This document shows, piece after piece, positions 1 through 64,000 of a stretch of DNA of 64,000 nt. The notes below the pieces were generated by a model. It was not told the origin of the DNA and did not search any database. It saw only the letters and a program-made list of their open reading frames with translations. Numbering within the stretch: position 1 is the first letter of the stretch; every line of letters begins with the position of its first letter. This DNA comes from Selaginella moellendorffii (taxonomy: Eukaryota > Plantae > Lycopodiophyta). Where the stretch lies: positions 159,700 to 223,699 of the forward strand of contig NW_003314282.1 in the NCBI RefSeq assembly GCF_000143415.4, given 5' to 3'. The position numbers and the translations under genes are program-made.

Positions 1-247
1 GTACATCATGGCAGGGCTTTGCCATGCAAGCAAGATGAAATGCAAGCATTGACAGAAGGTTTGCCATTCATGGGTGTTTTTGTGGATTGCTATGTCTCAG
101 TGGATCATGATAACAAGGTGAGGAAGAAGTTTCTGTCCAGCAAAGAAGTTGATCACCAGCAAAGGACTTTGGTCGAGTGGCTGATAACTGATTTGGCACC
201 TCACTGGAAGAGGAGAGCTGTGGGTGCTCTGGCAAAGCTAGCTTGAC

Positions 248-524
248 CCTGACAGATTCATCCTTGATGTATGGTATAGACCAGATGCAAGTTTGCACTA
301 GTTGGTGTCTGATCTTCCAAAGGAGAGTGTTATTGGCCGCTGCTGATTTCCATTGGCAGAAGGAAGATGGAGATGCCTTGATATTCCTGACAGATTCATC
401 CTTGATGTATGGTATAGACCAGATGCAAGTTTGCACTAGTTGGTGTCTGATCTTCCAAAGGAGAGTGTTATTGGCCGCTGCTGATTTCCATTGGCAGAAG
501 GAAGATGGAGATGCCTTGATATTC
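248..524. repeat. Tandem duplication with a 138-bp period
   Basis: cctgacagattcatcc...gccttgatattc at 248-386 is repeated at 386-524. Confidence 0.95.
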
Positions 525-570
525 AAGGATACATGGCCTCTCCTTTGTTGGTTGTGTTGGAAAATGGATC

Positions 571-642
571 TGGACAGGCCGGGGATTGAACCCAGGACCT
601 CCTACACCGGTGCCAGGTGCTCTACCACTGAGCTACCTGCCC
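571..642 (-). ncRNA. tRNA-like Pol III cassette in TRIM 3' LTR
   Basis: Minus strand GGGCAGG-TAGCTCAGTGGTAGAGC-A-CCTGGCACCGGTGTAGG-AGGTC-CTGGGTTCAATCCCCGG-CCTGTCC-A: 7-bp acceptor stem, D arm, T arm, A box (625-635), B box (583-591); degenerate anticodon arm; TTTT at 561-564. Confidence 0.85.
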
Positions 643-774
643 TGGTTGTGTGCATGTTCAGCTTAGTTCTAACACTCCCCCCTAAGCTGAACACGCCACA
701 CATCCCTACCTGCCAGTCCATGCCTACCACAGGCCATCCAACCATAGCTCCGATACCATGTTGGAAAATGGATC

Positions 775-846
775 TGGACAGGCCGGGGATTGAACCCAGG
801 ACCTCCTACACCGGTGCCAGGTGCTCTACCACTGAGCTACCTGCCC
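775..846 (-). ncRNA. tRNA-like Pol III cassette in TRIM 5' LTR
   Basis: Identical to 571-642. Confidence 0.85.
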
Positions 847-1318
847 TGGTTGTGTGCATGTTCAGCTTAGTTCTAACAGGTTGGACTTGTGATGGTCAGG
901 CATGGTTCCATTTTAGGGAGAAAAGATTGAAGTTTTTCACTATTTTGACTTGACTTTGGGACCAGTTTTGATGTACTCCCCAAGAACTTATATCCCCAAA
1001 AGCTGGCAACACTGCTGCGTCTACTTTGCAATTTTAATAGTGGAAAGTTGTCTATTTTTCATTGGCCATAGTTATGGTGCTGCAGCTGGTTGTGGCCATG
1101 GCTGCTGCCATTGCCATTGGCCCCTTGCTATTGGCTCTAGCCATGGTTGGTGTGGCTGTGCCATTGCAGATTGTGCTAAAAACATCACTCAAAGGTAAGG
1201 TTTTTCTTTTTACTTGATGTGGTTATTGTTGAGATTGTATTCTCCCATAGTCAGCATCACATTGAAAAGATGTAGTATATATATCTTTTTGTAGACAGTA
1301 TTTATATAAATTTGCTAC

Positions 1319-4300
1319 TATAAGTCTAAGTATACAGCTATGATGCCGTACTAATATTAGCGTAGTGGGATTTTGGTAGTTGTTAAATTGGTTTTAATCT
1401 AGACCACTCACTCATATATATAAGCTAAGGTTTTTGGGCTAATTGATATGCATATTTTCTATATTCCCTTTCCATATTCCATACACTCACATTGGTGGAG
1501 GTGAGGGGCACTTTTGATTATCCCTGAGGAGTGCTTAGATTTAGGATTTTTATTTAAATTTAGCTTTTGCATTGCCTAGATTTAGTTTTTTCCATTTCCT
1601 TTTTTTTGTTCTTTCCTTTCAGGATTTTGGTTTAAATTTAGCTTTTGTATTGTTTAGATCTCATTTTCCTTCTAGCTTTTTTCATTTCTCTTCTTTTTCT
1701 CTTTCCTTTTCATTTATTCATTTTTATGGCAGAGCAATAATCTCCTCTTCAGACTCTAGAGCAACAATTGGTGCAATTGCTTGATGCTATGTGATTGCAA
1801 TTGAATAACCAAACTCAGTTGATGGCGGCATTCATAGCATATAGTACAGCTCTTTTTGCTCTTGGTGCTAGTCCTCGCATTCAGCCGGAGTTCTTTTGTG
1901 GGAATTTTAGGGATGATGTGTACTATTGATTTGATCACTTCATGGTGATTGCCACATATTATTCTTGGGATGATGCTCAATGTTTGCATGAGTTTCCCAT
2001 GTATTTCCAAGGGATGGCACTACAATAGTACAATGGTTTGAGTACAGCCACTCATGGGGATTAGAGTATTTTCTCGGACGTTTTCAAACATGCATTTGGA
2101 CATGCTGATGATTGTAATGATACGTTTCAACAATTGTATCATTTTCGTCAAGGGTTATCAGAGTCAGTGATGCAATTTAGCATTTGTTCCCGAAACCTTT
2201 TACTTTGTGTGGAGCTAAATATGTTGGAGTGTTTCAAGTTGGGAATGTTATGGCCAACACTTCATCAAGATCTTGTAAAACTTGTGTATGCACTTGCTCC
2301 AGCCACCTTTGATAATGCCTTTCGCTTGGCACAATATTATACCACTTTTCGCTACATGTCCTTTAGCTCCACTTCCTGTAAGAGATGGGTCTTACTCCAA
2401 TGAAGATTGATGTTGCTACTGCTTGAATTCAAGGACAAGGGTGAAGACATGGTTGTGGCCATGATGTTTGCTATTGGGCATGTGATGAAGTTGGTCATAC
2501 ATATCAGCGTTGTTGGTGTTTTCCAGATTGGCGGCCTCCATTTCTTAGATGGAGACCTTGGCGTCAACAATGTCCTATTAGTATTGCTGTAGTGGAAGGT
2601 CTGGACATCGAGATGCATCTAAGAAAGCATGAGTCATGTGAGTAACAAAGGGATCTTGCCCAAATAAGTTAATGACCCTTCCATCTTTCTTTCAACAGTA
2701 TCATCAAGGGGTTCACTCAGCACCAATTCATCTAGTATTTACTTTTTAAACTTGTTTTTATAACAAGAGGTCTTTTATTATTCTCTCTGTATTGGTTGAT
2801 ATAGGTTCAAGTTTATCTTTTATGCTGGACCTGTTACCACACATTGCTGTTTACATTTGCATCTTGCAATAGAGCCAATTTTCATTCTTTATAGCAACGG
2901 CCGTACATATGTATGTATATAGAATGAGGTAGATCTAGTTATGCATGTGGGCAATCTCGAGCTTGGGTTGCAGTCATTGCATATGGTGCCAAGTCAAGCT
3001 TTTAACCTCATCCTTGGTATGGATTGGTTGCAACATAAGTATGCCAAATGTGACTTTGCAGTTTCTCCCCTTTATCTCATACTTCATTATATTTCATCAA
3101 TTCCTCTCATTTTTGTACTTCCTCATCCCTTTGTTTTTACCTTTGCTTCCATTACTTCCCATTACTTCCTCCTATGTTTTCGTCTTATTCCGCTCTTCTC
3201 TTTTCCAATCCTTCCGATAGTCTTTGTGTTGTAGTAGTTGACCAGCTTATGAAGGAGTATGCTGATCTCTTTGAATTTGACCTATCGTTTAGGGCTAATA
3301 TTGCCACACATTATCTGATTCCCACCGGGGATGTTTATTCAATCAAAGTTTCTATTCATCATCAGTCACCCAAAGAGATCAAAATTTTACATGCAAACGT
3401 CAAAGATATGTTAGAAAAAGGGTGTTATTTGAAAGTCATGGAGTCCTTGGGCATGTGAACCTCATATTGTGATAAAGCCTGATGGAAGTATTTATTTCTG
3501 CATCAACTATCATCCATTAAATGAATTGACGATCCTTGATATGTACCCTCTTCCTCACATTGCTGATCTTTTGGATCGTCTAGGGAGAAATCGATGGTTT
3601 ACCGAGTTAGATCTTGTTTTTAGGTACTGGCAAGTATCGATGGCCAAAGAAGATATTCCTAAGACTTTTTTTCATATACCGTTTGGTTTGTACGAGTACT
3701 TGGTGATGTTGTTTAGTTTGAACAATGCTCCAATGACTTTCTAGTAGATGATGGACAAGGTTCTTTATGATATGCCGGAGGTGATTGTTGACTTCATTGA
3801 TGATATCTTGATCCACTCAGAGGGGACGTGGGAGGAATACATCTCTAATGTTCATAAAGTGTTGGATCAGCTACAAGATGTTGGTTTAAAGCTAAAGCAG
3901 TCGAAGTGCGTGTTTGGGTCTAAAGACATGACTTATCTTGGGTACTATATTTTTCGTGAGGGTTTGTAAGTTGATCATGAAAAACTTGTGGCTATTCTAA
4001 AGTTCCCTACTCCAAAGTGTGTGAATGATATGCAACGCTTCCTAGGCAATTTATAATATCTCAGTCATTTTGTGGGTCATTTTTTTTATTGCATTGCACC
4101 ATTGCAAGCATTGTTAAAGTCATCAATGTCATTTTTCATTTGGTCTATAGACTGTGAAAAAGCGTTTATGGATCTCAAAGAGCTATTGATGACTCCTCCG
4201 GTTTTGGCATATCTTGACTACACTTGATCTTCCATTTTGCACGTGGATGCTTTTGATGTTGGTCTCGGAGATATGTTGATGCAAAAGAGCCCAAGTGTGT

Positions 4301-7300
4301 TTGGTCAACACCATCCCATTGCATATATCAGCTATACATTATAACAAGTGGAAGTGAATTACTCCATAATAAAGAAGGAGTGTTTAGTAGCAGTTTGGGG
4401 TTTTGAGAAACTTCATACATATCTATATAATTCTTAGATGTTACTAGAAGGTGATCATACTGCCATTACTTCATTATTGAAGCGCAAGAATTTAGTTAAT
4501 CATACTGCTTGATGGGCTTTAAAGCTTTAGATATATGATTTTGATATTGTTTATTGCTCAAGGAGTTTTATAGCTAATGCTGATGCCCTTTCTCAAGCTC
4601 TTCTTCCTTCTTCACTCTTTTATCATATTTTAGATAAGCCTTTTATTTCGGTATTTGTGAATTTTCTAGACAAGGATTTTGTGCCATCGGTGGTTGTTAT
4701 ACTTAATATTCAGTGTTCACAAGATGCAAAGCAAGATCTACTTTCTCTTAATAAGGTTTGTGAGGTTTAAAAGATTGAGCCATGGATTTGAAGGCTTTAA
4801 AAATGGTTTAAGAATCATGCATCACTTGCTAATGACTTGTTATCCCGGCATTTATATTTTCAATATCGCCTTGAAGACAACTTTCTTTATTTTATGGGGA
4901 TAGATCTTGATAATCATTTATGGCTAATGGTGTCTTCAATCTTTATTCTATAGTTTCTTTATGCTTACTATGATTCTTCTGTTTTATATGGGCATATGGG
5001 ACATTGTCATATAACTAAGAAATTATGTAGGTATTTCTATTGGCCAGAGATGCGGTGTGATGTTATCTTGTATATGCGTAGTTGCCTTTGGTGCCAAGTT
5101 CGTAATACTCCCCTTCGTGCTGCAAAAAGTCAATTGGAGTCAATTGTAATTTCCCATCCATTTGAGTTGTTGGCATTTGATCTTATGGGACCTTTTCCAC
5201 GATCGACTATTAGCAATGAATATGTTATTATTGCTTCTGACTACTTGACTCATTGGGTGGAAGTTGGTGCTCTTGCTAGCACCTTTGCAACTATTGTTGG
5301 ATACTTCCTCTTCAATTGAGTGGTGTTCTAGCATTCTTGTCTGGAGCGGATTCTTTCAGATATGGTTGAGGCATTTCATGTTTTGACGTCTTGATTGGGG
5401 ATACGCCACACTTTCACGAGTTCTTATCATCCACAATCAAACGGTTTGGTGGAATGGCTTGTTCGGACATTCAAAGGGATAATCGCGAATTACATGAACT
5501 TTCAACATTCAGATTGGGATGGTTATTTGCCATCTTTTCAATATGCATATGTCACAGGGGTGCAGAGTTCTATTGGTGTTTCACCATATAAACTTCTATA
5601 TGGTCATGATCCAATATTACCAATGGAGCTAGGTTTACCTTCACGATTGCCACGAGCTGCTAATGCTAGATCGTAGGATCAGTATTTGACAAGAATTCTT
5701 CCACTTATCCAAGCAGAGTCTTAGATAGTGTACAAGTGGGATAACAATGGACCTACAACTCCCATCATTGTCCACCTATAGAGTACAAAGTGGATGATTT
5801 GGTGTTAATCTGTTTTCCCCATCTTACGATACATGGTTTATCTAAAGGGCTCCTTGCTTAGTGGAAAGGATCGTATCGAGTGTTGTGGCAAGTTGGACCA
5901 CAAGTTTATGAGGTTTAGCATGACATCCAGTAAGATGATCCTCCAGAAATTATGCATGTGCAATGGTTGGAACACTTCGCATAAAGGGATCATGAACAAT
6001 TAATACCACCTATAGATCTACTGATGCCTCCTCATGATATTTGTGAGACACAAAATCCTTAGGCCCCAAAGGGGAGCCAAAAGGGTGCCACGTGGTAGTG
6101 GTTGAGGCAAAATCCAAATGAGTGTAATACATTTGGACTAAAAGTTTTGACTCGAAAAGTTGAGAGCAAGAGTGGAACTCCCAACAAAATGCTCAAGGAA
6201 CAAGCACAAAACGAGCTATAAGTGAGTCTCTAAAAGAGGGACACAAGAGCCAACACATGACATGTGGAAGTGTCTGAGATAGAGTTTAAGATGGACTTGA
6301 GATGGAGTCTGAGATAGACCCAAGATGGAACCGAGACCAAGATCGAGACCGAGTCCGAGACCGAGACCGAGTCCGAGTCCGAGATCAAGACCGAATACTA
6401 ATACAGGTTATACCCATGTGTTGGGTGATGAAATAACCACTAGGAAGTCCAAGGCTAGAGTGAATATAGACTGACAAGTGGGGTAGCTTGGTGAAGTGTT
6501 TAAGAGCCGGCTCTAGTTCCCTCGGGAGATCGAATGGTCGATACTCCTAGTCCAAGCATGGGTGGCACTACCTACTTGGATACTTAGCATGGCTGAACGA
6601 AACTTCACTTTAAGCCCATGGCTAGAGCACCCAAAGGTAGAAGGTGGGGAGAGTACCCTTGATACTTGCATAGCACATGGTGTTCCAAAATGTTGTCCTA
6701 AAGTCCCAGACTATGGAAAGGGAGAGGAATAATCCTCTAGTGTAGTGACCAAGGATACAGTCATGTGGTGAGGAAGTCCCAAAAGACAGTGGGACTTAGT
6801 GGTCGGGCCTGTGAGCCTTGTCCCAGTGGCAGTGTTGGCAAACATAGCCATAGACAGAAAAGGGACTTGGTGGGGACTATAAAAGGGATATTGGGGAAGG
6901 TTGTGCTTTATATTTACAAGCATCCTAAGGGTGCTAAGGAGTGGATTTGGGATGACCACTCATGGATGGATGGCCCAGTCTTTGAGAGACAATACTGTGA
7001 TGCCAGTGGTGTTGGACCATTGTATGGCAAAGGTGAATGAGCATGATTTTAGTATAACAAGCTGATATGTCGGTAGTACCTTTAGGTGTTGATCATGGGA
7101 TTAGACACATGGAGCATTTAGACCAAATGCAAAGCTTGAGTGGCAAGGATGCCATTCCTGAAGCTAGCAAGCCCTAAATTTGGAATAGGACTCATGAAGG
7201 TTGTGTCGGAGGTGTGGTTAAGTGATTAAAATAAAATGGAAAATTTAGTCACTTACAATATTCTACCAAATCCCGGCCCATCTATAAGAGAACCCTAATG

Positions 7301-7496
7301 GTCTTTCATTATTCCGATGATGTGGGGTCCAAGTGTGCGGCTACGATCTTATATACTAATATTAGCGTAGTGGGATTTTAGTAGTTGTTAGATTGGTTTC
7401 AATCTGGACCACTTGCTCTTGTATATAAGCTAATATTTTTGGGCTAATTGATATGCACATTTTCTGTATTCCTTTTCCATATTCCATGCACTCACA
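1319..7496 (+). mobile_element. Degenerate Ty3/gypsy LTR retrotransposon (element A), short LTRs, tRNA-Ala-type PBS
   Basis: Diverged LTRs ~1319-1491 and 7321-7496 ending ..cactcaca; PBS TGGTGGAGGTGAGGGG at 1493; gag/zinc-knuckle remnants (~2000-2620), RT (YPLPHI..FIDDILIHS, 3469-3969), RNase H, integrase (YHPQSNGLVE, 4996-5676); many stop codons. Confidence 0.9.
6042..7257 (+). mobile_element. Solo LTR (family S, copy 1) nested in element A
   Basis: TGTGAGACA..CACTTACA termini; TSD ATATT at 6037-6041 and 7258-7262; homologous to 23119-24554 and 27634-29093; strand assignment tentative. Confidence 0.88.
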
Positions 7497-8507
7497 CCAC
7501 AATAAAAATCATATATAGTTTTTCTTGAAAACCTAGAGTATTATTTTTATTAAAAACTATACAAGAACACTTTACTATAAACTAAATAATAAAATATATC
7601 TAAAGCCAGATATAGTAAAACTACAGTTTTATCATATTTGAAGTCTTATTCATTTAGCTTGCTATGAAGTTCTATCAAATGTGCATTGTAGTGCATGCTC
7701 TGCAGTGCTAGTAGCACTAATAGTCATACACTTCAAAAAGGTTTGTGATACTATGCAGCTCTAATCTCAAGATCTTGGATGTGGTTTTTGGGGTTGTTGC
7801 CAATACTCCAAACTTGGCAAGCTTGAATGTTTGGGAATTTTCTCCAAGGAATGGATGCTTGCATTGTGCACCTGAAGGATAACTTGATCAATCTGGCTCT
7901 CCATAGTCCATGCATGCTTGACAAATGATGTGAGAGACTGCAAGAAATGATGCTTGCTGAAGAGTGGGATTATCCTATAGCATTTTGAAGCACACACCCA
8001 TATTGTGCAGCTCTGGTTGTTGAGTTTTGGAGTCCTTGACCAAGACATCAGCCCTCTCTAGCTAAGTTAACAAACAAGTTAACATCTAACCCTATTCTCA
8101 AGATATTGCTCAGCATTCATTAGGTTCAAATGCTTGAGGTGCATTTTGACTATAAGGTGGTGGTGCACCCAGAGACAGAGTCCCATACTGCCATATAACC
8201 AAAAAATGGCATGTGTTGTTTGTCCTGATACTATTCTATGTGGTGATTTGAAAGTCAATTCTAAATTCTCTTTTAATTTAATTAATCCTTTTGTGAGCCT
8301 TAGATTTTCCGAAGACTTTTATTTAGTGCAAAAAGTTTAGCTTTTGATCACAAGAGACTTTTCTGACATACTGCCTAGGGAGACTCTTGTACCTTGGAGG
8401 CTCTAGTAGACATCTCTCTCCTAGAGACAAATCCAAAGGCATTCTTTAGGAATTCTTGGCAAATGTGCAAATGTGCAGTGCTTGAGTAAAAGGCTAAAGA
8501 TTCACTT

Positions 8508-11500
8508 TGAAATGAACAAGAGAGTGAACTCTAGGCCAACCTCCCAATCCTTAAGGCATTATGGCCTTAAATCCCACAGGTTGTAAAATATTCTTGGAAT
8601 ATTCCTGTGATTTATGTCATTCACCCCTCCCTCATGACCCAGCTATGAACAATAGCTTTGAGAAGCTAAACAAGCCTCACATGAAAGGCAAAGCAATATA
8701 ACCATGGAGAAAAGATGTGCAAACGACAATACTAACATCATAATAAATGGCCATGAAGAAAAAAAAGCAATACAACTTTCTCTCATGACAACATGGTTAT
8801 GGAAATAAGAGAATGAGAATAAACAAATGGCTCAAATCATATAGCAATATGGCTATAGAACTCAATTCTCCCTTCCCTAGGACTGTCATCAAAGTTATAA
8901 CTAAAACTTAGAAACACTCTCTTCACATCATTCTCAGTTTCCCATATAGCCTCATCTATAGAATAACCATTCTACTGAACTAACAACTCCTTAGTTGTTT
9001 TTCAGTGTGTTTTCACCAATCTTTGAGCAAGAATATTGGCCGAACCAGCCTTCTTAGCATGAATCTCTAGAACCTGAATGATGGACTAATCCACGACATC
9101 ACCAGAGTGTAAACATGTTTTGAGCTTGCTCACATGGAATATTGGATGAATCTTCAAACTAGTTGGCAAATCTAAAGTGTATGTAAGATCCCTCACACAC
9201 TATAAAATTGTTCAAGACCCATAAAACAATGGAGACAACTTAGCACTACAACTTCCTTTCAGAGACCATTATGCATCCGACAACTTAAGGAAAATTTTCT
9301 CACCAACTTTGTACTCTTGATGATGATGATGCTCATCAGCCAATCTTTTGTCTTGATCTTGAGCTTGTCTCATATTCAACTTTGCCAACTCAAACTTATC
9401 TTGCATATACTCCAGGAAATCATAAGCATGCGGTACCCGAACCAAAGCTAAACTCAAACTCACGGGAGACTTAGGCTCATAGCCATACATTGCCATAAAG
9501 GGAGACATGCCAATAGCCAATCGATGAGTGCTATTGTGAGCAAATTGAAGCAAAGGCAAGTATTTCTCTTATACTCCCTATCGAGATAAGTTTCCCATAA
9601 AAGACCTCAATATATCTTTTAATAGCTAATTCATGTGCTCTATTTGCCCATTTGATTGTGGATGCTCACCACTACTATGCTCAACTTAGTCTCTAGCTTC
9701 TCAAAGATTGTTTACCAAAACTTGGATATAAACTTAGGATCCCGATCATTCACAATATCATCCAACAAACCATAGAGATTAAATAACTAGTCTACAAAAA
9801 ACTAAGCAAGTTCATAAGCTTTTATCATTGTCTCCACAAAGAAGAAGTGAGCCATCTTCATCAAACGATCCACAACAACCCAAATAGCATCATTTCTTTA
9901 AAAAGTTTTGGGCAAACTAGTAATAAAATCCATTGAGATGCTATCTTATTTATGCTTGGGTACATGTAAAGGATGATAGAGGCCAACAAGCTTCTAATGA
10001 TCAACTTTGACCACTTGGCAAGTCAAACAACTATATATGTACTTCTCAACATCTGATTTCATCCTAGGCCAAAAGAAATACCTCTTCACTAACATATACA
10101 TTCTCAGTACTCTTGGATGCCCAACACTTGGCACATCATAACACTTAACTAAAATCCATTTGATGAATTTGTCAATATAAGGAAACCACCACATGTCCCT
10201 TCTTCACTAGGATTCTATCTTGTATCTCGAATGACGCAAACTTGTCACCCTTCAAATTTGTAGAAGCATCCCTCAATAAAACCTTCGCACAAATATCATT
10301 GATAAAGGAGTCGAAGTCAACAAACTCCTTAAGCTCATTCAAGAGATCATTGGATAGCTTTACGAATAAGATAGAATTGATCATCGTGGATAATGCATCA
10401 ACTATCTTATTGTCACTTCTATGCTTGTATTGGATCTTAACAGACATTTCCTATAGAAACTCTTGCCAACAAGTAAGGTGGCCTCAAAGATCCTTTTGTT
10501 GACTGAAATACTAAAGAAACTGATAGTTTGAATCCATATAGAAGTCCAATTCATATAGATAATGTCACCATTCCTTCACAGTAGCAATCATAGTATACAA
10601 CTCTTTGTCATGAATAGGCTAATTCCGTTGTGTGGCATCAAACTTATGGCTCATATACACAAGAGGATGCTCAACTTGAAGCAAGATGGCTCTAATAACA
10701 ATATTATTTGCATCTGTCTCAACTATAAGAGGCTAGGAGTGAAAAATCCACTATAACAAATACTTGAGTTTTATCTATGATGGATCCCACCACATTCATA
10801 TTTAGAATTCATTAACCCCTTCAAGATAATCTTTGCCTTAATATCTAGTCTTATGATAATGAAAACAATTACCCTCTACCTTGTCCTTCTTTTGTTGGTC
10901 CAAATGATATCTTTTGGCCTCATTACCATCTCCACTCTTCAAGCCACGACGAAACAATGGCTATTTCTTCCCCGAAGATGAAGTATTGGTGGGTTGGTTA
11001 TCACATTGACTACCCTATAGACCATCCTATTGACTATAGTTGACCAAATTGATTGACAGTTTGGGTTAAAAGATCTGAGCCTTAGTGATATGAACGTTGT
11101 TGGAAAATCCTTCTTGACCTTTTATTACATATCTACTAAGCTCAAACCTTTGATAAAACATTGCACCTTTAGTAGTTTATTATAAGTGCCTATGAGACTA
11201 AAGCAAATATCACGAAACTTGCGGGCATACGCATCCAAAAACAAAGTCCTTTGTTGGATCTCTAACAATTGATTCACGAGATCAACCTCTTCAAACTTCT
11301 TGACAAATAAAGCACGGAAAACCCTTGTCAAATTAGTCCAAGAAGTTAGCTTTGGATTAACTTTGATGTAGTTCTTTCACCACGAAGAAGCATGGTTTAT
11401 AAGCTTTGTTACAAAAAAATTAATCTTCACCTTATCTTCACAAGGATTGTGAAATCAACAACTTTCCCACAATTCTAACTAATAATCAACTTTTGATTAT

Positions 11501-11899
11501 CACAAACATTTGGTGATGACTTCCATTCCATGATACCATAATCCTTGGCATGCATGACGTACCAATGGTAATCACAAACATGAGATTGATTCAACCCTTG
11601 AGGGTCTATGCGAAGCAAGAAATCCCTAATGAGATTAATAGAATTCTTAACCTCCTTTTTGTTGCTATGAATCTCAAAAATCTAGCGTCTTTGTTGCACA
11701 ATAACATTATCAAGAGTCTCTTCCTCATCATCGTTAACACCGTACTCCTTATTAGGATCAATATTTTGCTCTCCCACCATCCCCAGTTGCTCCAATATTA
11801 ATGAAACGAATAAAAGAACATACCCTAGGCCAAAGGCATTATGGCCTTAAATCCCACAAACTATAGAATATTCTTGGAGTATTTTTGTGGTTTGTATCA
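8508..11899 (-). mobile_element. Internally deleted chromodomain-bearing Ty3/gypsy element (element B) with ~100-bp LTRs
   Basis: LTRs 8508-8619 and 11802-11899; TSD CACTT at 8503-8507 and 11900-11904; minus-strand PPT next to 8619; gag (11125-11331), RNase H remnant, integrase (GHPRV..YFFWPRMK..C..CQ; PLLQFAHNS), chromodomain-like tail ~8920-9000; no RT seen; empty site at ~37840. Confidence 0.85.
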
Positions 11900-12520
11900 C
11901 ACTTAAACTTTGCAAGTTGCAGTGTTCCTGTATTGCAAGCTTGTATACCAAGAGGATATTCTGGGAATATTTTATGGCCCAAAGGGATTTAGGGCTCGAA
12001 TGTTCACCATGAATCTTACATAAGAACATAGGGAGAAAAATATATGAAAAACTCATCACTATATCTTGACTTTGCTTGTGCACACTCTTGTTTTTCTATG
12101 GCTTCAATCTTATATGGTCTTGGCCTTGACCTGACTGCATCCTAACTATTGAATTTCCATATAAAAATTCTTGCTAATGTTTTGTAATATTCTTTAGTAC
12201 CCAATTTATTATCTGGGTTGTTGAAATTTCTCAATCTCCTTTTAGCTTTATTATTTGTTTGCTGCTACTCAATGCCTTTGCACAAGCAAGCATTGCTTTG
12301 ATCTAGCGCCTTAAATATCTAATGCATCCAACACTTCAATCATCCTAAACATTATAAAAGGGATTGCAATTAAGAGGTTTATTTTCCTCTTCATTATTGG
12401 CCTCATGGCTAGCAACCTAGGATCAAGAGGGCTTCAATACCATGAAAGCGGAGAGCAGGGAGGAAAGAATCATATATAGGTATATATACATTGCCTTGTG
12501 GGTACAACAAAAATGTCATC

Positions 12521-15500
12521 TTAATTTTTACGAAATTTGAAATTTTTGCCAAAACTCATGTAAATGTTAGACATAAGATCGTAAGCCGCTGAGTTCTCTG
12601 GATCCAACACCACCAGTGCCTCAAACGCAATCCTCCCATGCTTCACGTCCCTCCACTTGTGACAAGCCCCAAGCAGCACCATCCAAGCCATGCCACTCCT
12701 TGGTCTCGACTCCACCACCTCCAGTGCTTCCTCAAGCATCCTCGCTCGTCCCAGCAGATCCACCATGCAAACATAGTGCTCCTCGCTGGGCTTCACTCCA
12801 TACCTGGACTCCATCGCTGCGAAGACACTCCTTCCTTTCTCGACAAGCCCCGCTCGGCTACAAACCGTAAGCACGCTCACGAAAGTCACGTGATTTGGTC
12901 CAAGGCCTTCATCGACCATAGCTCCAAATCTCTCAAACACCACCTTGGTATCGCCCACGCGACTGTATCCTGCTATCAGCGACGTCCAAGTTACCACGTC
13001 CCAGCTTCCTTGGCGAGAATCAAACACTAGCTGGGCTTCCTCGGTTCTCCCACACTTGCCATAAAAGTCCACCAGGCACGTCGCGAGAACTCCATCGCCC
13101 TCCAAGCCACGCCTGTAAATCTCCGAGTGGATCTCTTTCCCAGCTTGGAGAGACACAACCCTGGCACAAGCGGTGAGAGCAGCGGCCAGAGTTTGAGCGT
13201 CGGGGGTGTAATTCTTGTCGACCAGTTTGTAGAGCTCCAGTGCTATGTCGCCTTCTCCATCGTCGGCGTATCCCAGCATGAGCGTGCTCCACAAAACCAG
13301 GCCCAGATCTGGCATAGTGTCGAAAACTCGCCGAGCATCGCCCATGCTTCCACACTTGACGTAAAAGTCGATCAAGCTGCTAGCGACGAAGGTGTTTTTC
13401 AAGTCACCGGGACACTTTGCTGCTGCCTCCGAGTGTACCGCCATTCCTTTCTCGAGAGCTGCTAACTTGACAAAATTTCGATCGACTTGAATGCCATCTT
13501 CTTTCTCGGCCAGACCAATGCAGGCTTTCAGTGCTGCTACGATCGCTCGAGTGTCCGGGACACAGCCTTGTGGTCGCAAACCAGTAAAAGCCTCCAGTGC
13601 CAGAGCTTCTTCACCGTTTCGAGCGTAGCCAAGCACGAGTGACGTCCAAGAGACCAAGTGTTGTGGCGCAGCTCCTCCCAGGAAGACTCTCCGAGCCTCC
13701 TCCATGCTACCACAGTGCGCGTACATGTCGATCAAAGAGCTTGCCACGAAAACGTTCGAGTCGCAGCAGCACTTAACAGCCTGAGAGTGAACATCTCTTC
13801 CTCGCTCGAGAGCTGCAAACTTCTTCTTGCCATGGTTCCCAAGTTCTCGTTCTTTCCCGGCCAAGCCCGTGCATGCCTTCAAAGCCGCGACGAACGTCAA
13901 CCAGTTCGGCACAGATCCTTGTGATTGCATCTCTCCAACCAAGTCCAGAGCTACTCCTTCCTCTCCATTCTCTGCGTGGCCGAGAGTCAGAGCAGTCCAG
14001 AGAACTACATCTCGACGGTGCCTTGGTATTCTGTCAAAAACCCTGCGAGCTTCCACCATGCTCCAACACTTCGCATACAAATCCACCAGAGAGCTCGCCA
14101 CGAACACGTCCGTTTCCAAACCACGCTCGGCAACTTCAGCGTGGAGAACTGCTGCTACTTCCAACGATTTTCGCTTGACAAGCTTGCCATATATCTCGGT
14201 GCCTTCCTCTCTCGCTGCTTTCCCGGCACAGGCCTTCAACGCCGCAACGTAAGTCCGACAATCTGGTGTGCACCTTCGAGAATTCATGCACCGGAATAAC
14301 TCGAGAGCAATCTCTTCCTCTCCATTGTCAGCATAGCCCAGCACCAAAGCCGTCCACAACACCGAGTCGTGCGAGACGATCCTGTCGAAAACTTTGCGAG
14401 CATCGAGCAAGCTCCCACATCTTGCATACATCTCCACCAGCGAGCTCGCCAGGAAAACATCCGCGTCGTAGTAAAACTGCGACACAGCCATCGCGTGAAT
14501 GGCCATTCCCTTCTCCAAGCTTTGCGTCTTCACAACCTTTCCATCTATCTTCTGCCCGGTTTCCATCGCAGCCAGAGCAATGCAAGCTTTTACCACCGCC
14601 ACGAGAGCCTGTCCGTTCGGAGAGCATCGCTGGAGTTGCATGCGTTGGAACAGCTCGAGGGCCAGCTCTGGCTCGCGGTTCTCGGAGTATCCCGCGATCA
14701 AAGTTGTCCACGACACAACATCCGGGCGCTGGATCCTCTCAAACACCTGGCGAGCGTCTTCGAGGCTTCCACACTTGAGAAACATATCGAGCGCTGCGTT
14801 TGCCACGAATATATCTTTGTCGGAGGAGCCACTCTCCACAGCCTGTACGTAAACCTCTCTTCCTTTTTCCAGAGCCGCCACCTTGACGAGCTTTTCTTGG
14901 CTCAGGAGCTTAAACTCTTCTTTCGCTGCTAGACTTGTGCACGCCCTGATAGCCGCAACGAAAGTTCGACAGTCCGGATCGCAGCCTTTGGATTTCATGG
15001 TGGCAAACAAGCTCAAAGCCACTTCGCCCTGACCATTCTCCGCATAACCAAGTATCAAAACCGTCCAGGAGACCAAACTGTGGCTCGGCATCCTCTGGAA
15101 GACCTGGAAGGCGTCAACCAGGCTCCCACACTTGGCATATACACTGATGAGCGTGTTTGGAAGCTTGATATCCAAGTCCTGGCATCCACCAAAACTGTCG
15201 ACTTCCCTGTGAATTTCCCTGGCTTTCTCGAGCGATGCAAACCTTACCAAAACCTTGCCACTGGGACCATGAGCTTCTCTTGCTTCCTCCCTGGAAGCCA
15301 AGCAACTGCAAGCCTTTAGAGCAGCGACATAAGAGAGACAATTGGGAGAACATCCTTCTGGCCTCATCCTGGAGAAGAGATCGAGCGCGAGCTCTCCTTG
15401 ATCGTTGTCGGCATAGCCCAGCACGAGTGCGTTCCAAGGGACCACATCGTCGTGCGGGAGTTTGTCGAAGATCTTGCGAGCGTCCGCGAGGCTGCCACAT

Positions 15501-15676
15501 TTTGCGTACATGTTTACCAGAGTGGTGGCGACAAAGATGTTTGTTTCCATACCCGTTTGGATGGCATCAGCGTGAGCAGTTCTTCCATGCTCCAAGTTTT
15601 TGGCAGCGGAGCAATCTTTGAGCCGTGCAAGGAGCCGCGAGATTTTTGGATCGAACCTTGACGTGTTGGCACGCAT
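12521..15676 (-). CDS. PLS-class PPR protein with C-terminal E domain, no DYW (putative organellar RNA-editing factor), ~1051 aa, intronless
   Basis: Repeated P-L-S motifs (MYAKCGSL.DAR.VFD..VSWT.LI.GY), E domain (HYVCMVDLLGRA..WMVLLGAC..AAYDLMSNIY); first ATG at 15676. Confidence 0.93.
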   Translation of the reverse strand: MRANTSRFDPKISRLLARLKDCSAAKNLEHGRTAHADAIQTGMETNIFVATTLVNMYAKCGSLADARKIFDKLPHDDVVPWNALVLGYADNDQGELALDLFSRMRPEGCSPNCLSYVAALKACSCLASREEAREAHGPSGKVLVRFASLEKAREIHREVDSFGGCQDLDIKLPNTLISVYAKCGSLVDAFQVFQRMPSHSLVSWTVLILGYAENGQGEVALSLFATMKSKGCDPDCRTFVAAIRACTSLAAKEEFKLLSQEKLVKVAALEKGREVYVQAVESGSSDKDIFVANAALDMFLKCGSLEDARQVFERIQRPDVVSWTTLIAGYSENREPELALELFQRMQLQRCSPNGQALVAVVKACIALAAMETGQKIDGKVVKTQSLEKGMAIHAMAVSQFYYDADVFLASSLVEMYARCGSLLDARKVFDRIVSHDSVLWTALVLGYADNGEEEIALELFRCMNSRRCTPDCRTYVAALKACAGKAAREEGTEIYGKLVKRKSLEVAAVLHAEVAERGLETDVFVASSLVDLYAKCWSMVEARRVFDRIPRHRRDVVLWTALTLGHAENGEEGVALDLVGEMQSQGSVPNWLTFVAALKACTGLAGKERELGNHGKKKFAALERGRDVHSQAVKCCCDSNVFVASSLIDMYAHCGSMEEARRVFLGGAAPQHLVSWTSLVLGYARNGEEALALEAFTGLRPQGCVPDTRAIVAALKACIGLAEKEDGIQVDRNFVKLAALEKGMAVHSEAAAKCPGDLKNTFVASSLIDFYVKCGSMGDARRVFDTMPDLGLVLWSTLMLGYADDGEGDIALELYKLVDKNYTPDAQTLAAALTACARVVSLQAGKEIHSEIYRRGLEGDGVLATCLVDFYGKCGRTEEAQLVFDSRQGSWDVVTWTSLIAGYSRVGDTKVVFERFGAMVDEGLGPNHVTFVSVLTVCSRAGLVEKGRSVFAAMESRYGVKPSEEHYVCMVDLLGRARMLEEALEVVESRPRSGMAWMVLLGACHKWRDVKHGRIAFEALVVLDPENSAAYDLMSNIYMSFGKNFKFRKN

Positions 15677-15910
15677 CACTTGTGTGTAGACTTCCGCTCC
15701 TCACGAGGAGAATAGAAAGCAAGAAATGGTGAGTGGGTGGAAGAAAAGATTAGAACAGTTTAACTTACAGTTGGTGGAATGGGAGGAAATGCAAGTGATT
15801 GAAACCATCGACACATCTTGATCCACATTTGGTCCGTGGCACAAGACGCGCCTCTCTTGCCCCGACAAACCCTAAAACTTGCCAATCGTGCGCTCTTTCT
15901 AGGGCTTTTG

Positions 15911-17775
15911 ATGGCGGGCGACGAGTCCCTGCTGCGCGATTGGATCGATCGGCGTCCAGACTACTCCACTCCTGCGAAGCGCAAGCTGGTGGAGGCAGTG
16001 GAGTCGCAGCTCTTGTTCTCTGTCAAGGATTTGAGGCAACCTCGTGCCAGGGCTCGATTACCGCCATGCCGAGATGTCAGCGGCGGGCATGTTCGGCAAC
16101 GCTCGCTCCGATGCAGTGCTGCGGCGCGTGCGGAGCGGATTCCATCGCAGCGCTTCCAAGCGTGGACTTCGCGGAGGTGAAAGTGTTTGACAAGCTGCCA
16201 TGGCCGAGCTTGCAGCCCAGGGTGCCGTGCGTTCCGTCAGAGGCTGATGGCATCTGGCTTGTGGGGCGCCCAGTCTTCAAAGAGATCCTGGACAGATTCG
16301 CGGCGAGCAAGGACGATGTGATAGACTTGGACGGGAATGTCGGCTCGGGGAAAACTTACCTCTTGCTCATGCTAGCTTTGCATTGTCTCCACACGTTCTC
16401 ACCAGCAGCAAGGAAGTCGCGGCTGGTTTGCATCTTTAGCATGCCAGACAACAATCCCGACTTGCTGACGGCGATCAGGGAGGCTCTCTTGGTGGCCTTT
16501 GCGGATGATGCTCCGACGTGCAACTGGCTGTGCTACATTGAGGACTGGAAGGAGATGATGGAGGTGGTGTCATGGTTGAAACACACCAACGATCTGTTCT
16601 TCGTTGTCGACGAGTACGATGTTTTGGACAGCAGGGCCTCGAACAGCTCCCTTATGGACATGTGGCTTGCTTTGAAAGCCCTCGAGGAAAGCTCAACCTG
16701 CTTGCATGGTGGCTCGACAAGGCGGAACGAGGCCTATGCCAGGGTTTTCAAGACCACTCACAACAGAAACTACCACTGCAAGTACACAGCCTTCACGCCC
16801 GAGGAGACGAAGCAGTGCGTCACCTGGAAGGGCTTGCCATCCGAGCCTGGTGAAATGCAGGCATTGACGGGAGGTTTGCCACTCATGGTGCGTGTTTTCG
16901 TGGATTGCTATGTCGCAGCGGCGACTTCTGCAGATTGTGAGGGCGAGGAGGTTGAACAGCAATGAAGGACTGTTGAACAGTGGGTGACGGAGATAGCGGC
17001 CTTGAAACATGTCAGGAGGAGAATAGCGGTGGCTGCGCTATCGGATCTGATAGCTGGCAGAGGCAGGATCGACTCTGATAGTTTTGATCCTCGGTGGATT
17101 GTACAAAATGGGGACAAGTTTGCGCTGGTTTCTGATCTTACCAAGGCAATGGTTGTGACTGCCGTTGGAATGCATTTGGATAAGGCAGATGGAGATGCCT
17201 TGATGATGAAAGTGGCAGAGCAGCTCATTGAAGAATGCATGGCCGCACACCTTGCACCGTTGCCAGTTGAACTCATGGTGGAAAGGATTGTAATCCACAT
17301 CGCGAAACAGTGGGGCATGGGGCCATTGAAGGGAAAGAAGATTGAAGCTTTTCATTATTTTGGCTTGAATTTGGGACCAGTCCTAATGCACTCGCCAACA
17401 ACTTCTATCCCCAGCAGCTGGCAACGCTGCTGTGTTGACTTTGTGACTCGAAGAGTGGAAAATGATCTGCTCTTCATTGACGTGTTTCGAGTTTCTGTTG
17501 GGCCACAAAAAAGGATCACAAAATGGCAAAGTGTGGACAAGTTCTTCAAGCCTGAGAACATGGGTCTTTATACAGCTGGTTATGATGTGGAAGATATCAG
17601 ATGGGGTTTTCACTGGATTGGTCCAGAGGGTGGTAAGCCAGACTGGTTTCCCTCAAGGTGGTCGTCTGCTGGTGGTGTTAACTATAACGAAACATACATT
17701 GTGCTCTCTGCCGTGGCACATCCCCAAGAGGTTGATGGATTTTTTATCAAAGCACTAGAAGCTGTTGTGATATGA
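15911..17775 (+). pseudogene. P-loop NTPase paralogue with frameshifting deletions and a premature stop
   Basis: Near-identical to 30287-32206; deletions at ~16070-16140, ~16400 and ~16950; CGA>TGA stop at 16963-16965. Confidence 0.9.
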
Positions 17776-17899
17776 TCTTGAGCTGAGATTAAACTCAGGA
17801 ATAAAGATTTGTCCATCTCTACATTGAAGTCATGGTTCAATATGTTAACACACGCTTATTTGCTGATTTTAGAATATTCTAATGTTTTTTATGCTTCTC

Positions 17900-18010
17900 T
17901 AGACTTCTTGACAGCCTTTCCATCTATCTTCAGCCCGGTTTCAAGCTTTTGTCACCGCCACGAAGGCTTGTCCATTCGGAGAGCATCGTTGGAGTTGCAT
18001 GTGTTTCTGG
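17900..18010 (-). pseudogene. Short fragment of the PLS-PPR gene
   Basis: Matches ~14525-14645 and 32325-32430. Confidence 0.7.
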
Positions 18011-21000
18011 CTTGTAGAATTTGGGATTTTAGTTTAGATTTAACTTTTTCATTGTCTAAATCTCCCTTTTCTTATTGTTTTTCTCAACTTTTTTCTTTCT
18101 TTTTTATTTATTATTTATTTGTTTCCTCCTCTTTTAACTCTAGAGTAGCAATTTGTGCAATTTTTTGATGCTATGTAGTTGTAGTTGAACAATCCGACTC
18201 AATTAATAGCAGTATTCATAGCGCATGGTACAACTCTTTTTGTGTTTGCTACCAATCCTCACATTTGGCTAAAGTTCTTTTGTGGGAATCTTGGGAATGA
18301 TGTGTACCATTGATTCAATCATTTCACAGTTATTGCCACATATCATTTTTGGGATAATGTTGTAAATGTGACTTCGGGTATTAAAAGATGCTTGTCTGCC
18401 AGTCCTTACGGACACTCTCTCCTTACTGCCATGATGGCAAGAGGTCAGTACTGTTGGTTCCCTTTATTGGCCCCTTTTGTCCAAGTGTTAGTAAATTAGA
18501 CTTAGCATTTGTACTTGGCCGGATGAGCATAAGGACGGAATTCCTAAGGGTTCTTGCCAAGCCAGTGCAAGATATAGCAAAAGAGAACTAAAAAGCTGGG
18601 CCAAGTATGCTTGGCCAAATAGACACTTGCGTATTGAGACTAGTCCCTCAATATCGCTAGATGATAGCTTACTGTGTCTGCCAAACACCCTTGCTATCAT
18701 GCCCTTTATATTAGTCTTATTTCGGTTCCAAATGCTAATTATGGAAAGTGTCAAGATTTGCTCATTTGGCATATCTACAGAATGTAGATATCGGCCTGAA
18801 CACAATGGTGTTCGTTTCATGTCCAAATTCACAATCTAAAAACATTCCATATTTAATAAGTTTCGAGCTTGTCCCAAATACTAACTCCTAATACTAAGGG
18901 AGGTTTGGGGTGAAAGCCCAAAGCATGTGTTCCTCAAGGGGGGGGGGGGGGGGGGGGGGCTATGGGGGGTTTCAAAAGTATAGTAAGGATAGTGGTTGGA
19001 ATGCATGTCCGACCACCTAAGACATTAATTTGGCTCCCACTGGGTTGTGTTGCTCGTTGTTCTGCATCTGGCTTGGGTCTAAGCCCAAGCTCCACACTGC
19101 TCTAGTTGGTGGGGTACCCTCCTCCTTGTTTTAGGCCACTAGTATGTCAAAATTGTGCCGACACCATTTTGTGTGTAGGTGCTGGATATGGGGAGCTGGT
19201 GCTCATGGGATTGTACTGGACCCTCGTTTTGTAGCGCAACGGGCTTGGAGTTCGGCTTCAAATTCAGGTGCGCTACATTTGGTATTAGAGAAATTGTCTC
19301 AGCGATTCCTATCCAACTTTTGTCAGATTTTCTGACTCAAGTTGCATACGCAGAGACTTTTCTAGTAGATCCAAAGCGACCTGTGTAGGATTAGTTGGAT
19401 TGCACCATTCGGTAAGAACGTTGTATGCATGTTCATTTACTGATAGAGGCATGCATGCAGCTAGCGGGATGGTGAAAAGGAACCGTGCTGATGACGCTGA
19501 AACATCTAGACGAGCAAATTGAGAGGAGGAAACTCCTAGTAGAGATGTTGCGGAAGAGGCTGAGGCCAAGTTAGAAGAGGAAGAGCTAGATGCTGTGGCA
19601 TTGTAGTGTACGGCTCAGGAAGTCGAGATTTAGAATTTGCGAAAGGAGATTCGCAAATTGAAGGAGAACAAAAAGAGGAAGAAAGAAGCTGAGGCAGCTA
19701 AACCAGCTAAGCCTAAGCAACCGGACTCCTCTTCAAGTTCTGAGGACGATGAAGTTCTGCAACCACCCCCGATTGCATGAGTTTCAAAGTTCAAGCCTCC
19801 GAAACCACCCAACTTTAGAGGCATGCGGGACTATCAAGTTTTGGAAGACTGGGTCTACGATATGGAAAACTATTTCATAGTGGCAGATGTAAATGATCGT
19901 ACGAAAGTTGCGTGCATGCAGTCCTTTCTCACTGATCATGCCAAAACTTGGTGGCACCAAATGTGTGCTGAAAAAGGGCAAACTAGAAGTTGGACTAAGA
20001 TGCGGTCTCGTATCTGTAAGGAATACTTGCCGGACGATCTTGGTCTGAGACTTTGCGCGGAGCTGCGGCGGTTAAAGCAGTGAGGGGACCTCATGCATTA
20101 CGTTAATGCGTTTGCTCAGAAGCGCATTATGATTGCAAATATGAATGACAAAGATGCTCGGAGTTATTTCCTGGAAGGTTCACTTTCTTGCAATGAGATT
20201 TTGAAGTTTAAGCTAAAGACGTATCTAGAGTGTAAGGAGGCAGCACAGCAAGTTGCCTTTAGTCACTCGCTTATGGAACAATATCAGCAACCGTATGCTG
20301 GTAACTCGGATAAGAATAAGAATTCTGGGAATAAACAAGGTGACCGGAAACAGAGGGTGGAAGGTAGGTTCCGCTCTGGAGGCTCACAAGCAACAATTAA
20401 CAAAGGTGGTGGTGGTTGGAGACCACAAGCATCTTCTTCTGGTCCTAGGCCCTCTGCTCCTCCTCCTAGTGGGTACAAGCAGCAGCAACTTGCAAAACCT
20501 GCTCCTAGCAGAACAAGTAGTGTAGGTCATTGCTTCCATTGTGGAGAGTCAGGACATAGGTCCTCAGAATGTCCTAACAAGCATAAGACAAGGTCTCGTG
20601 TTAATGTCATGAGGGAAGACGGTGGTGGTGAAGCTGAAGACGTTGACGAGCTGGTCAATGCAGACTATGAGGAAGAGGAGCTGAGTTACTTTCATTGCTT
20701 TCCTCAAGCTTTTCTCGCAGTCAATGCAAACACTAATCCATTGATGTATTTGGTAGGCTTTGTCCGTAGACACCGAATCCGAGTGATGATTGATACAAGA
20801 GTTACACACAGTGTGATATCCGAAGACTTAGTTAAGTTGTTAGGATTAAATGCTAAGCAAATGTCACCTATGCACTTCCGGTTTGCGGAAGGTGGGCAAG
20901 TAGCCAAAAAGTTTGTGAGTGATGTTCCAATAAAGATATCCAAGTGGAAAGAAAGAGTGGACTTGGTAGTGTTGAAAATACAAGATTTTCAGATGGTGTT

Positions 21001-23118
21001 TGGTATGGATTTCTTCAACAAATACATAAAAGGGATTTATGGTGCTGGACAAAGTCATATCACATTGAAGTCAGAAGGATGTCCTGATATGTCCTTTTAG
21101 TTGCAAAAGCGCTCCTCAAAGGATTGGGATGCTAAGTTCCTGACTGCGAGAGCCGCTCAAAAAGCAGCTAAGAAGGGATGTCAAACCTTTTGGGTTCAAG
21201 TGATGGAAGCTGAGGGTATGGGTGACTTGGTTCAAATTGGCGACGGGGTTGATCCTGTACCAAAGAAAATATTGGAGTTATTGGCGAGGAATCAGGATAT
21301 CTTCCCGACGGATTTGCCATCAGGGCCACCTCCTAGCCATGAGGTTGATCATCGGATTGAGGTTATACCGGGTTCTAAACCACCTACAAAAGCTCCATAT
21401 CGGTTGAATATCAAGGAGATGGCTGAACTCAAGAAGCAACTCATGGAGCTTCTTGACAAAGGTCATATCCGACCAAGCAAGTCACGTTATGGAGCGCTGG
21501 TCCTTTTTGTTATGAAAAAGGATGGAACCATGAGGATGTGTATCGACTATCGATCACTCAACAAGATCACGGTCAAGAATAGTTATCCTTTGCCCCACAT
21601 TGATGACTTGTTTAACCAACTCTTAAAGGCTAAGTATTTTACACGACTTGATTTGCTGTCCGGGTATCATCAGATACAGGTGGATGGTGGATCAGGATGT
21701 GGAAAAAACAGCCTTTAAGACTCGGTACGGATCTTATGAATTCCTTGTCATGCCGTTCGGGTTATGTAATGCTCCAGCAATGTTCAGCACTATCATGGAT
21801 AGAATATTCAGAGATTATTTGGACACATTTGTTGTCCTATATATAGACGATATTCTAGTCTTCAGCGAAACGTTGGAGGGTCATTTGAAACACTTAGAGC
21901 TGGTGTTTCAGAAGTTGCGCAAACACAAACTGTATGCTAAGGAAAGTAAATGTGCTTTTGGTCAATTGCGCGTAAACTTTCTCGGACATATAGTTGGTGC
22001 TAGCGTAATTGAGGTTGATCCAAAGAAGGTGGAAGCGGTGAAGTCCTAGGAAGTCCCGACCACTATATCAGATGTTCGTTCCTTTCTCGGTTTGGCGGGA
22101 TACTATCGTAAGTTTGTCCGCAATTTTGCAAGAATTGCTCTTCAGTTGACTAAGTTGACAAAGAGTAGTATTCCGTTCCATTGGACACCAGCTTGTCAGT
22201 GTGCTTTTGTACGATTGAAGGAGATCTTGACTATGGTTCCTGTTCTCAGGATCCCAGATCTTGATAAACCCTTCGAAGTGCATTGTGATGCGTCTGGCTA
22301 TGCTATTGGTGCCATGTTACAGCAAGATTGTGACAAAGCGGTTGGTGTTACGCTAAGGCGACATGGTTGTCCCGTTGCATTCTATTCCAAGAAATAGGAT
22401 GAAACTCAACGAAAATGGCCAACGCATGAGAAAGAGATGTTTGCTATAGTATCAGCCCTGGAACATTGGAGACACTACTTGGGTGGACATACCAAGGTTT
22501 ATACAGATAGTAACACACTGAGCTACTTTGCTATGCAGCCTAAGCTTACACCGAAGCAAGCTCAAGCTTGTTAGATATGATATTGAAATCATATATAAAC
22601 CTGGTAAAGACAATATTGTTCCGAATGCATTGAGTCGTCAGGCTCAATTCCGGGCCATATCAGCAATCAGTTTGGACTGGTTGGAGGACGTTCGGGCTTC
22701 ATGTGGAAGTGATCCATTGGCGAAGGCAATCTTATGCTGTGCGGGGTTGTTGAAGCAAAGCCCTGGTAGCGAAGCAGAGAAAGTTGCTAGTCGCACTAAT
22801 GCGAAGCTTCACTTCTCAGTTCGGGATGGGCTTATATTCTATAAGCAAGAAAGATTGTATCTTCCCTCTAAGGATCTGCAGCTGTTGTTTCTGCGGGAAC
22901 ATCATGATGTTCCAGTAGCGGGACATGGTGGACAGCGAAAAACTCTGGCTTCATTGAAAAAGGGATTTTTCTGGTTTGGTATGGAAGGTGATGTAGCGGA
23001 ATATGTCCGTTCCTGCCCTATATGCTAGCAATGTAAGCGCAAAATTGAGAAGCAAGCTGGAAAGTTGCAGTGCATTCCCGCACCAGCATGGCCATTTCAG
23101 AGTGTGACACTTGATTTC

Positions 23119-24554
23119 TGTAAGCAACTAATTTTTCCATTCTACTTTAGTCATTTAACCACACCTCCGACCACTTGGAGGAGTCTCACTCACAACCTCC
23201 ATAAGTCCTATTTCGGACTTGGGCTTGCTAGCCCCAAGAATGGCATCCCCGCCACTCAACCTTTGCACTTGGTCCAAGTGCTCCATGTGTCCGATCCCAT
23301 GACTGACACCCCAAGGTACCACCGACATACTGGCCTGTTACGCTAAGGCAATGCCCATTCACCTTGGTCATACCGGTGGTCTAACACCACCTACATCGCA
23401 GTCCCGTCTCTCAAAGATTGGGCCATCCATCCATGAGTGACCATCCTATGTCCACTCCTTGGCATCCTTAAGATGCCCACAGACATGGGGAACAGCCTTC
23501 CCCAATATCCCTTTAACAGTCCCCACCAAGATCCTTTTCTGTCCATGGCCGTGTTCACCAAAACTGCCACTAGATCAAGGCCCATAGGCCCGACCACCAA
23601 GTCCCACTGTCCTCTGGGACTTCCTCACCACATGACTGTGTCATTGATCACCACACCAAAGGATCACTGCTCTTCCTTTCCATAGCCTGGGACTTTGGGA
23701 CAGCATTTTGGAACACCGTGGCCCTACGCGGGCCTCCTGGGTACTCTCCCCGCCTTCCACCTTTGGGTGCTCTAGCCATGGGCTTAGAGCGAGGTTTCGT
23801 TGAGCCACGTTTGGTATCCAAGTAGGTAGTGCCACCCACACTTGGACTGGGAGCATCGGCTACTCGATCTCCTGGGGGAACTAGAGCCGGCTCTTGAACA
23901 CTTCACCAAGCTACCTCGCTTGTCAGTCTGTGTTCACTCTAGTTTTGGACTTCCCAATGGGCAGCTCATCACCCAACACTGGGTACAGCCTTCCTGGGCC
24001 AAACTGACTTTTCCTAGGCCAAACTGGCCTTTCCTGGCCAAACTGGCTCCATTGGGCTCCAACCCCCACACTCTCCCTACTTTACTTTTGGAACCCCCTG
24101 CAGCCCCCCCCGGGGGATGATCGCTTTGGGCTTTCACCCAACTGCCTGCATTAGTATTCAGACTCGGACTCGGTCTCGGTCCCAGTTTTGGACTCGGACT
24201 CGGTCTCGGTCTCGGTTCCCTCTCGGACTCCATCTCGGACTCCATCTCAGACTCCACTTCGGGTCCATCTCGGGTCCATCTCGGACTCCATCTCAGACTC
24301 CACTTCGGGTCCATCTCGGACTCTTCCACGTGTCATGTGTTGGTCCTTTTTTGGTCCCTTTATGGAGCCTTGCTTATTGGTTGCCTCGTGCTCGCTCCTC
24401 GAGCACTTTGTTGGGAGTTCCACTCCCACTCTCGACCTTCCAAGTCGGAGCTTTTAGTCCAAACGTGTTATGCTCGTTTGGCTTTCGCTTCTGCCACTAC
24501 CACATGGCACCCTTTCCGGCTCCACATTGGGGCCTAGGGATTTTGTGTCTCACA
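23119..24554 (-). mobile_element. Solo LTR (family S, copy 2) inserted in the integrase of element D
   Basis: TG..CA termini; TSD ATTTC/GTTTC; interrupts SVTLDF|VTCLPK; opposite orientation to copies 1 and 3. Confidence 0.9.
24160..24325. repeat. 6/12-bp minisatellite (GACTCG / GGACTCCATCTC) inside solo LTR
   Basis: Visible tandem units; same array at ~6290-6395 and ~27915-28087 in opposite orientation with different copy numbers. Confidence 0.85.
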
Positions 24555-27500
24555 GTTTCGTCACTTGCTTGCCAAAGTCAAAGAGTTATGATACTTTGAT
24601 GGTGGTTGTGGATTGGTTGTCAAAGATTGCACACTTCATTCCAACTGTGGGAACGGTAAATGCAAAACAAGCAGCAAAGCTCTTTTTCCATGAAGTAGTG
24701 TGGGTTCGTGGTCTTCCTGAAGAAATGATCTCGGATAGAGATTCGAGGTTTACGGGGAAGTTTTGGGGCACACTATTCCAACTGTTTAGTACCAAGTTAA
24801 AATTTAGTATGGCTTATCATCCTCAAACTGATGGGCAGACCAAACATGTGAATGCTCAAGTTGAGGATTATCTGTGGTACTATGTCGCGGCGGACCAACA
24901 CGACTAGGTTGAGCATTTGGATACAGCAGAAATCTATTATAACAACACATTTCACATCGCTATAGGCTGTTTTCCATAGGAGATGCTGCAAGGGAATGCT
25001 CGTGGGGTTCCTCAACAGATTGTTGTACCGAAACCAATGACCGAAGTGTTGGTCCCAGCCGTTGAGACTTATGCGAAGCAGCTACGCCAAGGTTGGTCTC
25101 GGGCTACTAAGACGATGGGCAAAGCTCAGGATAGGTATCGACATGATAAAGATCAGCATCGTCGAGATGTATCCTATCAAGTGGGAGATCAGGTGTGGCT
25201 ATCTTCCCGGAACTTGAACATTAAGAGTTCTTTGTCTCGGAAGCTTTTGCCGAGATATGTTGGACCCTATCGGGTGTTTAAATGTCTTAGTGAGGTATTC
25301 TATCAGTTGGATCGGTCTGCGGAGATGTCCAATGTTCATAATGTATTTCATGCCAATTTATTGACTCCTTATACTATGGATATTGCACATCAAAGGGAGA
25401 TTTGTCCACCACCAGACATTGTGGATGGTGAACTTGAGTATGAAGTAGAGGCTATTTTGGATACACACTAGCTTAAACATGCCAAACGTCGAGAGTATCT
25501 AGTTAAGTGGAAAGGTTACCCAACTTGTGAGTCAACTTTGGAGCCTCTTAGTAATCTTACCCATGCTCGTGAGCTTGTCACGCAGTATAAGAATAATAAT
25601 AAAAAATAAATAGCTTTTGTGAACTTTGTAATAAATCTTGCAAATCAATAAAGTAATCTATTTCTATAAATCAAAGTGTCGTTTCTCTCGTTCGTTAGTA
25701 CTTGGGTTAGTTTTGGCAGGCTGACTTTAGCACTTCAGTGCATGGGTCCAATCCATAACCATGGGGAAAACTATTATAGACTAATCACAAGTCCCCGCCT
25801 CTCTCGATGGTTCATTTTTGAAAAGGGGCATGGTCATGTAAACAACTTAATCTGCCAGTTTATAATAGTTCCCGACAAGGTTGATTTCTTGCTTAGGGGA
25901 AGTTGGGCCTCTGGCCTTCTCCCTATGTCCCTGCAGGCAAGGATGTATCATTCCTTTGTAAGCCAAGTGGTGCTTGGAGAAGCAAGGGTGGCTAACTCCG
26001 TTAGTCATTTCCTTGTCGGCGACGGCCGGAGGGTGTTTGAGTCGTAACGTCTTTGGACGTAGAGGAGAGGTCGTTCCATAACTTATTTAAGTTGGTGCGT
26101 TTCCCACATAGTGTGCTTTCCGTTAACTTTCAGAGTTGTTTCCTTGACGGTTTGCTAGACTCGAGTATGCATCGACGAGGACGTCGATCTTCCCCAAGGG
26201 GGGGAGAGTGTCGTGAATGTGACTTCAGGTATTGAAAGATGCTTGTCGGCCAGTCCTTACGGACACTCTTTCCTTACTGCCATGACGGCAGGAGGTCAGT
26301 ACTGCTGGTTCCCTTTATTGGCCCCTCTTGTCCAAGTGTTAGTAAACTGGACCTAACATCTGTACTTGGCCGGATGAGCATAAGGACGGAATTCCTAAGT
26401 GTTTATTTGGCCAAGCATACTTGGCCCGGCTTTTTAGTTCTTTTTTACTATATCTTGCACTGGCTTGGCAAGAACCCTCGCATATTGAGACTAGTCCCTT
26501 AATATCGCTAGTTGATAACTTACCGTGTCTGCCAAACACCCTCACTATCATGCCCTTTGTGTTAGTCTCATTTCGGTTCCAAATGTTAATTATGGAAAGT
26601 GTCACGATTCGCTCATTTGGCATATCTACGGGATAGTGGTTGGAATGCATGTTCGACCACCTGAGACATTAATTTGGCTCCTGCTAGACTGTGTTGCTCC
26701 TTATTTTGTGTCTGGCTTGGGTCTAAGCTCAAGCTCCACGCTGCTCTAGTCGGTGGGGTACCCTCCTCCTCGCGTTAGGCCACTTGTATGTCAAAATTGT
26801 GCCAGACTCCGTCTGACACCATTTTGCGTGCAGGTGCTGGATACGGGGAGCTGGTGCTCGTGGGATTGTACCGGACCCTCATTTCGTAGTGCAATGGGCT
26901 TGGAGTTCGGCTCCAAATTCAAGTGTGCTACAGATAATGCTCAACATTTGCATGAGTTTCCCACGTGTTTCCAACGGACGGCACTACAATGGTACAATGG
27001 TTTGAACACATCCACTCGTGAGGATTGGAGTATTCTCCCAGACGTCTTCAAATGCACATTTGGACATGCCGACGATTATAATGATGTCTTTCAACAATTG
27101 CATCATCTTTATCAATGGCTATTCGAGTCAGTGATGCAATTTAGTATTTGTTTTCGAAGTCTCTTGCTTCGTGGAGAGTCAAATATGTTAGAGCAGATCA
27201 AGTTAGGAATTTTGTGGCTAGCACTTGCTCTAGCCACCCTTGACAATGCCCTTTGCTTGGCACAACGTTATAAAATGTCACCTCTTCCACTATTTGTTAC
27301 ACATTCTTTAACTTTACTTCTTGTGGGAAATGGTTTTGTTCAAATAGAGGTTGATGCTACTGCTGCTCGAGTTCAAGGACTAGAATAATCACATGGTTGT
27401 GGCCATGATGTCCACTGTTTAGCATGTGATGAAGTTAGTTACAATTATTGGCATTATCAGTGTTTTCTGGATTGGCAACCTCCATTTCTTGGATGAAGAC

Positions 27501-27633
27501 CTTGGCATCAACAATGTCCTGTTGGTGTTGTTGTAATGGAAGGTATGGACACCGAGATGCATATGGGAAATGAGGAGTTGCACGAATATTGGAAGGACCT
27601 TATGCGAATAAGTTAGTGATCCCTCCATATTTC

Positions 27634-29093
27634 TGTGAGACACCAAATCCCTAGGCCCCAAAGTGGAGCTGAAAGGGTGCCACATGGTAGTGGCCAAAGC
27701 AAAAGCTAAACGAGCGTAACACGTTTGGACTAAAAGCTCGAACTTGAAAGGTCGAGAGCGGGAGTGGAACTCCCAATGAAGGGCTCAAGGAACAAAAACG
27801 AAGCAAGCAATAAGTGAGTCTCTAGAAAAGGGACACAAGAGGACCAACACATGACATGTGGAAGTGTCTGAGATGAACCTGAGATGAAGTCTGAGGTGGA
27901 GTCCAAGACAGACGCGAGATGGAGTCCGAGATGGACCCAAGATGGAGTCCGAGATGGACCCAAAATGGAGTCCAAGATGGAGTCCGAGATGGACTCGAGA
28001 TGGAGTCCGAGATGGAACTGAGACCGAGATTGAATCTGAGTCCGAATCCGGGACCGAGACTGAGTCCAAGTCCAAGTCCGAGTCCGAATACTAATACAAG
28101 CAGTTGGGTGAAAGCCCAAAGCAATCGTCCCCTGGGGGGGGGGTTCCAAAAGTATAATAGGGAGAGTGTGGGGGTTGGAGCCCAGTGGAGCCAGTTTGGC
28201 CAAGAAAAGTGGCCCAAGAAGGCCATACCCAGCTGTTGGGTGATGGGATGACTACTGGAAAGTCCAAGACTAGAGTGAATACGGACAGACAAGTGGGGTA
28301 GCTTGGTGAAGTGTTCAAGAGTCGGCTCTAGTTTCCCCGGGAGATCGAATGATCGATGCTCCTAGTCCAAGTGTGGGTGGCACTACCTACTTGGATACCT
28401 GGCGTGGCTCAACAGAACCTCGCTCTAAGCCCATGGCTAAAGCACCCAAAAGCGGAAGGCGGGAAGAGTACCCAGATGGCTTGCATAAGGCCATGGTGTT
28501 CTGAAATGTTGCCCTAAAGTCCCAGACTGTGGAAAGGAAGAGGAGTAAACCTCTGGCATAGTGACTAAGGATACAGTCACAGGGTGAGGAAGTCCCAGAG
28601 GACATTGGGACTTAGTGGTCGGGCCTATGGGCCTTGACCCAGTGGCAGTGTTGGTGAACACGGCCATGGGTTGGACGGGACTTGGTGGGGACTGAAAGAG
28701 GGATGTTGGGGAAAGATGTTCCCCTTGTCGGTGGGCATCTTAAGGATGCTAAGGAGTGGATCTGGGATGACCACTCATGGATAATTGGCCCAATCCTGGA
28801 GAGACAGGACAATGATGCAAGTGGTATTGGACCACCAGTGCGGCAAAAGTGATTAGGCATGGCTTTAGTGTAACAGGCTGCTATGTCGGTGGTACCTTTG
28901 AGTGTCGGTCATGGGATCAGACACGTGGAGCATTTGGACCAAGTGCACAGATTGAGTGGCAAGGATGCCATTCTCGAGGCTAGCCAGCCCCCAGTCTAGA
29001 ATGGGACTTATGGAGGTTGTAAGTGAGACTCCTCCAAGTGGTCGGAGGTGTGGTTAGGTGACTGAAGTAGAATGGAAAAATTAGTCGTTTACA
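27634..29093 (+). mobile_element. Solo LTR (family S, copy 3) without matching TSD
   Basis: TGTGAGACA..GTTTACA termini; flanks ATTTC and TTATG differ; flanks correspond to sites ~3.1 kb apart in element A. Confidence 0.88.
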
Positions 29094-29619
29094 TTATGGT
29101 ACATAGTTTATTTAAGGGGCTCCTTGCTCAGTGGAAAATACTATATCACAAGTTGGACCGCAAGTTTATGAAGTTCGACATGACATCCAGCAAGCTGATC
29201 CTCCAAAAACTGTGCATGTACGACAGCTAAAATGCTTCATACAAAGGGATCAAGAACAATTGACACCACTTACAGATCCACCGATGCCTCTTCTTGATGT
29301 TCCTCCAGATCTTAGCCCATCCACAAGAGAACCCTAATGGTCTTCTATCATTCTGAGAGGAGGGGATGATGTGATATTCAAATGTACAACTACAATGCTA
29401 TATATTAATATGGGATTTTGGTAGCCATCATATTGGTTTTAATCCGGATCACTCGCTCATGTATATAAACTAGGGTTTTTTCTTGTATTCTCTTTCCATA
29501 TTCCATGCACTCACACCTGAAGTTTCTAGGGAATTCCCAATTTTCAAGAATTCCCAAAAAATTTCTCAAAGTTTCCCACATTGGAATTCCATTGGGAATT
29601 ACAGGTTTAGTTTCTTGTG

Positions 29620-30110
29620 TTTGAGCAATGTGCTGGTGGGATCAATTCAATCGATTCATGTGAAGCAATTAATCCCACAGCACTCAGTTGATATTGTTGT
29701 TGAGCTCCTACTTTGGGAGGTCAACTGTCTGTAAGCGTCCAAAACAAATGAATCTCACATGATCAAGACTGATTTGATTCAAATGTGTCATCGGTCAAAA
29801 CCTCAGCACTAGTTCACATCATATCAGGACAGCCAAGAACCCTAGCCAAGCTTATTTCATATGATCCAGCTCTTGTGATCCATTACTCCATACATTGAGC
29901 CAGTGTGCCATCTTTAGAGCACGTGGAATAACACGTGGCAATATAAGTTACTAGGAAAAAAAACAACTCAAAAACATCCAACTTTAGCCGAAATATGAGT
30001 TCAACACTACTACATTTACTACCATGACACCAAGCTTCCCACACCTGTGGAGCTCAAACAAGGTTCAGAGGCTTTCCAAATTCCAAGTGCGATACCTTGG
30101 GAAAATAAGA
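29620..30110. repeat. Diverged duplicate of the SDR/AP2M intergenic region and AP2M 3' end
   Basis: Matches ~42355-43060 (ctgtaagcgtccaaaacaaat, gactgatttgattc, gatccagctcttgtgat). Confidence 0.7.
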
Positions 30111-30286
30111 AATCACGAAGATGTTTGACATGATCTCATACATCACGGCATTGTCCCTGGCAAGTTCCACATACGCAACTCTCCTGATCCCTACGTTCTT
30201 CCAACAATAAATCCATTTAAGTTAAGAATAAGACTGAAGAAAATATAATGAGCCCTAAATAAGGTACCTCTTTTCTAGGGCTTTCG

Positions 30287-32206
30287 ATGGTGGGCGACGA
30301 GTCCCTGCTGCGCGATTGGATCGATCGGCTTCCAGACTACTCCACTCCTGCGAAGCGCAAGCTGGTGGAGGCAGTGGAGTCGCAGCTCTTGTTCTCTGTC
30401 AAGGATTTGAAGCAACCTCGTGCCAGGGCTCGGTTACCGCGATGCCGCCTTCGCAACGAGATGACAGTGGCGGGCATGTTTGGCAACGCTCGCTCCGATG
30501 CAGTGCTGCGGCGCGTGCGGAGCATTGCGGATTCCATCGCAGCGCTTCCAAGCGTGGACTTCGCCGAGTTGAAAGTGTTTGACAAGCTGCCATGGCCGAG
30601 CTTGCAGCCCAGGGTGCCGTGCGTTCCGTCAGAGGCTGATGGCATCTGGCTTGTGGGGCGCCCAGTCTTCAAAGAGATCCTGGACAGATTCGCGGCGAGC
30701 AAGGACGATGTGATAGACTTGGACGGGAATGTCGGCTCGGGGAAAACTTACCTCTTGCTCATGCTAGCTTTGCATTGTCTCCACACGTTCTCAAAGGAGA
30801 ATGGAACAGCAGCAAGGAAGTCGCGGCTGGTTTGCATCTTTAGCATGCCAGACAACAATCCCGACTTGCTGACGGCGATCAGGGAGGCTCTCTTGGTGGC
30901 CTTTGCGGATGATGCTCCAACGTGCAACTGGCTGTGCTGCATTGAGGACTGGAAGGAGATGATGGAGGTGGTGTCATGGTTGAAACGCACCAACGATCTG
31001 TTCTTCGTTGTCGACGAGTACGATGTTTTGGACAGCAGGGCCTCGAACAGCTCCCTTATGGACGTGTGGCTTGCTTTGAAAGCACTCGAGCAAAGCTCAA
31101 CCTGCTTGCATGGTGGCTCGGCAAGGCGGAACGAGGCCTATGCCAGGGTTTTCAAGACCACTCACAACAGAAATTACCACTGCAAGTACACAGCCTTCAC
31201 GCCCGAGGAGACGAAGCAGTACATTACCTGGAAGGGCTTGCTGTCCGAGCCTGGTGAAATGCAGGCATTGACGGGAGGTTTGCCACTCATGGTGCGTGTT
31301 TTCGTGGATTGCTACGTCACAGCGGCGACTTCTGCAGATCGTGAGGGCGAGGCGAGGGAGAAGTTTCTGTCCACCAAGGAGGTTGAACAACAACGAAGGA
31401 CTGTGGAACAGTGGGTGACGGAGATAGCAGCCTTGAAACGTGTCAGGAGGAGAAGAGCGGTGGCTGCACTATCGGATCTGATGGCTGGCAGAGGCAGGAT
31501 CGACTCTGATAGTTTCGATCCTCGGTGGATTGTACAAAATGGAGACAAGTTTGCGCTGGTTTCTGATCTTGCCAAGGCAATGGTTGTGGCTGCCGTTGGA
31601 ATGCATTTGAATAATGCAGATGGAGATGCCTTGATGATGAAAGTGGTGGAGCAGCTCATTGAAGAATGCATGGCCGCACACCCTGCACCGTTGCTGGTTG
31701 GACTTATGGTGGAAAGGATCGTAATCCACATCGCAAAACAGTGGGGCATGGGGCCGATGAAGGGGAAGAAGATTGAAGCTTTTCATTATTTCGGCTTGGA
31801 TTTGGGACCAGTCCTAACGTACTCGCCAACAATTTATATCCCCAGCAGCTGGCAACACTGCTGCGTTGACTTTGCGACTCGGAGAGTGAAAAGTGATCTG
31901 CTCTTCATTGACGTGTTTCGAGTTTCTGTTGGGCCACAAAAAGGGATCACAAAATGGCAGAGTGCGAGCAAGTTCTTCAAGCCTGAGAACATGAGTCTTT
32001 ATACAGCTGGTTATGATGTGGAAGATATCAGATGGGGTTTTCACTGGATTGGTCCAGAGGGTGGTAAGCCAGACTGGTTTCCCTCAAGGTGGTCGTCTGC
32101 TGGAAGTGTTAACTATAATGAAACATACACTGTGTTCTCTGCCGTGGCACATCCCCAAGAGGTTGACAGAGTTTTTATCAAAGCACTCGAAGCCGTTGTG
32201 ATATGA
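30287..32206 (+). CDS. Intronless 639-aa P-loop NTPase with putative C-terminal PD-(D/E)xK-like nuclease fold (Crinkler/RHS-type NTPase-REase-like)
   Basis: Open ORF; Walker A LDGNVGSGKT, Walker B LFFVVDE, later LTGGLPL motif; C-terminal YIP.....CVD...F.VSV pattern. ATPase motifs are clear, the nuclease call is inference. Confidence 0.8.
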   Translation: MVGDESLLRDWIDRLPDYSTPAKRKLVEAVESQLLFSVKDLKQPRARARLPRCRLRNEMTVAGMFGNARSDAVLRRVRSIADSIAALPSVDFAELKVFDKLPWPSLQPRVPCVPSEADGIWLVGRPVFKEILDRFAASKDDVIDLDGNVGSGKTYLLLMLALHCLHTFSKENGTAARKSRLVCIFSMPDNNPDLLTAIREALLVAFADDAPTCNWLCCIEDWKEMMEVVSWLKRTNDLFFVVDEYDVLDSRASNSSLMDVWLALKALEQSSTCLHGGSARRNEAYARVFKTTHNRNYHCKYTAFTPEETKQYITWKGLLSEPGEMQALTGGLPLMVRVFVDCYVTAATSADREGEAREKFLSTKEVEQQRRTVEQWVTEIAALKRVRRRRAVAALSDLMAGRGRIDSDSFDPRWIVQNGDKFALVSDLAKAMVVAAVGMHLNNADGDALMMKVVEQLIEECMAAHPAPLLVGLMVERIVIHIAKQWGMGPMKGKKIEAFHYFGLDLGPVLTYSPTIYIPSSWQHCCVDFATRRVKSDLLFIDVFRVSVGPQKGITKWQSASKFFKPENMSLYTAGYDVEDIRWGFHWIGPEGGKPDWFPSRWSSAGSVNYNETYTVFSAVAHPQEVDRVFIKALEAVVI

Positions 32207-32324
32207 TCTTGAGCTGAGATTAAACTCAGAAATAAAGATCTCTCTATGTTGCAATCATGGTTCGATATGTTAACACACGCTTATTTGCTGATTTTAGAAT
32301 ATTCTAATGTTTTTTATGCTTCTC

Positions 32325-32835
32325 CAGGCTTCTTGACAACCTTTCCATCTATCTTCAGCCCGGTTTCCAGCTTTTGTCACCGCGACGAAAGCCTGTCCAT
32401 TTGGAGAGCATCGCTGGAGTTGCATGCGTTTTTGGCTCGCAGTTCTAAGTTGTCCCATCTGATCCTCTCAAACACGTCTTCGAGGTTTCCACACTTGAGA
32501 AACATATCGAGCGCTGCGTTTGCCACGAATATATCTGTGTCGGAGGAACAGCTTTTTCCAGAGCCGCCGCCTTGACGGCTCAGGAGCTTAAACGCTTCTT
32601 TCGCCGCCAGCTCGCCCTGATAGATTCTCCTCATAACAAGGTACCAAAACCGTCCACGAGACCAAACTGTGACTCGGCATCCTCTGAAAAACCTGGAAGG
32701 CGTCAGCCAAGTTCCCACACTCCCACACTTGGCATATAAACTGATGAGCGTGTTTGGAAGCTAAGCCCTGGCATCTCTCAACTTCCCTGTGAATTTCCCT
32801 GGCTTTATCGAGCGATGCAAACCTTACCAAAACTT
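32325..32835 (-). pseudogene. Fragmented PLS-PPR copy
   Basis: DIFVANAALDMFLKCG, ADAFQVFQRMPSHSLVSWT; shares derived indels with the copy at ~40130-40430. Confidence 0.85.
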
Positions 32836-32839
32836 ACAA

Positions 32840-33315
32840 GTTCCGATGCTCTTCATGTGGCGAAGATGATATTGCTGAACGAGCTGCAATTCAACGTGAT
32901 CCCAGGAACCTCCTTCTCCAATGCCATTGGGATGGTTTCAACATTTCAAAGACAAACAACAAAATCAGGTAAAATTGAAGTTTTGTTTGTATGCTTTATG
33001 ATCTAATTTGAATCTACTTTCTCCAGAGTTTCGGATCCTCAATGCTGGAAAGTTTTCAAATCACAGGCCTTTTCCAATTGTTTTTGTGCCACTGAGGAAG
33101 TTCGATGGGAAGACAGCAAGTGAGGTTGTTCCAGCAGTAGTATCCATCATCGTGGATGAGCTTGAAGAGCTGTTCGAGCATGGAATTCAGGTGGTGGATG
33201 GCGAAGCTGGAAAAGCATTCACGCTGAGAGCAATGCTCATGCAATGGGCTGGAGATTACAATGCACACTGTGAGGTTGGCAAAATCGTGAACAAGGGAAG
33301 GAATGGATGTCGTAG
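32840..33315 (+). mobile_element. CACTA/En-Spm transposase (Transposase_21-like) fragment
   Basis: RDPRNLLLQCHWDGFN and IVDELEELFEHGIQVVD..FTLRAMLMQWAGDY..GC motifs. Confidence 0.75.
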
Positions 33316-33372
33316 TTATGTGTTTTCATTTCTCTTAGCAATTTTGTTTAAGTGCTTGTATCTTCTCTATAG

Positions 33373-35224
33373 GTGTATACAAATGGGCGCAGCTACTGAA
33401 ACTACTTTGTATGATGAGGCAACGATGGAGCTGAAAGAGACTTTGAAGTTATTAATTGACAAAGAAGGAGACCTTGAGGAACAGGAATCACAGATTGGCC
33501 ACTTGCTCCAAAATCTGACACGGGAGGATAGGGATGTCGAACTACATGGCCTGCAAATATACGAATCTAGACTTTGGATGAAGATGGCGGAGCTTGCGTA
33601 TGCATATTCGATTAAACTGAGGATCTCTCCACCCCTATTGCTCGTCAATGAATTCATGAGACAAGCTATCCAACTTGCTGAGCGCTCAATCTCTCCAAGT
33701 GTTACAGTCCCTTCAGTTCTTGTTAACCATACTTGTCTGCTGTTTAAGATGGGCTTTACTACAGACTCCATCCAGAAATTCGAGGAGCTCCTCAGGTTCG
33801 TGGTCTCTCTCTGTTTCTGACGATAAGATTTATTTGTTCAGGTAATTGCTGCGAATGGATGGAAACTTCGGCTGTTTGAGCATAGGGAGGATCAACAATA
33901 TAGAGTCACTCAAGCTCTACTTTAAAGGACTCCAGATGCTCCTACTGGATGCCAACGAGATCAAACGAGCACTGATCTGGTCTGATAGGAGCTATGCAAG
34001 AGACATGCTGTTTCTAGTCAGCAAAGAAGGGAATCGGGAGAACTCGATGGAGTTCGACATGGACGACGACAGAGCCTGGTCAGAAATTGAAGAAGTCTCC
34101 AAGATCATAGGAAAGGAAACAGCCATCTTGATTGTATCTAAGATTTCGACATCAACTTTCGACAACGTGGTTATCTATCTTCTACACAATGGGAATCTTA
34201 TCAACTACAGACACCAACGCGGCTTTCAAGCTTGCTCGCCATCGGATTTACTGAAACTACTGGATGCTAACGACGCAGACAGTACTCTCAGGGATTACTA
34301 CAAGATCATCATCGAGCCTTTTGAGTCGCAGCTAGAAAGTATCCAACCCAAGAAACTTGTTTTTGTTCCAAGCGAGGTACTCTAATCCAGTTACTCTCGG
34401 GAAGCTGGCGCAGCACGAAATCTTTCGTTGCATCAGCTTCACGCAGGAAGTTGACGACACTACCTGTGTTGGCTTTCTTCAACAAGGACTCCACCATCTC
34501 TCCTTCCTTTGTTGCGTAGATTAGATCTTTGGTGGGGTTTCCTACGACCAGGTATGATGAAGGCTGTGATTGCTGGGCTAGTCTTCTCTTGTCACAAGAG
34601 GAAACTGTGGCTACCGCATATTTCTGGATCAAGTAGTAATTGTCTTCATCGATCATGGCACCGAAAGGAACAACGGAGATATCCTACAAGTTTCGCAGCT
34701 CTTCAGAGTTTGCAAGTAAAAGAAAAAAAAGATAGCACATCGCAAGTCACGGGATAGTCCACCCCACTTACTTCCCAGATGGAGCTCTGATCTTGGCAGT
34801 GCCAGAGGACGACCTTGCAAAGTCAGCTCGATCTTCCGAGTTTGAGGAGTGCTTCTTGAGATCTCTCACGCTCACAGGGGACGAGGTCGTAGAGCTTGCA
34901 GGAGAAAGCCTGTTTCGAGCATCAGCTGCGGTTCTCAGCGCTTCCAGGAGAGTGTTTGCTGAGGGAACCTTGGCGCTGCCGAGGTCGTTCCACATCTCTG
35001 GAGTTCCGTCCGTGGTGATATCACTGTTGGACGTGAGAGACAAGCCCACCCTTGAGCTCATGGAGAAGATGTATGGGAATCTGGTGGAAGGGATGGATAT
35101 TGCGAGCGCTCTCCAAAAGGCTGCTGTGGAGATGATCGAGGCCGACGATGGTTTCGAGATTTACGATGTAAGGGACTGGGCAGCGTTCTTCGTCTCGGGT
35201 AGTCTCAAGAACCCTAAATTTTAA
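33373..35224 (+). pseudogene. TPR-like + CHAT (caspase/HetF family) gene, 5'-truncated, with internal inversion
   Basis: ALIWSDRSYAR, YYKIIIEPFESQL..KLVFVP, inverted VPFGAM..LVVGNP..EG..ATK, HIASHG, VLSA, GVPSVVISL.DV.D, DWAAF; likely in-frame TAA at 33843; catalytic Cys absent. Confidence 0.85.
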
Positions 35225-35257
35225 ATTCTTTTCCGTCCATTTTCCTAGGGTACAGCT

Positions 35258-35695
35258 TCCAGCTCTTATTTGAAGCAACCTCATGCCAGACCAAGCTACC
35301 TTCGCAACAGCATGTCAGCGGCGGCAACGCTCTCTCTGATGCAGCGCTGGATGAGGAGCATCCCGGATTCCATCGCGATTCCAACTGTGGAGGTGAAAGT
35401 GTTTGAGAAGCTTGCAGCCTAGGGCGCCTCACATTTCGTCGGAGCCTGATGGGATCTGGCTTGTGGGGGTCCAGTCTTCAAAGAGATACCCAAGAGATTC
35501 ACAGCAGCAAGCGAGAATGATGTGATACTCTTGGATGAGAATCTCAGCTCGGGGAAACTTTACCTCTTGCTCATGCTATCCTTGCATTCTCTCCACAAGT
35601 TCTCCAAGGGGAACAAAGGTGCAGCAAGTCTCATCTTTAGAATGCCAGAGAGAAATTCCAGCTGCTCATGGCGATCAGAGAGGCTCTCTTGGTTC
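35258..35695 (+). pseudogene. Highly degenerate 5' fragment of the P-loop NTPase family
   Basis: ctgatgggatctggcttgtgggg, LDENLSSGKLYLLLMLSLHSLH, gatcagagaggctctcttgg match 30380-30900. Confidence 0.8.
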
Positions 35696-36339
35696 TCTCT
35701 TGCTCCCAATGACCTTGTCAAAGGGCTAGAGCCATCTCAAGAATAAGACTTGGTCAAAGTTAGAAATTTTTCTTTCTTTTTTTTGGTTATAGTGGGGGAA
35801 TAAGAGAATATTCTGCTAGAAAGGGGCAGGGCAAACAGCCAATTTCCAGGAATAACATGTGTGTAGAAGTGAAGGGAGTGTAATAAAGAGAAGGTTCTTG
35901 GAAGGATGCTTCATCCAACAGCCTTGGAGTGCATGGAGCAAAGGTTGGCAATGCAACAATGACTATAGTCACATCATAGTGAGAATTGCTTGAGATCAAT
36001 CAATTTGTGTGAGTTGTCCGACTTGTGGGCAGCACTGGGTTAGAATGTTGGCAAAGGTTCTAGCAGCTGATGAAGCTAGGAACGAGGTTAGGCAGCAATG
36101 ATTTTCCACTTTGCTAGTGTGTCGTCATGAGGAGCAACATTGTTTAGTGCACTGCCCAAGAAGCAAAGCAAGTGTGGAGATTGTGGTAGAAGGGTGAGCA
36201 CTAGGAGAAGCCAAGCTACCCTCACCAAATCGAGGCCATTCCTTCCTGGTGTATGAGCCAAAGAAGTCAAAAGTACTTGGCGAGATTTGTAGAAGCACAA
36301 AAGCGAGAGGAAAGACGAACAAGGTAAAGACGTGAGAGA

Positions 36340-36870
36340 GATTTGAGAATTCTTGTGAGAAATTTGCCATTGGATTATGATCCCGAGAGTCCAAGAGCGA
36401 GGAGTGCAAATCCTCAACCAAACAGTCTTGTCAGCAAGCAGGAGAATAATCAAGAACAAGAAGATGAGTGGCAAGAGTTCCAGTCATCACCACAGTGGCA
36501 ACAGCCAGTAGAGCAACGGCAACAACAACCACAATCCAACAAGTACAACAGCCTCAACAACAACAAATCAAGGCAGATGCAATAGATTGCAGGAAACTTT
36601 TTTCAGCCACGTTACAAGGTGTAGCTGCAGAATGGATGGCTCAAGTTCCAGCAGTGATAGATTGGGCAGCGTTGAGGGTATCCTTTTTGGCTACCTTCAG
36701 GCTGGTAAGCTTTTCACAACGACTTATGAGTGATCTGAGTCATTTCCAACTCTTGCCAGGTGAGAGTTTACAAAGCTATACATTAAAGTTCAAGGGATTA
36801 ATCCTCAAGAAGCAGCCACATTCGACAAAAGAGGAGCAAGCACAGTACCACATGAATGGCTTGCCTCTTC
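36340..36870 (+). mobile_element. Retrotransposon gag fragment
   Basis: LFSATLQGVAAEWM..DWAALRVSFL..GESLQSYTLKF..MNGLP resembles the Retrotrans_gag pattern. Confidence 0.6.
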
Positions 36871-39800
36871 TATATAGTTTTCTCATATTGGAAGTCTTAT
36901 TTCTCTTATCTAGTGTTTTCATATAGTTAAATTTTGAAAAACCACATCATTTGGCTTGCTATGTGAGAGCTTGTGGGTTTCCAAATAGTGCATGCTCTGC
37001 AGCACTAGTAGCACTAATAGTCATAGGCTTTGGAGCTGTCTTGCAGAGGTTTGTGATGCTGTGCAGCACCAATCTCAAGATCTTAGCACAAGGTCAAATG
37101 GGACAGTTTTTGGGGTTGTTATCAACACTCCAAACTTGGCAAGTTTGACTAGTGGGAATTATCTCCAGGGAATAAACATTTACATTGTGCACCCGGAGGA
37201 TAATATGATCAAGTTGGCTCTCCATAGTTTGTGCATGAGACGGCAAGAAATGATGCTTGCTAGAGAGTAGGACATCCTACAGCATTTTGAAGCGCATACC
37301 CATATCGTGCAGCTCTGGTTGTTGAGTTTTGGAGCCCCTGACCCAGTCATCAGCCCTCTCCAGCTAAGTTAACAAACAAGTTAACATCTGACCCTATTCT
37401 CAAGATATTGCATGGCATTCATGGGGTTCAAATGCTTGAGGTGCATTTTGACTACAAGGTGCTGGTGCATCCAGAGATAGAGTCCCATACTGCCATATAA
37501 CCAATAAATGGCATATGTCATTTGCCATGATGCTGTTCTATGCTGATTGCATCTTGCTCAATGGTGATTTGAAAGTCAATTCTAAATTCTCTTTTAATTT
37601 TTTCTATCTATGCATTAATCCTTTTGTGAGCCTTAGATTTTCCCAAGACTTCTGTTTAGTGCAGAAAGTTTGGCTTTTGATCACAAGAGACTGTTTGCCT
37701 GGGGAGACTCTCCTCCATCTTTGTTCACATGCCTTGGAGGCTCTAGGACATCTCTCTCCCGGAGACAAATCCAAAGGCATTCTTCAGGAATTCTTGGCAA
37801 ATGTGCAAATGTGCAGTGCCTGAGTAAAAGGCTGAAGATTCAGTTAAACCTTTGCAAGTTGCAGTGTTCCTTGACTTTTCGTATTAACCTTGAATACCAA
37901 GAGAATATTCTGGGAATATTTTATGGCTTTAGGCCTCAAATGTTTGCATGGGGAGAAAAATATATGAAAAACTCATCATTATGTTTTGACTTTACTTGCA
38001 CACACTCTTGTTTTTCTATGGGTTTAAGTTGGTAACTGCCATGCTATTGCATCCTCTATTAACTAACAATTGAATTTCTAAGTGACAGTCTAGCATTGCT
38101 TTGATCTAGCGCCTTAAACATCTAATGCATTAATCATCCCAAACATTATAAAAGGGATTGTTGTTCATTTTCCTGGCTTAAATACCATGAAAGTGGACAA
38201 ATGAATTATATATAGGTATATATATATTGCCACATGGGTACAACCATTGCCACATCATTTCAACTTTTACAAAGTGTAAAGTTCTTGTCAAGAACTTGCA
38301 TAGATGTTAGACATAGGATCGTAAGCAGCTGAGTTCTCTGGATTGAACACCACCAATGCCTCAAACGCAATCCTCCCATGCTTCATGTCCCTCCACTTGT
38401 GACAAGCCCCAAGCAGCGCCATCCAAGCCAGCCATAAAAGTCCACCATGCACGTCGCAAGAACTCCATCACCCTCCAAGCCACACCTGTAAATCTCCGAG
38501 TGGATCTCTTTCCCAGCTTGGAGAGACACAACCCTGGCAAAAGCAGTGAGAGCAGCGGCCAGAGTTTGAGTGTCGGGGGTGTAACTCTTGTTGACCAGTT
38601 TGTAGAGCTCCAGTGCTATGTCACGTTCTCCATCATCGGCGTATCCCAGCATGAGCGTGCTCCACAAAACCAGGCCCGGATCTGGCATAGTGTCAAAAAC
38701 TCGCCGAGCATCGCCCATGCTTCCACACTTGACGTAAAAGTCGATCAAGCTGCTCGCGACGAAGGTGTTTTCCAAGTCACCGGGACACTTGGCTGCTGCC
38801 TCCGAGTGGACCGCCATTCCTTTCTCGAGAGCTGCTAACTTGACAAAATTTCCCTCGACTTGAGTGCCATCTTCTTTCTCGGCCAGACCAATGCAGGCTT
38901 TCAGTGCTGCTACGATCGCTCGAGTGTCCGGGACACAGTCTTGTGGTCGCAAACCAGTGAAAGCCTCCAGTGCCAGATCTTCTTTACCGTTTCGAGCGTA
39001 GCCAAGCACGAGTGACGTCCAAGAGACCAAGTTTTGTGAAGCAGCTCCTCCCAGGAAGACTCTCCGAGCCTCCTCCATTCTACCACAGTGCGCGTACATG
39101 TCGATCAAAGAGCTTGCAACGAAAACGTTCGAGTCGCAGCAGCACTTAACAGCCTGAGAGTGAACATCTCTTCCTCGCTCGAGAGCTGCGTTCTGCTTGC
39201 CATGGTTCCCAAGTTCTCGTTCCTTACCGGCCAAGCCCGTGCATGCCTTCAAAGCCGCGACGAACGTCAACCCATTTGGCACAAATCCTTGCGATTGCAT
39301 CTCTCCAACCAAGTCCAGAGCTACTTCTTCCTCTCCATTCTCTGCGTGGCCGAGAGTCAGATCAGTCCAGAGAACTACATCTCGACGGTGCCTCAGTATC
39401 CTGTCGAAAACCATGCGAGCTTCCACCATGCTCCAACACTTCGCATACAAATCCACCAGAGAGCTCGCCACGAACACGTCCGTTTCCAAACCACGCTCGG
39501 CAACTTCAGCGGGGAGAACCTCTGCTACTTCCAACGATTTTCGCTTGACAAGCTTGCCATATATCTCGGTGCCTTCCTCTCTCGCTGCTTTCCCGGCACA
39601 GGCCTTCAACGCCGCAACGTAATTCCGACAATCTGGTGTGCAGCCTCGAGAACTCATGCACCGGAATAACTCGAGAGCAATCTCTTCCTCTCCATTGTCA
39701 GCATACAACACCGAGTCGTGCGAGACGATCATGTCGAAAACTTTGCGAGCGTCGAGCAAGCTCCCACATCTTGCATACATCTCCACCAGCGAGCTCGCCA

Positions 39801-40830
39801 AAAAAACATCCGAGTCGTAGTAAAACTGCGACACAGCCATCGCGTGAATGGCCATTCCCTTCTCCAAGCTTTGCGCCTTGACAACCTTTCCATCTATCTT
39901 CTGCCCGGTTTCCATCGCAGCCAGAGCCATGCAAGCTTTTACCACCGCCACGAGAGCCTGTCCGTTCGGAGAGCATCGCTGGAGTTGCATGCGTTGGAAC
40001 AGCTCGAGGGCCACCTCTGGCTCGCGGTTCTCGGAGTATCCCGCGATCAAAGTTGTCCACGACACAACATCCGGGCGCTGGATCCTCTCAAACACCTGGC
40101 GAGCGTCTTCGAGGCTTCCACACTTGAGAAACATATCGAGCGCTGCGTTTGCCACGAATATATCTGTGTCGGAGGAACAGCTTTTTCCAGAGCCGCCGCC
40201 TTGACGAGTTTGTGTTGGCTCGGGAGCTTAACCGCTTCTTTCGCTGCCAGCACGCCCTGATAGATTCTCCTCATAACCAAGTACCAAAACCGTCCAGGAG
40301 ACCAAACTGTGACTCGGGATCCTCTGAAAAACCTGGAAGGCGTCAGCCAAGTTCCCACACTCCCACACTCGGCATATAAACTGATGAGCTCCCTGGCTTT
40401 ATCGAGCGGTGCAAACCTTAGCAAAAACTTGCCGCTGGACCATGAGCTTCTACTGCAAGCCTTTCAAGCAGCGACGTAAGAGAGACCATCCTTCTGACCT
40501 CATCCTGGAGAAGAGATCGAGCGCGAGCTCTCCTTGATCGTTATCGGCATGAGCGCGTTCCAAGGGACCACATCGTCGTGCGGGTGTCCGCGAGGCTGCC
40601 ACATTTTGCGAACATGTTTATCAGAGTGTGTTTGTTTCCATACCCGTTTGGATGGCATCAGCGTGAGCAATCCTTCCTCTGTCCAAGTCTTTGGCAGCGG
40701 AGCAATCTTCGAGCCGATCAAGCAGCCGGCGAGATTTTTGGATCGAACCTTGGACGTGTTGTTGGCACTCTTGCGTATCACTTGCATTGACGGCGACAGT
40801 GTGTAGACTTTTGTTCCTCGCGAGGAGAGG
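36870..40830. repeat. Segmental duplicate of ~7620-8507 + 11900-15720, lacking element B
   Basis: Collinear similarity across non-coding sequence and the PPR gene; empty site aagattcagttaaac. Confidence 0.88.
38260..40778 (-). pseudogene. PLS-E PPR pseudogene, paralogue of 12521-15676
   Basis: 590-aa residual ORF nearly identical to the intact gene; ATG>ATA at 40776-40778, many 5' deletions, deletion into the E domain at ~38430. Confidence 0.9.
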
Positions 40831-41197
40831 CCACGAAGAAGCTAGAAAGTAAGGAACACTGAGTGGAAGAAAAAGAACATTATAACTTGATAACATGACC
40901 ACGAAATCGTGGAAATCACGAAATCTGGAAATAATATCCAGATTTGCCAATGGAGTGGCCATTGCTCCTCCAGCGTGGTCACAAGAAGGCACGCATATAA
41001 ACCCTAAGACTTGGACGGCAACAGTTGGATGCTGGATCGCATCGAAAAATCCAAGCGAAACGAGACTATCGATTTCAGTGACAAGCGCTTCCTTAATGCC
41101 GCGTGAATGCCACTTCAAATAAAATATGATAGTGGAACTCTAGAAGATAAACTATCACCTCACACATATAGCGCAGTTCTTCGTTGGATCAGTGGTC

Positions 41198-42361
41198 ATG
41201 GATTCCACATGGTGGAGCAAGGACACGATCGCGCTCGTCACCGGCGCCAACAAAGGGCTCGGCCTCCAGATCGTGCGCGAGCTGGCGTCGCGCGGCATTA
41301 CGACGATTCTCACATCCAGGGATGAGCGCCGGGGCCGCGAGGCTGCGGAAACCCTGGCGCGCGAGGGATTGGCGGTCGTCTACCACCGCCTGGATGTCTG
41401 CGACGCCGGATCCGTGGAAGAAATCGCGCGCTGGATCGCGGCGGAGTATCCATCGGGCATTGACATCCTGGCAAGTGGAAAATACTTCGAGTGTTCTTGG
41501 TGTTCTTGGTGTTCTTGGCATTCGTTACTGCGGGATCTCGGTGATCACATCTAAGATTCGTGTATCCTCCTTGCAGATCAACAATGCGGGAGTGATGCTG
41601 CTGCTAGATCGTGACAGACTCGAGGCGGCGAGGACGATCATCGGCACGAATTACTACGGCCTCAAGAGGACCACCGAGGCGATTCTCCCACTCCTCAAGC
41701 GCGGCGGCCGGATCATCAACATGAACTCCAAGGCCGGAGACATCGCGGTAAAGATTTTCTCTTCCCGAAGATCTTTGTTCTCATCTTTGTTTCTACGTAC
41801 CAGTTCGTCAAGAACGAGTGGAGAGAAAGGCTCCAAGACCTCCGGCGCCTCACCGCCCAAGAGATCGATCGATTCATCGCGGAATTCCTCCGCGACGTCG
41901 GGGAGAATCGAGTGACCGCCGCTGGCTGGCCGACCTTCGACTACGTCCCGGGCGATCCAGAGGCAGTCTCGAGCTACTGGGTCTCCAAGATCGCCGCCGC
42001 CGCCTACACGCGCCTCCTCCACAAGCAAATCGCGCAGAGCTCGCGAGAGGACCGCCAGATCTTCGTGAATTCGATGTGCCCGGGATTGACAGCCACGGAC
42101 ATGACGACCAAGGTCGGGCATTCGGTAGAGATTGGAGCGGACACCGCAGTGTGGCTCGCGCTCATCCCCAGCGCCGCCAGCCCCTCCGGGGGATTTTTCA
42201 TGCTCCGGCGAGACGTGGGCTTCTCTGGAATGCCGTTCTACTGCAATGGGGAGCTCCAGATCATCCAGAACGAGGACAAACCGGCGATGGATCTGGAGCC
42301 TCTGCCCAGCGCCGAGAAGGGGGAAATTAAAGAGCATCCTCTTCCTCTTCAAGCAATGTGA
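41198..42361 (+). CDS. Short-chain dehydrogenase/reductase (carbonyl reductase / neomenthol dehydrogenase-like); exons 41198-41470, 41577-41747, 41804-42361
   Basis: TGANKGLG, DIL|INNAG, YWVSK, NSMCPG motifs; exons join in frame. Confidence 0.92.
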
Positions 42362-42839
42362 GCAATGCGCTGGGGATCGATTCAATCGAAGCAATCCCAC
42401 AGCGCCCAGCTCCAATCCAGTCGATATTGCTTAAGATTATGTTGAGCTCCTGCTCTGGAGAGCAGAGCACGGCAGGAGCTCGACCGTCTGTAAGCGTCCA
42501 AAACAAATCAATCTAGCTAGCAATCAGTCAAACGCGCGATCAGAAAACTTTGAAGACTGATTTGATTCGAATGCGTCATCGATCGAAACCTCAGCGCTGG
42601 TTCGCATCACATCGCGACAGCCGCAAGCCAAGAACCCTAGACTAGCAACCAAGAACCCTAGAGTAACACGAGCCCTAAAAAAATTAAAAAGAAAATATGC
42701 TTCTAGCATATTCTACCAAGAATATGCTAAACCCTTAAAATAAAACACCTCACGCGGAGAAAGAATCAAGGGATTACATTTACACACATTGCAACAAGGA
42801 AAACAAACAAAAAATTTTCTTCCCTTCCCTCACGTTTTT

Positions 42840-44929
42840 TTAGCACCTTATTTCGTACGATCCAGCTCTTGTGATGTAGCGTACCCATTCCACTGTGCTG
42901 TATCCACTCTTTTCCCACACCTGAGGAGCCAGAAAGAAATCATTCCAGAATTCCTAAACAATCGCGACGAGTTTGCTTACCTTGAGAAACCTCACCCGCA
43001 ATCCAGAGGCAGTGAACATTGGGACCTGGTAAGAAATTGTAAGAAATCACGCAAGAGAAAGATAGTGTTTTTTACTTGAAACTCCATCTGAATTGGTGGT
43101 CGTGTCCAGCTCTTTCTCTCGACCATCGTTGAGATAAGTTCCACTTCGGCACTCATTGTCAGCTCGGCTTGGCCGGGGAACTTCCGGATCCTGAGAATTG
43201 GTGGTCTAGTTACGAAAGCAATCGAAGATAAGAGGCCTTACTTCCATAGCAAGCAATCCACTGAGGCGTTATACTTGGCGCGGCCGGATGTAACTTGAAA
43301 GCTCGCTTTTGCCGTCTGCTTAGGGACTGGAACTTTTACAACTACGCCAAGAGCAAACATCTTTGATCCAAAGAGACTCTTGACCTGCACAAAGTCTTGA
43401 GAAGAAAGCCTTGAGAGATATTGGTTTACCTTCACATTCACTTCCATACGCGTGCGACCAAGTTCTTTGATGCTGGGAAAAACTCGAAAGGGAAGGTTGA
43501 TCCCTTCAGTGATTCGATACCTGGAAAAGATATGAAAAGATATAAGTACCAAGTTAGCTATACCATCACAAACTTGTCTAGTACTTCATCAGCTCGAATT
43601 CTCCATCCGGAGGAACAAAGCTGACCGTCTTCTCGGAGTTAAATCTGGTTAAGTTGACGCACTGATGAAACGTGACATCGTCCAGCTCTATCGTTTTCCC
43701 ACTGAAAAATTTTTATCAATCAAAAAGGTTGCACTAATGTACACCTTAAAGCATACCTTTTTGCAGGACGCGCTTTCACCTGTGCTTCCTTTTCAAGTCC
43801 TATTTTGTCGTTGAGCCCGAGCTTTAGATCAGGCATGCCCGATAGAAAGCACTTCATGAGAATCTTCCCTGTTACGTCGCATCTGAGGATTGTCCCTACA
43901 TAAAGAAGGAAGAATATTTCCAACAAGGACTTTTCAGTGGCAAGCGCCTTACCCTTTTGTGACATAAGAAGGTTCACACTCTCCACGATATCCAAAAACA
44001 CCTAGAAAGCATACGGTATTAGTCTAGCATCAAAGTTCGAAAAACAGCAAACCTCGTTTTTCTTGTAAACAAGACCCTCTCTTCTCCATCCCACTGCACC
44101 GGTGACTTGAAGAGTAGCATTTGCTGGGGGTCTTGTATCTATGGGCTGGAAAAAGATAAATTCTGTTAACCAGCCAGGCAATGCAACACATCGCTACCTT
44201 CGAGAATGGCGAACGAACACCCTCCTGAGTTATATAGAGCTTCAAAATCTCAGGAGAAAGATTTTGCGGGTATCCAAAGTCCATGATCTCTGCACATTTC
44301 AAAAGTGTGATGAATTTTCCGAGAAACCAAACGAAAATACCGTCGAGAAGCTCGTAGATGAGCACAAAGTTATTTCTGATAGCGTCCTCATCAAAAGCAC
44401 CACCGAAATAACTCTTGAAAAGAGCCACAGCCTGTGAAAAACCAACGAGAAAGGAGCAAAGTTTAAGAACAAGAGAAACAAAATCTCTGAAAGCGTAGAC
44501 CTCCACGACAAATTTGAGAGCACAGGCAGCATTGGCATTGCTGCTGACGACGATCACAATGTAGACATTGCTGATCCGCATGTAGAGGAAGGAGCATCCA
44601 CCAATCTGGCGAACGGGGCAAGTTCCCAAGTCCTTGGTTTGCATGATATGCGTTCTAAAGGCGTCCACCATGTTCCCTCTGCAAAATTAAACGTAGCCAG
44701 TCACTCTAAGAGCCCTAAATTCTCACTCCGGAGCTGGATCTCGGGCCCGAGCCGACCCAAAAGCTCGCGAAATATGACCCCGTGCTGCCCCAGGACACCC
44801 TAGATCTAGCGCTCGAAATGCCGGAGAGAATTGGGAGGATTCTTACCCGACATCGTCCCTGTAGAGGCGATTGATGAGCACATCCCCTCGCAGGTTGAGG
44901 AAGTAGATCGCGGAAGCCGCGACCGGCAT
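42840..44929 (-). CDS. AP2M: AP-2 adaptor complex mu subunit, multi-exon
   Basis: [64 protein letters not shown]-terminal [12 protein letters not shown]. Confidence 0.96.
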
Positions 44930-45077
44930 GATCGATGCGCCCAAACGCCTTAGGGTTTGAAGCGCATAGAAGCTCTCTCCCCGTGCTAGCGCCCTGGCGT
45001 TCAAAGCTCACTATGACTCTAAACCTGGCCGATTCCAACGGCCAAGATGGAATGGCCTCCCAACGGTGGCGATTGCG

Positions 45078-47063
45078 TCAACGGTCAAGTCTAGTCAATC
45101 CAGTCAACGCCTTTCCTTGCAAGGAATTGGAGAGCAGCACATACAAAGCCCCATGTTTTGGGAAGGAGTTTAGAACGTTCTTGGCCGCTTCTACTCCAAA
45201 TTCCAGTTGGTTGTGATCGAAACACGCTGAGAGAAAGCACGTCCACTCCAAAGTATCAGGCATAAAAGGCATGGAATCTAAGAGATCCCTCGCATCTGTG
45301 AGATACCCAGATCGCCCAAGAACATCCACCATGCAAGTGTAGTGCTGCTTTGTTGGGCTCCTCCCATAGTCAAACTTCGTCGAGGTCATCCAGCATCGAG
45401 CATCGAAAACTCTTCCCAGGCGGCTGCACGCAATGAGCAGCGATGCAATGCAGCTCTCGTCGGGCGGATCGATCAGTCTCATCTCGTCGAAGAGATCAAA
45501 TGCGCTGCTTGGACTGCCAGTATATGCGTAAGCAGCCAGCATTCCACTTTGAGAGATCATGTCCTGAGAAGGCATCCGATCGAAGATCCTCCTGCCGAGA
45601 TCTATATGCCCATATTGGGTATACGCCACAACCATAACGCTCCACGAGATTAGGTCTCGCTGCGACATTGAATCAAACATAAGCTTTGCTTCCTCCAAAT
45701 GCCGGTTATGGGCATATACCGCAACCATTGCGTTATATGCGACCACGTCTTGCTCGGGCATGGCGTCAAAGACCTGCTTGGCATGCTCCACGTAAAACAT
45801 TCCGGCATAAGCTGCCAGCATGGACGTCCATGTCACTTGATTCCTTTCTGGCATAGCTTCAAACACTGTCCTTGCCTCCTCCAGATGCCCTTGCGTGGCA
45901 TAAGCTGCCAGCATGGCACTCCACGTCACCAAGTCCCGCTGGGGCATCTCGTCGAAGATCCTTTTCGCTTGATCAAGTTGCCCTGATTGGGCATAAGCGG
46001 CCAACATGGCAGTACACGTCACCAGGTCCCTCTGCGGCATTCGTTCAAACACATCCCGAGCGTCCGCTAGGCGCCCGTTGTGGGCATAGACGGTCAGGAT
46101 GGCGGTCCAGGAGATGAGATCCTGGACCTCCATTTGGTCGAAGATCTCCTTGGCCATTCCGAAATCGCCACTCTCGGAATAGGCGGTCAACATGGCGGTC
46201 CACGATACTAGATCCCACTGTGGACACTCGCTGAACAAGGCTCTTGCTTGGAGAATATGCCCATTTTGGGCATATGCTGTGAGCATCATCGTGAAGAGAA
46301 TGAGATCACGCATTGGCATTTTATCGAAACATCTCTTGGCCTCTTCGATTTTGCCACTGCGAGCGCAGATTCCGACAATCACTGTCCAGGAGCTCATGTT
46401 TGGGACTGGAATCAAATCAAACAGCTGCTTCGCCTCAATCGATTGCCCTCTCTGGGCATAAGCAGAAAGAAGCGCGTTCCAGGAGGAGACGTTCCTCTCG
46501 GGCATTCGATCAAAGAGGTGTTTTGCTTCCGCAATCTGGCCAAACTGCGCATACCCAGCTACGATCGTGGTCCAAGAGATCAAGTTGGGATCAAGAATTT
46601 CATCAAACAACCGCCTGGCTCGTCGCAATTTCCCCGCCTTGGCAAGCGCGGACAGGAGAACGTTCCAGGAGACGATCGTTCTGTCCGGCATCGCATGGAA
46701 CACAAACTCGGCCTCGTCGATGCAGCCGTTGCGCGCGTAGGCGGACAGCATGAGATCCCACGAGTAGAAATCCTTGCTCGGGATGGAATCAAAGACCACT
46801 CTCGCGCTTGCAGCGCTGCCACACTTCCCATACATCTCTAGCAGCTTGTGCGAGAGATAAATGTCGCCGGTGCCCAGCACAGTCGCGAATCGGGCGTGGA
46901 TCTCTCTCCCGGCGGACAGAGTCGTGCACGATTGAATCGCCCGGGCAAATTTGTCCCGGTCCATCCTCGGCTGTCCGATGGCCAAGATCGAACGCTCCAC
47001 ATTCAAATCCTCTTGCCCTAAAAGTACAAATAAACCAGCTAATATCCGTTCGATGGAGTCCAT
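45078..47063 (-). CDS. PLS-class PPR protein dominated by tandem 31-aa S/SS motifs, E-type C terminus
   Basis: Repeats DLVSWTAMLAAYAQ.G....A..IFD.MP; HYTCMVDVLGRSG..MPF.PD..EWTCFLSAC; start codon uncertain. Confidence 0.9.
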   Translation of the reverse strand: MDSIERILAGLFVLLGQEDLNVERSILAIGQPRMDRDKFARAIQSCTTLSAGREIHARFATVLGTGDIYLSHKLLEMYGKCGSAASARVVFDSIPSKDFYSWDLMLSAYARNGCIDEAEFVFHAMPDRTIVSWNVLLSALAKAGKLRRARRLFDEILDPNLISWTTIVAGYAQFGQIAEAKHLFDRMPERNVSSWNALLSAYAQRGQSIEAKQLFDLIPVPNMSSWTVIVGICARSGKIEEAKRCFDKMPMRDLILFTMMLTAYAQNGHILQARALFSECPQWDLVSWTAMLTAYSESGDFGMAKEIFDQMEVQDLISWTAILTVYAHNGRLADARDVFERMPQRDLVTCTAMLAAYAQSGQLDQAKRIFDEMPQRDLVTWSAMLAAYATQGHLEEARTVFEAMPERNQVTWTSMLAAYAGMFYVEHAKQVFDAMPEQDVVAYNAMVAVYAHNRHLEEAKLMFDSMSQRDLISWSVMVVAYTQYGHIDLGRRIFDRMPSQDMISQSGMLAAYAYTGSPSSAFDLFDEMRLIDPPDESCIASLLIACSRLGRVFDARCWMTSTKFDYGRSPTKQHYTCMVDVLGRSGYLTDARDLLDSMPFMPDTLEWTCFLSACFDHNQLEFGVEAAKNVLNSFPKHGALYVLLSNSLQGKALTGLTRLDR

Positions 47064-48756
47064 CTGACGGCCATTATTTGAATCCAAGAACCCTAATCTC
47101 GCGCTAGTGGTTGTTGACTAACAGCGCCACACAGCAGCAGCATGATTGTGTTGTTCATCATTTCTTGAGGATCTCTGTACACATCCGTTGACAATGCGTC
47201 GTCAACCCTTGATCCTCTCATCTATCTATGGTGAAAAGCGGAAAAATTGGCGAGAGTGCTGCAGTAATTTCCTCCTCCCGCGCGTAATGAGACAGATTTA
47301 CTGCCGTATCAATGCGCGTTTGAAATTGATCGATCCAGTCGAGGAACTTTAATGGTGGGCGCTCGATTCATATGCCAATTCATCACTCTCTCACTCCGAT
47401 TGGATAGCAAGCATTAGATTTTGGCGACTGGGTGTGGAGGGCTTGAATGCGTGTATGCGTTATTCGCGGAATATGCCCGGCTTTGATTCCCGGGATCAAA
47501 GCCCTCCCATTGAATGCAAGGGCTCCCCAAATGCTCCCTCCCTTCCTGGCACGCCACTCTTTTCAAGCTCATTTAATGCGCGCTTGTCCCTACCATACAT
47601 ACACTTACTTTTACTACTACCACCCAAGAAATCTCTTTCCTCTTGAAAACATCCTCTGACCGCTCCATCGAGCGATCCAAACGCCGCGAAAGCTCGCGAT
47701 CGCTCGGGTGGGGTACAAATATACGCGCGCGATCGGTCGCTTTGCCTGCCGTGATCATCGCCTGGAACCATCACATTTCATTCGTTTGTCACGTCGCTGG
47801 TAAATGATAGATCAAGGTCTGGCTTTTCGATTGTATTGCCATTGTTGTTTGCGTGTTACGGTTGTGTGGGTGGGCGATCGATCTCGTATCTTATATGCTT
47901 TGAAGAAAAAGGACGAGGAAGATCGCTTGGCGGCGCCACCACCATCGCCACCATCTTTTCCTTCCTCTTTTTGTTTCTCTGTGTGTGTGAGAGAAATCTT
48001 CCACCCTGAGTTTGCGCCACCACCACCATTCAAAGCCAAAAACCTTGCGAGGGGTTTGAATGGATTCAAAGGTTTTGTGTGCTTGATCGTGTGACAGCGA
48101 GAGGGTTTGGTTTGCGGGCATTTGATGCGGTTTGCTGGTGAGTCGCTATTGGTTTTGGTCGATTTTTCTTTCACGAGAGAGAGTCCTAGAGCCCCCTTCC
48201 TTTTTCTTCCTCCCATCGATCGAAGCTCTCTCCCTGGCGCGCGAAGCTGGAAGTTTATCTTTTTCTTCGTGTGCGTGTGAGCAGTGCCAGTCGGGGTGTG
48301 TTAATGGTGTGAGCGATGCATTGAAAACGTTTGGTCGTCATTTGTACGCCGTCTTCCCTGACTTGCGACGAGGAGAGCTCTCTTTCTCTCTCTCATCTCG
48401 CTCTTTCTTTCCTCTCTAATCTTTGTCTTCTTCTCCCAGTCTATCGTTCGATCAATCTTTGGCCCGCGACGCCACGGCCCAGCGCAACAGCGTGCTTTCT
48501 TCTTTTTTTCTTAGTTTTTTGGTGGAATCGCAATCGCCCACCACTGTTTTAATACCTAGCTAGGCCTCTTCGCTTCGTCTTCTTCTTCATTTTCTCTACA
48601 AGGTCTTCGGTGGCGGTGCCGCCCAGCGAGGATTTTCCGCGCCAAAGCGAGCCGCTTCCCGGCAGAATCCAGCGTCTCGCAGCGACCCATCGCAGCAAAA
48701 TCGCAAATTGGTTCGTCAAGTCGCTGGAATTGGGCAGAGGAGCATAGCGTTGTAGT

Positions 48757-49646
48757 ATGGCAGTGGCTATGGATTCCGGATGGACGTCACCTCGCTTTGG
48801 CATTGGCGGCGGCGCAGGGGGCAAGAAGCGGGGCTGGGGTGAAGATCAGAACAAGCTCCTCCAGTTCATGATTGGGCAGCCGATCGAATCCAGCAACGAT
48901 CAGACGAGCACCACGACTTTGGATCTCTTGGGCGGCTCTTCGTCTTCCTCCACCAAGACTCCTGTCACCGAGACCCTCGATTTGAAGCTCGACATGGAGA
49001 TGTCCGCTCCAAGCGGCTGGGAGAAGAGGCTCGATTTGAAAGTAAGTCCATCCACTCGTTCTTCCTCATCTCGCTTGAATTGATCCAAGAGTTTTTCTTT
49101 TCGCAGCTCGGCAAATTCTACTACGTGAATCTCAGCACCGGCAAGAGCACGTACAATCACCCATTCGCGATCGCGACGAGCTGCTGGGATTTGCAATCGG
49201 AGCTGGACAGGATGATGTCAAGCTCGCCATCGCCATCGCCATCCTCGTCGTTCGATTTAGTCGATTTGAAGCTCAATCTCGCCGTGGGCAGCACTAGTGC
49301 CAACTCGGGTTCCTCGTTTAGGGAGTCGATGCCCAGCCTGGGCATCTCCACGATCGAGGCGGTCCAGGAGGCGCTCAAGCGATCGATCAAATCCCCGACC
49401 TCCTCGGCGACATCATCGTCGGAGATCCAATTGGACGATCGATCCAGGAGAGGAGGGGGGGTAGTCGCGGAGGAATCGACGAGCGTCCCAAGCCCCCGGG
49501 TTGTTCTCACCGGCTGCAAGCGGTGTCTCATGTACGTGATGCTCACGCGCTCGGATCCACGGTGCCCGAAATGTGGGAGCTCCGTGATCAATCCTCTCCA
49601 AGATTTGCCAAGCAAGAAGCCACGATTGGAGCTCGATTTGTTGTGA
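48757..49646 (+). CDS. WW-domain protein with EAR-like motifs and C-terminal CxxC..CxxC ribbon (CFL1/GIR1-like); exons 48757-49041, 49107-49646
   Basis: APSGWEKRLDLK|LGKFYYVN..HP, DLKLNL, GCKRCLMYVML..CPKCG, LELDLL. Confidence 0.88.
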
Positions 49647-50870
49647 CGGTGAGCTCTCTCTCATCTGGAAGAAGAACCGTCACACTAGTTGTTCTTGTCA
49701 CCCCCAAACTATAGAAATACAATGGTATATCCAATAGCATGATCTTGGGCGATAATGATATAAAAAAGGATGATTATGGACGATCGATCACACTTGGGCG
49801 ATGGTAGATATTCGTGCAAAGCTCGAGTTCTTTCTAGGACCATCCGAGATTTTTTTTTCACGCGCTGGTATGGCACAGGGAACATTCAGTGACCCTGGAG
49901 CGAAGGAACAAAACAAACAAAATCAATAGATTGATCCATCTATCGAAAAACTTGATCTCACAGAAAGTCCATTCCAAGCTCTTTGTTTGCACGCCACCTT
50001 TCTCGTCCGCCACCTTGTCCGTTTGAATGCATTCATGTGATACACGACAAGATTATTCCCGGAGATATTCCACTCGCAACTTCTTCGTCTTCCTCTTCCA
50101 CAGTCCACACCACCACTCAAGTCGTGGGATTTTAATGGCGGCATGGAAGCTTGGAGCTCTCCTCCATAGTTTTTCAACGTGATTACTGCAAGGCCACCAC
50201 ACAACAACGACAATGTTGATTAAAAACCCAAACATGGCATGATCAACGAGAACAAGCATCCACGAACCTTGGGCCGAGCGCAACGTGGACACCATCTGGG
50301 CCGCCCACGGGGCCGACGGCCGCGATGGGCCCCGGCCAGTGACATAGTGTGGCATGACGTGACGATGAGGCGATGCCATGTCGCATTAGCATTCATGGCA
50401 GTGGACCTTGCTTCACAACTTCCACTGGTGTGTTTTCACATGACGTTGTTGCCCTGTCTCTTAGTGTACCAAGAACACTAAAGGAAAGAAAAACACAAGG
50501 AAAAGAGTGTTTTAGTATAACTCCTGCTAGCCAGCGAGAGAGAGCTCGCTGGGCCTTTAAGCTAAGAAAGAAAGAAGGAAGGAAAAGCTTGCCTTTGATA
50601 GGGATTTTGGTTGTTGATTCCTCCAAAGTGGATGGTGATGGTGGCGGTAGCTCGGGCCTCTCTCGTTTGTTGCTGAAAGAAAGAAAGAAAGGAAACCACC
50701 TACAAAAACAAAGCTGGCGTTGGTAAGTACAAGAGGGATAGAGTGACGAAAGAAAGAAACACTCCACAAACACACACACACAGAGACGCACCTTTCTTAT
50801 TTTTCGTCTCGCTTGTTGGATGTAGCTTTAGTAGCTCTTTTTCCTCAGTCCCACTCAAAGTCCAGCCACC

Positions 50871-51696
50871 ATGAAGTGTTGTCCTCCTCCGCAATCCTCC
50901 GCGGCGAGCTATCACAGCTCCTTGTCGGTCGACTCGCTGCTGGAGATCGTGGATTCCAAGCAGCCACTTCCGTCCGGGTGGGAGAAATGTCTTGACTTGA
51001 AGGTGAGAAGATTTGTTCGCTGATTCTCTCAATCCCTGAAGTTTTGGTTTGCAGTCTGGCGTTGTCTACTTCCGGAATCGCGCCTCCGGAGACAAGAGCT
51101 ACGCCGTTGTACCGCACAGACTTCCCCTACAATCACTGGAGCACAGTCAGTCCTTCACGCAAAATTCACTTCACGACCGAATTCACCTGTCCAGCGAAAG
51201 AATTCAGGTGTCGAGCGGCACCAGCAGCAGCAGCAGTAGCGGTGTTGTCGTGGATTTGGAGCTTGGTCTGGGACAAACTGCCAAGGAAAATATCAGAGGT
51301 TCCACAGTCTCCATGACCAGCCGCAGCCGTCCATTGCTGCAGATAGAAATCGAGGACCTGGATTTGAGATTAACTCTCCGGCCGATGAGCAGCTCGCAGC
51401 AGCAACAGCAGGTCGCAATGCCACCACCACCACCTCCACCATCGCCGTCTCACGTCTCGATTTCATCTTCTTCGTCGTCTCCGTGTTCGTCAACCACGCA
51501 CGTCGGAGCTGAATCTTGCGAGGCCGAGTCGAGGAAGTCAAAACGGCAAAAGACACGAACAAAGTCCCAGGAGTGGCCTGTCATGGTCACTGTAGGCTGC
51601 CGGCAGTGTCTCATGTACGTTATGCTCTCCAAAGATAACTTGTGCTGTCCAAAATGCGGTAACAGAGTCCCTCTGGATTTCATTCCTGCCGCCTGA
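50871..51696 (+). CDS. Second WW + zinc-ribbon (CFL1/GIR1-like) paralogue; exons 50871-51002, 51055-51696
   Basis: LPSGWEKCLDLK|SGVVYFRN, DLELGL, LDLRLTL, GCRQCLMYVML..CPKCG; same intron position as upstream paralogue. Confidence 0.88.
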
Positions 51697-52723
51697 ACCC
51701 ACTGCACTGCAGCACCAATAACTTGTTAGGAGATTAAAGAAAGAAGAACACAAAAACAAAGTTGGCTGTAGACAAAGTCCTGATTGACTCTTAACAAGCA
51801 AAAATGAAAAAGGAAACCAAACAAGATAGAGCAGCACTGGAAAGAGATAAATGCAATGTCAACTGGAGAGACGCTGGATTTCATGAACTACACTGAATGG
51901 TTCTACACTCGAGTTTTTCGACACATTGACTAAAGGAAGAGAAAAAAGAAAAGGAGAGAAAAAGTCAGAGCTGGGCATTATGGCCATCTCGCTTGCATGA
52001 CACCGGCCTAAGTTGGTTGGCCCCTCTCATTTCACTCGTGCTGACACGAACACAGGCAACCAATGCCTTAAAGAAACAATGACTATGTCTTAGCGGAACA
52101 CCCGACAGGACAGGGGGGGACGAAATCTTACCCAGTACTTTAGTTCCTTGAAGCTTCTCCAGCGCTGAATTCTCGCGAGCGTGATCGATTTTGCTTCACT
52201 TTGCGTGTTCGCTTTGTTCGGAGCCCCAGTTGGTTGGATTGTTGTGCAGCACTTCTGGCCAAATAGCATTAGATCGAGCAAAGAAAAGAGTAGCCATCCA
52301 TCGTGCAAATGACTTACACTGACAGAGAAGAGAAGCGGTTGCTTCGTCGTCCGTCCTGCAAAGGAAAAACCGAGGCACATTAAAGAAGTAAAAACAACAG
52401 TGGATGCCACTTGAAACAGTTTGTTGCCTCGTCACAGATAAGAAACAATGAGCGATGGAATGTTGTATTCTGAGAGAGTTACGTAGCACCAACCTTCTTT
52501 TCCTGCAGTGTACACCCTCTAGGAACTCATTCGCTCTGCATTCATGGACGAGCAAACAAAGTTAGCGAAGTTTCAGTCCAAGGAAGATATATGTATATAT
52601 TTCGTAGAGAAAAGGATAAAACTTTCCAAGGTAACCTTCGTTTGCGATAGCCATGAACTGCTTACGAGGAGCAAACAATGTTAGCCAAGATTTTAGTCGA
52701 AGAAAAAAGAGACCGCGAGAACC

Positions 52724-53251
52724 TTATCCTTCCGGATTGATCACGCCGAGATGAGCGTCGTTTATCGTCGCAAGGCAGCGGAACCCATCGCCCATGAACT
52801 GCCCTCCCAGGATCTTCGCTCGAACAGCACAACCTTTGGAGATTACCACACCATCGCTGTTCTTGAAACACGGGCCGTTCTCGTTGGAGTAGACAAACCC
52901 AGTCATGAGGCTGTGGTGGAGAAAGATCGCAGTGTAAGGGCCGCAAGAGGCCTCGGCGCCACTCTGCTTCACATTCTCGATCTCCAGCTCCACGATCTCG
53001 TTCTTGATCAACTTGAACACCATGCACTTAAAATCCACTTTGTAGGAGACGCCGCCGGACTCCCTGATCATGCCCCCGCTCACCTTGGACAGTGTCGTGG
53101 GCGCGACATAGTAGCCGTGCTCGCGGCTGCATTGGAGATCCTCCATATCCTCTAGCAGCGTCTGGATGATCCAGCGCCGATGGCCGCCGGAAGGATCCAT
53201 ATGCCGGGGATGGACGATCACATCGCGGCGCAGCGAAATTTCCCACCACAT
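52724..53251 (-). CDS. RPB7-family RNA polymerase subunit, divergent and intronless, probably Pol IV/V subunit 7 (NRPD7/NRPE7-like)
   Basis: V.VHP, EHGYYVA.T, V.F.C.VFK..K.EIV, CGP..IF, C..TIND.HLG; lacks the highly conserved NRPB7 N terminus. Confidence 0.8.
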   Translation of the reverse strand: MWWEISLRRDVIVHPRHMDPSGGHRRWIIQTLLEDMEDLQCSREHGYYVAPTTLSKVSGGMIRESGGVSYKVDFKCMVFKLIKNEIVELEIENVKQSGAEASCGPYTAIFLHHSLMTGFVYSNENGPCFKNSDGVVISKGCAVRAKILGGQFMGDGFRCLATINDAHLGVINPEG

Positions 53252-53585
53252 TGCCGCGCGAGAGGGAAACTAGAAACCCTAAAATCCAAAATCCCTAAAA
53301 CCCTAAGCCCCATAAGAAACGGTCACAAAATAATGATGTGGGCCGGATCTCGTCCGTACAAGTAGGGTTTTGCAGGTTTTGGAAGGGATCGCCCTGCCGG
53401 ATCGAGCGCGCTCGTCAATCGCTGCCTCTTCTCTCAACCCGGTATGTCCGCGCCGGGATTCGCCGCGCTCCCCCTCGCGCTCTTCCCCATTGTGTGCGCT
53501 GTGGCGGCGATTAGGCTGCAATGTCGTCCCCCATTCTAATCCTCTCTTTGATTGTAGTGTCGATATTGCGGCCATACTGGAGAAT
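53252..53585. promoter_or_regulatory. Compact divergent intergenic region with telo-boxes
   Basis: 334 bp between opposite start codons; AAACCCTAA at 53274-53282 and 53298-53306. Confidence 0.55.
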
Positions 53586-55993
53586 ATGACGGAGCCGTCC
53601 AAGGTTCTCCACGTCCGGAATGTTGGGCAAGAAATAACGGAGGTAAAGAGGAGAGTTTATAGTTGTTTGAGCAATGAGAGAAATTATTTTTCTTCTTTCC
53701 TTTGCAGAGTGACTTGCTCGGACTGGTCCAGCCATTTGGGTCAGTGAGCAAGATGGTCTTGCTGAGAACGAAGAACCAGGTAATGGTTGCTCTTTCTTTT
53801 TTCTTTTCGTTCTTTCAGCCAGTTTAAGATCACTGTTCTTTGCAGGCTCTTTTGCAAATGCAAGATGTGAATGCAGCCATCAGCGCGATGCAATACTACA
53901 CGTCGGTACAGCCGAGTGTGAGGTTCGATGGTTTTTTTTCTCTTCCTTTCTATCTCTCTCTCTCTCTCTCTCTTGCTATCGCTGTTTCTTTCTGTTTTCG
54001 CCGTGAAAGCTGACGTTTTTCCGTGCTTGCTTGCCACAGGGGTAGAAACGTTTACATCCAGTTTTCGTCACATCAGGAGCTCACAACTTCTGATCAAGCA
54101 ACGCAACCTCGGCGTCCGGCTGGTGATCAGGTTTGTCTCCTAGGATGGACTGAGTGCCTTTATCTCTAGATGGAAGCACCAGTTCTCAAGAATTTTTCTT
54201 TCTTTCTTTTTGCTTTGGATTTTCTTTAGCTTTCTACTTCAGTACTGGCTCCCTCACTTCTTTTTCTCTTCCTGTCTTCTCTTGTATCTTGCTGGAACGC
54301 GGTGTGGGTCTTCTTCAGGATCAACAACCCAACCGAATTCTCTTAGTTACTATTCACCACCCGCTCTATCCCATCACCGTGGATGTGCTGCATCAAGTTT
54401 TTAACCCTCATGGCCATGTCGAGAAGATCGTCACGTTCCAGAAGTCAGCTGGTTAGCTCCTCTCGTCTACTCTTAACTTTTTATTTCTCTTTTCTATTCT
54501 GTCTCGTAGGCTTTGCTGTTGCTTGTGATTTTGCGAAGCTACTTTTCTTTTTGCCTTTTATCATTCGTGCTTTTGACGCAGGCCTGCAAGCGCTTATTCA
54601 GTACAACAATCAGCAAAGTGCTGTTTACGCAAAGTCCCTTCTCCAAGGGCGTAACATCTATGACGGCTGCTGTACATTGGACATCCAGTTTTCTAAGTAC
54701 GTTGTAAGACTTACTTTCATGTATCAAGCTGATGTCGCACATTATAACAGCCTTCAGGAGCTCCAAGTGAACTTCAATAACGAACGGACAAGGTACCAAC
54801 CTCCTCCGATATTTTCCTCTTTTTTTGTCTTGTTTGATGCTTTAGCGGATAAATATTGCAGGGACTACACAAATAGTTCTCTACCAAACGAGCCTGGGCG
54901 ATCTCAGAACCCGCCTGGGGGTAATAACATGATGGTGAGTTTTTTATTTTTGGTTTGGCGATTCCGAGCATTAAGCGCCTTCGTCAACTTAGGCAAACGT
55001 TCTGCTTCAACAGTCTCTTTTGGACGGTAACATCTACGCTATGCCTCCGAGACCGGCTGGACAAATAGGTGGGAGAAAATTTGTGTGTCTGGCAGGTGTT
55101 TAAAGTATTTTGCTTTCTCTTGCAGTCAACTTCCAGCAGGCTCCTGGTGCTCAGCCTCTTGGCTATCAGGTACATAAAAATTTCTTCCTTCTTGTTCTCT
55201 TCAGACATTTTACTTCCTTTGTTTTGTCAGGTTCCAATGACACCGTCAGCGGCTGCTGCAGCGGCTGCGTCTGGTGGCACACTTCCTCCCGGCGTCACTG
55301 GTACGAACGAGCGATGCACTCTTCTCGTATCAAACTTAGCTCCCGAGGTAACCACGTTCACTGGCAAATATATAGTAGTCCTTACGCTTGGAATATGGCA
55401 GAAGGTCGATGCGGACAAACTATTTAACTTGTTCTCCAACTATGGAAACATAATTCGGATAAAAATGTTGCACAACAAGCCCGACCACGCACTCATACAA
55501 ATGGGCGATGGCTATCAAGCCGAGCTTGCAGTGTACTACTTGAGAGTAAGTAGTATTGTTATTTATTCCATTCCAAAACTCTGCAAACGTGTTTGCTTGG
55601 CAGGGAACGATGCTCTTTGAGAAGCGAATGGAAGTGAACTTCTCTAAGCACTCGCAGATAAATCCATCGCAAGACACTCACGACTACTCGTCATCGAACT
55701 TGAACCGCTTCAACCGCAACGCGCTCAAGAACTACAAGTACTGCTGCTCCCCGACCAAGATGATCCACGTCTCGAGCCTGCCGACGGACATCACCGAGGT
55801 GGACCTGATGAACCATCTGTCCCCGCACGGCAACATCCTCAACGTGAAGATCTTCGAGGCAAACGGCAAGAAGCAAGCGCTGGTCCACTTTGACAACGAG
55901 GAACAGGCGACGGAAGCGCTGGTGTGCAAGCACGCGACGGTGGTGAAGAAATCCACCGTGCGACTGGCCTTCTCCAAGCTCTCCAACATCTGA
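53586..55993 (+). CDS. PTB3: Polypyrimidine tract-binding protein homolog 3 (four RRMs), multi-exon
   Basis: MTEPSKVLHVRNVG, PNRILLVTIHH..YPITVDVLHQVF, GRNIYDGCC.LDIQFS, DKLFNLFS.YGNI, CCSPTKMIH. Confidence 0.92.
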
Positions 55994-56499
55994 CGGGTGT
56001 GGTCCCGTGAAAGAGATTTGGCCGAGCTGCTTGTACACCTGGGCCACTAGACAAGCTAGCCGTGCCGGACGTATAAGTTTTTCTCGAATTGCTGGATCGA
56101 CAAGAACAGACATTAATACCATTCTCTTCATGTGACCTTGTTGGAAGTTTATTTTATTCTTTTCTTATGATATAAACTTCCATTCTATGCTTCTAGTTGA
56201 TTTAATAATTCCATCTCTTGCATTGCAAATGATATCTCGAGAGGATTCACTCAAAAATTAAGGCACACAAGGAACTCCAGCAAACGCTAACGTTATATTT
56301 TACCTATCTAATATCTTGAGATCCAGCTACAAAGATTGAGATTGCTGAAATTCCATCTCTTCTATTTTAAGCATTTGTGTCATAGGAATCATATAAAGAT
56401 ATAAAGGAAAAAAAAATTAAAGCTTTAGATGTTTTATTTGAACTTTTTATGCAATGTCTTTAAATAGGTTAAAATTTAGTTCCTTTCTTGGTAAGAAGT

Positions 56500-57408
56500 A
56501 TGAAGTACTTTATTTTTGTAATATTTTTTTCTTTATTATTTTTCATAGTGGAAACAGTAAATTTTATACAGAAAACAGTTCCAGGTAGAATTACAATAAA
56601 TGATGTGTTTACTATAGAAGAAACAATTAATTGTTTCCTTAATTCAATTCTAAATGGGACAATTTTAAGAACTGGAGTTTTTCCTATTGAATGTATAGGG
56701 GTATCTGTAATTCAAATAAATATTAAAATTCATATCTATGCTTTTAATTTTAATAATTCTTGCAGTCTTATTGGTCCACAAATAAAAGTTAGTGGTGAAA
56801 CATTTAAAATAGTTTTTAAAACACTTCTTTTAGCTGTTTTGGAGGAAGCCCAAAATGGATTATATGCCCGTATTAAAGCAGTACATGAATTTCTAGGATT
56901 AGAATATAGAGTACATCTTTACTATCGCGATTCATTAAAAAACATAAATAATACCACTATACAAAAGGTAATAATAAATGTTTTAATGATCTACTAAAAT
57001 ATTTTATGATGTTATTAGATAAATACAAATGATAATGACTGTTGGATTTATAGATCATCCTTGGTAAGTGGAAATATAAATGATATTGGATCTTATCTTC
57101 TCTCAAAAAACTCTATTGTTTCACCAAATGCAATGTATAAATTAAAAATGGAAAAAGATTGTAATTTATCATTTTACTTTTTAACCAAACAAATATGGGA
57201 AACTAAAACAAAAAAATTAGGATTTAATTGCTATTGTATTTTAGACACCAATCAAAACTTTTTTATTTATGATGATATGCACAATATAATATGGACTTCA
57301 AACACTAATAGTAAAATTACAACAGAAAGTGCAATTATAATTGAAGACATTGGTAAGATATCTTTATATAATACATTAACAAATAGCTTAATTAAACAAT
57401 GGCCATAG
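56500..57408 (+). CDS. Predicted secreted protein with C-terminal bulb-type (B/GNA-like) lectin domain; exons 56500-56967, 57019-57408
   Basis: Signal-peptide-like MKYFIFVIFFSLLFFIVE; 51-bp GT-AG intron joins two ORFs in frame; IVSPN..YKL.M..DCNL..Y..IWET.T..C...L..NF.IYD...IWTSNT pattern. Confidence 0.72.
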
Positions 57409-58684
57409 GGTATATTATTTCAATTGTTGTGTTTTCCATATAGATATCTTATAATATTTCATTTCTAAATTGAAGATATATAACCTTGAAGTATAATATA
57501 AACTTCATTCTATTATAGTTTGATCAAATGCTTTTGATTGGATGTTATGTAGGATTTAATAATTCCATACAAAATAATAGAAAGTATCAAGTCTCTTGCA
57601 TTACAAATAAAATCTATTGGTATCTTGAGAGAATTCACTAAAAATTTAAGGCATACAAACAAACATTTTCCTAGCTAACATTGTATATTACTTATTTAGT
57701 ATACTTGGTGTGTAAGAATATTAAATTCCATTAATCTTAATATAGTTTTTGGGTAACATTTATCCATTGAGATACCATTTCAGCAATTTCAACTTATATC
57801 TGGATGTCAAGAAGTTCACTTCACCAGCATTGTGGATACCAATATTTTAGTTTATTTGCTTTCCTTTTTGGGACAACTATCTTTTAAGGGACCTCATTGT
57901 CTTGTAATAACTCTTATGAAGAATAGCCAATAATGCTATGAAATATATTATAATATATTTATATTGTAATCCAATTGCATTAATTTGCCATGATATAGTA
58001 TTGTAAATAATCCTTAACCTAAGCATTAACATGTTCAATCTACCCATTTACAAGAGGATGATAACTTATACAAAACTTCAGTTTATCCAAGATCAAGAAT
58101 TTTTCCTTTCCCTCCTTTTAACAACTGAAATAGTGTGCCCTAAAACTTTCTTGTAAACCTTGAATCCCTACTCTTTAGTCTGTAAACATATGCATTGTAA
58201 TTTTATGATTTTCCATATTATAAATAGTATAATTTTTATTATGCTAGTTCGCAAAGAATTTGAACCCTTCAACAAGTTGGCATTTTATACAAACATTAAC
58301 CTAAATTGTCCTCAATCCGCATTAGAGAAATTGGATACGTGATTCAGGCCTGAGACCCTACTGGGTGCGCGAGAGGTCACCAGGGGCGGTCAAGAATTGG
58401 GCTCATCTCGCCCATTTTCCATCCAGCTGCCCGCAACACTATTCGATGAGCAAGTGCTGGCTCATTCGCTCACTAAGATCGGTGATTGGTGAAAGTTGGA
58501 AAGCTGGGCAAGGATGGGATGGCTTGCACTCTGATTCTGTTTGAGTTTTCCCTCATCTCTCAGCCACTGCCAAGAGTTTGGCAGACTTAGATAACTGGTG
58601 GCCAGACTCACGAACAAATCATCCCATGACCACACACCTCCAAAATATTGGCTGGTGTGTCTGTGTGATCTACATTGGTCTTTT

Positions 58685-58890
58685 GTGAGCAATATATCCA
58701 TTCTTATGCAAACGCAAAGGTACCACAGCATAATGTTTAATGAGTACGTTTCTATCCAGATTTTCCCAGTGTTCTTCCCAAGCATCACTAATATAAGTGC
58801 TGGGATTTTGGTCAAATGCCTTGCCTTGGACGTGCTAGGCATTGACTCAGTACTCATTGTTTTTCTTTTGCATATCACAAAACATATCTG
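58685..58890 (-). repeat. Inverted paralogue of 63810-64000, likely remnant of an unknown gene
   Basis: Reverse complement matches tgttttgtgatatg..aaggcaaggcatttgaccaaaatcccag..gcataagaatggatatattgctca. Confidence 0.8.
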
Positions 58891-60329
58891 CATCATGTCC
58901 TAAAAGGTGACTTTTTAAGAATTAAGCTTGCAAATGAAGTGTTAAAAGCTTTCAAAATAATTATCAAGATTTCTGGAAAAGGCATCAACTTACAATGTGC
59001 CAAAGAAACAAAATACCTGGTTTTTGTTCTCTCTCCCATTCATTGGTTAGTCCCATGCTCCTCAGTTGGATAGAAATGGAATTGCAAATGTAATTCCACA
59101 TTCCATGAAACTATGCTAACTTCCAGTTTGAAAGTTGAATCTTCCATTTTGGCAGAAGATTACAGCAAGGACATAATAAAAATGATTGTCGTGAATTTGT
59201 GAAGTGTTTGTTAATTTGGCACTTACTAGTCTACTACTATAACGAGCGATTTCTGAACTGCTGGATCTGGCCAGTCAGCGTGGAGTAACTCAGTAAACAT
59301 TGCTTACCGCACGTCCAAGACGAATGGAAGGTAGAGCAGGATGGGGAAAGGGGCCAGGTAGCTGCTTAGATCCTCAAGGCAGCAGCAAGATCACGCGCTT
59401 CTGTGGCATAAATTCCATATTGTAGAATCCGAGTAATTTCATACCCACTGATTTCGAGCGTGCAGATAAATCCTGCTTTCTTCTTGCTGCTGCTCAGGAG
59501 GAAAGGAGACGATCCTGTGTGAATCTACCTCTCGCAAGATCCCGCGTTGTGTGTGCCACTAAGGTAGGAAACTTTGCAGCTGCCGTGTATGTCCTGGATG
59601 ACAATCTTCTCGATATTGCCATGAGGGCTGACAACTTGGTGGAGTATATCTGATAGAGCGGATTATGAATGATGGCAAGAAGCACCCGAGAAGCGTCCGT
59701 AGAAAACGAACAAACATAAGCACAAGGAACGAATGACTGACGAAGACACACAGACTTTGAACTGGAGTCCCTGCAACACATTTGAAAATGGCAACAGACA
59801 AAATGAAAACTTCAAGAGCGCCTGGTCCTCTTGATAACACTCTACGTCTCCCATTTCCAGAAGTGCCTACGGACGAACCGATGATTGTGCCAAGGACCGT
59901 CCTAAGAGAAGTGCTTGATAACACTCTACGTCTCTCAATTCCAGAAAAAACCAGAGAAACCACGAAAACGCATACATCTCTCCCTGATCTCATCACAATG
60001 AACGTGTTTATGGATCCAAAGCAAGACATACCACACTAAAAAAATCCCACATTTTCGCAAGCGCACACATCTGAGTGATCTCGTCCGCTTGCGTTCGGAA
60101 TAAAAGAACCTTTGACGGGAGCCTACAAAAAAACAGGTGTAGTTAGAACTTCAAGAATCCATCTATGGAGACCAAACCGATGATTGTGCCAAGGTCGTCG
60201 TGGCGAAGCAGAGTCCCTGGAAGAGTCCATCGCTCTGCGAGCCAAATGTGGTAGAGGAGAGAAAGCGGCTGCTGGTCAGGAGGCGCAGAAGCGAGCCCAA
60301 CCCTAAACCATAAACCCTGTAAGGAATAT

Positions 60330-61121
60330 GTCGCGCTGTTCCAGAGGGTCGTCTCCAGCATCTTGCGCGCTTGATCGATCCTCCCGGCCATGGCGCAGGC
60401 TTGGACCATCGCGTTCATCGCTCGGTGAGGCATTCTTTCGAATAAACTCTCGGCTTCTTCTAGGTCATCGTTCTGTGTGTAGGCGAGCATCGCGTCAAAG
60501 GTACTCCTAGCCTCGGAAAGATGCCGGTTCTGGGAATAAGTGTTAATCATCGTGTTCCAGGATACAAGATCTCGCTGCTCCGTGTATAAAAGATCTCTTG
60601 CGCCTCCGAAATCTTCCCTTCTCCAGCATACGCAGCCATCATCGTGTTCCAGGTAAAGAGAACCTTCTTCTTTGTTCTATCAAACAGTGTCTTGGCTTCT
60701 TCCAGGTCCCCATATTGGGCATATGCTGTGATCATGGCATTCCACGAGACAACATCCTTGGAGGGCATCTCGTCAAAGAGATCTCTCGCTCGATAGATCT
60801 GCCCTTTGCGAGTGTATGCCGCGATAAGTTGGGCTGATCCAGGCGATCGAAAGCCGCTTGCGCCTTGTCCAATTGCCCGCACTTGCCATACATCTCGATG
60901 AGGAGATTTCCCAGGTATCTGTCATTCGCAAATTCACTCGAGGAGATTTGTTTGTAGACTCGATCTCCCTGTGAAGGGTCCTTGGAATTCCCACATTGCT
61001 TGAGGAGGTGAGCAAAATAGTCAGTGTCACACTTGCATGATTCATTAAAGCTCCATTGTTTGTTCTCGAGTGGTTTTGGATTACGCCAGAGCCCTAGAAA
61101 CAGGGTTGCCTTCTCCAGCAT
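60330..61121 (-). pseudogene. Frameshifted PLS-class PPR pseudogene
   Basis: PPR motifs (LIEMYGKCG, DVVSWNAMITAYAQ) split across three frames; 3' truncated. Confidence 0.85.
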
Positions 61122-61255
61122 CGTCACTCGCGCAAAGGTACTCGATCAAATGCAAATCCATTCCATTTCTACAGCGCTAGAACTAGCGCGCATTTTCGCT
61201 CTCGCGTCTAATCCTACAGGTAGATAGATAGATAGCAAGCAATTTCTCCAGAGTC

Positions 61256-63280
61256 ATGCTGTGGGCACTTCCAACGAGTAAGCCAGCGACTACTCTAAGC
61301 CCGTTTTCCACCAGCAGCACGCACAGCCACCATAGTCATGGCAGATTTTTGGCCAAGGCAGCCTCCTCAGCTTCTTCTCTAGAGCTCGACAATGGCGAGG
61401 AGAACAGGACCAGTTCCAACACTCCCGAGGAAACTGGAGAGTCCAGTGCCAGCGCGAAAACGATTCCCAGGTACACGAAATGGACTCCACAGTTTGCTAG
61501 AGTTGATGAGGTTCTCAAGATCCTCCAGAAGACTGGGAATGTAGAGGCGGCGCTGGAGAGCTGGGACAAATCCCTGTCGGCCAAGAACATCGTCACGGTT
61601 CTCAACAATATCAACCGCTGGGAGAAAGCTCTCGCCTTCTTCGAGTGGCTCAAGGCCCGACCTGAGCTCTACGAGATCAACAGGTACACGTACAACGTGA
61701 TGCTCAAGATCCTACGCAATGGCCGCCAGCTCGAGCTCTCGGAGAAGCTCGTCGAGGAGATGACGGGTCGCGGGATCCAGCCAGACAACTACACTTTCAG
61801 CACTCTGATCAACTGCGCCAAGCGCTGCCGCCAGCCGGAAGAAGCTCTCAAGTGGTTCGAGAGGATGAAGAGCGAAGGGATCGTCCCAGACGAGGTGACT
61901 TACAACTCGGTGATCGACATGTATGGGCGAGTGGGACGAGTGAACGAGGCCGTGGAGCTCTACGAGAAGCTAAAGTCCGTCAACTGGAAGCTCGACACTG
62001 TGACTTACGGCGCTATAGCCAACGTCTACGCCCGGGCCGGGGACTACCAATCCATCATCCAGCTCGTCCAGGAGATGCGAGACAGTGGAAGCTCCCCCAA
62101 CGCCGTGATCATGAACACGCTCATGGGGACGCTGAGCAAGGCCGGGAAAGTGAACCAGGCCAAGAAGGTGTTCAACGAGATGAGAACCTCCGGAGTGAGC
62201 CCGACGCCGGTGACGCTGAGCATCCTGGTGGAGATGTACACGAGAGTCGGAGCTTACGACCAAGCATTCGAGGTCTACGAGACGCTCAAGACGGAGGGAT
62301 GGAAGTGCGACGTCGCGGTGTACAACTCGCTCATGAAAGCCTGCGTCGAGGGAGGCCGAGTCGAGCAAGCGGAGGATATCTTGAAGGAGATGAAGCGAGC
62401 GGGGTGTAACCCGGATCATCTCACGTACAGGACGGCCATGAACACGTACGCGACGAAGGGAATGGTGGATCCGGCCAGGAGGATGTTCGACAAGGTGGTG
62501 GCGCTCAACGGCAAGCCGGACACTCCACTCTTCACGGTGATGATCCGGGCCTGCAAGCTCGCCGGGGAGATCGAGCAGGCGAGCAAGATCTTTGACGAGA
62601 TGATGGAGAGTGGCTGCTGCTCGCCGGACGAGCGAGTGAGCGGGATGCTGCTCTCGTGCATGGCCATGGCCAAGAACGACGACGAGCGCCTTGCCATCCT
62701 CGACTGCCTGGACAAGTTTAACGCTCCTCTCCACGAGCTCATGAGCGCGATCGTCCGCAAGGAAGAGCCGAGATCCAGGGACGAGGTGGCGGAGATGGTG
62801 GAGAAGTTCATCAGCGACTACCCCGAGACGGACTCGCGCAAGCCGCTGTGCAACTGCCTCATCGACATCTGCTCCAGCGTGGGGATGAAGCACGCAGCTC
62901 ACAAGATCTTCGCCATGGGAGTTGCGGTGGGAGCCTACGATGGCCTCCAGACCAATCTCCCATCGCTGTGGCGGCTCAACCTCCGGACGCTCTCCATGCC
63001 CGCGGCCGAGTGCGCGATCGAAGCTTGGGTGAGCTCGCTCAAGGCGGCTGTCCGGGAGGGGGACGAGCTCCCGGAGGATCTCATAATCGAGACGGGCGTG
63101 GGACGAGTGCGCAGTGGACAGAGGCTCAACCCGATCGTTGGAACGCTGCTCAAGAAGCTCGGGGCGCCCTTCACAGAGAACACCGAGCCGGCGGGGTACT
63201 ACTGCTCGACTGGAGCCGCGGTGGAGGCGTGGATCAAAGCGAGGATCGCTCTGGAAGAAAATTCGGCATTTTCTCTCTAA
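61256..63280 (+). CDS. P-class PPR-SMR protein, probably plastid-targeted (SOT1/SVR7 group)
   Basis: S/T-rich N terminus, tandem 35-aa P motifs, C-terminal WRLNLRTLS..AAECA..W..LIIETGVG..LGAPF SMR domain. Confidence 0.92.
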   Translation: MLWALPTSKPATTLSPFSTSSTHSHHSHGRFLAKAASSASSLELDNGEENRTSSNTPEETGESSASAKTIPRYTKWTPQFARVDEVLKILQKTGNVEAALESWDKSLSAKNIVTVLNNINRWEKALAFFEWLKARPELYEINRYTYNVMLKILRNGRQLELSEKLVEEMTGRGIQPDNYTFSTLINCAKRCRQPEEALKWFERMKSEGIVPDEVTYNSVIDMYGRVGRVNEAVELYEKLKSVNWKLDTVTYGAIANVYARAGDYQSIIQLVQEMRDSGSSPNAVIMNTLMGTLSKAGKVNQAKKVFNEMRTSGVSPTPVTLSILVEMYTRVGAYDQAFEVYETLKTEGWKCDVAVYNSLMKACVEGGRVEQAEDILKEMKRAGCNPDHLTYRTAMNTYATKGMVDPARRMFDKVVALNGKPDTPLFTVMIRACKLAGEIEQASKIFDEMMESGCCSPDERVSGMLLSCMAMAKNDDERLAILDCLDKFNAPLHELMSAIVRKEEPRSRDEVAEMVEKFISDYPETDSRKPLCNCLIDICSSVGMKHAAHKIFAMGVAVGAYDGLQTNLPSLWRLNLRTLSMPAAECAIEAWVSSLKAAVREGDELPEDLIIETGVGRVRSGQRLNPIVGTLLKKLGAPFTENTEPAGYYCSTGAAVEAWIKARIALEENSAFSL

Positions 63281-64000
63281 AGATTTTATAAAAACTTTAT
63301 GGACTTTAATGAAATTGTGACTAGTAATATAGCAAAAGATGGCGGACGAAAGCCGGTGAGGGTTTGACGGTGCGAATCTTGCGACACCATCGCCCTCTTG
63401 TAAAGCGCCTATACCCAACACTGTCTCGGCGGAAGAGCACAGGCGACACCTATGTTTGTGGTATGTACGCAAATTGGGTGTCTATCTTGTTGCCTCTCTC
63501 ACGCAGCAATTCCTGCAAGCGACCGCAACGCTGCCAAAGGCATGCCCCGTTCGATCCGTCACTGCCACTGTCTCGAGAGAACCTGGTCGAATGGCTCTCG
63601 ACAGTCCTCTTAAGCACCTTGCAACGAAAGTGCTTCTCTTATTGGTGGAGGCTGATAAGGACTGGTTGGCCGGACTGCTCACAGCGATTCCAAACGCCGA
63701 GAACCCGTCGAGGCCTCTCTCAGCCGTGGTCGAGTATGCTTCTCCAACCACAAGACGTCCTTCAGTCGTATATCCACTGGAAGTCAAGCGTGTTGGAGCT
63801 AGAGAGCAATTGTTTTGTGATATGAAAAAGAAAAACAACGAGTACTGAGTCAATGCCCTAGCACGTCCAAGGCAAGGCATTTGACCAAAATCCCAGTGAT
63901 GCTTGGGAAGAACACTGGATAGAAACGTAGACTCAAGGGTTAAAAATTATGCCGTTGATGTCTTCGTGTTTGCATAAGAATGGATATATTGCTCATAGAA

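Follow-up and report, generated by a model that had tools for sequence, protein, structure and literature searches.

A 324 bp TRIM element with tRNA-like units in its LTRs, a probable copy of Helenus-1_SMo, at a pseudogene locus of Selaginella moellendorffii

Host locus and layout of the element

The window, the whole 64 kb stretch of DNA analysed, begins with a decayed copy (positions 1 to approximately 1020) of a locally duplicated family of intronless 639-aa open reading frames, which has no Pfam match. Intact or near-intact paralogues are present at positions 30287-32206 and at about 15.8-18.0 kb. The decayed copy corresponds to positions 31240-31900 and 16800-17450 of these paralogues, and compared with them it has deletions of 22, 9 and 29 bp. 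A 138 bp (46-codon) segment of the pseudogene is found as a perfect (100%) tandem duplication at positions 248-523, which ends 31 bp from the insertion described below and either arose very recently or reflects an artefact of assembly. An open frame of 236 codons with a TTG start (positions 243-953, plus strand) spans both 138 bp repeats and the whole of the insertion; it is probably mechanical.

The insertion is a 324 bp element on the minus strand. A repeat search shows two direct repeats of 120 nt with 100% identity and a spacing of 204 nt, which represent the two LTRs. The first-pass annotation had proposed identical LTRs of 120 bp, a directly abutting primer-binding site (PBS) of the initiator-Met type, a polypurine tract (PPT) and a perfect GGTTG target-site duplication, and all of these are present in the sequence (Table 1). 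The PBS (TGGTATCGGAGC) differs at one position from the canonical plant initiator-Met form (TGGTATCAGAGC), and this position would pair as G.U. A second match to the PBS is not found within the window. Similarly, a 23-mer from the LTR finds no additional match across the 64 kb when up to 3 mismatches are tolerated (chance expectation 0). The element has no recognisable protein coding; the open frame at 243-953 is the sole long one across it, is on the opposite strand and has no Pfam match. The small size (well under 1.5 kb), the lack of coding capacity, the terminal direct repeats, the PBS, the PPT and the target-site duplication are together the properties of a TRIM.

Table 1. Positions in the window of the element, its parts, the predicted hairpins and the neighbouring retroelement
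Feature	Positions	Strand	Remarks
Target-site duplication GGTTG	550-554		copy adjoining the 3' LTR
3' LTR	555-674	-	120 bp, TGTTAG...CCAACA
TTTT of 3' LTR	561-564	-	7 nt past the tRNA-like unit
tRNA-like unit of 3' LTR	571-642	-	LTR positions 33-104; A box 625-635, B box 582-592
Hairpin, ~20 bp	645-705	-	stem between LTR positions 9-29 and the final ~22 nt of the internal part
Internal part	675-758	-	84 bp
Polypurine tract (PPT)	675-683	-	AGGGGGGAG, immediately upstream of the 3' LTR
Smaller predicted hairpin	737-765	-	U5 end and PBS start with bases just past the PBS; fold of 774-643
Primer-binding site (PBS)	747-758	-	TGGTATCGGAGC, abuts the 5' LTR without a spacer; plant initiator-Met type
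5' LTR	759-878	-	120 bp, TGTTAG...CCAACA
TTTT of 5' LTR	765-768	-	twin of the 561-564 run
tRNA-like unit of 5' LTR	775-846	-	A box 829-839, B box 786-796
Target-site duplication GGTTG	879-883		second copy
Older gypsy-like LTR retrotransposon	~18351-26932		LTRs about 18351-19277 and 26202-26932, 82-91% alike

The paralogues show the unoccupied site. When the element and one GGTTG are excised from the host copy, a MAFFT alignment runs straight over the insertion point, with ..ttgttGGTTGgacttgtgatg in the host, ..ttgctGGTTGgacttatggtg in the paralogue at ~31.69 kb and ..ttgccAGTTGaactcatggtg in the paralogue at ~17.26 kb. The target site is present as a single copy in both paralogues, as GGTTG in the former and AGTTG in the latter. 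An empty site had been claimed for the intact paralogue near position 31695; the alignment there is clean, and the second paralogue gives the same result. The unfilled site in the paralogues, the deletions in the host copy and the 138 bp duplication indicate that the element sits antisense in a pseudogene.

The LTRs have no differences over 120 bp, which is in keeping with the description of the element as very young, but this description is loose, as the identity bounds the age only to less than about 1-2.5 million years. The 95% bounds are <~1.0, 1.8 and 2.5 million years at assumed rates of 1.3e-8, 7e-9 and 5e-9 per site per year, respectively.

Family identity and other copies

The element closely matches Helenus-1_SMo, which has an LTR of 120 bp, an internal part of 85 bp, a total length of 325 bp and a target duplication of 5 bp (Kojima 2024, Biology 13:119, PMC10886601; Repbase). 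The source of Helenus-1_SMo listed in Table S1 of that paper is GCA_000143415.2, Selaginella moellendorffii v1.0 (Kojima 2024, PMC10886601). The window is from scaffold GL377586.1 of the same assembly, which encodes the 639-aa protein found in the window. In a comparison by eye with the consensus sequences of DataS1, the LTR has no differences from the Helenus-1_SMo-LTR consensus, and the internal part departs from the 85 bp consensus only in that a GGG run has lost one G, at position 712/713. The missing base is corroborated by other copies of the element in public runs X1 and X4, which have a C inserted behind position 712. Thus species, assembly, LTR, PBS, PPT and 5 bp duplication are shared with Helenus-1_SMo, and the only differences are the 1 bp deletion (84 versus 85 bp internally, 324 versus 325 bp in total) and the insertion site.

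The layout is also that of Helenus (TRIMp3), with two LTRs, a PBS and PPT between them and a 5 bp duplication as in plants and fungi. Each LTR has a tRNA-like sequence with an A box (TRGCY..YGG) and a B box (GGTTC), in accordance with the motif definition of Kojima 2024 (PMC10886601). Positions 555-878 (minus strand) are therefore very probably one intact, recently inserted Helenus-1_SMo (TRIMp3) copy, which would be mobilised in trans and promoted by Pol III. The proposal of a TRIM with a tRNA-derived LTR unit in the Helenus/TRIMp3 class is supported on every structural point tested. The further statement that the class is rare rather than wholly new is right as to the class but undersells the match, as this is a near-exact copy of a published element. 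Judged from its sequence, the element belongs to a family that was already published in 2024 from the same assembly, so that the identification is correct and not new. The finding adds one more mapped copy of this family. Helenus-1_SMo has copies that match the consensus and have identical LTRs, which is consistent with recent activity in the one plant from which Helenus is known. A count of TRIMs in S. moellendorffii gave eight subfamilies, and tRNA is not mentioned there (Gao et al. 2016, PMC4717578).

Several other known systems have similarities to the element. Cassandra is a TRIM with 5S rRNA-derived LTRs (PMC7215508, PMC10853983). Like the element described here it is a noncoding plant TRIM, is mobilised in trans and has a Pol III-type small-RNA gene and an oligo-T terminator in each LTR. 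It differs in that its LTR module is derived from 5S, in its length of 565-860 bp and in its transcription, which has been shown experimentally for Cassandra and not for Helenus. The first-pass annotation had pointed to both the Helenus and the Cassandra entries; comparison with them gives Helenus-1_SMo, with an identical LTR and an internal part one G short, and the Cassandra 5S is absent. A permissive Rfam search of positions 1-3000 returned tRNA only and no 5S. The same search had no hammerhead match up to an E value of 1, and a retrozyme was rejected. The tRNA-derived SINEs (SINE2) likewise have a head of tRNA origin that bears A and B boxes, and they share the short length, the dispersal and the absence of coding, whereas they lack LTRs, a PBS and a PPT and rely on LINE machinery for copying. 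The LTRs, PBS and PPT found here do not represent such a SINE, which has a single head, no LTRs and a LINE-type 3' tail. A relationship in origin has been proposed, in which a SINE2 inserted in the LTR of a TRIM gave rise to Helenus (Kojima 2024, PMC10886601). Ordinary plant TRIMs or SMARTs are similar in size class, in the LTR-PBS-PPT-LTR layout and in the 5 bp duplication, but their LTRs have no small-RNA gene module.

Public sequencing runs, compared as assembled contigs from four runs in which RNA ends or levels are not readable, show the element in other contexts. The flanks of the locus are in no indexed public run (the best share of words is 0.19). Part of the stretch is present in 20 indexed runs, with shares that are, by our own estimate, approximately what the element alone would give. 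Depth is zero at positions 524-539 and 892-1000 in all four compared runs. Several contigs continue past an LTR end (555, 674 or 878) into unrelated sequence, and the element is carried without the flanks of the locus in the four runs. The family is thus dispersed, with many further copies in different flanking sequence, and has both old and young members. In the DNA-like run X2 there are many variant contigs with about 90-95% identity. Older copies have diverged mainly through C>T and G>A changes; several of these fall at CG or CHG sites, which is the pattern to be expected of methylated old copies. The depth of the LTR in X2 is 4-6 times that of the internal part, a ratio that genomic DNA containing solo LTRs should give. 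Run X4 has a contig of 235 nt that consists of the LTR, the 85 bp internal part and a further 30 nt (k minus 1), with a depth of 2,496 compared with ~17 for a flank branch; in the assembly graph this contig closes on itself.

The depth pattern in run X1, a run that is only guessed to be RNA, is the opposite of that in X2. The summed depth is 190,000-340,000 over positions 668-779 and about 12,000-13,000 over the tRNA-like core, so that the core is 15-25 times shallower than the internal part. The depth falls near the edges of the tRNA-like units, at about 775-795 and 636-667. This gap could represent a library bias against the tRNA fold, or a processed stretch between the units that accumulates.

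An exact-protein look-up for an allelic scaffold gave none; a 1051-aa pentatricopeptide-repeat (PPR) protein of the window has no record, and the 639-aa protein is found on one contig only. No genes were called in the 10 kb between the gene of the 639-aa protein and the side of the element.

The tRNA-like unit and transcription

It had been claimed that 72 of the 120 LTR bases form a tRNA cloverleaf with intact A and B boxes, followed by TTTT 7 nt downstream, and ARAGORN, Rfam and the base pairing agree with this. ARAGORN reads the LTR unit as Arg-CCG. The Rfam tRNA match is 52.7 bits (threshold 29) with an E value of 8.7e-10 and extends over the full length of the model. The cloverleaf has 20 base pairs in its acceptor, D, T and anticodon stems, each of them standard or G-U. 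The A box TAGCTCAGTGG and the B box GGTTCAATCCC are consensus boxes at normal spacing. In the anticodon arm the fifth pair is a G.G mismatch and an A is in place of U33, and the arm can fairly be termed degenerate, as it had been. The minimum-energy fold of the 72 nt unit is not the cloverleaf, which has -24.8 kcal/mol compared with -27.9 kcal/mol (z -0.39). A tRNA can be predicted in only a few Helenus families, from bivalves and fungi (Kojima 2024, PMC10886601).

The intact A and B boxes and the oligo-T suggest that Pol III drives the element. The tRNA-derived unit with its intact boxes would provide an internal Pol III promoter with a start at LTR position 33, and the transcript would end at the TTTT of the 3' LTR (LTR positions 111-114). 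U3 would then comprise positions 1-32, R would be about 80 nt long and U5 only 6-9 nt. For copying, the element would depend on an autonomous LTR retrotransposon that supplies reverse transcriptase and integrase, and initiator-Met tRNA would be the primer. On its sense strand the element has no T4 runs other than the TTTT of each LTR. A template RNA made by Pol III must consequently read through the first run and stop at the second. Use of Pol III in Helenus itself has been called unvalidated (Kojima 2024, PMC10886601). Wasp Helenus LTRs, in a portion of the same source, have an oligo-T of six residues (T6) shortly past their tRNA-like part (Kojima 2024, PMC10886601). This T6 and the terminators in Cassandra LTRs indicate that the terminator-in-LTR design is general, and the read-through problem with it. 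A scan for bacterial-type promoters and terminators found nothing and is irrelevant here.

Secondary structure models show a hairpin at the junction of the internal part and the 3' LTR. The 15 nt loop holds the G-run of the PPT and the start of the LTR, i.e., the PPT/LTR junction. The predicted hairpin has a delta G of -30.6 kcal/mol (z -7.84; none of 200 shuffles was as good) and recurs in folds of the whole element. A common variant, 695 G>A, retains the hairpin pair as U.G. A smaller hairpin is predicted where U5 meets the PBS (Table 1). The words 'hairpin', 'inverted', 'termination' and 'TTTT' are not mentioned in Kojima 2024 (PMC10886601).

Three other explanations of the locus or its expression were weighed. 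That no transposition took place, and that a local tandem duplication of a 204 bp tRNA-gene segment (1.6 copies) imitates an LTR-internal-LTR arrangement, has a negligible probability. The 100% identical 138 bp tandem duplication that adjoins the element is the one observation in its favour. It is refuted by the agreement with a published dispersed family, Helenus-1_SMo, by a PBS and PPT exactly at the repeat edges together with TG..CA ends and a 5 bp duplication, by paralogues with empty sites that lack all 324 bp and not half of them, and by the different flanks around other copies. It is also very unlikely that the LTR units function as tRNA-Arg(CCG) genes and have been dispersed through the genome by the element. 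The ARAGORN call, an Rfam score over the gathering threshold and four stems that are able to pair are as such genes would have them. However, an A is found where the near-universal U33 belongs and the anticodon stem has a G.G pair, so that the canonical anticodon arm of a functional tRNA gene (a 5 bp stem and U33) is not present, and Helenus is judged not likely to code for a functional tRNA (Kojima 2024, PMC10886601).

The remaining explanation concerns the same element with a different transcript, and it is possible although doubtful. The template RNA would come from Pol II or from read-through of a neighbouring gene, the tRNA-like units would serve otherwise, for example as RNase P or RNase Z cutting signals or as a 3' tRNA-like end, and the RNA between the units would be stable. 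The TTTT of the 5' LTR (765-768) speaks for it and against efficient full-length Pol III transcripts, as it would stop a transcript about 45 nt ahead of the PBS unless read through. The X1 depths are also in its favour, both in the ratio, which is opposite in the DNA-like X2, and in the drop near the edges of the tRNA-like units. If the tRNA-like unit were in R, its depth should be at least equal to that of the internal part, and the core in X1 is 15-25 times lower. Against this, structured tRNA-like RNA is frequently under-represented in libraries, X1 is RNA by guess only, and the contigs do not contain RNA ends or levels. In addition, the A and B boxes are intact across Helenus families, which points to selection on the promoter (PMC10886601). 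A Helenus-1_SMo copy with a putative Pol III promoter remains the preferred reading.

There is an outside chance that the tRNA-like units are RNase Z or RNase P cutting signals, and not or not only promoters, that release an abundant RNA of ~130 nt. Such an RNA may consist of U5-PBS-internal-PPT-U3 and be bounded by the two modelled hairpins, one with the PPT/LTR junction in its loop. If this is true, the processing of Helenus would be nearer to that of retrozymes, where ribozymes set the ends, than to that of Cassandra.

Candidate helper elements and other features of the window

The suggestion that the element was possibly mobilised by a copia element is not specifically supported, since an initiator-Met PBS and a 5 bp duplication also fit Ty3/gypsy. 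Searches with blastn-short and nhmmer found no similarity to the LTR, the internal part or the junctions elsewhere in the window. The older gypsy-like LTR retrotransposon (Table 1) has a gag-protease ORF at positions 20093-21100 (zf-CCHC, RVP_2) and is the only retroelement in the window with gag and protease. Its PBS, TGGTATTAGAG, is two bases past the LTR, and its PPT is AAGGGGGGGAGAG. It has in common with the element at 555-878 just the generic initiator-Met-type PBS and a G-rich PPT. The similar PBS and very similar PPT of this gypsy-like neighbour imply that these sites are no pointer to Copia in particular. How Pol III passes the terminator of the 5' LTR, and which autonomous element does the copying, are questions for specialists.

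Four long PPR open reading frames are present in the 64 kb, at 12524-15676 (minus strand), 38386-40155 (minus), 45081-47087 (minus) and 61256-63277 (plus). Three of the four have strong Pfam PPR matches, and the frame at 12524-15676 was assigned on the basis of its translation alone. An ORF at 33008-33817 (plus strand) with a match to Transposase_21 (tnp2) is located inside an annotated gene for a 680-aa CHAT-domain protein (about 32815-35422).
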